From Macrostomum hystrix (Eukaryota; Animalia; Platyhelminthes), in contig CATNEN010000002.1 of the NCBI GenBank assembly GCA_950097015.1, positions 2,108,001 through 2,172,000 on the forward strand: a stretch of 64,000 bases of DNA, in the 5' to 3' direction. Below the pieces are notes generated by a model. That model was given only the letters and a program-made list of their open reading frames with translations. It was not told the origin of the DNA and ran no database searches. Every line of letters starts with the position of its first letter. Position 1 is the first letter of the stretch. This document shows, one piece after another, positions 1 through 64,000 of the stretch. The position numbers were made by a program, and so were the translations under genes.

Positions 1-133
1 AGAGTAGGGAGCGGAAACTGGGAGAGTAGGGAGCGGTAAAAAATAAACTGGAAGCAGTACCTATTAAGCTGAACAATCTGGCTTAAGTTGCCAAACACAG
101 CAGCGTGAGCATCGCTGGGCATTAGATCCTCAC

Positions 134-314
134 TTAGTCGCAATGGCGCCTCAAAATATCTCGTCAGCAGCCGCAGGTATCGCAGGTATTTCTCCTCGGA
201 TTCGAGAAGTTCGCCGACGATGCGAGATCGACGCGTCGCTAGCGACGGCGAGTCGCCAGTTACAACATCGTCGAGAGCCTCCGCCGACTGGGGCGACGAT
301 GGCAGCGAGAGAGA
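134..314 (-). CDS. Internal exon of a Dbl-homology (DH) RhoGEF; the gene continues beyond the left edge and the upstream exon was not located
   Basis: Absent from the ORF track because it has no start codon. Acceptor cccactccag|TCT at 315-316 and donor CTA A|GTGAGG at 133. Translation: SLSLPSSPQSAEALDDVVTGDSPSLATRRSRIVGELLESEEKYLRYLRLLTRYFEAPLRL. This matches the DH-domain helix-1 pattern R..iv.ELleTE..Yv..L..l...F..PL. Confidence 0.75.
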
Positions 315-344
315 CTGGAGTGGGATGATGCAAGCATTGCAATA

Positions 345-1722
345 TGGGAGAATGGGAAATTTCTAGATCCAGTCAATGGAAGACTTCTACATCTAACCAA
401 TGGGACATTTCTAGGTCCAGTCAATGGGAGATTTTGAATCTCCCTATTGAATGGGATATTTCTTACTCTATTTAATAGGATATTTTTAGATCTAGTCAAT
501 GGGAGATTTCTAGATCTATTGAATGGGATATTTTTAGATCCAGTCAATGGGAGATTTTGAATCTGCCTATTGAATGGGATATTTCTTACTCTATTTAATA
601 GGATATTTTTAGATCCAGTCAATGGGAGATTTCTAGATCTATTAAATGGGATATTTTTAGATCTAGTCAATGGGAGATTTCTAGATCTATTGAATGGGAT
701 ATTTTAGATCCAGTCAATGGGAGATTTCTAGATCTATTAAATGTGATATTTTTAGATCTAGTCAATGGGAGATTTCTAGATCTATTGAATGGGATATTTT
801 AGATCCAGTCAATGGGAGATTTCTAGATCATTGAATGGGATATTTTAGATCCAGTCAATGGGAGATTTCTAGATCTATTGAATGGGATATTTCTAGGTCT
901 AGTCAATGGGATATTTTTAGGGCTAGTCAATGGGAGATTTCTTTGTCTATTCAATAGGAGATTCTAGATCTATTTAATGGGAGATTTTTTAATCAAGTTA
1001 ATGGGAGATTTCTAGATCTATTTAATGGGAGATTTTTTAATCAAGTTAATGGGAGATTTCTAGATCTATTTCATGGGAGATTTTTTAATCAAGTTAATGG
1101 GAGATTTCTAGATCTATTTCATGGGAGATTTTTTAATCAAGTCAATGGGAGATTTCTAGTTCTATTTAATGGGAGATTTTTTAATCAAGTTAATGGGAGA
1201 TTTCTAGATCTATTTCATGGGAGATTTTTTAATCAAGTTAATGGGAGATTTCTAGATCTATTTCATGGGAGATTTTTTAATCAAGTCAATGGGAGATTTC
1301 TAGTTCTATTTAATGGGAGATTTTTTAATCAAGTTAATGGGAGATTTCTCTAGTTCTATTTAATGGGAGATTTTTTATCAAGTTAATGGGAGATTTCTAG
1401 ATCTATTTCATGGGAGATTTTTTAATCAAGTCAATGGGAGATTTCTAGTTCTATTTAATGGGAGATTTTTTAATCAAGTTAATGGGAGATTTCTAGTTCT
1501 ATTTAATGGGAGATTTTTTAATCAAGTTAATGGGAGATTTCTCTAGTTCTATTTAATGGGAGATTTTTTAATCAAGTCAATGGGAGATTTCTAGTTCTAT
1601 TTAATGGGAGATTTTTTAATCAAGTTAATGGGAGATTTCTAGTTCTATTTAACGGGAGATTTTTTAATCAAGTTAATGGGAGATTTCTAGATCTATTGAA
1701 TTGGATATTTCTAGGTCTAGTC
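345..1722. repeat. Tandem minisatellite, about 24-bp units alternating as a ~48-bp dimer (AATGGGAGATTTCTAGATCTATTT / AATGGGAGATTTTTTAATCAAGTT)
   Basis: Read directly; AATGGG recurs at 1144, 1168 and 1192. Confidence 0.95.
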
Positions 1723-2383
1723 TAGTGGAAAGTTTTACGTCAAGTCCATAGGATATTTACATGTTTGTAAATAACTAAAAAAGACAAAGAATGTCATAAA
1801 ATTAAGATGAGCCTCTAAAATTTCAAATCTGGGACAAAAATGAATCCAAAAGTGTATTTGCACAAGAAACTGTTTAGCGTGTTCATTAAGAAACTTGCTG
1901 AAGAATAAATTTAGTGAGAAAAAAATGAAATTATCGCAAAGCAATTAAACAAATCATATTAATGAGCTTTATTGACACATTCAGAAGCAATAAGAATCTA
2001 TGATTGTCAAAGAAGACATCTTTACTTATAGATATTTTGCTCCAAAATTAATCTAAATAAAAACATCAAAATATCAAATGAAGTGAAATCTTCTTAAGAG
2101 GTGTGGCACTGTTTCTATAAACAAAGCATGCTCACTATTACTGTACTTTTAAGTGCACAAAGGTGATTTAAGTATAACAAAATAATGACAAGATATGTAG
2201 AAAGTTTAACTAATATGCGAAAGGCATTTACAATTGACAAATTCCAGATACACACAAAATCACTGCAGAATTTAGTCAATGTAGTTAAGCAGAACAGTTT
2301 ATAATACTTTGCTTATAGTTTAATTATCTTTTAGAGAATAATGATAGGGAATGATAGGTATAGGGAACTAAGATAGACTGGTA

Positions 2384-4225
2384 ATGGGATCTGGATTCAT
2401 ATGGGGATTGGGATCTGGATACATATGGGGATTGGTATCTGGATTCATATGGGGATTGGGATCTGGATTCATATGGGGATTGGGATCTGGATACATATGG
2501 GGATTGGTATCTGGATTCATATGGGGATTGGGATCTGGATTCATATGGGTATTGGGATCTGGATTCATATGGGGATTGGGATCTGGATTCATATGGGGAT
2601 TGGGATCTGGATTCATATGGGGATTGGTATCTGGATTCATATGGGGATTGGGATCTGGATTCATATGGGGATTGGTATCTGGATTCATATGGGGATTAGT
2701 ATCTGGATTCATATGGGTATTGGTATCTGGATTCATATGGGTATTGGGATCTGGATTCATATGGGGATTGGGATCTGGATTCATATGGGGATTGGGATCT
2801 GGATTCATATGGGGATTGGTATCTGGATTCATATGGGGATTGGTATCTGGATTCATATAGGGATTAGGATCTGGATTCATATGGGGATTGGGATCTGGAT
2901 TCATATGGGTATTGGGATCTGGATTCATATGGGGATTGGGATCTGGATTCATATGGGGATTGGTATCTGGATTCATATGGGGATTAGTATCTGGATTCAT
3001 ATGGGGATTGGTATCTGGATTCATATGGGTATTGGGATCTGGATTCATATGGGGATTGGGATCTGGATTCATATGGGGATTGGTATCTGGATTCATATGG
3101 GGATTGGGATCTGGATTCATATGGGGATTGGTATCTGGATTCATATGGGTATTGGGATCTGGATTCATATGGGGATTGGTATCTGGATTCATATGGGTAT
3201 TGGTATCTGGATACATATGGGGATTGGGATCTGGATTCATATGGGGATTGGTATCTGGATTCATATGGGGATTGGTATCTGGATTCATATGGGGATTAGG
3301 ATCTGGATTCATATGGGGATTGGGATCTGGATTCATATGGGGATTGGTATCTGGATTCATATGGGGATTGGTATCTGGATTCATATGGGGATTGGGATCT
3401 GGATTCATATGGGTATTGGGATCTGGATTCATATGGGGATTGGGATCTGGATTCATATGGGGATTGGTATCTGGATTCATATGGGGATTGGGATCTGGAT
3501 TCATATGGGGATTGGTATCTGGATTCATATGGGTATTGGTATCTGGATTCATATGGGGATTGGGATCTGGATTCATATGGGGATTGGTATCTGGATTCAT
3601 ATGGGGATTAGTATCTGGATTCATATGGGGATTGGGATCTGGATTCATATGGGTATTGGGATCTGGATTCATATGGGGATTGGGATCTGGATTCATATGG
3701 GGATTGGTATCTGGATTCATATGGGGATTGGGATCTGGATTCATATGGGGATTGGTATCTGGATTCATATGGGTATTGGAATCTGGATTCATATGGGGAT
3801 TGGGATCTGGATTCATATGGGGATTGGTATCTGGATTCATATGGGTATTGGTATCTGGATACATATGGGGATTGGTATCTGGATTCATATGGGGATTGGT
3901 ATCTGGATTCATATGGGGATTAGGATCTGGATTCATATGGGGATTAGTATCTGGATTCATATGGGTATTGGTATCTGGATTCATATGGGGATTGGGATCT
4001 GGATTCATATGGGGATTGGTATCTGGATTCATATGGGGATTGGGATCTGGATTCATACGGGAATTGGAATCTGGGATTATATGGGGATTGGGATCTAGGG
4101 ATGGGGATTGGGATCTAGGGATGGGGATTGGGATGGGGATTGGGACCTGAGGATGGGGATCGGGAATGGGGATTTCTGATGGGGATCCGAATGTGGGGAT
4201 TCCCAATTGGGGATTGGGATCTGAG
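2384..4225. repeat. 24-bp tandem minisatellite ATCTGGATTCATATGGGGATTGG(G/T), about 70 copies, degenerating at the right end
   Basis: Read directly. It generates the MNPDPNPH, GIWIHMGI and GSGFIWGL pseudo-ORFs (8 aa = 24 bp). Confidence 0.97.
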
Positions 4226-4517
4226 ATAAATATGAGACACAGACTCAATTTTCTTATTGGCTAGAGCTATTTGGGAATTAGCAGTTGCGATTTGAGCGTA
4301 AGGATTTATAATAATTTTTAAAATGGGTTTTTTAAGAGAGTTGAGATTATGGTGCTGGAGTCCAACCCTTATAACAGATAACAAAAGTACAAACAGACCA
4401 AAAATCACAATTGAAACTAATTTCTTCTCTTGGATATACAGACAATCGCAAACATAAGGTAAAAAAAAATTTCACGAATCGAACAGAGTCCATAGTGAGT
4501 AAGACAAGTAGTCGCAA

Positions 4518-4780
4518 TCACATCTGAAAGCCCAGCATAGCCATGTACATATTTCGGCGATGAGTTTGAATCTCGGTGAACTTATCTGAGCTGGTAGCGC
4601 TAGGCAGTAGGCCCTGCTGAACGTAGCGCAGATAATTTAGCAGATTACAGGTGGCAATGATCCTATTCCTGGCGCAATGGGAAATGTAATGCCAGGGCGT
4701 ATCTGAGCTCTCTGCTAGACGAATTCGATAATGACAGAGCTTGGATTTCATGAGGGAGCATCGCTGCTTAGCTGTCTGCG

Positions 4781-4815
<35 letters not shown>

Positions 4816-6809
4816 GAATGATCCTGGCTTTGACTTGATCTGCCCGATGTAAGAACTTCAATATGCAACTGATTGCTTAGCGCCGCTTCAATCACCTGAC
4901 TCGCTAGGTCGCGATTGGCGAAGTCTAGACAAGAGCGGATGTCCCTGCGGTGCGTAGGGTGGGCGGTTATTGCTTAGAAATCCCAATTGCTTTGAGGGAG
5001 GATTCTGAGAAAACGAATACGCACTGAGGGAAGATTCTTAGAAAACGAATTCCCACTGAGGGAAGATTCTTAGAAAGCCAATGTGCTTTGAGGGAAGATT
5101 CTTAGAAAGCCAATGTGCTTTGAGGGAAGATTCTTAGAAAGCCAATGTGCTTTGAGGGAGGATTCTTAGAAAGCCAATGTGCTTTGAGGGAAGATTCTTA
5201 GAAAGCCAATGTGCTTTGAGGGAGGATTCTTAGAAAGCCAATGTGCTTTGAGGGAAGATTCTTAGAAAGCCAATGTGCTTTGAGGGAGGATTCTTAGAAA
5301 GCCAATGTGCTTTGAGGGAAGATTCTTAGAAAGCCAATGTGCTTTGAGGGAAGATTCTTAGAAAGCCAATGTGCTTTGAGGGAAGATTCTTGTAAAGCTA
5401 AAGTGCTGTGAGGTAAGATTCTTAGAAAGCTAACGTGCTGTGAGGGAAGATTCTTAGAAAGCTAACGTGCTGTGAGGGAAGATTCTTAGAAAGCCAACGT
5501 GCTTTAGGGGGAATATTAGAAAACGAATACGCATTGAGGGAAAATTCTTAGAAAGCCAATCTGCCTAAAATTAAGATTCATATAAACACATTGCTTGGAG
5601 GAATTCACGCTCGTTAAACATATATAAACTGGGTTGGAGACCATTTTAAGAAATCCTATCTGTTTAAAGTCTGATTCTTCGAAATGACATGCTTTGACGA
5701 AAACTTTCTAGAAATATCATTGGCTTTTAATAAAATTATAGATTTTAATCCCATTTTTCACGCGACGCGAGAGAAAACTATTGCAACTGAAGTGTGAGTC
5801 TAGACTCACCTATTAACAATGCGCTCCATGAAGGCGGATTTGGCCGCATCAAATCCCGGACTATTCAGCCAATCGAGAAACTCGCCGTAAACCAACGGAT
5901 CCAGTTCAAAGTTTTGCAGCTCGGCGTCCGTCAGCTGATCGGCCTGACGAATCTCCGAGTAGGAGCCTGTCCTGCGATGACTGCACTCCGACATTGAGGG
6001 CGAAGCCCGTTCAATCAGGGCTTTCAGAGCGGCGACTTCGCTAGTTAGGACTTCGTTTTGGCGTTCTAGCTCAACGCAGCGCTTCTCGACGCGATCCTTG
6101 GCCTGCAGGGCTTCGCTGACCTGGTGATGGGATTCGGGAAGAAATGGAAGATTTGTTTAGTTCACGAAAAATTATTTTATGAGGCTGAGTATCGTGAGAT
6201 TATCTGGAAATGGGAGATTTTCAAAACAGAAATGTGGAAATGGGAAACTTTTTAAACCAAAGTTTGGAAATGGGAGATTTTGAAACAGAAGTGTGGAAAT
6301 GGGAGACTTTCAAAACAGAAGTGTGGAAATGGGAGGTTTTTTAATCAGAAGTGTGGAAATGGGAGGTTTTTGAAACAGAAGGCAATTGCAGGTAATAAAC
6401 AAACCTGTCTGTTGGCTTCCTGAAACAATGAGTCGTGCAATTCTAGGCATTCGCTATTCAAATCCTCAACATATTGTTTCATCTGGGCATTCTCACTCGC
6501 CGTGCTCATGTAGAGTTTGCGAGCTTCAGCCAGCTCTTTGAGCACAGACAAGCCGCTAGAGAGGCTGTCTTGGCCACGCTGAACACTTGAACTAGCGTCG
6601 GCGCCACTAGCTGCTGATGACCCAGCTGGCACTGCACTCTCATCGCTAGGCCTGCGATATTCAACTAGCATTGAGCGAGTTCGTGGCTTCATGGCGGGTA
6701 GGCGACTAACTGGTGGCACTGAGCCATTGCCGCTGGAGTCTACAACAGCACCACTGCCGCCACCGCCACTGCCACTACTGTTGTTGCTAATCTGATCTTC
6801 ATCAGACAT
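4518..6809 (-). CDS. RAB3IP: Rabin8/GRAB (Sec2-family) Rab8/Rab3 guanine nucleotide exchange factor, 380 aa; exons 6809-6405, 6120-5810, 4944-4518
   Basis: GT-AG junctions match in phase (0, 2). Sec2 coiled coil: ECLELHDSLFQEANRQVSEALQAKDRVEK...EVAALKALI. C-terminal domain: YGEFLDW...FMERIVNRDIRSCLDF and KQRCSLMKSKLCHYRIRL...YISHCARNRIIATCNLLNYLRYVQQGL...MAMLGF, which aligns to recalled vertebrate Rabin8 ([28 protein letters not shown]). Confidence 0.9.
4995..5560. repeat. 32-bp minisatellite GAGGGAAGATTCTTAGAAAGCCAATGTGCTTT in RAB3IP intron 2
   Basis: Period of 32 measured between 5058 and 5090. Confidence 0.93.
6205..6380. repeat. ~30-bp degenerate minisatellite (GGAAATGGGAGATTTTGAAACAGAAGTGT) in RAB3IP intron 1
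   Basis: About 6 units read directly. Confidence 0.85.
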
Positions 6810-8434
6810 TATAACTGTCTTAGCTAGGTTGCTATGGAAACAGCTTTGTAAATAGCTAAATCTTATAGGAGTGCAATTTCCAATAGCCTATTTTTAGCTG
6901 AAAAAAAAGTTTAATGCAAAAGCAACTTTGTTAGACTACTGGGATTTCTTCAAGTAAAGAAATATTAAAAAAAAACAACTAAAATAACAATAAAACATGG
7001 CTTTAAACCCTTCTGTGCAGGTATAATCAAACATAAAAACAAAAAAATTATATTACACATAAAACTATATTTAAAATAAGAAAATGTACTGTTTATTTAT
7101 CAATGAGGCCAAAAGAACAACAATAATTGTAACAGATACTAGAGTTACAAAGTTTCTAGTTACAAAGTTACAAAGCTATTCAATAGCTTTTTGTAATTTT
7201 TTTTATTTTTCAGATAAATCCCAAACAACCTATTGCACCTGAATGAAACATTTTTTATTTATATTTTGTTGAAATACATGTAAATTGTGTACATTTGTTT
7301 TAATGTAATTTTTTTGATTAAATGCACTGAAATTTTATTTAAAATGAAACATTTTGATATAAATGCAGGAGGAGAATCAAAGGGAAAACCTCAACCTTGT
7401 TCAACATAGTTTTATACCAAGGTTATATACAATACTTAGAAGTGTTCTTTCTTTCTTTAAAAAACATATGGAGATAAATACTAAGAGAATTCAAGAGAGA
7501 AGTAGAAAGTATTGCTGTAAATTTTGGTCATTGGTAACGCTCTTCAGAAAGCCTATACTCAAAAACATATATATATGATAAAGTAATTGGCTATAAAAAC
7601 GAATTACACAACCTATAGGCCTACTAACTACGAGCTAAATATGCTACCCAGAATAACTGAATATGATATTTAGACTAACTAAATAAGCTACCAAGACTGA
7701 ATACACTACAATGAAATTCTTTAAAGTATATAAAATACATTCTCAGAGACTAATTGAAATTACTTAGACATTATACATATTAAATTACCTGTAACAACTC
7801 TTTTAGGATATTAAAATAAGAACTACCACAACTTTGGTGACATCATATCTTTAGAGTGATAGTTAACAACTTCTCTATTTAATTATCACAACTTTGGTGG
7901 CATCATTGGGATAAAGACTTTACTAAGAAATTAGGCCACCAAAACAAGTAAAAATGTTCTATCACCCTAAGATTTGAAGATTGCTATACACACTGTCCTT
8001 ACCACAAGTTACAATTTGAAAATTGGCAAAATACCCTCTCCATGCTACCTTGGAATTGCTATGATACACTGTCCAAAGTTGCTGAGAAATTATACCAATA
8101 GGGCAAGGATATTCTCACTTACTTATGACCCTATCATATTGCTATTATGCAGGAAGGAATCTAAAAAGATGTGGACATGACATGACTTGGAACCCTGGTA
8201 AGGCTTGTTAGGCCTGTCAAGCTTGTAGATGGAGGCTCATGGCAAAATTTTATAGAATACTTTTATAGAATAGAATATTTTATGTTTTATTTGATACCAG
8301 ACTTACAGAGTCATCCAGAAATGTGTAAATTGGCTTTGTATTGCAAAGCCAATTTAGCCAACTTGATTGAAAAGCAATAGCATTACTTCTTAAAGTTGGT
8401 AGAAACAGTATTTTATGCTGTTTTTTAGGAAGTA

Positions 8435-8959
8435 CTTATCCCCACTGTACAGTAGAAATAATTTTAGTCATAAGGCCTATTCCAATGGTACCGTGGGAAT
8501 AAATTCCTACTTATCCACACGGCACACTGACGAGATAGCTATCCTATCTTGAGCATATCTTTCTATCTATCTTATCTATCTTGAAAATTAGAGTCACGCA
8601 CTATTTCTAGTGCTCAATGCCGTGTCCCAAAAACTACACACTAAAGGTTGTGTTGAAGTATTATGAAGTCATTTATGTGCTAGAATAGTGGCACACATGT
8701 TTCTGAATCAAAAGGTGCTACTAGGCCTAATCAGAGGTAAATTTATTTTTTAATTTATTGAACTCATGTATTTTTAACTTAAATGTATTGGGCCTAGCGG
8801 ATATCCATGCAGATAAGCAGGAAATTATTCCCAAGGAATATGTTGAAGATAGGACAGCTATCTCGTCAGTGTGCCATGTGGATAAGCAGGAAATTATTCC
8901 CACAGTACTGTAGGAATAAGACAAAAATTATTTCTAGGGTACTGTGGGGATAGGATAAG
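8435..8959. mobile_element. Foldback/MITE-like element with long imperfect terminal inverted repeats
   Basis: 8488-8550 (GTACCGTGGGAATAAATTCCTACTTATCCACACGGCACACTGACGAGATAGCTATCCTATCTT) is the near-perfect reverse complement of 8846-8908. Weaker inverted similarity extends outward to about 8435 and 8959. No coding capacity; no TSD found. Confidence 0.7.
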
Positions 8960-10499
8960 CACTGCCATTTTTAATATTTAATTAATTAATGAAGCCATTT
9001 TTGCTGATACTCCTCTGTATAAATAAATTTAACCTTTTTGACAAAAAATGCACATATGTTTATGTACCAACCAACTGATAGTAGGCCTAACAAGGAAGTA
9101 ATAAGTAATATATATTTCATTTAGCCTGATGCTATCCATATATATAGATCTCTTTTCACTCCAAAAGCAAAGCAGTTTTTTAGTGCTAAACTTATCTAAC
9201 TAGCTAGTACAAGTAGGAATACAAGTAGTGGAGAAAATCCTTGTCATTTACTAGTAACTAGTTTTTCATACTATGTAATTTCATATATCAGTTTTCAGCT
9301 TTAAGAGTAATTTGTAAAAGTAATTCGTAACCATCATGATAAAATAATAAAATCGTACACCAACTCAACTCCGTTTATTAGTCGTTATACTTTACTAGGC
9401 CTAGTATAGTAAGGTCTGGTCCCTGGTTTGACGATTGAGTACGAGCCTTAGCATCAACTCATGCCAGTTTCTTAGAAAAGGTTTAATTTTTAAATCGAAA
9501 AATGTTAAACAAAAAGACCTATATATATATTCTTAACAAAGTGGTTCTAAAAGTAATACTTCTTCTTTTGAAAATATGTTTTTTGTCTATCTGTACAGAA
9601 AAAAACAATCAAAGCATGTTATTTACGCATGTAACTAGTTTCTAAAAAATAACATCAATGGGAGCATGTTTATTGAGAGCCGAAATTCCATCCTTCTTCT
9701 CGCGGTCCTGGAGTTTGCCTTGCACAAAATAACTAAAAAACCATTGCTATATTATACATTTTTATCCGGTCCAGCGTGTCTCTTGTGAAACAGCTCGATC
9801 ATATCTGTACCTTACCAATGATGGCCAAAGCATGCAGTCAGTCAAGGAGATGGTCTAATAAATACTTACAAATAAGTAATAAAGTGATTAAACGATAATG
9901 AGAATCACACGCAAACTTCCTATTCAAACGGGCTCGAGTGGATTGATTACAGACTTAATTAATGTACAGCTATATCTCTCTCTGTCAGTTTCCTACTAAC
10001 TTCTATAGCAGGAATTGAATATTGAAGCAGCAATTCAAGACTAAAAAAGGCTGTGAAAAAACCGGACTTAAATAAAATTTTGCATGGCCATGTGTTGTAA
10101 ATTGAATTGCAGCAACTCAATTATCGTCTTAATCTTGTCCTTTGGTGAGTCAAACATCTGATCATTGTGTTGTTCGCGTTTCCCCCCCAAGTGTTAAGGA
10201 GCCTTGCAGTCTATTTCCAAACGATGTGTCAGATCCTACAGTATTTCTCATAAAGTGCAATTGGCACGCGCCCAACAAGCCCAGCGCCCAGCGCGCAGCT
10301 GCTACAGCTGCAGCTCGTGCAGAGTTCTGACGGACTGTCATCTGTAACGCTAGCTGTGCAGCCGAACTAGCAGCTGCTACAAAGCTGAGAATGTTGCCTA
10401 CTACAGACCTGCTTGGCCTGGTATAGAAAACTCAATGGTGAGTTGCGTCTGCCGGTGTCATTACCGTGTCTAAGAGGGGAACAGTACCGTATCTAAAAA

Positions 10500-11040
10500 G
10501 TGACACAACAGTGTCTAACAGGAGACATTACAGTGTCTAACGGAAAACATTACAGTGTCTAACAGGTGACATTACAGTATACAACAGGTGATACTTACAG
10601 TTATCTAACAGGAGACATTACAGTGTCTAACGGAGAACATTACAGTGTCTAACAGGTGACATTACAGTATACAACAGGTGATACTTACAGTTCTAACAGG
10701 AGGCATTACATTGTCTGACAGGAGACAATTACAGTGTGACGTGTCTAATAATAGGAGACATTACAGTGTCTTGCAGGAGACATTACAGTGTCTTGCAGGA
10801 GACATTACAGTGTCTTGCAGGAGACATTACAGTGTCTTGCAGGAGACATTACAGTGTCTTGCAGGAGACATTACAGTGTCTAATAGGAGACATTACAGTG
10901 TCTTGCAGGAGACATTACAGTGTCTTGCAGGAGACATTACAGTGTCTTGCAGGAGACATTACAGTGTCTTGCAGGAGACATTACAGTGTCTTGCAGGAGA
11001 CATTACAGTGTCTTGCAGGAGACATTACAGTGTCTACAGG
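10500..11040. repeat. 22-bp minisatellite TTGCAGGAGACATTACAGTGTC, followed by (ATTCTCAACC)x4 at 11071-11110
   Basis: Read directly; the 22-aa periodic pseudo-ORFs correspond to 3 units. Confidence 0.93.
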
Positions 11041-13969
11041 GAGACAATACAGCGAGATCCGGACAAGCGACTTCTCAACCATTCTCAACCATTCTCAACC
11101 ATTCTCAACCTACGATGAGAAAACGAATTAATGCAACAAAGAGTGCATTTTAGGCAGAAGAATTGCAACAATAATACACGTATCGTACTCAGAAATTGTC
11201 TCAAAATACATAAATAGGTTTTGCGATAACGTTAGAGATGGAGGACCAGAGATTTTTGAGATGGGCGAGCTACCCTTATAAAATATACCGTAAAATATCA
11301 TGGTTTAAGGACAATCAGAAGTGATCAGAGAAATTTTTTATCAGGAGCAAAAGCTTGGAGAATTAGAAATCACGATAGAAGCAAACATATACACGAGAGA
11401 TGTAGGGTCAGACAGTAGGTTGCCGCACATTTCAACGACTCCACTCAATGACAATTAGATAGCGCCAATCTAGTTTCCGGTGTCGACGAATGATGGCGGA
11501 CTCGTCCTTCGACAACGTGTCGCATCGATTGAAGATGCTAGCAAGCACAATAATTGTTTGCTTTCATCCTGCACTGGTTAGAATGGTCGACCGCTTGTCC
11601 GGATCCCGCAGTCTGGCATGAAGATATAATGACTTTTGCTATATTTTGACAATCTTATAAAGTTTTAAAATAATCTCCATGAAAACTGCAGTTGCAGCGA
11701 CGCCAATTACACTTTGATGCCCCGACAAGCTTCTTATGTGAAAGCTTGAAAGCTTGAAGAGTTGAAAACGCTGCACTTTCTTGGCATTTCCTAATTGCAT
11801 GTCTACTCAAAAGCTAAAATTTTGCTTCAAGACTCGGCACTTTCTCTCAACCTGGTGCTTGCTAACTTTTTAAAATATATAATAATATTCAAGTATGGAC
11901 AGGACGCAGCTTCTGCCGAATGAACCAAGTAGAATGTTTGTATTATCTGCCTGTTCGGCCTTTGATTTTTTTCTTGGTCTTGTGGAAGTCTGTGAATGTG
12001 TTAGAAACGTGTTCAGTATTTTCTGCAAATGGGTGCATTTCAAACACCCACCTCACAACACCCAAGACTAGCGGGAACGCGAGCTTGTGGTTCCTGGATT
12101 TTTAGTTCACATATCTGCTTATTATTCAGCTTACACTTTCGTCATCAACTTTTTAGATCGGACACTGATCGTAATCCCGCCTATTGGCGAATCTTAGCTC
12201 GCTAAGTATACGTAAAACTCATGAGGGCAAACTGTGAGGTTCCAGTTCCAGGAGATCACAAATGTTTAAATCCATACCGTAAAAAGAAAAGTGATCGTTT
12301 TAAGGCCGTACTGTTAGTTGGTACGCTTGTAGACAGACTGGTGAAATCTAAGTAATCAATGTAACGAAGTAAATAACAAAAAACAACTATAGGCTACTGA
12401 TTATTGAGAATTAGAGATGGTCAATTTAAAACTGAAATTTCGAAATTCGAAATTCGCGCGAAGCACTAATACAACTGACAGCTGTGATATTTTAGATGTT
12501 CGATTTAGCTGATACAAATAACCGCAAAGTCGGTGTAGCGGTAGCACTTATATTTCTGTTAATAGTTCAATGTATTGTTATTGGTATTGGTAAGGCATAA
12601 TTGCTAAGGCGCATCTAAGGAGGATATAAGGCGTCGAGGAGCACGCACAGATGCGAGAAAATGCGACAGCAGGAATGGCAGCGGGGCAAGAGAGAGACCG
12701 GCGGGCATGGCTTGTGAAATGCGAAATTTTTTGCATTTTGAAACTATTGATACATGAAAACTTACGGTTCAAACAAAAGGTAAATTTAAATAGATGTAAA
12801 GGAGCAAATCTATCAATGAAGAGTAAATAAAAGAAATAAAAGCTATTTGAATAATGCATCAATAAAGAGAGATTATAGAAGTATAATTTCACATCGTCAC
12901 ACAGCAATTAAAAAACAATCGCTGGCATCGGTACGACATGCATGCACCCTGCCATAAATCATACAGATGACGAACTGTCTACAAGTTTTGGTCACTAGGC
13001 CTATGTCATCCACCCTCTTAGACCCTGGACACGTCGTCATAGGCCCTACAGATTACGAAAAAGCAGATGACAAAGTGTCCAGGGACCGTCATGTCCTAGA
13101 CTTACTTACTAGGGCCTAGCCTACTTTTCTTCAGATATCTTAAAAACGTACAGAAAATTATACTCCTAGGCAGTCGGTCGATTAGCAGCTAAAAGTAAAT
13201 CCAAGGCAAAAGCAAACTTCTATTAATTTTGTCATATTGTTTGGCTGAAAAATTAAGCTGAAGCTGAATCCACAGATTATTGATTTCCTTTGTATGAATT
13301 AGGCCTAGGCCTAATGTTAAGTCAACTGCTTAAGTGTTAGGCCTAATATAATGTTGATTTAAGGAAACTGTACATATTTTTTCATAGGGTAATGTATCAT
13401 CAACCAAACAAGAATGTGTATTTTTTTAACTTCAAACCTAAGCTACAGATTTTCTATTTAAGATATGATGATAAATCAAAAGCTAAGTTATAGAAAACAG
13501 TTACATCATTCAAAAAAGTATCTGCTTTTGCTATTTTATCAAATAGGAAAAAGTTATTCCTGCTTTTTATCTAAAACCGAACAATGATTTTTATGTATCT
13601 TCAAACCAAACAGAGAATTTGATGTTTGGTTTTACAATTTGAGTGAGTGGTTTAATCTTATTTTAAGGAGTGAACTATCATGAATTATGTAATTTGAAAG
13701 CATTTTTCATGCTCTATAGATAACTACATTTATGGTCATTTAATTGGCAATCAACCATATACAATCTTTGTCTAAAGTACATACTGAAAAAATGTTGTTA
13801 AAAGTATGCTTTTGCAATAAAAAATTCTACTGAAACATCAATATCTTTCTTTCCTCTTAATGCTTCATTGCACATCATGCCTCAGCTTGTAGATAATTTC
13901 TTCAACTTTCAAATGAGTTGTTCTGTGCAACACAATAGCTTGTTTCTGTCTTGCACAAGACCAAGTAAA

Positions 13970-14685
13970 CCATAGTCAGGAAGGTGACCTTTTTCGTCGA
14001 AAATTCTGGCGTGCATAGGCATAGCCAAAGATATTCGGCATACATTCGGCGTACATTTGGTCTGCCTTGCAACAGTTGGCGTACATTCAGCATATGCCAT
14101 GTATGCCGCAAATATGTGGCATGATATGGGATATAAGGTTGGCATATGAGGCAGTGCTAATTCTCTATTATGTCTACCGTATATTATTATTCAAATCTCT
14201 GGCAAAATCTTTACGGTAATCTTTGGGTGTGTTCTAGTTGCTAAGAATGAGTTAAAATAAGTTAAAATGACATAAAATAGTTTAAAATGGTAATTTTAAC
14301 ATCTTCAGTTAAACAAATAAAAAAAGACTCAACTTGTTGGTATAGTACAACAACCAAACTTGTCGAATATTCAATGCAACGGAAGGTTTTTACTTTATTA
14401 TAATACACCATACATGGATACACGTCGTGATGTCGACAATGAAGCAGAATGAATGTCTGAATCTGCTAAATTGTATTAATTATTTCGTTTGTTCGTTCAT
14501 CGGTGTCCATTCAGTGTCCTAATAAGCTGATAAACAATTAACTAATCGGCGTGCATGGGTGCATTACGGTATATTCGGCGTGCATTACGGTATATTCGCG
14601 GCGTACATATGGTTACATTTGGCGTACATAGGTAGCCCTGCCCGAATTTCATTCCGGCATACACATGCCACCTTCCTGACTATGG
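13970..14685. mobile_element. 716-bp non-autonomous DNA transposon (MITE) with 17-bp TIRs
   Basis: CCATAGTCAGGAAGGTG (13970-13986) and CACCTTCCTGACTATGG (14669-14685) are perfect inverted repeats. Multiple subterminal GGC(G/A)T(A/G)CAT motifs occur at both ends, with an AT-rich middle. No TSD is evident. Confidence 0.65.
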
Positions 14686-15557
14686 CAAGGAAGAAGTCAA
14701 AATTCTTGTTTGGTTTTGAAGATACACTGTTCGGTTGATGATACATTACCCTACCCTCATATGATGATTTTAACCAAAGCCCTTATAAGACTATCCTAGT
14801 GATCCTAGTCACTTTGTCATGTCAAATGATATTCTGCCAAAATATTTCTGCTTTTGACACTACATCATTGCATAAGTCAAGATTATATTTTAACATATAT
14901 TCTATTCAACTTAAGGCAGTCTCTTATATACTAGGCTATATGGTAGTTCTAAAGTTAAAGTTTAATATATTATGTATCACAAAACAAAAGGTTTTTTGTT
15001 TTTTTAGCATTTTAACATAGTTATAGTTTGATTTAACAAATGTTTCCTAGCTTAATATCATTAACAACAATATATATATTTTCAGTTATAAGTCTAGCCA
15101 CTTTTTATTTTCTGTACTAAAAGCTTTACTCGCAATTAGGTAAAATGTTGTTTTATTACCATATATAATATTTATCCATGTTTGGGTAATGTTTGCTTGC
15201 ATTTTAGCTAGGCTATTTACTTTATTTAGTAAAGTAATTACTCATTACCCAAACAGATAGGGATTCCCAGGTTAATAGGTCTTGTCATAAATGTATCTAG
15301 ATAATTTTAGTTTTTTTCTTGTTTTAAATGCAATATTGCACTTGAATTCTGAAATAAACTAGGTTAGATAAATATAGTTTATATATTCTATGTAACCTAG
15401 GGCTAGGCTTCTCTTTACATTTGTGCTAATATTTCAATATCAAGAAATTCAAGCTTTAAACACTTGGCCTGCTACAAACTCATATTTTTGTTTGCTAAAC
15501 TTAAAACGTTGATTCTGAAATTTCAGCTAGACATATTGCCAACCGGCCTCTGCTGAA

Positions 15558-18500
15558 ATGTCAGGAAAATCTCCCATAACCGCGGGCGCCAGCTCGCCAG
15601 CTTCCTCTGGCGACAAGCTGGACCCGTTCCGCAGTCGCAACGAGCTCAAGGCCAGCAAGAAGCCGAAACGATCTCACGGCTCGTCTCACTACCGGCCAAA
15701 GGCGCCAACTGAACTTACCCCGCTGCCGTCATTGAAGGATGCTGCCTCGGGTGATCAGATTGAACTGTTTGGCCAGAAACTGCAGCAGTGCTGCGTTGTG
15801 TTCGACTTCAGCGACCCGGTGTCCGATCTGAAGTCCAAGGAAGTCAAGCGGACCTGTCTGAATGAGCTGGTGGACTTCGTCACTGTGACGCGCGGTGTGC
15901 TGCAGGATGCCACTTATCCGGAGATCATTCGAATGGTAATCATATTTTTTTCTTCTAACCTGCAATCTATACTTTCCTATCCCCACCCACTCTTGCGATG
16001 TGCTCTCTTTTCAAACCCCACCCAGCCCTAGAATGTACCTGTACACTGTTTTCGTACCCCACAGCGCTGCAATGTACATTGTTTTCCTACCCCACAGCGC
16101 TGCAATGTACACTGTTTTTCTACCCCACAGCGCTGCAATGTACATTGTTTTCCTACCCCACAGCGCTGCAATGTACATTGTTTTCCTACCCCACAGCGCT
16201 GCAGTGTACACTGTTTTTCTACCCCACAGCGCTGCACTGTACATTGTTTTCCTACCCCACAGCGCTGCAATGTACATTGTTTTCCTACCCCACAGCGCTG
16301 CAGTGTACACTGTTTTTCTACCCCACAGCGCTGCACTGTACATTGTTTTCCTACCCCACAGCGCTGCAATGTACATTGTTTTCCTACCCCACAGCGCTGC
16401 AGTGTACACTGTTTTCCTACCCCACAGCGCTGCAGTGTACACTGTTTTTCTACCCCACAGCGCTGCACTGTACATTGTTTTCCTACCCCACAGCGCTGCA
16501 ATGTACACTGTTTTTCTACCCCAGAAAGTCCTGGAATATACAGTTTTCCTTCCCCTCATCAGCCGTCTAATTTTCATACCCGATAATTTGATTTCCACAG
16601 ATTGCCTGCAACATATTCCGCACCCTGCCACCGTCTGACAATGCTGATTTCGATCCGGACGAAGACGATCCAACGCTGGAAGCCTCGTGGCCGCATCTGC
16701 AGGTGGGCAATGCGACTTATCCAGGGATTTTAATCGTGTTTTATCTTGAGATGAAATTTATTAAATGATCCTTTGACCTAAATTTTAGTTTATCTACGAG
16801 TTCTTTCTGCGAGTGCTGGAGTCGCCAGACTTTCAGCCCTCCGTGGCCAAGAAGTATATCGACCAGAGATTTGTGCTGCAGGTGAGTTAGTCTGCTTTAA
16901 TTCAGTTGTCTGGTCGTTTTGCTTGATTTGCTTACTGTCTACTGACTGGCAATTGTGGGTAATTGCTGGCATATTTGGGCGGTAGATATGGGTAATGGGT
17001 GGTAAAAGTGTACAATGCCTGCCAGATATTGGTCATAGCTGGCAGACTTTGGTAGTGAATTGTAGATGTGGTTAATGGCTGGCAGGTGTGGGTAATGAAT
17101 GGGCAGGTGTATGTAATGAGGGGCAAGTATGGGTACTGACTGGCAGGTGTGGGTAATGACTGGGATGTGTGGTTAATAACAGGAAGGTGTGGGTAAAGAC
17201 AGGCAAGTATGGGTAATGACTGGCAGGTGTGGGTAAAGACAGGCAGGTATGGGTAATGACTGGCAGGTGTGGGTAATGAAACGGCCAGGTGTATGTAAGG
17301 AGGGGCAAGTATGGGTACTGACTGGCAGGTATGGGTAATGACAGGCAGGTATGGGTAATAACGGCAGGTGTGGGTAATGACAGGCAGGTGTTGGTAATGA
17401 CTGTATGGTATGGGTAATGACTGTAAGGTGTGGGTAAAGACAGGCAGGTATGGGTACTGGCTGGCAGATATGTAATGACAGGCACAAGATCCCGCATTTT
17501 CTCACCCATCAGCTGCTAGAACTGTTTGACAGCGAAGATCCCAGAGAGCGTGACTTCCTGAAGACGGTGCTGCATCGAATCTACGGCAAGTTCCTTGGCC
17601 TTCGAGCGTTCATTCGCAAACAGATTAACAATATCTTTCTGCGCTTCATCTACCAGACTGAGCAGTTCAACGGCGTCGGAGAACTGTTGGAGATTCTGGG
17701 CAGCATCATCAACGGGTTCGCTCTGCCACTGAAGGCTGAGCACAAACAGTTCCTGGTCAAGGTGCTGCTGCCATTGCACAAGGCCAAGTCGCTTGGAATG
17801 TTCCACGCTCAGCTGGCCTATTGCGTTGTTCAATTCCTAGAGAAGGACGCCACCCTAACAGAGCAGGTGGTCCTTGGACTGCTCAAATTCTGGCCTAGAA
17901 CTGTCAGCTCAAAGGAGGTGATGTATCTGGGCGAGATTGAGGAGATTCTCGACGTTATCGAGCCCGGCCAGTTTGAAAAGATTATGAGGCCTCTGTTTCG
18001 TCAGGTAGCGAGATCCGTTGGCAGCTCTCATTTTCAGGTGAGATGTTTTTACTACTATGGAAATAGTTTCTATACGTAGCAAATCAGCTCTAGATTGACT
18101 GGGTCAGCTGTAGATTGACTGGGTCAGCTGAAAATTGACTGTCTCAGCTGTAGATTGACTGGGTCAGCTCTAGATTGACTGGGTCAGCTGTAAATTGACT
18201 GGGTCAGCTGTAGATTGACTGGGTCAGCTGTAGATTGACTGGGTCAGCTCTAGATTGACTGTGTCAGCTCTAGATTGACTGGGTCAGCTCTAGATTGACT
18301 GGGTCAGCTCTAGATTGACTGGGTCAGCTCTAGATTGACTGGGTCAGCTGTAGATTGACTGGGTCAGCTCTAGATTGACTGGGTTAGCTCTAGATTGACT
18401 GGGTCAGCTGTAGATTGACTGGGTCAGCTGTAAATTGACTGTCTCAGCTGTAGATTGACTGGGTCAGCTCTAGATTGACTGGGTCAGCTGTAAATTGACT

Positions 18501-20357
18501 GGGTCAGCTGTAGATTGACTGGGTCAGCTGTAGATTGACTGGGTCAGCTCTAGATTGACTGTGTCAGCTCTAGATTGACTGGGTCAGCTCTAGATTGACT
18601 GGGTCAGCTCTAGATTGACTGGGTCAGCTCTAGATTGACTGGGTCAGCTCTAGATTGACTGGGTCAGCTCTAGATTGACTGGGTCAGCTCTAGATTGACT
18701 GGGTCAGCTGTAGATTGACTGGGTCAGCTCTAGATTGACTGTGTCAGCTCTAGATTGACTGGGTCAGCTCTAGATTGACTGGGTCAGCTCTAGATTGACT
18801 GGGTCAGCTGTAAATTGACTGGGTCAGCTGTAGATTGACTGTGTCAGCTCTAGATTGACTGTGTCAGCTCTAGATTGACTGTGTCAGCTCTAGATTGACT
18901 GGGTCAGCTCTAGATTGACTGGGTCAGCTCTAGATTGACTGGGTCAGCTCTAGATTGACTGGGTCAGCTGTAGATTGACTGGGTCAGCTCTAGATTGACT
19001 GTGTCAGCTCTAGATTGACTGGGTCAGCTCTAGATTGACTGGGTCAGCTGTAAATTGACTGGGTCAGCTGTAGATTGACTGTGTCAGCTCTAGATTGACT
19101 GTGTCAGCTCTAGATTGACTGTCAGCTCTAGATTGACTGTGTCAGCTCTAGATTGACTGTGTCAGCTCTAGATTGACTGGGTCAGAATTAGTAGGCCAGA
19201 TAGTATAGTCAGCTCAAATGTAATTATATAACTCTGTGCCTATCGAATTGTTCAGGTTGCTGAGAGAGCCCTGTACTACTGGAACAATGAGTACATCGCC
19301 TCCTTGGTTGAGGAGCACAATGAGGTGCTAATGCCGATCCTATTTCCGGCCTTCTATAGAATCTCTCGGGAGCACTGGAACCAGACAATTGTGGCGCTGG
19401 TCTACAATGTGCTCAAGACTTTTATGGAGATGAACACTAAACTGTTTGACGACCTGACCAACGCGTACAAAAATGAGCGACAAAAGTAAGATTTGCTGCG
19501 TTATTTGCACCTTGATATATTTATATTGCTTTCTTCAAATCTCTGCTCTGGTCTCGTCGATTCGTGTGTGAGTGTCGGTAGCTTCCCATTGTTTATTTCC
19601 TTTATTGCATTTTCTACTCATTTCTCACATTTTCGTTTCGATCTTCTTTTTCTAGATTTCTCCTATTTATTCCCCTAATTTTTCCGTTCGATTTATCCCA
19701 TATCTTACCCTCGATTTCTCCCCTTTATTCCCTTGGATTTCTTCCCTTTCTTTCCTTGGATTTCTCCCCTTTATTCCCTTGGATTTCTCCCCTTTATTTC
19801 CTTGGATTTCTCCCCTTTATTCCCTGGATTTCTCCCCTTTATTCCCTTGGATTTCTTCCCTTTCTTTCCTTGGATTTCTCCCCTTTATTCCCTTGGATTT
19901 CTCCCCTTTATTCCCTTGGATTTCTTCCCTTTCTTTCCTTGGATTTCTCCCCTTTATTCCCTTGGATTTCTCCCCTTTATTCCCTTGGATTTCTCCCCTT
20001 TATTCCCTTGGATTTCTCCCCTTTATTCGCTTGTATTTCTCCCCTTTCTTCCGTTGATTTCTCCCCTTTCTTCCCTTGGATTTCTCCCCTTTCTTCCGTT
20101 GATTTCTCCCCTTACTTTCATTGGCTTTCTCCCCTTTCTTCCCTTGGATTTCTCCCCTATCTTCCACAATTTTTTCCCATCCCTTGTTTGCCCCTATCTT
20201 TCCCCTTATATCTGGCCAATCATCCAATTGCCTTAAGCCTAAATCTTCCGAAATCCCATTGATTTGCACAAATTTCCTCACCATTTTCAGGGAGCGGAAG
20301 CGAGAAAAGGATCGCGACGATCTGCTTCGCAAATTTGACGACATTCGCGTCAAATAA
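15558..20357 (+). CDS. PPP2R5: PP2A regulatory subunit B' (B56/PPP2R5, widerborst-like), 464 aa; exons 15558-15935, 16601-16702, 16789-16881, 17513-18037, 19256-19485, 20291-20357
   Basis: All junctions are GT-AG and phase-consistent. B56 motifs: [126 protein letters not shown]. Confidence 0.97.
16040..16522. repeat. 33-bp minisatellite CCCCACAGCGCTGCAATGTACATTGTTTTCCTA in PPP2R5 intron 1
   Basis: About 15 units; 11-aa periodic pseudo-ORFs on both strands. Confidence 0.95.
16945..17482. repeat. Degenerate ~20-bp minisatellite (GGCAGGT(A/G)TGGGTAATGAC) in PPP2R5 intron 3
   Basis: Read directly. Confidence 0.88.
18083..19186. repeat. 20-bp minisatellite GGGTCAGCTCTAGATTGACT, about 55 copies, in PPP2R5 intron 4
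   Basis: Exact 20-bp register is visible line by line. Confidence 0.97.
19700..20160. repeat. ~23-bp pyrimidine-rich minisatellite (CCCTTTATTCCCTTGGATTTCTC) in PPP2R5 intron 5
   Basis: Read directly. Confidence 0.92.
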
Positions 20358-21754
20358 CCCGGCGACTGGCCGCTCCTGAGTTCTAATTTGCTTATAGAAT
20401 CATCTAAGAGAGACACGTGGCGATCAAATTCGGAAGATTAGCAAAAAGGAATTAATCCATAAACTCTCGCGCTGTTTGGCTAGAGATGCTTGCTCGGACT
20501 CTGGTAGTCCTAATAGGTGTTTTTGTTCTAATAAGTTCCTATTGCTTGTGAATGGTTTGCTGGCAAAATCTGTATTGCAGTGTTAATTGTTAGAATATTT
20601 TCAAGTTAATATTCGCTACACTCTACTCGGAGTGAGTAGTTAACTAGTAGTGGTGGTTAGTAGTGGTGAGTAGTTAACTAAAGAAAATTTATTCCAAGTT
20701 TCAAAAAAGACTTCAGCCAGCAAATATCAAAGAAGCAGAATTATTGGTTTGTTATTAAAAAAGCCAGTTCGAGATAAACAAATGTTTTTTAATCACCTGT
20801 AATTATTGTTTTTGTGATAAATTCATTAACTGATTCTGTTGTTCCAATATAGAAATATTGTTATTGCTTCGACTGTAAGTTGCTAAAAAATAAATTCTTC
20901 AATTTTCTGCATCTAGAGATTTCGAGTTTTCCTATACATATCGGCCAGTAGGTTCAGCTTTATTAAAGGCTACAAAATTGAAATCTTTAAATCCTAGGTT
21001 AGTGACCCAATTCTGCTTGCACTATTATTTCACCTCTCTCATGGCCTTACGCATACTTGACGAAATAATATACTTCTCAAAAGCCTTTGTAATGTAACAG
21101 AGTCTCTTAAGAAACATAACTTAAATATGACAGACCGCAAGTACTCATGTTATGCTCGTGCTATTTCGCTTCCTTAACAATACTACCTACTCTTCTGGCT
21201 TTAATTAGTAGTATCGTTAGGTTGTGGTCTATTTTTATTTTAATCAATCACATTTAACAACATTCTATGCCGTTCTGATGCTGTTTAATTTACTTTATAA
21301 AAAGCAACAAAATTTCCCATTTAAACTTTCCAAACACCAGAACCAGATAAGTAACTCGCCGTTTCCTTTATACTTTTTTAGTAATTACTTACGCGCTTTA
21401 TTGTTGTTTTCACTGCTTTTCCGATTTTCTGTGTACACAAAAATTAATCTATGCTACTATGGTAATAAAAGTAGTATATAATAGCTCAGTACGCCCGGAA
21501 ATAATATAACTTCGATGCCCTCAGAACAGGTGAATTATTTATTTATTCTCCATCGCTTTAGGCGCGCATATATTTTAGAAAATCAATAATACCGTGTTGG
21601 TACATGTACCTGTAAAATATATATAACCGCGGCGTGCATATGTTTTTGTGACTTTTTGTTCTTTCTATAGAAAAAATCGAACAAAAACATCGACTTGTGA
21701 GTACGAGTACTAAATGGCTTTTAAGCTTTCCTATTTTGCATATCCGACGTACAA

Positions 21755-24700
21755 ATTCTTGTCTAACAGGTATAAACTCCTGTCTAACAGGTATAAACTC
21801 CTGTCTAACAGGTAGACACTCCTGTCTAACAGGTAGATACTCCTGCCTAACAGGTAGACACTCCTGTCTAACAGATAGACACTCCTGCCTAACAGGTGGA
21901 CAATCCTTTCTAACAGGTGGACACTCCTGTCAAACAGGCAGACACTCCTGTCTAACAGGTAGACACTTCTGCCAAACAGGCAGACACTCCTGTCAAACAG
22001 GCAGACACTCCTGTCTAACAGGTAGACACTCCTGTCTAACAGGTAGATACTCCTGTCTAACAGGTAGACACTCCTGTCTAACAGGTAGACACTCCTGCCA
22101 AACAGGCAGACACTCCTGTCTAACAGGTGGACACTCCTGTCTAACAGGTGGACACTCCTGTCTAACAGGTAGACACTCCTGCCAAACAGGCAGACACTCC
22201 TGTCTAACAGGTAGACACTCCTGTCAAACAGGCAGACACTCTTGTCTAACAGGTAGACACTCCTGCCAAACAGGCGGACACTCCTGTCTAACAGGTGGAC
22301 ACTCCTGTCAAACAGGCAGACTCCTGTCTAACAGGTGGACAATCCTTTCTAACAGGTGGACACTCCTGTCAAACAGGTAGACACTCCTGTCTAACAGGTA
22401 GACACTCCTGTCAAACAGGTAGACACTCCTGCCAAACAGGCAGACACTCGTCTAACAGGTGGACACTTCTGCCAAACAGGCAGACACTCCTGTCTAACAG
22501 GTAGACACTCCTGTCTAACAGGTAGACACTCCTGCCAAACAGGCAGACTCCTGTCTAACAGGTGGACACTCCTGTCTAACAGGTGGACACTCCTGTCTAA
22601 CAGGTAGACACTCCTGCCAAACAGGCAGACACTCCTGTCTAACAGGTAGACACTCCTGCCAAACAGGCAGACACTCCTGTCTAACAGGTGGACACTCCTG
22701 TCAAACAGGCAGACTCCTGTCTAACAGGTGGACAATCCTTTCTAACAGGTGGACACTCCTGTCAAACAGGTAGACACTCCTGTCTAACAGGTAGACACTC
22801 CTGTCAAACAGGTAGACACTCCTGCCAAACAGGCAGACACTCTTGTCTAACAGGTAGACACTCCTGCCAAACAGGCAGACACTCCTGTCTAACAGGTGGA
22901 CACTCCTGTCAAACAGGCAGACTCCTGTCTAACAGGTGGACAATCCTTTCTAACAGGTGGACACTCCTGTCAAACAGGTAGACACTCCTGTCTAACAGGT
23001 AGACACTCCTGTCAAACAGGTAGACACTCCTGCCAAACAGGCAGACACTCGTCTAACAGGTGGACACTTCTGCCAAACAGGCAGACACTCCTGCCAAACA
23101 GGTGGACACTCCTGTCAAACAGGTAGACACTCCTGTCTAACAGGTAGACACTCCTGTCAAACAGGTAGACACTCCTGCCAAACAGGCAGACACTCGTCTA
23201 ACAGGTGGACACTTCTGCCAAACAGGCAGACACTCCTGTCTAACAGGCAGACACTCCTGTCTAACAGGTGGACAATCCTTTCTAACAGGTGGACACTCCT
23301 GTCAAACAGGTAGACACTCCTGTCTAACAGGTAGACACTCCTGTCAAACAGGCAGACACTCTTGTCTAACAGGTAGACACTCCTGCCAAACAGGCAGACA
23401 CTCCTGTCTAACAGGTGGACACTCCTGTCTAACAGGTGGACACTCCTGTCTAACAGGTAGACACTCCTGCCAAACAGGCAGACACTCCTGTCTAACAGGT
23501 AGACACTCCTGTCAAACAGGCAGACACTCTTGTCTAACAGGTAGACACTCCTGCCAAACAGGCGGACACTCCTGTCTAACAGGTGGACACTCCTGTCAAA
23601 CAGGCAGACTCCTGTCTAACAGGTGGACAATCCTTTCTAACAGGTGGACACTCCTGTCAAACAGGTAGACACTCCTGTCTAACAGGTAGACACTCCTGTC
23701 AAACAGGTAGACACTCCTGCCAAACAGGCAGACACTCGTCTAACAGGTGGACACTTCTGCCAAACAGGCAGACACTCCTGTCTAACAGGTAGACACTCCT
23801 GTCTAACAGGTAGACACTCCTGCCAAACAGGCAGACTCCTGTCTAACAGGTGGACACTCCTGTCTAACAGGTGGACACTCCTGTCTAACAGGTAGACACT
23901 CCTGCCAAACAGGCAGACACTCCTGTCTAACAGGTAGACACTCCTGCCAAACAGGCAGACACTCCTGTCTAACAGGTGGACACTCCTGTCAAACAGGCAG
24001 ACTCCTGTCTAACAGGTGGACAATCCTTTCTAACAGGTGGACACTCCTGTCAAACAGGTAGACACTCCTGTCTAACAGGTAGACACTCCTGTCAAACAGG
24101 TAGACACTCCTGCCAAACAGGCAGACACTCTTGTCTAACAGGTAGACACTCCTGCCAAACAGGCAGACACTCCTGTCTAACAGGTGGACACTCCTGTCAA
24201 ACAGGCAGACTCCTGTCTAACAGGTGGACAATCCTTTCTAACAGGTGGACACTCCTGTCAAACAGGTAGACACTCCTGTCTAACAGGTAGACACTCCTGT
24301 CAAACAGGTAGACACTCCTGCCAAACAGGCAGACACTCGTCTAACAGGTGGACACTTCTGCCAAACAGGCAGACACTCCTGCCAAACAGGTGGACACTCC
24401 TGTCAAACAGGTAGACACTCCTGTCTAACAGGTAGACACTCCTGTCAAACAGGTAGACACTCCTGCCGAACAGGCAGACACTCGTCTAACAGGTGGACAC
24501 TTCTGCCAAACAGGCAGACACTCCTGTCTAACAGGCAGACACTCCTGTCTAACAGGTGGACAATCCTTTCTAACAGGTGGACACTCCTGTCAAACAGGTA
24601 GACACTCCTGTCTAACAGGTAGACACTCCTGTCAAACAGGCAGACACTCTTGTCTAACAGGTAGACACTCCTGCCAAACAGGCAGACACTCCTGTCTAAC

Positions 24701-25620
24701 AGGTAGACACTCCTGTCAAACAGGCAGACACTCTTGTCTAACAGGTAGACACTCCTGCCAAACAGGCAGACACTCCTGTCTAACAGGTGGACACTCCTGT
24801 CAAACAGGCAGACTCCTGTCTAACAGGTGGACAATCCTTTCTAACAGGTGGACACTCCTGTCAAACAGGTAGACACTCCTGTCTAACAGGTGGACACTCC
24901 TGTCAAACAGGCAGACACTCCTGTCTAACAGGTATACACTTCTGCCAAACAGGCAGACACTCCTGTCAAACAGGCAGACACTCCTGTCTAACAGGTGGAC
25001 AATCCTTTCTAACAGGTAGACACTCCTGCCAAACAGGCAGACACTCGTCTAACAGGTGGACACTTCTGCCAAACAGGCAGACACTCCTGTCTAACAGGCA
25101 GACACTCCTGTCTAACAGGTGGACAATCCTTTCTAACAGGTGGACACTCCTGTCAAACAGGTAGACACTCCTGTCTAACAGGTAGACACTACTGTCTTAC
25201 TTGTATATACTCCTATCTAACAGGTAGACACTCCTGTCTAACAGGTGGACAATCCTTTCTAACAGGTGGACACTCCTGTCAAACAGGTAGACACTCCTGT
25301 CTAACAGGTAGACACTACTGTCTTACTTGTATATACTCCTGTCTAACAGGTAGACACTCCTGTCTAACAGGTGGACACTCCTGTCTAACAGGTGGACAAT
25401 CCTTTCTAACAGGTGGACACTCCTGTCTAACAGGTAGACACTACTGTCTTACAGGTAGACACTACTGTCTTACTTGTATATACTCCTGTCTAACAGGTAG
25501 ATGCTTCTGTCTAACAGGTAGATGCTTCTGTCTAACAGGTAGATGCTTCTGTCTAACAGGTAGATGCTTCTGTCTAACAGGTAGACACTTCCGTCTAACA
25601 GGTAGATACTTCTATGTTCA
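21755..25620. repeat. 21-bp satellite CTCCTGTCTAACAGGTAGACA, about 180 units, with higher-order structure
   Basis: Read directly; identical pseudo-ORFs recur at a 1288-bp offset. Confidence 0.97.
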
Positions 25621-26007
25621 CACTTCTGTCTGACAAACAACAACGAAATTTGGACATTACAATCTAACAATGCTCTCTATTTCTGAAAAAGTTCTGTCAC
25701 AACTACTAATAAACATGAATGGGTTCGCCAGTTAATATTATCATTTTGAGTCACTCGTTAGACGCTGAACCAAAGTATTATTGTTGTTAAATCAATGTTA
25801 AAACAATTACAATACAGAAATTATAAGCCAAAAATTAGGCTTTTAACCATGAAACAGCTCAAATCCACTAGCAGTTGCTGACCATCTAAGCTCGTTTCAC
25901 AGTATTCACCCTTGACAAATTAAATTACATAAATTACGGTTGATACACACAACAGCATCATTACTAGGACACTTTCAAATAGTTCGGCGTTTTTAATGAT
26001 GGTTTCG

Positions 26008-28240
26008 GGTGGGTCATTCTTTGATGAGGGGTTTCAGGTGAGTCATTGCTTGATTGGGGTTTCAAATGAGTCATTGTTTGAAGGTGGTTTAAAGGTGGTT
26101 TCAGGTGCGTCATTTTTGATGGAGGTTTCATGTGGGTCATTGTTGATCGGGGTTTCAGGTGAGTCATTGTTTGATTGGGTTTCAGGTGAGTCATTGTTTG
26201 ATGGGGTTTCAGGTGAGTCATTCTTTGATGGGGTTTCAGGTGAGTCATTGTTTGATGGGGTTTCAGGTGAGTCATTGTTTGATGGGGGTTTCAGGTGAGT
26301 CATTGTTTGATGGGGGTTCCAGGTGAATCATTGTTTGATGGGGTTTCAGGTGAATCATTGTTTGATGGGGGTTCCAGGTGAATCATTGTTTGATGGGGTT
26401 TCAGGTGAATCATTGTTTTATGGGGTTTCAGGTGAGTCATTGTTTAATGGGGTTTCAGGTGAGTCATTGTTTGATGGGGGTTCCAGGTGAATCATTGTTT
26501 GATGGGGTTTCAGGTGAGTCATTGTTTGATGGGGTTTCAGGTGAGTCATTGTTTGATGGGGGTTTCAGGTGAGTCATTGTTTGATGGGGTTTCAGGTGAG
26601 TCATTGTTTGATGGGGGTTTCAGGTGAATCATTGTTTTATGGGGTTTCAGGTGAGTCATTGTTTAATGGGGTTTCAGGTGAGTCATTGTTTGATGGGGGT
26701 TTCAGGTGAGTCATTGTTTGATGGGGGTTCCAGGTGAATCATTGTTTGATGGGGTTTCAGGTGAGTCATTGTTTGATGGGGTTTCAGGTGAGTCATTGTT
26801 TGATGGGGGTTTCAGGTGAGTCATTGTTTGATGGGGGTTCCAGGTGAATCATTGTTTGATGGGGTTTCAGGTGAGTCATTGTTTGATGGGGTTTCAGGTG
26901 AGTCATTGTTTAATGGGGTTTCAGGTGAGTCATTGTTTGATGGGGTTTCAGGTGAGTCATTGTTTGATGGGGTTTCAGGTGAATCATTGTTTGATGGGGG
27001 TTCCAGGTGAGTCATTGTTTGATGGGGGTTCCAGGTGAGTCATTGTTTGATGGGGGTTCCAGGTGAATCATTGTTTGATGGGGGTTCCAGGTGAATCATT
27101 GTTTGATGGGGGTTCCAGGTGAGTCATTGTTTGATGGGGGTTCCAGGTGAATCATTGTTTGATGGGGTTTCAGGTGAGTCATTGTTTGATGGGGGTTTCA
27201 GGTGAATCATTGTTTTATGGGGTTTCAGGTGAGTCATTGTTTAATGGGGTTTCAGGTGAGTCATTGTTTGATGGGGTTTCAGGTGAGTCATTGTTTGATG
27301 GGGTTTCAGGTGAGTCATTGTTTGATGGGGGTTTCAGGTGAGTCATTGTTTGATGGGGTTTCAGGTGAATCATTGTTTAATGGGGTTTCAGGTGAGTCAT
27401 TGTTTAATGGGGTTTCAGGTGAGTCATTGTTTGATGGGGGTTTCAGGTGAATCATTGTTTGATGGGGGTTTCAGGTGAATCATTGTTTTATGGGGTTTCA
27501 GGTGAGTCATTGTTTAATGGGGTTTCAGTTGAGTCATTGTTTGATGGGGGTTCCAGGTGAATCATTGTTTGATGGGGTTTCAGGTGAGTCATTGTTTGAT
27601 GGGGGTTTCAGGTGAGTCATTGTTTGATGGGGTTTCAGGTGAGTCATTGTTTGATGGGGGTTTCAGGTGAATCATTGTTTTATGGGGTTTCAGGTGAGTC
27701 ATTGTTTAATGGGGGTTTCAGGTGAGTCATTGTTTGATGGGGTTTCAGGTGAGTCATTGTTTGATGGGGGTTTCAGGTGAATCATTGTTTGATGGGGGTT
27801 CCAGGTGAATCATTGTTTTATGGGGTTTCAGGTGAGTCATTGTTTAATGGGGTTTCAGTTGAGTCATTGTTTGATGGGGGTTCCAGGTGAATCATTGTTT
27901 GATGGGGTTTCAGGTGAGTCATTGTTTGATGGGGGTTTCAGGTGAGTCATTGTTTGATGGGGTTTCAGGTGAGTCATTGTTTAATGGGGTTTCAGGTGAG
28001 TCATTGTTTGATGGGGTTTCAGGTGAGTCATTGTTTGATGGGGTTTCAGGTGAGTCATTGTTTGATGGGGTTTCAGGTGAGTCATTGTTTGATGGGGTTT
28101 CAGGTGAGTCATTGTTTGATGGGGTTTCAGGTGAATCATTGTTTGATGGGGGTTTCAGGTGAGTCATTGTTTGATGGGGTTTCAGGTGAGTCATTGTTTG
28201 ATGGGGTTTCAGGTGAGTCATTGTTTGATGGGGCTTCAGG
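26008..28240. repeat. 27/28-bp satellite GGGGTTTCAGGTGAGTCATTGTTTGAT, about 80 units
   Basis: Read directly; 9-aa periodic pseudo-ORFs (GVSGESLFD). Confidence 0.97.
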
Positions 28241-28349
28241 TAAAGTTTAGCTTTAGATTGACCAAAGCGGACAGTTATAGTGTTAAAAGAAGTAAAATAT
28301 TATTTTGCTTTAAGAAAACATGACAGCAAAGCAATTAAATTCTGCCAGA

Positions 28350-31300
28350 TCACATGACCGACGTCGCCCTGCCTGCAACTCTGGCTCTGCTGCTGCTGCT
28401 GCTGCTGCAACCGCCGCCACCATCGCCTCTTGGACCGTCGTCGGTGTTGATCGCGGTCGCGCCCAGCTCTGCCTGCAGAATGCGGGCCGCGGTGTCCTGG
28501 TATTTCTCGAACGACAAGAAGCCGGTGATGACCATCCCCTCGAGGATTTTGATCTCCCTGCAGGCTTCATGTGACAGAAGTGGAGGCAGCTCATAGAATG
28601 CCCACTTCGGATTGACACCATGTTTTGTAGATCTCTCTAGATTAATTCTTGGATGCTGCTGCTGCTGCTGTTGCTCTTGCTGGTAAACCTTGCCAGGTGC
28701 CACTAGAAACGGTTGCTGCTGCTGCTGCTGCTGCTGCTGTCTATTGCTCCGTCTTGATAGGAGGCACTGGCTGAGACCCATGTCACACTGCAGAAGATTT
28801 CACAACTTTTATCTTTTCTTTTAGGAAACTTGGCTTCTGTGTACAAGCAAAGCGATCAGCTGTGAAACTGCATGTCAGTTTTGCTTCTTTATTTCCATAG
28901 AAGTTAGCATTTTGGTTGAGACTAAATAAAAGTACGCCAATAAGAGATTTCTCTCTTGCAAGTCTGGTTTAGCTTTGTCCCACATTTGTCCGATTCTTCA
29001 GTTTACACGGATAGTTATTAGTTTATGTTCAATATCTTCTTTAAGTCTAGAAGGAACCCATAAAAGAAAGTAAAAAGAAAGAGAGTGGAATGGTAGAGGG
29101 GAAAGTAGAATGGTAGAGGGGGAGAGTAGAATGGTAGAGGGGGGAGAGTGGAATAGGAGAGGGGAGAGTAGAATGTGAGAGGGGGAGAGTGGAATGGAAG
29201 AGACAGAGTAGAATGTGAGAGGGGGAGAGTAGAATGTGAGAGGGGGAGAGTGGAATGGAAGAGGGGGAGAGTAGAATGGGAGAGTGGAGAGTAGAATGGG
29301 AGAGTGGAGAGTAGAATGGGAGAGGGGAAGAGTGGAATAGGAGATAGAAGAGTAGAATGGGAGAGGGGAAGAGTGGAATAGGAGATAGGAGAGTAGAATG
29401 GGAGAGGGGAGAGTAGAATGGGAGAGGGGAGAGTAGAATGGGAGAGGGGGAGAGTAGAATGGGAGAGGGGAGAGTAGAATGGGAGAGTGGAGAGTAGAAT
29501 GGGAGAGGGGAAGAGTGGAATAGGAAATGGGAGAGTAGACTGGGAGAGGGAGAGAATGGAATAGGAGAGGGGAGAGTAGAATGGGAGAGGGGAGAGTAGA
29601 ATGGGAGAGGGGAGAGTAGAATGGGAGAGGGGGGTGTGGAATGGGAGAGGGGAGAGTAGAATGGGAGAGGGGGGTGTGGAATAGGAGAGGGGAGAGTGGA
29701 ATGGGAGAGGAGGAGAGTAGAATGGGAGACGGGAGAGTAGAATGGGAGAGGGGGAGAGTAGAATGGGAGAGGGGAGAGTGGAATAGGAGAGGGGAGAGTG
29801 GAATGGGAGAGGAGGAGAGTAGAATGGGAGAGGGGAGAGTAGAATGGGAGAGGGGGAGAGTAGAATGGGAGAGGGGAGAGTGGAATGGGAGAGGGGAGAG
29901 TAGAATGGGAGAGGGGGAGAGTAGCATGGGAGAGGGGAGAGTAGAATGGCAGAGGGGGGGAGTAGAATGGGAGAGGGGGAGAATGGAATAGGAGAGGGGA
30001 GAGTGGAATAGGAGAGGGGAGAGTAGACTGGGAGAGGGGAGAGTAGACTGGGAGAGGGGAGAGTAGACTGGGAGAGGGGGAGAGTAGACTGGGAGAGGAG
30101 GAGAGTGGAATGGGAGAGGGGAGAGTAGACTGGGAGAGGGGAGAGTAGACTGGGAGAGGGGAGAGTAGACTGGGAGAGGGGGAGAGTAGACTGGGAGAGG
30201 GGAGAGTAGACTGGGAGAGGGGAGAGTGGAATGGGAGAGGGGAGAGTAGACTGGGAGAGGAGGAGAGTGGAATGGGAGAGGGGAGAGTGGAATGGGAGAG
30301 GGAGAGAGTAGACTGGGAGAGGGGAGAGTGGAATAGGAGAGGGGAGAGTGGAATGGGAGAGGGGAGAGTAGACTGGGAGAGGGGAGAGTAGACTGGGAGA
30401 GGGGAGAGTAGACTGGGAGAGGGGGAGAGTAGACTGGGAGAGGGGAGAGTAGACTGGGAGAGGAGGAGAGTGGAATGGGAGAGGGGAGAGTAGACTGGGA
30501 GAGGGGAGAGTAGACTGGGAGAGGGGAGAGTAGACTGGGAGAGGGGGAGAGTAGACTGGGAGAGGGGAGAGTAGACTGGGAGAGGGGGGAGTAGACTGGG
30601 AGAGGGGAGAGTAGACTGGGAGAGGGGAGAGTGGAATAGGAGAGGGGAGAGTGGAATGGGAGAGGGGAGAGTAGAATGGGAGAGGGGAGAGTAGAATGGG
30701 AGAGGGGAGAGTAGAATGGGAGAGGGGGAGAGTAGAATGGGAGAGGGGAGAGTGGAATGGGAGAGGGAGAGAGTAGACTGGGAGAGGGGAGAGTGGAATA
30801 GGAGAGGGGAGAGTGGAATGGGAGAGGGGAGAGTAGAATGGGAGAGGGGAGAGTAGACTGGGAGAGGGGAGAGTAGACTGGGAGAGTGGAGAGTAGAATG
30901 GGAGAGGGGAGAGTAGAATGGGAGAGGGGAGAGTAGAATGGGAGAGGGGAGAGTAGAATGGGAGAGGGAGAGAGTAGACTGGGAGAGGAGGAGAGTAGAA
31001 TGGGAGAGGGGAGAGTAGACTGGGAGAGGGGAGAGTAGAATGGGAGAGGGGAGAGTAGACTGGGAGAGGAGGAGAGTGGAATGGGAGAGGGGAGAGTGGA
31101 ATGGGAGAGGGAGAGAGTAGACTGGGAGAGGGGAGAGTAGACTGGGAGAGGAGGAGAGTGGAATGGGAGAGGGGAGAGTGGAATGGGAGAGGGAGAGAGT
31201 AGACTGGGAGAGGAGGAGAGTAGAATGGGAGAGGGGAGAGTAGAATGGGAGAGGGGAGAGTAGACTGGGAGAGGAGGAGAGTGGAATGGGAGAGGGGAGA

Positions 31301-33493
31301 GTGGAATGGGAGAGGGGAGAGTAGAATGGGAGAGGGGAGAGTAGAAACAGCAGAGGCAGCTAAATTTTAGCAGTGTGCACAAGAATCAAGTCTGGTTTCA
31401 ATTGCAGTAAAAAAACTCACAGCTTCTAAAAGTGCATACATGTGTTTCCATGGTACATTTGCTATAAGGGAATAAATTTTCTTCAACTGGAAAAGCAAAC
31501 TATTCACAGTCAACCTCGATTAGGCAGATTGGAATTGGGGATTCAAAGGATTTTCGATTATTTCAATTAGATTTTTTCGCTAAAATATCTAGCTCGTATA
31601 AATTCATAAGCACGTTTTTAGGATTTATACCCTCCCAAGACAGGGATTATTGAGATCTGAACTGAGGTTAATGGCATGCTCCTATTTTGAACTAACTCAG
31701 CCAAAAATGGATAGAAATAGCTGTTGGGATTCTAGTCTAACACGTGTTTACTGAGCTAAGGCTTTCAATTGATATGGCGACTGAAATTTCATGAAATTTT
31801 GGCTTGTTCTAGGAATGTTCTGGGATTATAGGAATGGTATTGGATAAATTGGATTCTGTGAATGATATAGAATTAATGGGATTCCGGAAATGATATAGGA
31901 TGTGTGGGATTCAAGGAATGATAAAGGATAAATGGGATTTTAAATGTGATATCGGATGTGTGAGATTCTAAGAATGATGTAGGATAAATGGGATTCTAAG
32001 AATGATGTAGGATAAATAGGAATTCTAAGAATGATGTAGGATAAATGGGATTTTAAGAATAATGTAGGAAAAATAGGAATTCTAAGAATGATGTAGGATA
32101 AATGGGAATTCTTGGAATGATATAGGATAAATAGGATTCTAGGATTGATAAAGGGTAAATAGGATTCTAGAATTGATATAGGATAAATAGGATTCTAGGA
32201 ATGATATAGGATAAATAGGATTCTAGGAATGATATAGGATAAATAGGATTCTAGGAATGATATAGGATAAATAAGATTCTAGGAATGATATAGGATAAAT
32301 GGGATTCTAGGAATGATAAAGGGTAAATAGGATTCTAGGAATGATAAAGGGTAAATAGGATTCTAGAATTGATATAGGATAAATAGGATTCTAGGAATGA
32401 TATAGGATAAATAGGATTCTAGGAATGATATAGGATAAATAAGATTCTAGGAATGATATAGGATTAATGGTATTCTAGGAATGATATAGGATAAATGGGA
32501 TTCTAGGGATGATATAGGATAAATGGGATTCTAGGAATGATATAGGATAAATGGGATTCTAGGGATGATATAGGATAAATGGGATTCTAGGAATGATAAA
32601 GGGTAAATAGGATTCTAGAATTGATATAGGATAAATAGGATTCTAGGAATGATATAGGATAAATAGGATTCTAGGAATGATATAGGATAAATAGGATTCT
32701 AGGAATGATATAGGATAAATAAGATTCTAGGAATGATATAGGATAAATGGGATTCTAGGAATGATATAGGATTAATGGTATTCTAGGAATGACATAGGAT
32801 AAATGGGATTCTAGGGATGATATAGGATAAATGGGATTCTAGGAATGATAAAGGATAAATGGGATTCTAAGATTTGCATTTCTTACATTTTTGCATCCTA
32901 CATTCTTCATCAACAAACATATTATCTGATTTTCATTCTAATTAAATAGAAATCGACAGGATGCAATTCATTAAAACAAAAACGATGTCACAAAGCCGGA
33001 AACTGCAAGGAGGTGAAACGCTTGTGGCTTTTCTTTCATTTCAGTTTCCTGAGTTGATCAGAGGCTGACTGCTCATACAGGAAGCTCAGTCTCACACACG
33101 AGTACCTGGGCTTTCTGGGCATTTCAGAGAGGAACGATCTCTAATAATAGAAGTAGAAAAAAGCAGAAAACTCTACTGTATTCGCTACTTCCGCGCAATT
33201 TGTAACTTTCGTTTTGACTTATTTTTCTGCAAATAAATAGGCAATAACAATGCTAGCTGCGGGATGGTTCGGCAAATGACGCAGAACAGTCTAACTAGCA
33301 GCCAGCGAGGAGGCAATTCTGCCCGTTCCGCTGAGTCCTGAGCTCACAATCACTCACTGATTCATAATACCGTATAACACAGCAACACACTAACACAGGT
33401 GTGTACATCTGCCCTGGATTGTTTTCTCTGCATAAATGCCGATGTATGGAAGGTAGTAGTAGTACATGTATGAGGTTGTTCAATTCATTCTGA
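28350..33493 (-). CDS. Tentative FAM124-like protein, partial (5' exons unresolved); exons 33493-33358, 31486-31421, 28787-28350
   Basis: Three exons have canonical splice sites (tatttag|T...TCA|GTGAGT; cttttccag|TTG...GCT|GTGAGT; ttctgcag|TGT) and join in frame: QNELNNLIHVLLLPSIHRH...PVLVCCCVIRYYES-LKKIYSLIANVPWKHMYALLEA-CDMGL...WAFYELPP...ACREIKILEGMVITGFLSFEKYQDT. The order of motifs resembles recalled FAM124 (WIHPDL; PALAVVLF; QPPWRHH; DFFTLAP; YDNYADS). The family call is from memory and is weak. Confidence 0.5.
29075..31345. repeat. 20-bp purine-rich satellite GGAGAGGGGAGAGTAGA(A/C)TG (intronic in the FAM124-like model)
   Basis: Read directly; source of the 794-aa SPLP pseudo-ORF. Confidence 0.95.
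31830..32868. repeat. 28-bp satellite GGATTCTAGGAATGATATAGGATAAATG, array 1
   Basis: Read directly. Confidence 0.95.
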
Positions 33494-33694
33494 CTAAATA
33501 TGATGCAGCAGTTATTTTCAGTTTTTTTGCCAATTTCTTCCTGAATTTAATGTCTATGGCCAAATCTTATTTATAATTGAAGAAAGAAACGATATAACTT
33601 GAGATAGAGGAGCAATGCTTAGGCCTCAGAAGGTTTGTTTTCAAGAAAAAGTACTTTTTACGTCAGAAAATATAAATGGGATAGATCAATGGGA

Positions 33695-34915
33695 TGGGAT
33701 AATTAGGATTCTAGGAATGATATAGGATTGTGGGATTCTAGGAATGATATAGGATAAATAGGATTCTAGGAATGATATAGGATAAATAAGATTCTAGGAA
33801 TGATATAGGATTAATGGTATTCTAGGAATGATATAGGATAAATGGGATTCTAGGAATGATATAGGATAAATAGGATTCTAGGAATGATATAGGATAATTA
33901 TGATTCTAGGAATGATATAGGATGTGTGGGATTCTAGGAATGGTATAGGATGTGTGGGATTCTAGGAATGATATAGGATAATTAGGATTCTAGGAATGAT
34001 ATAGGATGTGTGGGATTCTAGGAATGATATAGGATGTGTGGGATTCTAGGAATGATATAGGATAATTAGGATTCTAGGAATGATATAGGATAAATAGGAT
34101 TCTAGGAATGATAAAGGATAAAAGGGATTCTAGGAATGATATAGGATAAATGGGATTCTAGGAATGATATAGGATAAATGGGATTCTAGGAATGATATAG
34201 GATAAATGGGATTCTAGGAATGATAAAGGATAAATGGGATTCTAGGAATGATATAGGATAAATGGGATTCTAGGAATGATGTAGGATAAATGGGGATTCT
34301 AGGAATGATATAGGATAAATGGGATTCTAGCAATGATAAAGGATAAATAGGATTTTGGAATGATAAAGGATAAATAGGATTCTAGGAATGATATAGGATA
34401 ATTATGATTCTAGGAATGATATAGGATGTGTGGGATTCTAGGAATGATATAGGATGTGTGGGATTCTAGGAATGATATAGGATAATTAGGATTCTAGGAA
34501 TGATATAGGATGTGTAGGTTTCTAGGAATGATATAGGATGTGTGGGATTCTAGGAATGATATAGGATAATTAGGATTCTAGGAATGATATAGGATGTGTG
34601 GGATTCTAGGAATGATATAGGATGTGTGGGATTCTAGGAATGATATAGGATGTGTGGGATTCTAGGAATGATATAGGATGTGTGGGATTCTAGGAATGAT
34701 ATAGGATGTGTGGGATTCTAGGAATGATATAGGATAATTAGGATTCTAGGAATGATATAGGATGTGTAGGTTTCTAGGAATGATATAGGATGTGTGTGAT
34801 TCTAGGAATGATATAGGATGTGTGGGATTCTAGGAATTATATAGGATAATTAGGATTCTAGGAATGATATAGGATGTGGAATCTAGTAATGATATAGGAC
34901 AATAGGAATCTAGGA
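33695..34915. repeat. 28-bp satellite of the same family, array 2 (with GATGTGTG variant units)
   Basis: Read directly. Confidence 0.95.
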
Positions 34916-35544
34916 ACGATGTATTAGATTGTAGGAATGGTATATTTATTTTTCAAAAGTGTTTATTTCACTGTACTTACCTGCTAATTTCAGTCAGTTT
35001 GCCCTTCTCAATCAGAGAGACAAATTATGCCGATGAAAATCTGGACGATATTTGCTGAAAGCATTTAAAGATTTGGAAAACCCTTGCCGTGATCCCATTG
35101 GCTGCATGTGAATTTGCATGCACAGCCGCATTAAAAGGATATTTTTTGATATTTTGATATTTTTTATTAGACTTTTGAATTTAGCAATCAAGAAAAATAT
35201 TTTTTTATCTGAAATTCATTACCTTTTCACTATAGAATCGTGATTTTTTTAATGAATCAGGTTTTGAGATCAGTGCAACTCAATTAAAAGTGCCGATTTC
35301 AATTGATAAGCTAATTTTTTTCAGCGATTTGACAAAAACCTGCAGGACTGTGATTTAGAGACATAGAGAGAGAGCTAGGGACTGTAAATTTCAAAACAAT
35401 TTGTGTCCTTAAGCGAGACACGTAATTGCCGATTGCTCAAGTTAATCCAGTCATAGAGCTGTAATAGCGGCTTCAATTTGGGTTGCTGAAGCGATCGACG
35501 TCGGCATTAATGAACGAAAGTGATTATAGGAATAATTATAGCAA

Positions 35545-36990
35545 TTCCTTGATCAGTTCAATGACCAAATCGATTATCAGTTCAATGACCAATTCCATGA
35601 TCATGCAGTTTAATAACTAATCCAATGTCAGTTCAATGACCAAATCGATAATCAGTTCAATGACCAAATCGATAATCAGTTCAATGACCAAATCGATAAT
35701 CAGTTCAATGACCAAATCGATAATCTGCAGTTCAATGACCAAATCGATAATCAGTTCAATGACCAAATCGATTATCAGTTCAATGACCAAATCGATTATC
35801 AGTTCAATGACCAAATCGATTATCAGTTCAATGACCAATTCCATGATCAGTTTAATAACTAATCCAATGTCAGTTCAATGACCAAATCGATAATCAGTTC
35901 AATGACCAAATCGATGATCAGTTCAATGACCAAATCGATAATCAGTTCGATGACCAAATCGATAATCAGTTCAATGACCAAATCGATAATCAGTTCAATG
36001 ACCAAATCGATAATCAGTTCAATGACCAATTCCATGATCAGTTCAATGACCAAATCGATAATCAGTTCAATGACCAAATCGATAATCAGTTCAATGACCA
36101 AATCGATGATCAGTTCAATGACCAAATCGATAATCAGTTCAATGACCAAATCGATAATAAGTTCAATGACCAAATCGATAATCAGTTCAATGACCAAATC
36201 GATAATCAGTTCAATGACCAAATCGATAATCAGTTCAATGACCAAATCGATGATCAGTTCAATGACCAAATCGATAATCAGTTCGATGACCAAATCGATA
36301 ATCAGTTCAATGACCAAATCGATAATCAGTTCAATGACCAATTCCATGATCAGTTCAATGACCAAATCGATAATCAGTTCAATGACCAAATCGATAATCA
36401 GTTCAATGACCAAATCGTTAATCAGTTCAATGACCAAATCGATAATCAGTTCAATGACCAAATCGATAATCAGTTCAATGACCAAATCGATAATCAGTTC
36501 AATGACCAATTCCATGATCAGTTCAATGACCAAATCGATAATCAGTTCAATGACCAAATCGATAATCAGTTCAATGACCAAATCGATAATCAGTTCAATG
36601 ACCAAATCGATAATCAGTTCAATGACCAAATCGATAATCAGTTCAATGACCAAATCGATAATCAGTTCAATGACCAAATCGATGATCAGTTCAATGACCA
36701 AATCGATAATCAGTTCAATGACCAAATCGTTAATCAGTTCAATGACCAAATCGATAATCAGTTCAATGACCAATTCCATGATCGGTTTAATAACTAATCC
36801 AATGTCAGTTCAATGACCAATTTGATGATACGTTCAATGACCAGTTCCCTGATCAGTTCAATGACCTAATCGATGATGACCCAATCAATTCAATTGAACT
36901 GATGACCAGTTCAATGACCAAATCTTTGATCACTTCAATGACCGCTTCCATGATCAGTTAAATGACCAGTTCTCTGATCAGTTCAATGAT
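35545..36990. repeat. 24-bp satellite TCAGTTCAATGACCAAATCGATAA, about 55 units
   Basis: Read directly; MTKSIISS and IIDLVIEL pseudo-ORFs. Confidence 0.96.
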
Positions 36991-37964
36991 GAGATAATTG
37001 TTTCGATTTATTAAAATTCCTAATTTAGTTATCCATACGTCGTACCGTATTTAGGCCGAGATTTAATTACTAAACGCCAATAAACGATTAAACGAGAAGA
37101 AACTAAGAGAATGCCTGCATCTTTCTTGTTAAAAAATTATATTGAAGAAAGAATTTTTTGTTTCTTTTTAATACAAGACGCCTAGAGTCAATTACAGAAA
37201 CACTAAACGAACAACAAATTAAAAGGATTCTGCCTTGTTTAGGCGATATGTGATCTAATTAGAGTTAGAATTATAATCATTTTCAGAAAATCCTACAATT
37301 ATTTTTGTTTCGTCTTTTAGATTCGATTTCACCAGAACGTTTGTGTTTACAATTCGTTTCGTAAGCCTGATGTTTAAGGTAAGAGGTGTACATATGTTTA
37401 AACTAAATGAGCCGTTTGTCCTTTTATCTACTGTTCTAGATATCGAGTGAGTAGTTGTAACGATATTTAGAGCATAAACTTATCGAGAGCAGCATTTAGT
37501 TTTTTTAAGTGTCTCTTGTCGTAATTTGTCGTCATGATAAATCCGGAAATTTTAAAACACTAGAGCATAGTACTAAAAGACATACATAACACTTTTTTAC
37601 GTGGCAATTTTTTACGATTATAATAAAAAAATTGCAGGTTCTTAAATAAAGACGGGCATTTTACAAGAAAATAAATCAGTGACCCAACCTTTTTATTTAA
37701 AAAGGTAAAGTACAAATGTAAAAAATTAAATTTCAGGCCGAAATCGATAAAGCAAAGTAAAAAATACTGTCCAAGAAAAAGCAACACTTCAAACTAAAAA
37801 AATAAACAAACAAGTTTTGTACAGCCATGCAGGTTAAATAGTACTAATACTAGTCAGGTAACTGAAAATAACACAAGCAGTCAATATTCCGAAGTAAAAA
37901 CGGCGATCGTTGTAAAAAACGGAAAAGCATATACGGGTGGTTAAGAACTGATGAGTAATGGTCT

Positions 37965-38478
37965 GGTCCAAGAGGGTGTGAAATCCAGGTGGTGGGTTAA
38001 CTTTAGGGCTGGTCTCGAAGAGTGTGAAATTGGGGTGGTGGCTTAACTAGGGCTGGTCAAGGGGGTGTAAAATTGAGGTGGTGGGTCAACTAGGGCTGGT
38101 CAAGGGGGGTGTGAAATTGAGGTGGTGGCTTAACTACGGCTGGTCAAGGAGGGTGTGAAATTGGGGTGGTGGCTTAACTAGGGCTGGTCCAGGAGGGTAT
38201 GAAATTGGGGTGGTGGCTTAACTAGGGCTGGTCCAGGAGGGTATGAAATTGGGGTGGTGGCTTAACTAGGGCTGGTCCAGGAGGGTGTGAAAGTGAGGTG
38301 GTGGCTTAACTAGGGCTGCTCAAGGGGGTGTGAGATTGAGGTGCTGGGTTAACTAGGGCTGGTCAAGGGGGTGTGAAATTGAGGTGGTGGGTTAACTAGG
38401 GCTGGTCAAGGAGGGTGTGAAATTGGGGTGGTGGGTTAACTAGTGCTGGTCAAGGAGGGTGTGAAATTGAGGTGGTGT
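37965..38478 (+). repeat. ~41-44-bp G-rich minisatellite (GGGTGTGAAATTGGGGTGGTGGCTTAACTAGGGCTGGTCAAGGA)
   Basis: About 12 units read directly. Confidence 0.9.
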
Positions 38479-39129
38479 GTCGGATTTAATGTGCAGATTG
38501 GGTATATTAACACCCGCATGTCGGTTTCAAGTAAATTATATCTAAAGCTGGATATGAATACGCTTGTCATACATCTTTCATTAAGTTTAGTTCTGCAAAG
38601 GACAAATAAATGACTAGAAAATAAACTCAATAAAAATAACGATAAGACCGACAAAAACAAGCTCAATACTCAACACAGTTGAGTAAAAACGCAACTGATA
38701 CACGCAAAAAACTTTTTCTAGCAGAAGCACAGCTACTCAATAGGTAGGTAACTAAAATACACAAGATATCTCGCATTTGATCATCAACTTAAATAAAAAA
38801 CCTGGGTAGAAAAATAGACATGGTAGAAAAAATCTGCGCAATGCTATCATAACAAAAATCGCAGCAGTGTCTTGTGTGTAGATGCGAGTAAATGTGATCT
38901 AGTGGCTTACAGAATCCGTTTTAGTTGCACTTTTCGAGGCAAGGCAAAGAGTTATTTAATTATCAAAAAGCATCCACTTAAGAGTCGAAGACGATTCCTG
39001 CCAAAATCAGTTGCAATAAATAAGTAAAAACGTCAATATAATCACAAAATAAGAGGTACACAATGCCACTAACCACGAACATTGCATGCGTGCCTATAAT
39101 AACCTATACTGACTATTATTATATTAAAG

Positions 39130-39650
39130 TACCACCCCAATTTCACAACCTTTTAGACTCGCTCCATTAACCCAACACCCCATCTTCATACCCCTGTGGA
39201 CTCACTCCATGAACCCACCACCCCAACTTCACACCCCTTTAGACTCGCTCCATGAACCCACCACCCCAACTTCACACCCCTTTAGACTCGCTCCATGAAC
39301 CCACCACCCCAACTTCACACCCCTTTAGACTCGCTCCATGAACCCACCACCCCAACTTCACACCCCTTTAGACTCGCTCCATGAACCCACCACCCCAACT
39401 TCACACCCATTTAGACTCGCTCCATTAAACCCACCACCCCAACTTCACACCCCTTTAGACTCGCTCCATGAACCCACCACCCCAACTTCACACCCATTTA
39501 GACTCGCTCCATTAAACCCACCACCCCAACTTCACACCCCTGTGGACTCACTCTATTAACCCACCACCCCAACTTCACACCCCTGTGGACTCGCCTCACA
39601 AACCCACCACCTCGATTTCACACCCACTGGACTCGCCTCATAAACCCGAC
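39130..39650 (-). repeat. ~44-bp minisatellite CCACCACCCCAACTTCACACCCCTTTAGACTCGCTCCATGAAC, related to the 38-kb array but in the opposite orientation
   Basis: The reverse complement of its core, GGGTGTGAAGTTGGGGTGGTGG, is 21/22 identical to the 38-kb core. Confidence 0.9.
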
Positions 39651-39862
39651 ACCTCAATTACGTACTTAAAATTTATACCTTTCTAGACCAGACTAATGAA
39701 CCTACGACTTAAACCCTAATGAATCAGTCACATAAAACCACCTTCCCAAATTTGAGCATGACTAGACCTGTCTCCTTTTCCGGAACTAGCCAATTTTAAA
39801 TCCAACCTTGACTAGAAACATGTCAGCTGCCCAGAAAATATTTATTACGGCGTACACAACTG

Positions 39863-42430
39863 TCAGGTGAACATGGCGCGCTTGCTTTGAAAGCTTTCCC
39901 TGCTTCGCTGTTTCTCTTCCTCCTCCGCCAGCCGCTGCAGCCGTTGGTCGCGCAGCTTGGCCTGAAGTTTCCCATCAGCCGAATGGATAGCAATCTTGGA
40001 CTCGAAGAAATTTTTGGCCTCCATAACTCCGACCTCTTCGACGTTGATTTCAGACACTTCAACGTAGCAATCGTACCAGGCCAGGAGCTCGCCTGAGTAG
40101 TCAAGCTGGCCAGCGCGGGCTTTGCGAAAGATGATGAGAAACTCGCGGAAGTTAATGCGGCTGTCTTGGTCCTCGTCCACCTGACATTTTAATGATACGT
40201 TGCGTTAATTAAACAGCACTATTATCCCCAGTTCCGTTACATTTTTTAACCATTCGATCCACCACCCCAACTTTACACCACTGTGGACTCGCCCCATCAA
40301 CCGCCTCGATTTCACACCTATGAGTTCTTTAAGTTCTTTAATTAGTCCTTATTCCGTTACTTCTTCCGACCCCTGTTCCGTTACTTCTTCCGACCCCTGT
40401 TCCGTTACTTCTCCCTATACAATTACTTCTCCAAAGCCCTGTTCGTTGCTTCTACCAACCCTACTTCCGTTACTTTCACAAATCTCCAGATTTTTACGTC
40501 TTCACTTGCTCGATAGTTTAATGCTCTGCTTTTTCATTTTTTCCTTTCAAGTCTTGATAACTCTACCAGCCTCCGGTTCGTTACTTAAAAAAACGCTGTT
40601 CCGTTACTTCTGAGCTCCTGTGTCTGGTTCTATTACCTCTTTAATCATAGCCTTCAATCCCAGATGAGTCTGTGGCGCTCCCAGCTTCTCCATCATCAGC
40701 TTGAGATCGTTGAAGCCGATAAAATTGTCGCCGTCGGCATCGTACATCACGAAGGCCTCCTTCAGCCGGTTGATGTCCCGCCGGGAGAATTCCGGAAATT
40801 CCAAACACGGATTGAAATTTTTTCTACTACTCGGAAGCTTCTCAAGCGGATGCTCAGCAGACGGAGGCAGTGCTCGAGGCTGCTGCTGCTGTTGCGGCAA
40901 CTGTTGCAGCTGGGATGGCGAAGAGGCAGCCAGCGAAGGTCTCGGCGGTGGTGTCGGCGTCGACTGGGCGGCAATCAAACTGAAGGAGGTCTCCGAGACG
41001 TCGCTGTCGGCGGACTCGGACTTCTCCAGCCTGTTGGCAAGTTTAGCAGCCAGCTGCGGGCAGACGCATGGGCTGCAGCGGGCCAACAGGAGACGCTGAC
41101 GCTGCCTCCGCTCGCTGAGCATGTCGTCGATGGGGCACGCTGAATGGTGATGATCGCAGGTTACGACACTGTCGCCCCCGGTGCAAGCGACTTCGTCGGG
41201 CACCGCGTCGGATAGCTGCAGACGTCGGGCGAGTTTCTCGGCGAGATCCTGGTCCAGCTGCTGGCTGGTATTCTGGATGAGGATGCCACTGGCTGCTGAA
41301 CTGTGTCGCCGAGCATCTGTCGGCGGCGGCTTCGGCGTCTGCAGCGGCGCCGACTGCTCCTGGGTCTCTTCGAAGGTCGTCTGGGAATAATAAGGTTTCG
41401 GTATCAGTAGATGCTAATTTGTTACTAAAAATGGTTACTAAGGACTCTCTTACCAATTAGAAAACAGGTTGCTATGAACTTTATTACTAATGGGATGACT
41501 GGTTGCTATAGCCTCTGTAACTCATGGGATAGCTGGTTGCTATGGCCACTGTTACTAATATAAGAACTGGTTGCTAAGTACTCTGTTACTAATGAGATAA
41601 CTGGTTGCTATGGCCTCGGATCTTTAGTCGATAAAACAATAAATTGTCAAAAACAGGAAAAGAACCCAGATGAACTTTAAAGTGTTCTCTAATAGAAGCA
41701 TTCAATTGACAGCAGAACCCTTATTAATTACAACAATTATGCGAAAATACGAAATAAACAACATGTTATATATTATTAAATTACACATAGACAACACAGA
41801 ACTTATATAAAATACCAAACGCACTGATTTAGAACAATCATAAAACATTTAATATTAAATAACACTAGCAAGTTAAGAGGAGATAAATATGTAAAAAAAC
41901 TGCAGCGAGACAAACAACGAAATGCATTCTTCGCGCTAACTCGATTTAAAAAATTAAATTCGCACGCACAGTTATTACTAGCAGTACAGTGAGCAAAATG
42001 GAGCATAAATTTAAATTAAATACCAAGAGTAGATAAAAATGAATACAACACAACAAAGCCATTCTTGAATTTTTATTTAGAATAGCGAAATGCCGGCTGA
42101 GTATGAACAAAAGCTTTGAAAAAAGTTACTTCAATGCAAAAATGCTAGCAGATTATTATAACCGAGCAATAATACACAAACGAGTAAATATTCAGGTGCA
42201 ACAAAGTGGCACTTTGGCATGCGACTGCAATTCTGTGCTTTTAACAATTATACATAAAGGCTAGTTAGAAATAAAACTATTTAGCAGTTAAAACTGGATA
42301 AGTGAGAATAAAATTAGAAAAGTAGTATGATGAGCATTTTGTACAAAAATATCATAGATGTCAAAAATGCGCAATCTTGTTTGATACTAGTACAGAAATT
42401 CATCTGTTCGAAGTTTGGAAAACTTACCAT
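39863..42430 (-). CDS. EFHD2: Swiprosin-1 / EF-hand domain-containing protein D; exons 41380-40637 and 40180-39863 are firm, and an ATG-only first coding exon at 42430-42428 is inferred (354 aa in total)
   Basis: FNPCLEFPEFSRRDI...YDADGDNFIGFNDLKLMMEKLGAPQTHLGLKAMIKE|VDEDQDSRINFREFLIIFRKA...INVEEVGVMEAKNFFESK aligns with EFHD1/2. Two N-terminal LAxKLAxRL motifs match recalled ELATKLSRRL and ELSAKLLRR. The junction GAG|GTAATA...cag|GTG is phase 0. Confidence 0.9.
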
Positions 42431-42869
42431 AGAAAATTGTAGAGACAGAGTACACAAGCTGTTACAAAATATTTGGATTAATTGAATTTTTGAGCAAAAA
42501 TTCCCCAGTTAAAGTATCCTTAATATGCCGTTTTCGATACATATCGGCAGCAAAGTATGAAAGTTAATTCTACAAACTAGAGCGACAAAAATTATTAAAG
42601 CGTTCAGAAAATGTACATTGCTCAATTATAAAGTGTCGTTTAACATTAAAAATTTCCGAACGTGTTGCGAATATAAGCGAGAAACCCTTTTTTACTTTTA
42701 ATTGACCATCACTAGTAACTTCTATACATAGCTAAATGTCATTTTCGATACATATCGGCAGTCACAAAAACTCGATTGGTGAAATGACCGCATTGTTTGG
42801 AGATAAAATCTGTGAATAAACAGAATTAGCTATTTCTGCAAACATGAAATGCCAACACTTTCAAATAGC

Positions 42870-45800
42870 CTAATGAAAGCCATTACAATGCACACTACTG
42901 ACATCGCTGGCAGCAGTAGTATGATTAGCAGTTGCCTTGGGAGTAGCCAAGGCGCGAACAATTTGAACGCCGAGCGCTCTAGCCAACGGAGGCGGCACAG
43001 CGTTGCCAATCTGGCGGTGCCTGGCAACAAGATCGCCAGCGAATCTATAAGCATCCGGGAAGCCCTGGGATCTGGCGCACTCTCTCACAGAAACAACCCG
43101 ATGCTGACTGGGATGCACAACCCGGCCCTGCTTGCCCATGGGCTCCGGGTTGGTCACGGTGGTGGAGAAGAAGCCTTCTACGTCCAGACGGCCGTACAGT
43201 CCGGCCCAGTGATTGTGGCGATCGCCAGTATGGGGCAGGCACCAGGGAATCAGGGTGTTGAGCTGCTTAGCCTGGCTGTCGCATTTGGCTCTGGACTTGG
43301 AGTTGCCGGACTGGGGCAGGGCGCATGGGCAGACGCCGCGGTCGCCGTGAGTGTAGCGAAGACGACGCGCGAGCGAACCGTCGCTGAGAGTCAACTGGGG
43401 ATGCGAACAGGTGCGAGTTTTAATGAGGATTTTTACTAACGATACAAACTGGACTAAGATTCGAACCCGGGCGCGAGCGGTCTCGCATCAAGGTCCGTGA
43501 GCTCGATTCCCAGGCGAGGCCACATTTATTTGTTTTGGAGGCTCGGGTGCTTGTCTTGCCATTTATGCAATCGAGGGCCAACCTCCAGGCACAATGAGAG
43601 TGCAATACACTGCCTGACGATGAGTAAGTCAGGGCACGTGTACACTCCCTGAGTGCGTGTGTGCTCAAATCCCATTTAAGTGCTCTCCTAAGATCTCCAA
43701 TCTCGCGCCGCCTCACCTCAACATTCGGCAGATCTCTCCAGTCGGCGCCCGGACAGGCGGGAATGAGCGCTAGCCGGGCCTCCACCAGAGGAGTGAGTTG
43801 TTTAGTCACGTGATCCGTGAGTCGCCGACTCGAATCTCGGCCGCCGCGCATGAGCAGCTGATAATGAGTTCTGGGCGGACAGCCGTAGGGTACAGGCTGG
43901 TCCAGCTTCGCCCCACCACCACTTTCAATAGCCGGCAGGTCGCTCAACGCGTCGCCAACTGTGATTGGCCGCAGCGGGCCACTGAAGCAGCCGCTGGCTG
44001 GCGAGGTCGGTGGTTCGAATCGGCGCTCGCCGACTAGCAAAGCCAGGCCGGCGCAGGCCTTCGGCGAGAAGGCGTGAACGGCTCTGGGGAAGTCGGCGAA
44101 ATTTTTGCCAGGCGCCGCTGCCAGGATGATGAGGCGACGGCGGGTTTGGGGCACGCCAAACTGGCCGGCCTGCAGGATGGCGGCACCTGCGGAGGTTGGG
44201 GTGGGTGGGGAGATAGATTTGTAGATTAGTAGGTCGGTAAATTGAAGACTAGTTATTAACGTAGATGAAATTGTAAGCACATAGATCGGTAGATCGGTAG
44301 CTGTAATGGTAGATAGAGTATTAAGCAACCTATTAGGTACATTGGTAGGTTTCAAGGTGGAAACTCGAGAATGTAGGACTCAGCCAACTCGACACTGAGC
44401 ACACAGATCAGCTGTCAGTTCGATGTGAAGGAGTCCCATACAATGTCCAGCTGCAGCCAATAGTCCAGTTTCGATTGTTAACCAGCAAGTCGCACAGTAC
44501 AAATAAACTGACCGACTGTGCAATTCGAGCTGGACAATGCGGAACAGACTGAGAATGGCTGAGCAGCTGCTCAAACTCAGCAATGCAACACACAGAATAC
44601 AATAGTAAGCCCACACACTTAGAGTGACGTCAAGGAATATTCGATTGTAAATGGAGAATGTAGGACTCAGCCAACTCGACACTGAGCACACAGATCAGCT
44701 GTCAGTTCGATGTGAAGGAGTCCCTTACAATGTCCAGCTGGCATTACTGTTCGTAAGTCTCATTTTGAATGCCGCGCTAAATACAAAGCCATAAAATAGG
44801 TATCTGGCTTTGAATGGCGGACATGATTGTGAAACAGACGAGTTGCTAATTAGCAGCTGAGCTATGTGCACCTGTATCTAACACTCTGGGTGGGTTTATA
44901 GGAAGGCATTTGGAATAGCAACATGACGCTCTGACAGTTGTACACAGCTGATCAAACTCCCTTTGGTGAGAAAGAGATGCCAGAAAATGAGTGGCATTGA
45001 AAATCCCATTGTGGATATTCGTCCAGTTCGGCAATATTAAAACAAATTCTGAAAGGATTAGCAGTGGAAAGACCTCTCCCTAGGTAAAAAAGGCCAACTC
45101 AAAGATAGCTCCCAAACCGACTGATCGATATCGGTGAAATTCTAGGCCAACAATCGTAAGGGGACATCACAATTATGCTCATTTTGGTGGTTTTTACCAC
45201 CAGAATCGTTGAATATCTCGACGATGTCGATGTTTGTGATTCAGGAAGTTGTTTCATCGGATAGAGCAGAAAACTTTAGCCTTCATGGCGGTTACTTGGT
45301 TGGGTGAACTAAAGTAATGCAGAGTTAATTGTCTTGCAAAGGGACAAAAATTGTTCTAGAGGAGTGGAAATCGAACTTACGACCATTTCGACGAAGTCGA
45401 CGCTGCTCAAACAATCGGCAACAACCCCAGTTTAAAGTATGTAGAACTCAGCCAACTCGACACTGAGCACACAGATCAGCTGTCAGTTCGATGTGAAGGA
45501 GTCCCATACAATGTCCAGCTGCAGCCAATAGTCCAGTTTCGATTGTTAACCAGCAAGTCGCACAGTACAAATAAACTGACCGACTGTGCAATTCGAGCTG
45601 GACAATGCGGAACAGACTGAGAATGGCTGAGCAGCTGCTCAAACTCAGCAATGCAACACACAGATTACAATAGTAAGCCCACACACTTAGAGTGACGTCA
45701 AGGAATATTCGATTGTAAATGGAGAATGTAGAACTCAGCCAACTCGACACTGAGCACACAGATCAGCTGTCAGTTCGATGTGAAAGAGTCCCTTACAATG

Positions 45801-48800
45801 TCCAGCTGGCATTACTGTTCGTAAGTCTCATTTTGAATTCCGCGCTAAATACAAAGCCATAAAATAGGTATCTGGCTTTGAATTGCGGACATGATTGTGA
45901 AACAGACGAGTTGTTAATTAGCAGCTGAGTTTTGGACACCAATGGTGACTTTGGATCAATTGTGATAGATAACAGAATATTGCTGGCATTGAAAATCCCT
46001 TTTTAGAAATATATTGTCCGGTTCTTTAATATTGAAAATAGAAAGGATTAAGCTCAATCATATCCGGGTAGCGATTTCTTCAAATCTGCAAACTTAGCGG
46101 CAAGGAAAGAATTGTACATCTTTGAAACTTTTATTTAAACAGCTCAACCTCACGTGTATGTTCCGACTTCAGATTCCACTTTAAATAGTTATAAGTCTTC
46201 AGACAGACACATAAAGTTCGATAAAATAATTACACCTGTCCTATTGCGCGGCGAATTTGAAGACTGCAAACGCCTGTTCAGTCTGTGGACAAGGGGACGC
46301 CACACTCACACTCAATAACTCAATTGTGAACTGAAGCTATGCTGAGTTAAATGAATTTCTAGGGGGAAACATATTGCTTCATTGAAGTGGGAATCGAACC
46401 CCCGACCTTGCTTTGAGTAAACACTCTAAAAATGGGCAAAATCCTCTTCAGAATTCAGAGTGTCTTTCTAAAGGACAAGAACGGATATAATAGAGTAGGT
46501 ACTGGTGGTCTTTGCCAATAAACACGGTAGAATTTTATCAAGTCAAGTTTTTAACATTAAATAGTAACTAATGTAGGACTCAGCCAACTCGACACTGAGC
46601 ACACAGATCAGCTGTCAGTTCGATGTGAAGGAGTCCCTTACAATGTCCAGCTGCAGCCAATAGTCCTATTCCCACTGAGGAATGCGGAACAGATTGGGAC
46701 TGGCTGAGCATATGCTCACACTGATAAATGTGACTCTAGCTCAATGACAACATGGAGAAAATGCTCACCTAGCTGATAGCCCATGGCCAGCAAACAGCGC
46801 ATTGTGAGCTGCAGAATGCAGGATTTGTTATAGGCTGCAAAATTTCTAACATTCTCCAGTAGGAAATAATCCGGCCGATAATAATCCGCGTAGCTCAGAA
46901 ACGATGCCACAAGCGAATTCTTTAGCTTGCTGGCCTCCCTGGCGTTGAATCGATTCATGCCGCTGTAGCCCTGACAGGGCGGGCCGCCACACAGCAGCTG
47001 CACTTGGCCCCGCTGCGGTATGGGCAGCTGGCGGCTGTCGGGCGTCACCGACACGCCGTCCATTGCAAGGCGAAGCAGCCGATTGCAGTCGTCAGTGAGC
47101 ACGGCGCAGTCAGGATGATTCAAAGCGAATGCTTTAGCAGCGTCCGGGTCGCGCTCGATTGCCCATCGGGTGATCGCGGCGCCAGCCTGATGAAGACCTT
47201 CGGAGAGGCCGCCGCAGCCGGAGAATACGTCTAGGCAGTGCAGCGGCTTCACCTGTGCCAGCGATGTGGTAAAACATTTTTAGGTTTCTAAGAAAGCACA
47301 TTTTCCAAAAAAACTGGAATATTTTTTAGAAAGCAAGAGTTGTTCTTAGAAAAAAGAATTTTTTCTTAGAAATCAAGACCTTTCTAGGAAAAAAGATTTA
47401 AAAAATATATACAAGATATACAGCAAGAGCTGTTCTAAGAAAGCAAGACTTTTTCTAAGAAGGCAAGCCATCTTCGAAGAAGAAAGCTTTTTCTACGAAA
47501 TTAATAATTTTTGTGAGAAGGCTGGGCTTTTTCTAGCTAAGAAAGCAAGACACTGAGCAAGTCAGTTTCCAATAAAGGAAGTTTCTTTACAAGAGAGCAC
47601 GACCTTTTTTAAAAAAAAACCTAGACTTTTCTAAGAAAGCAAGATAATTTCTGAAAATTGGCTTTTATTTTTAAAAGAGGAGAAAAAATGAGACAACTTT
47701 TAAGAACAACTTTTTTCTTAGAAAATGTTACGATTTCTCAGAAAGTGGGATGAGTTCTTAGAAAGCAAGACGAACGGACGATACTTATCAGTTAAAAAAT
47801 GCAAATTGGACCGCTATTTTTACCTGAGCAAGTCTAGCAGCTTCGGCCCGCATTGCAGGCAAATCAACAGATTCTTGTTCAACGCAGACCCGATGAAATC
47901 TGCCATCGGCCGAGTCAAACTGGCTTTCGTAATAGAATCGATCTGGCCCGGATAGAAAAAACTGCTCAGGCGAGTTATAGAGGCCGTCCAATTCATCGGC
48001 GTGAACTACAGAGCAGAGACCGCGCACACGCTCTTTGACCACAACTGAGCATTCTTCTTCGCTGCAGTAGAGCAGGTGCAGCGGCTGCTCAACGGCAGAT
48101 TCAACGGCGGCATCCTCTGGCCGGTAGAACATTCGCAAACTGATGCGCACAGGAAATGACTGACCGCGTTTCACTATTTCAACTATGCGACCGATCTGCC
48201 ATGTGGTTCAGGATTGCGGATTGGAAAAATATAGATCCCATCGTTATCCTCATATGTGCCCTTTAAAAGCTCAATTCTCAAACCTAAGCTGTTATCCCAC
48301 AGCCTGTCAGCTGTTATCCTAATCTGTGCCTTCAAAAGCTCAATTCAGTCTGTCAGCTGACATCCTACAGTCTGTCAGCTGTTATCCTACAGTCTGTCTG
48401 TCAGCTGCTATCCTACAGTCTGTCAGCTGTTATCCTACAGTCTGTCAGCTGTTATCCTACAGTCTGTCAGCTGTTATCCTACAGTCTGTCAGCTGTTATC
48501 CTACAGTCTGTCTGTCAGCTGCTATCCTACAGTCTGTCAGCTGTTATCCTACAGTCTGTCAGCTGTTATCCTACAGCCTGTCTGTCAGCTGCTATCCTAC
48601 AGTCTGTCAGCTGTTATCCTACAGCCTGTCTGTCAGCTGCTATCCTACAGTCTGTCAGCTGTTATCCTACAGCCTGTCTGTCAGCTGCTATCCTACACTC
48701 TGTCAGCTGTTATCCTACAGTCTGTCAGCTGTTATCCTACAGTCTGTCAGCTGTTATCCTACAGTCTGTCTGTCAGCTGCTATCCTACAGTCTGTCAGCT

Positions 48801-51800
48801 GTTATCCTACAGTCTGTCAGCTGTTATCCTACAGCCTGTCTGTCAGCTGCTATCCTACAGTCTGTCAGCTGTTATCCTACAGCCTGTCTGTCAGCTGCTA
48901 TCCTACAGTCTGTCAGCTGTTATCCTACAGCCTGTCTGTCAGCTGTTATCCTACAGCCTGTCTGTCAGCTGCTATCCTACACTCTGTCAGCTGTTATCCT
49001 ACAGCCTGTCTGTCAGCTGCTATCCTACAGTCTGTCAGCTGTTATCCTACAGCCTGTCTGTCAGCTGCTATCCTACACTCTGTCAGCTGTTATCCTACAG
49101 TCTGTCAGCTGTTATCCTACAGTCTGTCAGCTGTTATCCTACAGTCTGTCAGCTGTTATCCTACAGTCTGTCAGCTGCTATCCTACAGTCTGTCAGTCAA
49201 TAGGTGCAAGCAGCGAACCTGATATGGCGGTGGTGTCGCCTCATTCGATCCCTTAACGTAGGCGGTCTTTCGGTAGCGCTCAGTGTACACAGACTCAGGA
49301 TAGGGTGAGTCACCATTGACAGCAGCCGACACTGCCGACTCCTTAGCCACCTTAGCGAACTTATGCGTACCCGGCTCCAGATAGCAACAGGATAGCAACC
49401 GGTAGACCTGCCCACGCCAATAAAACTCAGAATAGCGTCTAACTGACGTAGAATTCGAATCATTCTCAGATTCGAGCAGCCGACGCCCCGGCCTTGGAAC
49501 ACTCTCGCGGTGGGCGCGCCGTCTTGTGGTACAGGTCTGACAGTCGCCCTCATCTGCGTCATCTTCTTCGCTGTCCAGTTCGCTCTGATTGTCGCTTTCG
49601 CTAACGCCATTTTCGTTGCCATTGGCAACGACAGGCAGCGTAGGCGATGGCGGATCGATAAAATATCCCCGCTCGGGCAGGTAGACTTTCTGGTAGAACA
49701 ATCTGCCAGCCGCTGCGTTGGCCTCCATCTCTGCGGCGCTTGCCGTGAGTAGACGATCGCCTGAGCAGTTTGAGAATGCATGGCTGAGTAGTAAGTAGGA
49801 TGAGTCTAAATGACCAGAATTGTCATTGAATGACCAGAATTGTTACTGAATGACCAGAATTGTTACTGAATGACCAGACTAGTTACTGAATGACCAGACT
49901 CGTCACTAAATGACCAGACTAGTCACTAAATGACCAGACTAGTCACTAAATGACCAGACTCGTCGCTAAATGACCAGACTAGTCCCTAAATGACCAGACT
50001 CGTCGCTAAATGACCAGACTAGTCCCTAAATGACCAGACTCGTCGCTAAATGACCAGACTAGTCCCTAAATGACCAGACTAGTCGCTAAATGACCAGACT
50101 AGTCACAGAATGACCAGAATTGTCCGTAAATGACCAGACCCGTTACTAAACGACCTAAATAAACAGAAAAGCTCATTGAAATCACCAACCTGAAGTCCTC
50201 CTAGCAACATCCAGTTTCATCACCACGGTAGACAGATCGGCGGAGCAGCATTCGTCAGCGGTGGCAAACAGCTCGCACGGATCGGCCGTGCTGCCCAAGA
50301 TGGTGTCCTCGCCGTGGAGAAAAACGCTGGCGTGAAACCTGGCGCGCGCATCGGCAGCGCTGGAGCCGACGGTCTCGGAGTACAGTCTGGTTATCCTAGC
50401 CGCTCGCCACTGAGTAGGTCGGCCATCTCGCCAACTGGCCCGCCAAAGCACAAAATCTCCAAGCTTTAGCTGACACCGGGGACCAAGCTGAACGGCCGAA
50501 TAGTACAATCGGCTGACTGGACGACCGGATTTGACAATTTGGCGACGAATTGGCTGGCCCAGAAACTCGAAGCAATCGCCAGCCTGTGAGGCAAAGGAAG
50601 AATTGGTGTGGATTGTTCTCAGTGTGAAAAATACCTACAAATATTTCTGGAACTGTGAAAGCTCTTATGAATGAAATCTAAAAGACTGACAAACCAATAT
50701 CAAAGAACGACATACCAATATGAACGACTGACAAACTAATCTGAAAAAATGACAAACCAACATGAAAGAATGAAAAACTAATCTGAAAGAATGACAAACC
50801 AACATGAAAGAATGACAAACCAACATGAAAGAATGAAAAACTAGTCTGAAAGAATGACAAACCATTCTGAAAAAATGACAAACTAATCTGAAAGAATGAC
50901 AAACCATTCTGAAAGAATGACAAACTAATCTGAAAGAATGACAATTTAATCTAACAGGTTGGGACTAAAGCAGTGAGTAACAGTGCCAAACCTGAACAAG
51001 GGCGCTAGCGTTGAGCTTGGCAAGTCTAAGAAACATGTCCGCCTTAGTTGAGGTGATGAAATCAGCTGCCCGAACCTCGGCATCGAGCTGGTGCTGAAAC
51101 ACCGAGTCGAACACCGACCTGACCAGCGGAGTCACCGTGGCTTTGGTGTCCGCCGATGACGCCTGCGGCGGCGGCCTGGTCTGAACTATTCGACGATGAT
51201 GCCGACGAGGTCGATCTAGCCGAGACATTGTCGCCGATAGCCTAGGACCCTTATCATTCTCCTGGTCGTCGGCATCTTCATTGACGTCATCGTCGTCGCC
51301 ATCTTCGTCGTCTTCGTTGAGGCCGCTGAGCTCCAGCAGGGTGCGGATGCAGGGCTGCCTCATCAGCTCCGTGCCCTCCTCCCTGTCCATGGCGCGCAGC
51401 TGCTCGATGACGAAGCTCGCGTGGGACAGCACGGAGTCGGCGCTGATTGGCGCCACTCGCTCAAGCAGCTCCTCGTACTCGACGGCCTCCTCTTTGCGGC
51501 TGTCGCTCAGTAGGAGACACTCGGTGACAAGCTTGGTCAACTGGATCTTCTCCAGGGCCGACTCCATCAGGGATCTGGGGATCACACGGTAGATTATTAG
51601 GGATTAATCGGGATTCAAGGTGGGGATCACGCAGGGGATTATTAGGGATCAATTGGAGATTCGGTGCGGAACAATCCCTCAACTTCGGCAAGATGTGAAG
51701 GTGCCCTGATACTCACCTGTACTCGGAGTGCGGCCTAGCCAGGATGTATTCTCCGTATTCCGTGCTGAAGCCGACAATCGCTCGTTGACCGCCGTCAAAT

Positions 51801-52345
51801 CCAGACAGCCACCATTCGTCGATGGGTCCCATTCGGCGGCAGGCTATGCCGGCGCCTTCTAACGCGGCTTCAGCGTCGTCAATAGCCGAATAGATAGGCA
51901 ATAGGAGGCCGCTAAAGTACAGCTCGACATTCTCTTCAATTAGGCCTGTGTCAAATGGGCAGAGATGGCCAGCAGGACAGTAGACAGAGAAATCTGTCAC
52001 CTTCTGCTGCGGCCTAGCGTCTGCTTCGTCGTGAAGGACGGAGCCATCGGAAACCAGCGACAAAGCCGGGTGGGTGAGGGCCACGCATTCCTCCTGGGCT
52101 GTCGGCCTGTCGCCGTGAAACTGGCTGGCTTCATCAAGAAACTGCTTGCAGTAGTGACAGCGAGTGTTGGACGTGTTTTGGCGTTTGAAAGTGACGGTGG
52201 CTGCTGTAGAAGATTTCTGATCATTCGCATAGAGACAGCGCTGCTTCTTTGGATTGGAAGCGCCATTTAGGTTGCCAAGACAACAGTTGCTGTTTATAGA
52301 CGGCGAAGATTGCCCAGAAGATGGCAGCTTACGCTTTCGGCCCAT
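42870..52345 (-). CDS. DNMT1: DNA (cytosine-5)-methyltransferase 1, 1304 aa; exons 52345-51717, 51574-51076, 50583-50190, 49760-49219, 48195-47824, 47252-46769, 44186-43717, 43394-42870
   Basis: All seven introns are GT-AG with matching phases (2,0,1,0,0,1,0). RFTS domain: [49 protein letters not shown]1: [19 protein letters not shown]2: [17 protein letters not shown]. MTase motifs: [66 protein letters not shown]: [24 protein letters not shown]. Confidence 0.97.
45290..45400 (-). mobile_element. Truncated tRNA-derived SINE fragment; another fragment lies at ~46320-46420
   Basis: Shares GGGTGAACT..AATGCAGAGTTAATTGTCTTGC..AGG.AC..and the reverse B-box (AATCGAAC) with the copy at 58.6-58.7 kb. 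Confidence 0.55.
46571..46715 (-). ncRNA. Candidate intronic H/ACA-like (sno/scaRNA-type) two-hairpin RNA; the other four copies are equivalent candidates
   Basis: On the DNMT1 sense strand: GGACTC [7-nt] TCGAACTGA..TCAGTGTCGA [7-nt] GAGTCC-T-ACA-NNN, with ACA 14 nt below the upper stem. The hinge ACATTG does not fit ANANNA. The structure was folded by eye only. Confidence 0.3.
48290..49197. repeat. 22/26-bp minisatellite TCCTACAGTCTGTCAGCTGTTA in DNMT1 intron 4
   Basis: Read directly; source of the 298-aa pseudo-ORF. Confidence 0.95.
49808..50150. repeat. 20-bp minisatellite AAATGACCAGACTAGTCACT in DNMT1 intron 3
   Basis: Read directly. Confidence 0.93.
50670..50945. repeat. 21-bp minisatellite AAAGAATGACAAAC(T/C)AA(T/C)(C/A)TG in DNMT1 intron 2
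   Basis: Read directly. Confidence 0.9.
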
Positions 52346-54839
52346 GAACCTTTAAGATGGGCGGGTTTGTCACTGAGTCCACTCAGAATTCTCACTTCTA
52401 AGCTTGGACCGTCAGGCAGTGTCGCTTTCTTTTTCAGCACTTTTATGTATTGTTGTTTAGCTGCAGAAATTTATTTCAAAAAACATAACATGTAACTTTA
52501 TGTTTTATGCAAATAAAGAAAACAGTGTTTTATTTTATGGCTATCAGTTTTTAATAAATATAAGTGAACCATTTTTAGATTCAAGACAATTATTCCTAAT
52601 TTTCTGTCTGAAATAATGTATAATAATTTGCTTTCATGTATGATTTGGACTGAAGTTCCAACTATTATGAGGCCAAACTGTGCACATGTTTATAAAAATT
52701 TGCAGATTTCAAAAAATTGCTTTGAAAGAACCAATGACTGCCAAGCAAGAATTAAAGAAGCTGGTTGCCTATGTTATGTCCTAGCTGGTCAAGTCAAGTG
52801 CAACACTTTTTATGTCATTCTTGACATTAACACATTTAGAAACATTTCAATTTGACAGATTCTGTCTTCAGTCTTGCTGTTTCGCTGTAGGCTTTGCACC
52901 TTACAAAGGAAGTGGGTAGTCTGGGCATCTATTAATAAGCATATTTATATGAGTATTAACACACGTTAAAAAACTAATCTCATCTGTTGACTAATTTGTA
53001 GGCAGGTGAAATTGATAAGGAGATGAGTTAGGCAGTTGGCCAACTTGGCATTAACTGAATTGAGATTAAACTGCTATTATGACAGTGTACTTATTTCTGC
53101 TATATTTGCACATAACATGTTATTTGATAGCTATGAGATAACAAGTCTTTAAAATGAGTCAAATCTTAGGTGCATTTGAGTGACTAATGCATTAATTGCC
53201 ATTTTAACATACTTTAGTCAATTAAACATACCTAATGGCTTTGTAGCATGTAGACAACATTGTTTTAATTGTCTTTATGGCAGACAAGTTTGTCGGCCTA
53301 CAAAGTTTCTTTAAAGACAAGTTAATAGCAGTAGCAGATAAGATGGCAGTAGACAATAAGACCAGAAACAGTTGAAGACACTTAAAGCACAAGCATTAAT
53401 GTCATGACTAATAGCAACAAGTAAATATTGTTGAGGAAAGAAAATTAGGCCTAAGATTATTGCACTGCCCATTTAGCAGAATTCTTAACTTATCTGGCTA
53501 ACTATCATGATCAAGCATGCAAAATAAAAGTTTAACATTAAGTAATTTATGCTTACATTTGGTAATGATACTCACAGTAGTATGATTTACAATTTATTAT
53601 TTTTCTTGTTATTTATTACCTATTGTAAATTTGTTATAACTGACAAGTGGAAGTTAAATATAGAGAAGCTCTGGTTTCAACTGGATAGTAGTGACACACA
53701 GAGCAGAGTTGGTACATCAGCAGTTTAGACATTGACCCTAATGCTTAATTAGGCCTACTTCCTTAGGTACTAATATATTTGTAGAGAATCTATTACATAC
53801 ATGTACAACCTCCCAAATCTTAGCCGGCTGTGTGACTTCATTTTGCTCTCATTTGCAACTTAGTTCATTTCATTGCTCTATTTACAACTTAGTTTGCTCT
53901 CATTTGCTCTCTTTTTCTCTCCCCTTTTTCCTTTTCTTCATGCCTTCCTTTTTTATCCCTTAGTCCCCTTTGATTTTTTTGCACTTGGTTGATTGGTTTT
54001 TGCGACTTACCTTGCTTGGCCCTTGTTTCACCTGGCCGGTTCAGCCGGGTGTTGCACATGTATGATCCATTATTATTTAGTTATTAGGCCCCTTTTTATC
54101 AACATACCCATAGTCAGTGTCCCGTTACATTGCTAATTCACTGGTACCTGTCAATATAGTAGGCCTAGGGATTATTAGATTCTAAATAAGATGGTCTGTC
54201 AAATAATCATGTCATTTTGTGCATGTAACTTTAACTGCCTTCATTAGGCCTAGTTTCTCAGTCCAACATATAATTTCAAATGGCAACCACGCAATAAGAA
54301 TTTATATTAGGCCTACACTACAGTAACAAGAAAACACAATCAGAAAATTCATTGCCAATTTTTATACACTTAGGCCTATATTACATTGCCAATGGGCTAA
54401 GGGGCCATGAGGGTTAGGTCCTGCAAATAAATAGCAGGCCTACCTACTGGCTACTAGGCATATGCTAGGCCTACCTTGCTAATGCTTAGCTATTCTCTAA
54501 GTCTAAGGCAAACAAATGAGCTGTACGCCTGTACCAAATAAGGATAATTCGAAATAAACAAATTTGGTCAAAATTAAATTGTATGTAAACAAAAATAGGC
54601 CCTATTTCAGGTAAAATTATTAATTATTTAAAATTAAATTCATAGCTAGCTGTGATAGGCCTATCCAATGTGAATTATTTTAAATTTTAGGCTTCCATTT
54701 ACTTTATTAAGTTATACAAAAGTAACTAAACCGATATAGAAAATGCTAAGTAGATACTATACACTAGATTTAAATGTGGTAACAGTCCAACTGCGCTAAC
54801 AACCACTAGGCCTACGGTAAAAATGATCTGATATAGTTA

Positions 54840-55100
54840 AATGTGCACGATTTACAGCGCTTCTGTCACTATAGTCGTCGAAGCCGTAGTAAATTTCGAG
54901 TTATGTACGCAGTAAGCAAGCCAAAGTAAGAAATTTCGACGAAATTGTCACGAGTCGTTATTATTTACTGCGCGTGCTAACATAAATAACGTCGAGACTT
55001 TCCATAGCGGAAGTGGCTATTCGTACGGCAGTCCGGAAATATAAAATCCAATAATTCACCATAAGGAAGCTTGCCGCGGGTTGGCGAACACGTTTAACGT
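54840..55100. promoter_or_regulatory. Possible promoter region (CpG-richer island with ETS-like CGGAAGT/CCGGAAAT and E2F-like GC motifs) upstream of DNMT1
   Basis: Local CpG enrichment against AT-rich flanks, and motif matches by eye. No TSS evidence. Confidence 0.25.
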
Positions 55101-55431
55101 TTCTGCACGTTTAGATAATTTTATCATCTAAACGTGCAGAAAATTATCATACAGTTTTTATTCATTAGAAAAATCTCCAAGCATCGCAGTTTACATTTTA
55201 TATTTGTTATAAATCTTTTCATCATTTCTTGGAAATGCACTACAAGATAGGAGATTCTGCCGTACGAGTAGCCACTACCTTTAATAGCTCTATGGGTATG
55301 GGTATAAACCAAGGACCACTGTAGTATACTATAAACCTTTAGTTAATTAAAATAATTAGACACGTCAAAAATATATTCTTCATACGCTCGTCATTTTCTT
55401 TTCCAATTAGAGTACATAGCTCATACGTAAA

Positions 55432-55727
55432 GGGAGGTTGTAGCTTGTGGTTAGAGCGTCGGAATCATGACTTGAAGGTTGGGAGTTCGATTCCCGACTC
55501 CACTGGAACTATTTGTGCCTTTAGCCAGATACTTAACTCAGCATTGCCCCAGTTCATCCAGCTGTTAAATGGGTACCAACATTTAGTAGCTGGGGTAATT
55601 GAGGGTGGGTGTTGCTTCCCCCAGTCCATGGACTGAAAAGCTGTACGCAGCCTTCAGATGCTGGTAGCTGCAGTGTCTGCTGCACATCTGGCCCTACTGG
55701 GGCAGGTTTAATGAATTATTATTATTT
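55432..55727 (+). mobile_element. tRNA-derived SINE, near full length
   Basis: A-box-like TAGCTTGTGG, B-box GTTCGATTCC, central CCAGCTGTTAAATGGGTACC motif, CAGTCCATGGACTG palindrome and (ATT)n tail; homologous to the copies at 58.5 and 61.2 kb. Confidence 0.85.
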
Positions 55728-55973
55728 TATATCACACGTAAAGTTATTATATTAATATATTAAACTGCATTAAAAATATTTCATTTACTACACCACGACA
55801 AGTCTAATAAAGATCATGCGTTTTCTTGCCTTTTTCTTTTTTACGATCGAATGCACACCGAGTCTAAGTCATTAACTTTCAAACCCAAACCTGTATTTGT
55901 GCAGTGGTATTGTACTATTAATTTGAAGAACAGATCGTAATTAACTGTCTTTATGTATCATCCATCTGTTATA

Positions 55974-58064
55974 TCAGTCTACCGAATCCTCATTTAGCTG
56001 CAGGTGAGGGTCTTCGTCAATTTTCGGTTGAGACGGCTCCTCATCGCCGCATTGAGCCACAACACTTGTCCGGATAATTCTTTCAATGTTGCGTACCACG
56101 TCGAGTAGTTGGACATGCCTACAGTTGTAGTCGAAAGCCTGTCCCGGGTGCATGGGAGGATTCAATCTGAATGAGCCTTATAATGTATCGGAAATGTAGC
56201 TTGCTTACTTACACTGGACATTATGAGCTTTGAATAAATTGGACCAGCTATTGATGCCAGCATGAGCTGCTGCTTTGACACTTTCACACCGCGGAAAACC
56301 TGACGGAAAATATCGCATAGAGCCGAGAACTCTTTCGTCAGCTTCGGGCAGGCAACAATACTGTTGCTAGAAATCGTCATGCCACCAAAGCAGCGCATCT
56401 GCTGAATCTTGCTCAGCGCTATCGACTTGGCCTCAGCGACAGTCAGCTGTGCGTCAGAGTCCTGCGGGCAGCGAATGTAGCCCAGCCAGCAGTCAGTCTG
56501 GTCAAAGCCATCAGGACTCGACAGGTGCCCCATTCTGAACAGGACCCCGGCTCTGAGGCACGCCTTTGCCACCGGGGCTGCGTCAGGAACGTCCCTATCG
56601 ATTTCTAGCAGCAGCTGTTGCAGCCTCTCACTCTCGCAGCCAGTTGGGGCTTCGCTTATTATCTCAATACGAATTTGAGTCGCCCTGTTGCATGCCGGTA
56701 AAAATGTGGTGTAGCTATAGTTCGCACAGTCCAACAGCTCAATGGTCAGCAGAAAGTGGCTTAAAAATGGAAAGAGAATAACATTCACTTGAAATTTGGG
56801 CAGACTTGACTCGAAACTAGTGAGATAGTCAAGTAGATTGTCCATCATCTTCGTCACAACTTCAACGATTCGCTGCTTCGGATCGTGATCGTGTTTAAAG
56901 TACACGACGGCATCTCTCAGGAAGAAGTGTCTCATGCAGGCGTTCTCAGATTCCGAGCTCTCTATCATTGCCACGAGCATCTGCAGCGATCGTCGTACGA
57001 GCTCGAGTAAATTCTCCGGCTTCCATTCTTCGGCAGGGGTTTCATCGAGCATGTAGAACAGCATGTTCTTTGCCATGTAGGTCTTTATGCCGCTCACTTC
57101 TAGGCTGATGACCCTCTTGATGAGAAACTTCAGGAGTATGAAGAGCTGGCCTTGCACTGTTGTGAGGTTATGCATGACGGCCCTCTCTAGCAGGGTTGTG
57201 CTCACACGAAGGCGACTGCCAGCTGGTAGTCCCGGTGGCGTCGCAGCGACCGCGTGGCACCTCGGCGACTCGCTAAGGACCTCCTCTCTAAGCAGCTGCA
57301 TGATGCACTGGGGCAGGCAGGTCTTGTAGCCCGGCTGAAGCAATTCGATGCGCGGATAAGCGCAGCAGAGGTGCGCTACGATGATGTCGATTGCCGGCAA
57401 CTGGGTGCTCTCCAACACCGGAAAGTTCGGCGACGTCACTATTTGAGCAGTTAGGGAATGTCAAAATTATTTAACACAACACTGCTAGTCTTTGTCAAGT
57501 GCTTCTACCGAAGAGATCGTTTAATCATTTGATCTTAAAGATCGTTAGGAACGGTTAGATCATTAAATTAGTTTCTAGATCTTTAAATCAATAAATATTT
57601 ATTATTTAGATCGTGTTAGATCGTCAACTGAGTCCACGTGCTTACACTCTCAGGTGCAGCATGTTTATATTCTCGTGCTAAAACTTACATTCAACAATGG
57701 CTGTGACATGCCCGTCTTCGTATTCCGCCAATCGGATTTCAGTTACATCGCAAGCTCTAGCACTAAAGCTATCGTTAAATGGCGACTGGCCTGACTGGTG
57801 AATGTGGATTAGCTGCTCAGCGTCCGTGATGATGTACGTCAGATCGATGTCGGAATCGGAGGCGACGCCACCATCGATGCAGCTCAGGTTGGAACCCCAG
57901 CCGTCTGCGAAACTGCCAAACAGGTAGCAGCTTCCCATGAGCAGCTTGAGCATGTCCTCCAGAGCCAAGGCGAAACCACTCTGAATCTTGGCGTTGACAG
58001 AGCAAAAACCAGCTCTGCTCATGGCTGCCGACAAACGCCGGCTCTGAGCTGGCCCTGTGCTCAT
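55974..58064 (-). CDS. Mab-21/cGAS-like nucleotidyltransferase (cGLR-type) with a C-terminal extension; exons 58064-57689 and 57438-56213, plus a probable 56138-55974 (588 aa). If the last intron is not spliced, the stop is at 56162
   Basis: NTase signature FGSFADG...SDSDID plus a third acidic residue in AIDII. Mab-21 motifs LRVSTTLLE, LFILLKFLIK, IKTYMAKNMLFY, EEWKPENL, CMRHFF. The phase-1 junction GAA T|GTAAGT...caaatag|TG is in frame. Confidence 0.82.
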
Positions 58065-58499
58065 GGCTAAAGTCGTTGATTACTTAAGAAACGTGTTTTT
58101 AATGCACCTTTTATACAGATGAGAACATGCCATGTACCCTGTTTGAGTGAACAAAACGAGCGTTTGAAACATAGAACTGGTTATATGTATTCGAGCATTC
58201 TATTGTTCCGTTGCTCCTTTGTGCTGTCACAAACAATTAATTGTTTCTTTCTATATGCTAACGCTTTATAGGGCCGCACTGGGGCCCGGCGATGTGTTAT
58301 GCAGGGTTACCTTCGAGCATATTACGAGCGCGTATATTGGAGAGTTTTAACCGAAGGATTGCATCCAATAAACAATAATTGCGACACTTTTAGGGACATA
58401 GTATTTTGGGGTTTATGGATATGTCATAAGTGACAGAGTGAGGGATGGTAGAAATTGTGCAAATCGAGAAATTGTTAAGAGAAAAAACAATTATAAGGG

Positions 58500-58770
58500 A
58501 TTAAACCCGCCCCAATTGGGCCAGATGGTAGCACAGCCGCAGCTATTACGCGGTGCATCTGAAAGCTGCGTACGGCTGTTCAGTCCATGGACTGGGGTAT
58601 GCCACACCCACCCTCGATTATCCCCAGATAGTACCCATTTAACAGCTGGGTGAATTGAAGCAATGCAGAGTTAATTGTCTTGCCAAAAGGACACAAGTCG
58701 TTCCAGTGGAGTCGGTAATCAAATCCCCGACCTTCACATGGACGTTCTAACGACTTAGGCTACAACCTCC
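58500..58770 (-). mobile_element. tRNA-derived SINE, same family as 55432
   Basis: The reverse complement shows GGAGGTTGTAGCCTAAGTCG..., CCAGCTGTTAAATGGGTAC and CAGTCCATGGACTG. Confidence 0.82.
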
Positions 58771-59326
58771 GCGGTAGAAAGAAGAAAAAATGAACAATTG
58801 TCTTCTTTGTTCGACACGCAGTCCACAGGGCACAAAAACACAATCACGGGCCAAAAGGGTTGGTGAAGCAAAGTTGAATATCATTAGGCGCGTCTTGAGT
58901 TTCCGAGGTTCTAAAGTAAGCTGGGCATCACCTTACGACGTTAAAGTGAACCTAGCCTAATAAAATAGTTGCAAAGGAAACTTCTTTAGAAGATACAACA
59001 CTTAACATACCGAGATTATACAGCAACTAAAATGATTATTTGAAAAGCGAACAAATACTGTTTTTTAAAGTGTAACGCACAAAGGTTATTCTAAAAAAGT
59101 ACAAAGATTTCTACAGGTTCTTAGTTTTTGTCAGCGTTTTGCAAAATTTTATCTACGAGTAGATAAAGAAGCGTGCTTCTCAACACGAACCGAAACATGA
59201 GTGCTTTACTAATAGTCAGGTGAGGACTAAAAATATTGTGTTGTGAATAAATCGTGTTTCGGTTTTTAACTAAGCTAAGCAATGCAGCGCAACTCAGTTA
59301 AACGTGAAATGTTCGTTAAGCCGAGC

Positions 59327-60517
59327 TCAGAGCCGAGCTTGAAAGTCGACAAGCTCAGCGGACTGGTTCGGCTGCGCTTCATCGCGGCACGGATTGCCTC
59401 GGCATCGTCGAAACAGCGAAAGAAACCTCTTTCTATAGACCGGGTTCTTCCACAGCAGAAGCAGCCAGTTGCCGCTTTGGTTGAACAGGATCAGAACGTG
59501 ACTGAGCTGCGTGATGTTCAGCAGAGCGCGCAGCAGCTGCGGATTAACCTCAGGACTGTACTCGCTGATGATCTGCAGGGAAATGATGCTCAACGCGGCG
59601 GGCAGTGAGCACACAGTGAGCAGGACGGACAAGCTGATGCACAATATCGTGTTGGTCATCTTATCTCTATCGTCAGTTGGAGCAGTCGATGGGTGCGGGG
59701 AAGTTAGCTCTCGATGACGTCGCAGGATGCCAACGGTGTTGTAGGCCAGGTAGCAGTTAGTGAATAGAACGCAGAAAATCGGCAAACTGGGCGGATACAG
59801 AAAGAGAATAATGTGTGTCACCGCCAGATTCCTGAGCACGACCTCGATGCTGGAGAGGATCGTACAGCCAATCACAGTGGGACCGGTTGGCGAGAATTTG
59901 AATTCCTCCCAGCCGTATACAACGAAACACGGGCAGCTCAGGAGCAGCGAGACGACGACAACAGCTCCGCAGACTCGCCAGGCTGTGCGCTGAGTGAGCG
60001 ACTGGAACCGGAATGGCATGGCCAGACAGAGAGCTCGGTCTAGGACCATCGCCAGGAAGATTCCCATAGACTGCAGGCCCAGCCAGTGCTGCAGAAATCT
60101 GTAGGTAGTGCACACAGCTGCCGAGACATTGTCCACTATGAAACCCAGGCGACCCGAGCTGAGCCACGGCAGGCCGCGAACCAGGAAGACTCCAACGACA
60201 CCTTGAACCAGCATGTAGGCACTGTCGGCGATGGCCATCGCGCCCAGGTAGGCGTTGAGCCGTGAACGTTCGGCACCGCGACCCAGCGTGATCCAGGCGG
60301 TGACGCAGTTGCCAAACAGACCCGATGCCATCACCAGCGGCAGCAGAAGGCCCGTCAGCACACCGTAGGCAGTGCTGATTGGGCAGAAGATGCTGCGATT
60401 CGGAGCATCCGGCAGGCAGTCAACGATGGCGCTTTCAAAGCTGATGTAGAAAATGAAATTATCTGCCGATTGTGAGCTATTCATTTTCGAGATACCACTA
60501 TATTGACTGGCTGCCAT
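59327..60517 (-). CDS. Intronless rhodopsin-class (class A) orphan GPCR, 396 aa, peptide-receptor-like
   Basis: Seven hydrophobic segments: TM1 GLFGNCV, TM2 LGAMAIADSAYML, Cys at the top of TM3 and in ECL2, DRA (DRY variant), TM4 LLSCP, TM5 PPSLP, TM6 VCSLP, TM7 NQSGNWLL. Confidence 0.92.
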   Translation of the reverse strand: MAASQYSGISKMNSSQSADNFIFYISFESAIVDCLPDAPNRSIFCPISTAYGVLTGLLLPLVMASGLFGNCVTAWITLGRGAERSRLNAYLGAMAIADSAYMLVQGVVGVFLVRGLPWLSSGRLGFIVDNVSAAVCTTYRFLQHWLGLQSMGIFLAMVLDRALCLAMPFRFQSLTQRTAWRVCGAVVVVSLLLSCPCFVVYGWEEFKFSPTGPTVIGCTILSSIEVVLRNLAVTHIILFLYPPSLPIFCVLFTNCYLAYNTVGILRRHRELTSPHPSTAPTDDRDKMTNTILCISLSVLLTVCSLPAALSIISLQIISEYSPEVNPQLLRALLNITQLSHVLILFNQSGNWLLLLWKNPVYRKRFLSLFRRCRGNPCRDEAQPNQSAELVDFQARL

Positions 60518-61019
60518 GCAAACTCGACTTCAACTCGCGCTGCGTTCTGTAAGGCAAGAACTGATTGACGATCAGAAAGATTAAATTTTGGCTTTTTTCC
60601 GTCTGTGACAAGTCTTTATATGTTTGCCCAGAAGCCTTGTCACTCAACTGAATCAAGTTCATTTGTGCCTAACAGGGTTCGCATGAAGTCTGTTTCTGAT
60701 GAAGGAGAAAGGAGTCAGGAGGAAGCCGGTATCCTTCCGATGTTCACTTTAATTTCCCCAAGTCCAGATTAGCGACGGACTCAAATCTACCACAAAGGCG
60801 GGTTCCGGATTATTTGCTTAGAAATTCCAAGCCAAAGAAGATTTTAATTTATTTAATTTGCACCTGCCCGTCTTCGAGCTTGGTCTCACGTTTCCAGTTT
60901 TTATTTCGGCACTACGTGATATCCTGATCACAGCTTTTAATCTCGTCCATTAAAAAATTGAATTTTTGTCGGCTGATGAGCCATGCAGTAGGGCTGCGGG
61001 CAATGGCACATCATTTGGT

Positions 61020-61197
61020 GACACTATACTTGCCTATTTCCCTGACTCCTGAGCACACACCCACACAGATACCGTAACTCGGGCATACGCCTCTAAGCCT
61101 TCTCTCCAGCCTCAATAATTGCATAATTGTGGTCACGCCACGGAATCGAGCTTAGGGACCTTGGACTGTTAAACGCTCTGCCACTCACCGCCTCCAG
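61020..61197 (-). mobile_element. Diverged second tRNA-headed SINE-like element; a related piece lies at ~43480-43670 (+) in DNMT1 intron 7
   Basis: AAGGTCCCTAAGCTCGATTCCGTGGCGTGACCAC versus AAGGTCCGTGAGCTCGATTCCCAGGCGAGGCCAC; both are followed by TTATGCAAT and GTGTGTGCTCA. Confidence 0.4.
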
Positions 61198-61238
61198 GCT
61201 GGAAGGGATTTCAAATTGAGAACGTCAAATATATGTTA

Positions 61239-61460
61239 GGATGTTGTAGCCTAGTGGTCAGAGTGTCGGACTCACGACTGGAAGGTCGGGGGTTCGATTC
61301 CTGACTCCACTAGAACAATTTGTGATCAATTGGAAGGACACTTCACTCTGCCTTGCTTCAGTTCACCCAGTTGTTAAACGGGTACAAGCATTGGCTGGTG
61401 TAATTGAGGGTGGGTGTGGCGTCCCCCCAGTCCATGGACTGAACAGCCGTATGCAGAATT
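61239..61460 (+). mobile_element. tRNA-derived SINE, same family as 55432
   Basis: TAGCCTAGTGGTCAGAG A-box, GGTTCGATTCC B-box, CCCAGTTGTTAAACGGGTAC and CAGTCCATGGACTG. Confidence 0.85.
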
Positions 61461-62733
61461 CTGATTCGCCGTGCAATGGCTTCGGCTAAATTCGGTGAAT
61501 ATTAATTTGAGGTTCACTTATGGCTCGGGAGCATTCGGGGCAATATTAGGGCCAACCCTCAAGGTGCCAGGTGCACACTGGCGGATGATTAGGGAAAGTC
61601 AGGGCAGATGTACAGCTCTGAGTACAAAGGGTGATTTTGAACTCAGGGGTCAGCGGAAATGGCCATGTCAAGTTGTCACTATTGCTAAAACCATACTTCA
61701 GAGCGCACAGCCCTGCACTGCAAATTATTGTCATAATTAAACTTTTCAGCGATAATTTCAATCGTTCGTTTTTGTAAAATTAAAGTAATTTTAATAATTT
61801 TTATTTCGAAATTAATGAACTGATTGGAAGTCAGTGCAAGGTATATTGCTATTAATCGGTCAAGTTGGGCGCTCCTTCAAGCGTAACTGGAAAAGCAATT
61901 AATTCGAGCTACTCATATGAGACAGCGCAGCAAAGCGAATTATAAAACGAGAAATGTTTAATGCTTTTTTCAAAGTAGCTTCCAGTGAAAGTCGGCATTT
62001 TAATTTGCTTTTCTCAAGCGTCTGTTAAATCCGCTCTCTTCCCAGCTACAATGTCCATAACTGCATTCGCAGAGCCAATTCTGTGTGTTTAAAATCCCAG
62101 TTGATCCCCAGTTTCATGGTGGATAAAGCCTTTCTTTGAAGTCGGCAGCGAGACAGCAGCGTTAAAAAATATCAGCGGTCAGAGCAAGGCTACCAAGCAA
62201 CCAAATAGAGGTCGGGTTGGGTTCAAGCAGGTCTATTGTGGGACCAATCCAAGATACGTACAGTTGTTCAGTCCATGGACTGTGGGCCGCCACACAACAC
62301 ACTCAGATTTCTACTCCAGCAGATTTTTAGACATTTTACAGCAGGTCAAAATAAATCTGGATCGGCTATAAACCTCTTGTACCAGATTTCGTTTGAATCG
62401 TTCAGTTCTCGATTCTCATCTTCGTTTTCAGTTGTAAGCAAACAAAACTCAAAGGCCTAAGTCAAATTTCTAACGTCAAAATATAAGATTATACATTTTG
62501 AAGACAAAATCAAAACTGAACTGTATCGTTTTACAGCGCTTTGAATTCTGCGTATGGAATCCATATCTGTTTAGTTGATCAACATTTGTTAAGCATAGAA
62601 TCAGATATCGCCCAGGGCGAGGTAAACAACAGTTTGTCGTGTGGTTTAACTGTTGGATATGATAGTACAGATTCTGGTACTAAAAGGGGCAACTAAATGT
62701 CTTGTCATTCCTGCAGTTGGTGAGCATCTAACA

Positions 62734-63194
62734 CAGGGGTCGGCAAACTCCGGCCCGCGGGCCAGATGCGGCCCTCGAAGCCCCTAAATCTGGCCCGTTG
62801 CCCCTTCCACCACCTATAGTATCCTATCTCATCTCTCCAGTGTCTTATCTGTCCTGTGTCTAATTATCTCTCCCCTGTCTCATCTCTGCCATGTCTCCCG
62901 TCTCTCTCCAGTCTTATCTATTCTCATCTCTGGCTCATCCCTCCCCTGTCTCGTCTATCCGGTGTCTCATCTCTCCCATTTCTCATCTATCCTGTGTCCA
63001 ATCTCTCCCATTTCTCATCTCTCCCATTTCTCATCTCTCCCATTTCTCATCTCTCCCATTTCTCATCTCTCCCATTTCTCATCTATCCTGTGTCTCATCT
63101 CTACCCTTTCTCATATTCCTACAGTTAATACGGCCCGCTGTCGTCCTATAGGTTCTCTCCGTGGCCCGCTCGCTAAAAAGTTTGCCGACCCCTG
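62734..63194. mobile_element. hAT/Charlie-type non-autonomous element (MITE) containing a 16-bp internal minisatellite (62820-63115)
   Basis: TIRs CAGGGGTCGGCAAAC / GTTTGCCGACCCCTG, subterminal GGCCCG motifs, and a flanking direct repeat TCTAACA (7 bp perfect; 8 bp if one terminal base is reassigned). Confidence 0.88.
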
Positions 63195-63320
63195 TCTAAC
63201 ACATCAATAGCGGTGGGCTTTGCTACGCTGCGTCGCTAAAAAATCGTCAAATAAACAGTGTGGGTTGCTACTAAAGCCAAGTGCAGCGTCAGTAAGTTCT
63301 GCAATCATTCCGATTGAATC

Positions 63321-64000
63321 TCAGAGACGATTCTGTGAGCTGGACAGCTCGGCCAAGGGCTGAGAATGCTGGACGCTGGCGGTCATACCGGAGCCCTTGT
63401 GGCCGCTTCGAAACATTGAGACGAACCGCAGGCGGTAGCTTGGACTCTTCCAAAGCAGCAGCAGCCAGTTGCCGCTCTGATTGAAGAGTATCAGGGCCTG
63501 ACTGACTTGCGAGATATTCAGCAGGGCGCGCAGCAGCTGGATTTCGGCCTCGGTCTGGTAGTTGCCGAGGAACTGGGCCGCCAGGATTGTCAGGGCGCTG
63601 GGCAGCGAGCACACAGCCAGCAAGGCAGACATTGCCACGCAGAGGATCGTGTTGGCCATTTTGTCGCGCTCGTCAGCGTTGGAAAATGACGAAGTCAGCT
63701 CGCGCCTACGACGCAGGATGAGAACCAGCTTGTAGACTAGGTAGCAGTTGGAGGCCAGCACACAGAAGATCGGCACGCTGGGCGGGTGCAGGAACAACAG
63801 CATGTACACGCTGAGAAGGGCCTCAGTGGTGCCGCTGAAGCTCGAGTACACCGTGCAGGCGATCATTCGTGGTGAGCGGGGCGAGAACTGTAGCTCCTCC
63901 CAGCCGTAGATAGCCAGGCAGACGGAGCTCATGACCAGCGAGACGACGACAACGGCGCCGCAGACGCGCCAGGCTGTGCGCTGAGTAAGCGACTGGAACC
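63321..64000 (-). CDS. Second orphan class A GPCR, paralogue of 59327-60517; the 5' part lies outside the window
   Basis: The frame is open to the window edge (FQSLTQRTAWRVCGAVVVVSL is identical to the first copy), followed by TM5-TM7 with NQSGNWLLLLWKSP. Confidence 0.92.
   Translation of the reverse strand, partial: FQSLTQRTAWRVCGAVVVVSLVMSSVCLAIYGWEELQFSPRSPRMIACTVYSSFSGTTEALLSVYMLLFLHPPSVPIFCVLASNCYLVYKLVLILRRRRELTSSFSNADERDKMANTILCVAMSALLAVCSLPSALTILAAQFLGNYQTEAEIQLLRALLNISQVSQALILFNQSGNWLLLLWKSPSYRLRFVSMFRSGHKGSGMTASVQHSQPLAELSSSQNRL

Follow-up and report, generated by a model that had tools for sequence, protein, structure and literature searches.

Results

A DNMT1-type gene in Macrostomum hystrix

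The stretch of Macrostomum hystrix DNA analyzed here (the window; 64,000 nucleotides) carries a DNMT1-type gene on its minus strand, extending from 52345 to 42873. The open frames of this strand gave Pfam matches to DNMT1-RFD, BAH, and two halves of DNA_methylase, located on separate exons. The lengths of the eight exons sum to a coding sequence of 3996 nt, or 1332 codons, with phases that are consistent across exons; the 1304-amino acid model of an initial annotation falls 28 codons short of this. Introns 1 to 4 were set by RNA junctions and the remaining boundaries by tblastn with the Macrostomum lignano protein in combination with GT/AG dinucleotides. RNA contigs were compared over positions 48600-52400, and the boundaries of exons 5 to 8 rest on homology and GT/AG. 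Each search used single exons of the gene, with the natural M. lignano protein standing in for the full-length product. The features are as follows, in window coordinates.

51717 to 52345, minus strand: exon 1, with the coding sequence starting at the ATG at 52345; short N terminus of ~60 residues, then the RFTS N-lobe; contigs colinear from 51717 to past 52400
51575 to 51716, minus strand: intron 1, 142 nt, GT..AG; joint in contigs of three of four runs
50992 to 51574, minus strand: exon 2, with the C-lobe of RFTS followed by an acidic disordered stretch, a 19-residue activating-helix equivalent, and a 28-residue spacer; spliced contigs
50584 to 50991, minus strand: intron 2, 408 nt, GT at 50991/50990 and AG at 50585/50584; joint in all four runs
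50675 to 50944, no strand assigned: 21-bp satellite, 12.9 copies, within intron 2; Tandem Repeats Finder
50190 to 50583, minus strand: exon 3, start of BAH1; contigs, alignment to mouse and human BAH1
49761 to 50189, minus strand: intron 3, GT..AG; skipped by contigs
49219 to 49760, minus strand: exon 4, remainder of BAH1 and BAH1-BAH2 connector; contigs, a weak match to DNMT1 structures, and tblastn from M. lignano
47824 to 48195, minus strand: exon 5, BAH2; loose contig end at 49219 maps to 48166-48195, Pfam BAH (E=1.7e-10), 3' end from tblastn and GT
46769 to 47252, minus strand: exon 6, motifs I to VI of the methyltransferase, among them the PCQ catalytic Cys and ENV; Pfam DNA_methylase and translation, boundaries from homology and GT/AG only
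43717 to 44186, minus strand: exon 7, motif VIII and the beginning of the target-recognition domain; translation and tblastn, boundaries from homology and GT/AG only
42873 to 43394, minus strand: exon 8, loops for target recognition plus motifs IX and X, followed by the stop codon at 42870-42872; score of 226 bits with human DNMT1, Pfam, boundaries from homology and GT/AG

The open frame of exon 1 begins at 52351, which places a stop codon just upstream of the ATG. A repeat is located at 48409-48512.

Transcript contigs place a 28-residue spacer before BAH1

Four sequencing runs, all from one study, contain ~55% of the sampled words of a stretch of which about half is exonic. The kind of run is unrecorded, and we classed the runs as transcript-derived solely because their contigs are intron-less, skipping three GT..AG introns. 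Contigs from the four runs have zero mismatches to positions 48600-52400 and omit 51575-51716, 50584-50991, and 49761-50189, each of which is bounded by GT..AG on the strand of the gene. At a fourth contig junction, 49219 continues at 48195. The RNA evidence thus consists of contigs from a single study, and contigs can hide rare isoforms. We conclude that the gene is transcribed and spliced into the 1332-codon frame.

The initial annotation had joined exon 2 to exon 3 directly, from DAE to AGD, across a 492-bp intron at 50584-51075. Its acceptor is correct, with the AG at 50585/50584 and an exon beginning with AGDCFEF (within a 14-residue segment) at 50583. The proposed donor exists in the letters, given that the codons ending in QHQLDAE do stop at 51076 and are followed by a GT at 51075/51074, but it is unused in the RNA: position 50992 is joined to 50583 in all four runs, and the donor at 51076 is used in none of them. 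Exon 2 is therefore 84 nt longer than proposed, and the spliced intron 2 comprises 408 nt. The additional 84 nt (50992..51075, minus strand), present in contigs of all four runs, encode 28 in-frame residues that are free of Cys and sit between DAE and AGDCFEF. The direct splice thus gives way to a conserved spacer, which is found in the RNA contigs and in M. lignano alike. The 21-bp satellite described earlier does lie within the intron.

The M. lignano orthologue shares the layout and the spacer

The closest protein, according to phmmer with exon 1 and cluster look-ups, is M. lignano DNMT1 (A0A1I8GWX0 / BOX15_Mlig007124g1), which comprises 1287 amino acids. Compared to the window, it gave eight colinear tblastn blocks. 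Despite the same domain order without CXXC and a Cys-free spacer directly before BAH1, the two proteins differ in sequence, with just 55-92% identity per exon (69% for exon 2 and 92% for exon 6), which marks them as coming from related but distinct species. Identity is 55-69% in the BAH1 and linker regions, compared to 78-92% in the catalytic exons. In the precomputed Pfam annotation, M. lignano DNMT1 has RFD, BAH, and methylase matches only, with no PF02008, and a second BAH stretch is present. Homologue searches with region 40-420 of the M. lignano protein and with exon 2 returned M. lignano entries only, and our literature search found no paper on the domain content of Macrostomum DNMT1 or on a missing CXXC in M. 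lignano.

M. lignano DNMT1 contains the same spacer followed by AGDPVEFLGEP, which independently supports the junction defined by RNA. In the spacer, 23 of the 28 residues are identical between the two species, compared to 113 of 166 in the remainder of exon 2. Being more conserved than the rest of its exon, the spacer is visibly constrained. In an AlphaFold2 prediction covering residues 200-1287 of the M. lignano protein (overall mean pLDDT 78), the spacer is modeled, at low to moderate confidence (pLDDT 36-74), as a short helix plus a strand that runs into BAH1, for which a beta-rich fold is predicted. We also considered the spacer as a decayed remnant of a CXXC finger and set this reading aside; only a "DM" dipeptide resembles the motif, and the alignment gives no backing.

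Neither the CXXC finger nor the acidic autoinhibitory linker is present

Exon 2 aligns to mouse DNMT1 (3AV4 chain) over chain positions 220-350, including the matched segment TKAT.T.LV..FD..F..Q, and thus up to approximately residue 640, just before the finger. Residue 24 of exon 3 falls opposite chain position 456, equivalent to approximately residue 746 in BAH1, so that the similarity resumes at ~723-746. Approximately 80 mouse residues (~641-722), which comprise the CXXC finger and the acidic linker, have no counterpart here. Between the activating-helix equivalent and the start of BAH1 there are only ~33 residues, which are non-acidic; the sole acidic run is upstream of the helix, and an acidic CXXC-BAH1 autoinhibitory linker is absent from the interval before BAH1. 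The Pfam zf-CXXC model (PF02008), which scores 57 bits on a canonical DNMT1 used as a positive control (P0004), had no match on the exons. The initial annotation had proposed both this absence and the lack of a hidden Cys-rich exon, and both proposals hold: a six-frame regular-expression scan of the gene span detected no CXXC-type motif, and the three frames of the true intron 2 contain solely satellite-derived peptides. The gene therefore has neither a CXXC zinc finger nor an acidic linker ahead of BAH1.

A finger might nevertheless still be provided by an alternative exon or isoform of low abundance from this gene, or by a separate gene acting in trans. Contigs from one study can drop rare variants, and a whole-genome search with PF02008 identified eight CXXC loci. 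All of these are on other contigs and none is near the DNMT1 gene. In the six that were scanned, CXXC occurred alone or together with PHD fingers, and neither a methylase nor a BAH domain was detected; no DNMT3- or DNMT2-type locus shares a contig with any of the eight. Neither the window, read in every frame, nor the surroundings of the C5-methylase loci in the 220-Mb genome contained a CXXC motif, and the contig region of the window gave no PF02008 match. Moreover, M. lignano has the same junction. Based on these observations, a finger that is still encoded for this enzyme is extremely improbable.

Retained domains and catalytic motifs

The RFTS, or replication-foci domain (PF12047), gave 93 bits on exon 1, and 139.9 bits with ~54% identity in comparison to human RFTS. 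In the comparison to human RFTS, the Cys and His positions which we take to be zinc ligands are aligned. The RFTS C-lobe on exon 2 aligns to mouse DNMT1. There are two BAH domains, of which BAH2 was detected by Pfam on exon 5 and BAH1 by alignment to solved DNMT1 structures. BAH1 is strongly diverged, with no Pfam match and E values of only ~1e-5 to solved structures. The C5-methyltransferase motifs I, IV (PCQ), VI (ENV), VIII, IX, and X are intact in the translation, with Pfam DNA_methylase matches on exons 6 and 8, so that the earlier description of the RFTS and catalytic domain as intact is borne out. A two-part stretch of 24 and 10 residues equals human DNMT1 at every position but one (Asp for Asn). 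Presumably, this stretch contains the residues of the hydrophobic 5mC-recognition pocket, which are Cys, Leu, Trp, Leu, and Met in the structure of mouse DNMT1 with hemimethylated DNA, and the Asp/Asn change is outside these five residues.

Human DNMT1 has a segment termed the Activating Helix (PMC12474915), and its counterpart is found here. The human Phe-Phe pair corresponds to Val-Phe here and to Ile-Phe in M. lignano. In human DNMT1, the Phe pair enters the toggle pocket, and one Phe is replaced by Val in M. hystrix. As to the N-terminal DMAP1-binding and PCNA-binding regions, there are only ~60 residues before RFTS, Pfam gave RFD alone on exon 1, and neither a PCNA-binding motif nor a KG repeat was seen by eye. 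These regions are also missing from several invertebrate DNMT1s and are thus not strictly defining (PMC11292947).

A single DNMT1 alongside DNMT3-, DNMT2-, and UHRF1-type genes

PF12047 matches one locus in the genome, which is the gene described here. PF00145 matches this gene and two other loci, one of DNMT3 type and one of DNMT2 type as judged by their best solved relatives. The 220-Mb assembly thus contains no second DNMT1 and no CXXC-bearing methylase. A complete UHRF1-type gene is also present, with the five domains UBL-TTD-PHD-SRA-RING in order on the minus strand (G000 C2:6581000-6590999, at 6.58 Mb), on the same contig as DNMT1 and 4.4 Mb away from it.

The observed/expected ratio of CpG in the DNMT1 gene is 1.02 in exons and 0.52 in introns, with no depletion in exons; these ratios give no clear signal about methylation. 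A gene body without CpG depletion would be in line with a role of this DNMT1 other than genome-wide DNA methylation, with the loss of CXXC reflecting relaxed constraint on the regulatory N-terminal half. The lower identity to M. lignano in BAH1 and linker than in the catalytic exons points in the same direction, and precedents have been suggested for Tribolium DNMT1 and for the CXXC-less DNMT1 of Dimorphilus (PMC11292947). However, the catalytic motifs are all intact, genes of UHRF1 and DNMT3 type are kept, 5mC is reported to be present in M. lignano, and the spacer is visibly constrained. We thus regard it as quite unlikely that the gene is maintained for such a role.

Discussion

Loss of the CXXC module in comparison to other DNMT1 proteins

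The M. hystrix protein resembles mammalian DNMT1 (PDB 3AV4, 4WXX, 3PTA) in RFTS (~140 bits) and the activating-helix region, in both BAH domains, in the catalytic motifs, and, with 226 bits for the final exon, in the loops for target recognition. By contrast, where mammalian DNMT1 has the CXXC finger and acidic linker of ~80 residues, the flatworm protein has an unrelated spacer. The acidic stretch follows CXXC in mammals but precedes the activating helix in the flatworm, which also lacks a Pfam-matched N-terminal extension. Because M. lignano shares both the layout and the spacer, the loss of CXXC and linker is older than the divergence of the two species.

The initial annotation had considered the missing finger to be novel, whereas loss of CXXC is recurrent and documented in animals generally (PMC7343188, PMC11292947, PMC12460157). 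CXXC-less DNMT1 has been described in the centipede Strigamia maritima and the mealybug Planococcus citri, for which the authors connected it with a possible activity on unmethylated DNA and with gained methylation of transposable elements (PMC7343188), as well as in Dimorphilus gyrociliatus and for one paralogue of Capitella teleta (PMC11292947). In the chaetognath Paraspadella gotoi, paralogues of DNMT1 lack CXXC, and domain loss was linked to retargeted methylation (PMC12460157). Like the flatworm protein, these published animal DNMT1s have kept RFD, BAH, and methylase in the absence of zf-CXXC. They differ in their genomic setting: DNMT1 is single-copy in the flatworm and both DNMT3 and UHRF1 are kept, whereas Dimorphilus is without DNMT3, and the CXXC-less proteins of the chaetognath and of Capitella are paralogues.

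In our searches, further RFD-BAH-methylase proteins without a Pfam zf-CXXC (E<=0.01) were from Belonocnema kinseyi, Menopon gallinae, Macrosiphum and Metopolophium aphids, Chelonus insularis, and Tigriopus japonicus. RFD, BAH, and DNA_methylase score strongly in these arthropod proteins, some of which are probably paralogues. The Belonocnema protein has kept the acidic segment after the deleted finger, which the flatworm protein has not. CXXC is present in the DNMT1s recovered from cnidarians, a ctenophore, a pseudoscorpion, and a beetle. This distribution suggests that CXXC is ancestral in animal DNMT1, and with the finger present in cnidarian, ctenophore, and other arthropod proteins, the losses would most simply be independent. 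The domain loss in the flatworm is a small addition to a documented recurrent pattern.

Plant MET1 is also devoid of CXXC and is far more distant in sequence, scoring 24.6 bits in comparison to ~140 bits on exon 1 and 151 in comparison to 226 bits on exon 8, with the higher score for mammalian DNMT1 in both cases. Judging by these scores, the likeness to MET1 is one of convergent loss and not of kinship.

A probable maintenance methyltransferase and the less likely alternative of de novo activity

We consider it likely that this gene, the sole DNMT1 orthologue of M. hystrix, still encodes a maintenance CpG methyltransferase, in which an N terminus, RFTS, an activating-helix equivalent, a Cys-free spacer of ~33 residues, BAH1, BAH2, and the methyltransferase domain follow one another, and from which the CXXC module was deleted before the split from M. 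lignano. The enzyme would work in a replication-coupled and UHRF1-dependent manner. The UHRF1-type protein would mark hemimethylated sites and ubiquitinate H3 or PAF15, and RFTS, on binding this mark, would move out of the catalytic cleft. A preference for hemimethylated CpG would come from the target-recognition domain with its intact recognition pocket, such that only the additional, CXXC-dependent block on unmethylated CpG would have been lost, a block that mouse cells do not need for maintenance methylation. Speaking against this reading are the strong divergence of BAH1, the Val-Phe pair in place of Phe-Phe, the short N terminus with RFD as the only Pfam match on its exon and no PCNA-binding motif seen by eye, and the lack of CpG depletion in the exons.

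Alternatively, an enzyme devoid of CXXC and acidic linker could have gained appreciable de novo activity on unmethylated CpG and so have altered the methylation landscape, for example by methylating transposons. In M. hystrix the entire autoinhibitory module is gone, beyond the finger alone, and the centipede, mealybug, and chaetognath cases offer parallels in which domain loss was linked to gained transposon methylation (PMC7343188) or retargeted methylation (PMC12460157). Experimental results on other CXXC-less enzymes argue against such a gain. Mouse Dnmt1 deltaCXXC rescues methylation in dnmt1-/- ES cells like the wild type, with no remethylation of H19, and gains no de novo activity in cells (PMC3032784). 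MET1 exhibits a >9-fold preference for hemimethylated CG despite lacking CXXC, and this preference resides in its methyltransferase domain (PMC12474915). Moreover, the presumed 5mC-recognition stretch is conserved in the flatworm, the retained DNMT3 could carry out de novo methylation, and M. lignano, which according to reviews keeps DNMT1 and DNMT3, is reported to have low 5mC (PMC11292947, PMC9246332). The idea of a relaxed specificity, which the initial annotation had put forward and which had already been proposed for arthropods, is weakened by the mouse deltaCXXC data, the preference of MET1, and the intact presumed recognition stretch. We regard appreciable de novo activity as unlikely; the enzyme may have modest de novo activity.

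Implications

The most far-reaching version of these ideas is that the sole DNMT1 lost the whole module, evolved the conserved 28-residue helix-strand spacer, acts partly de novo, and helps to methylate transposons. We consider it improbable. If true, it would provide a further independent case, in a flatworm, of CXXC loss combined with methylation directed at transposable elements, in addition to centipede, mealybug, and chaetognath. Few platyhelminths have kept both DNMT1 and DNMT3; the free-living flatworms belong to these few, and a review from 2022 describes their methylation patterns as unknown (PMC9246332). If their only maintenance enzyme is without the CXXC module, like those of lineages in which methylation has shifted to transposons, Macrostomum would be a tractable model for addressing the role of this module in vivo, with RNAi and transgenesis available in M. 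lignano.

Acidic and repeated sequence in the window

Exon 2 of the DNMT1 gene encodes a strongly acidic run of 22 residues that is predicted to be disordered (window 51230-51300, minus strand), and this run is placed between the RFTS C-lobe and the equivalent of the activating helix. That the run could serve in part as a substitute for the acidic linker lost from DNMT1 is pure speculation. Introns 4 and 6 of the gene contain repeats.

48409-48512, intron 4: dense repeat of short units
44383-44694 and 45451-45762, intron 6: two near-identical open frames of 312 nt, about 1 kb apart

These near-identical frames indicate that the large intron 6 contains an element duplicated in tandem. Elsewhere in the window, positions 24001-32000 have an extreme GC skew of up to 0.77, a CpG observed/expected ratio of 0.08-0.27 and low GpC as well; this is strand-biased, low-complexity sequence. 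A minus-strand open frame of 316 codons (35862-36809), composed throughout of a repeating (V/I)ELIIDL unit, is a satellite open by chance.

CXXC, SRA and C5-methylase loci elsewhere in the genome

The following loci were found in the genome assembly (G000).

C29:332401 (L003) and C29:5408387 (L004): first CXXC pair, at distant sites of one contig
C8:4627004 (L007) and C3:11410145 (L008): second CXXC pair, on separate contigs
C2:6581000-6590999, minus strand (L020): complete UHRF1-type gene
C3:4478500-4488499 (L021): further SAD/SRA locus, the second in the genome
C11:3925561-3925812 (L013): DNMT3-type locus
C39:20070480-20072729 (L012, L014): DNMT2/TRDMT1-type locus

Within each CXXC pair, the two members have an equal match score, an identical peptide around the finger and open frames of equal or nearly equal length, and the pairs could represent recent duplications or uncollapsed haplotypes. 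The UHRF1-type gene encodes, in order, ubiquitin-like, tandem tudor, PHD, SRA and RING domains; it shares a contig with DNMT1, and approximately 4.4 Mb separates the two. No ubiquitin-like, PHD or RING domain was seen in the open frames scanned at the second SRA locus; this locus could be a paralogue with SRA alone, or a UHRF that has diverged. The nearest solved relatives of the DNMT3-type locus are DNMT3A/3B. With the DNMT3-type and DNMT2-type loci added to DNMT1 and UHRF1, this genome thus holds DNMT1, DNMT2, DNMT3 and UHRF1 types.
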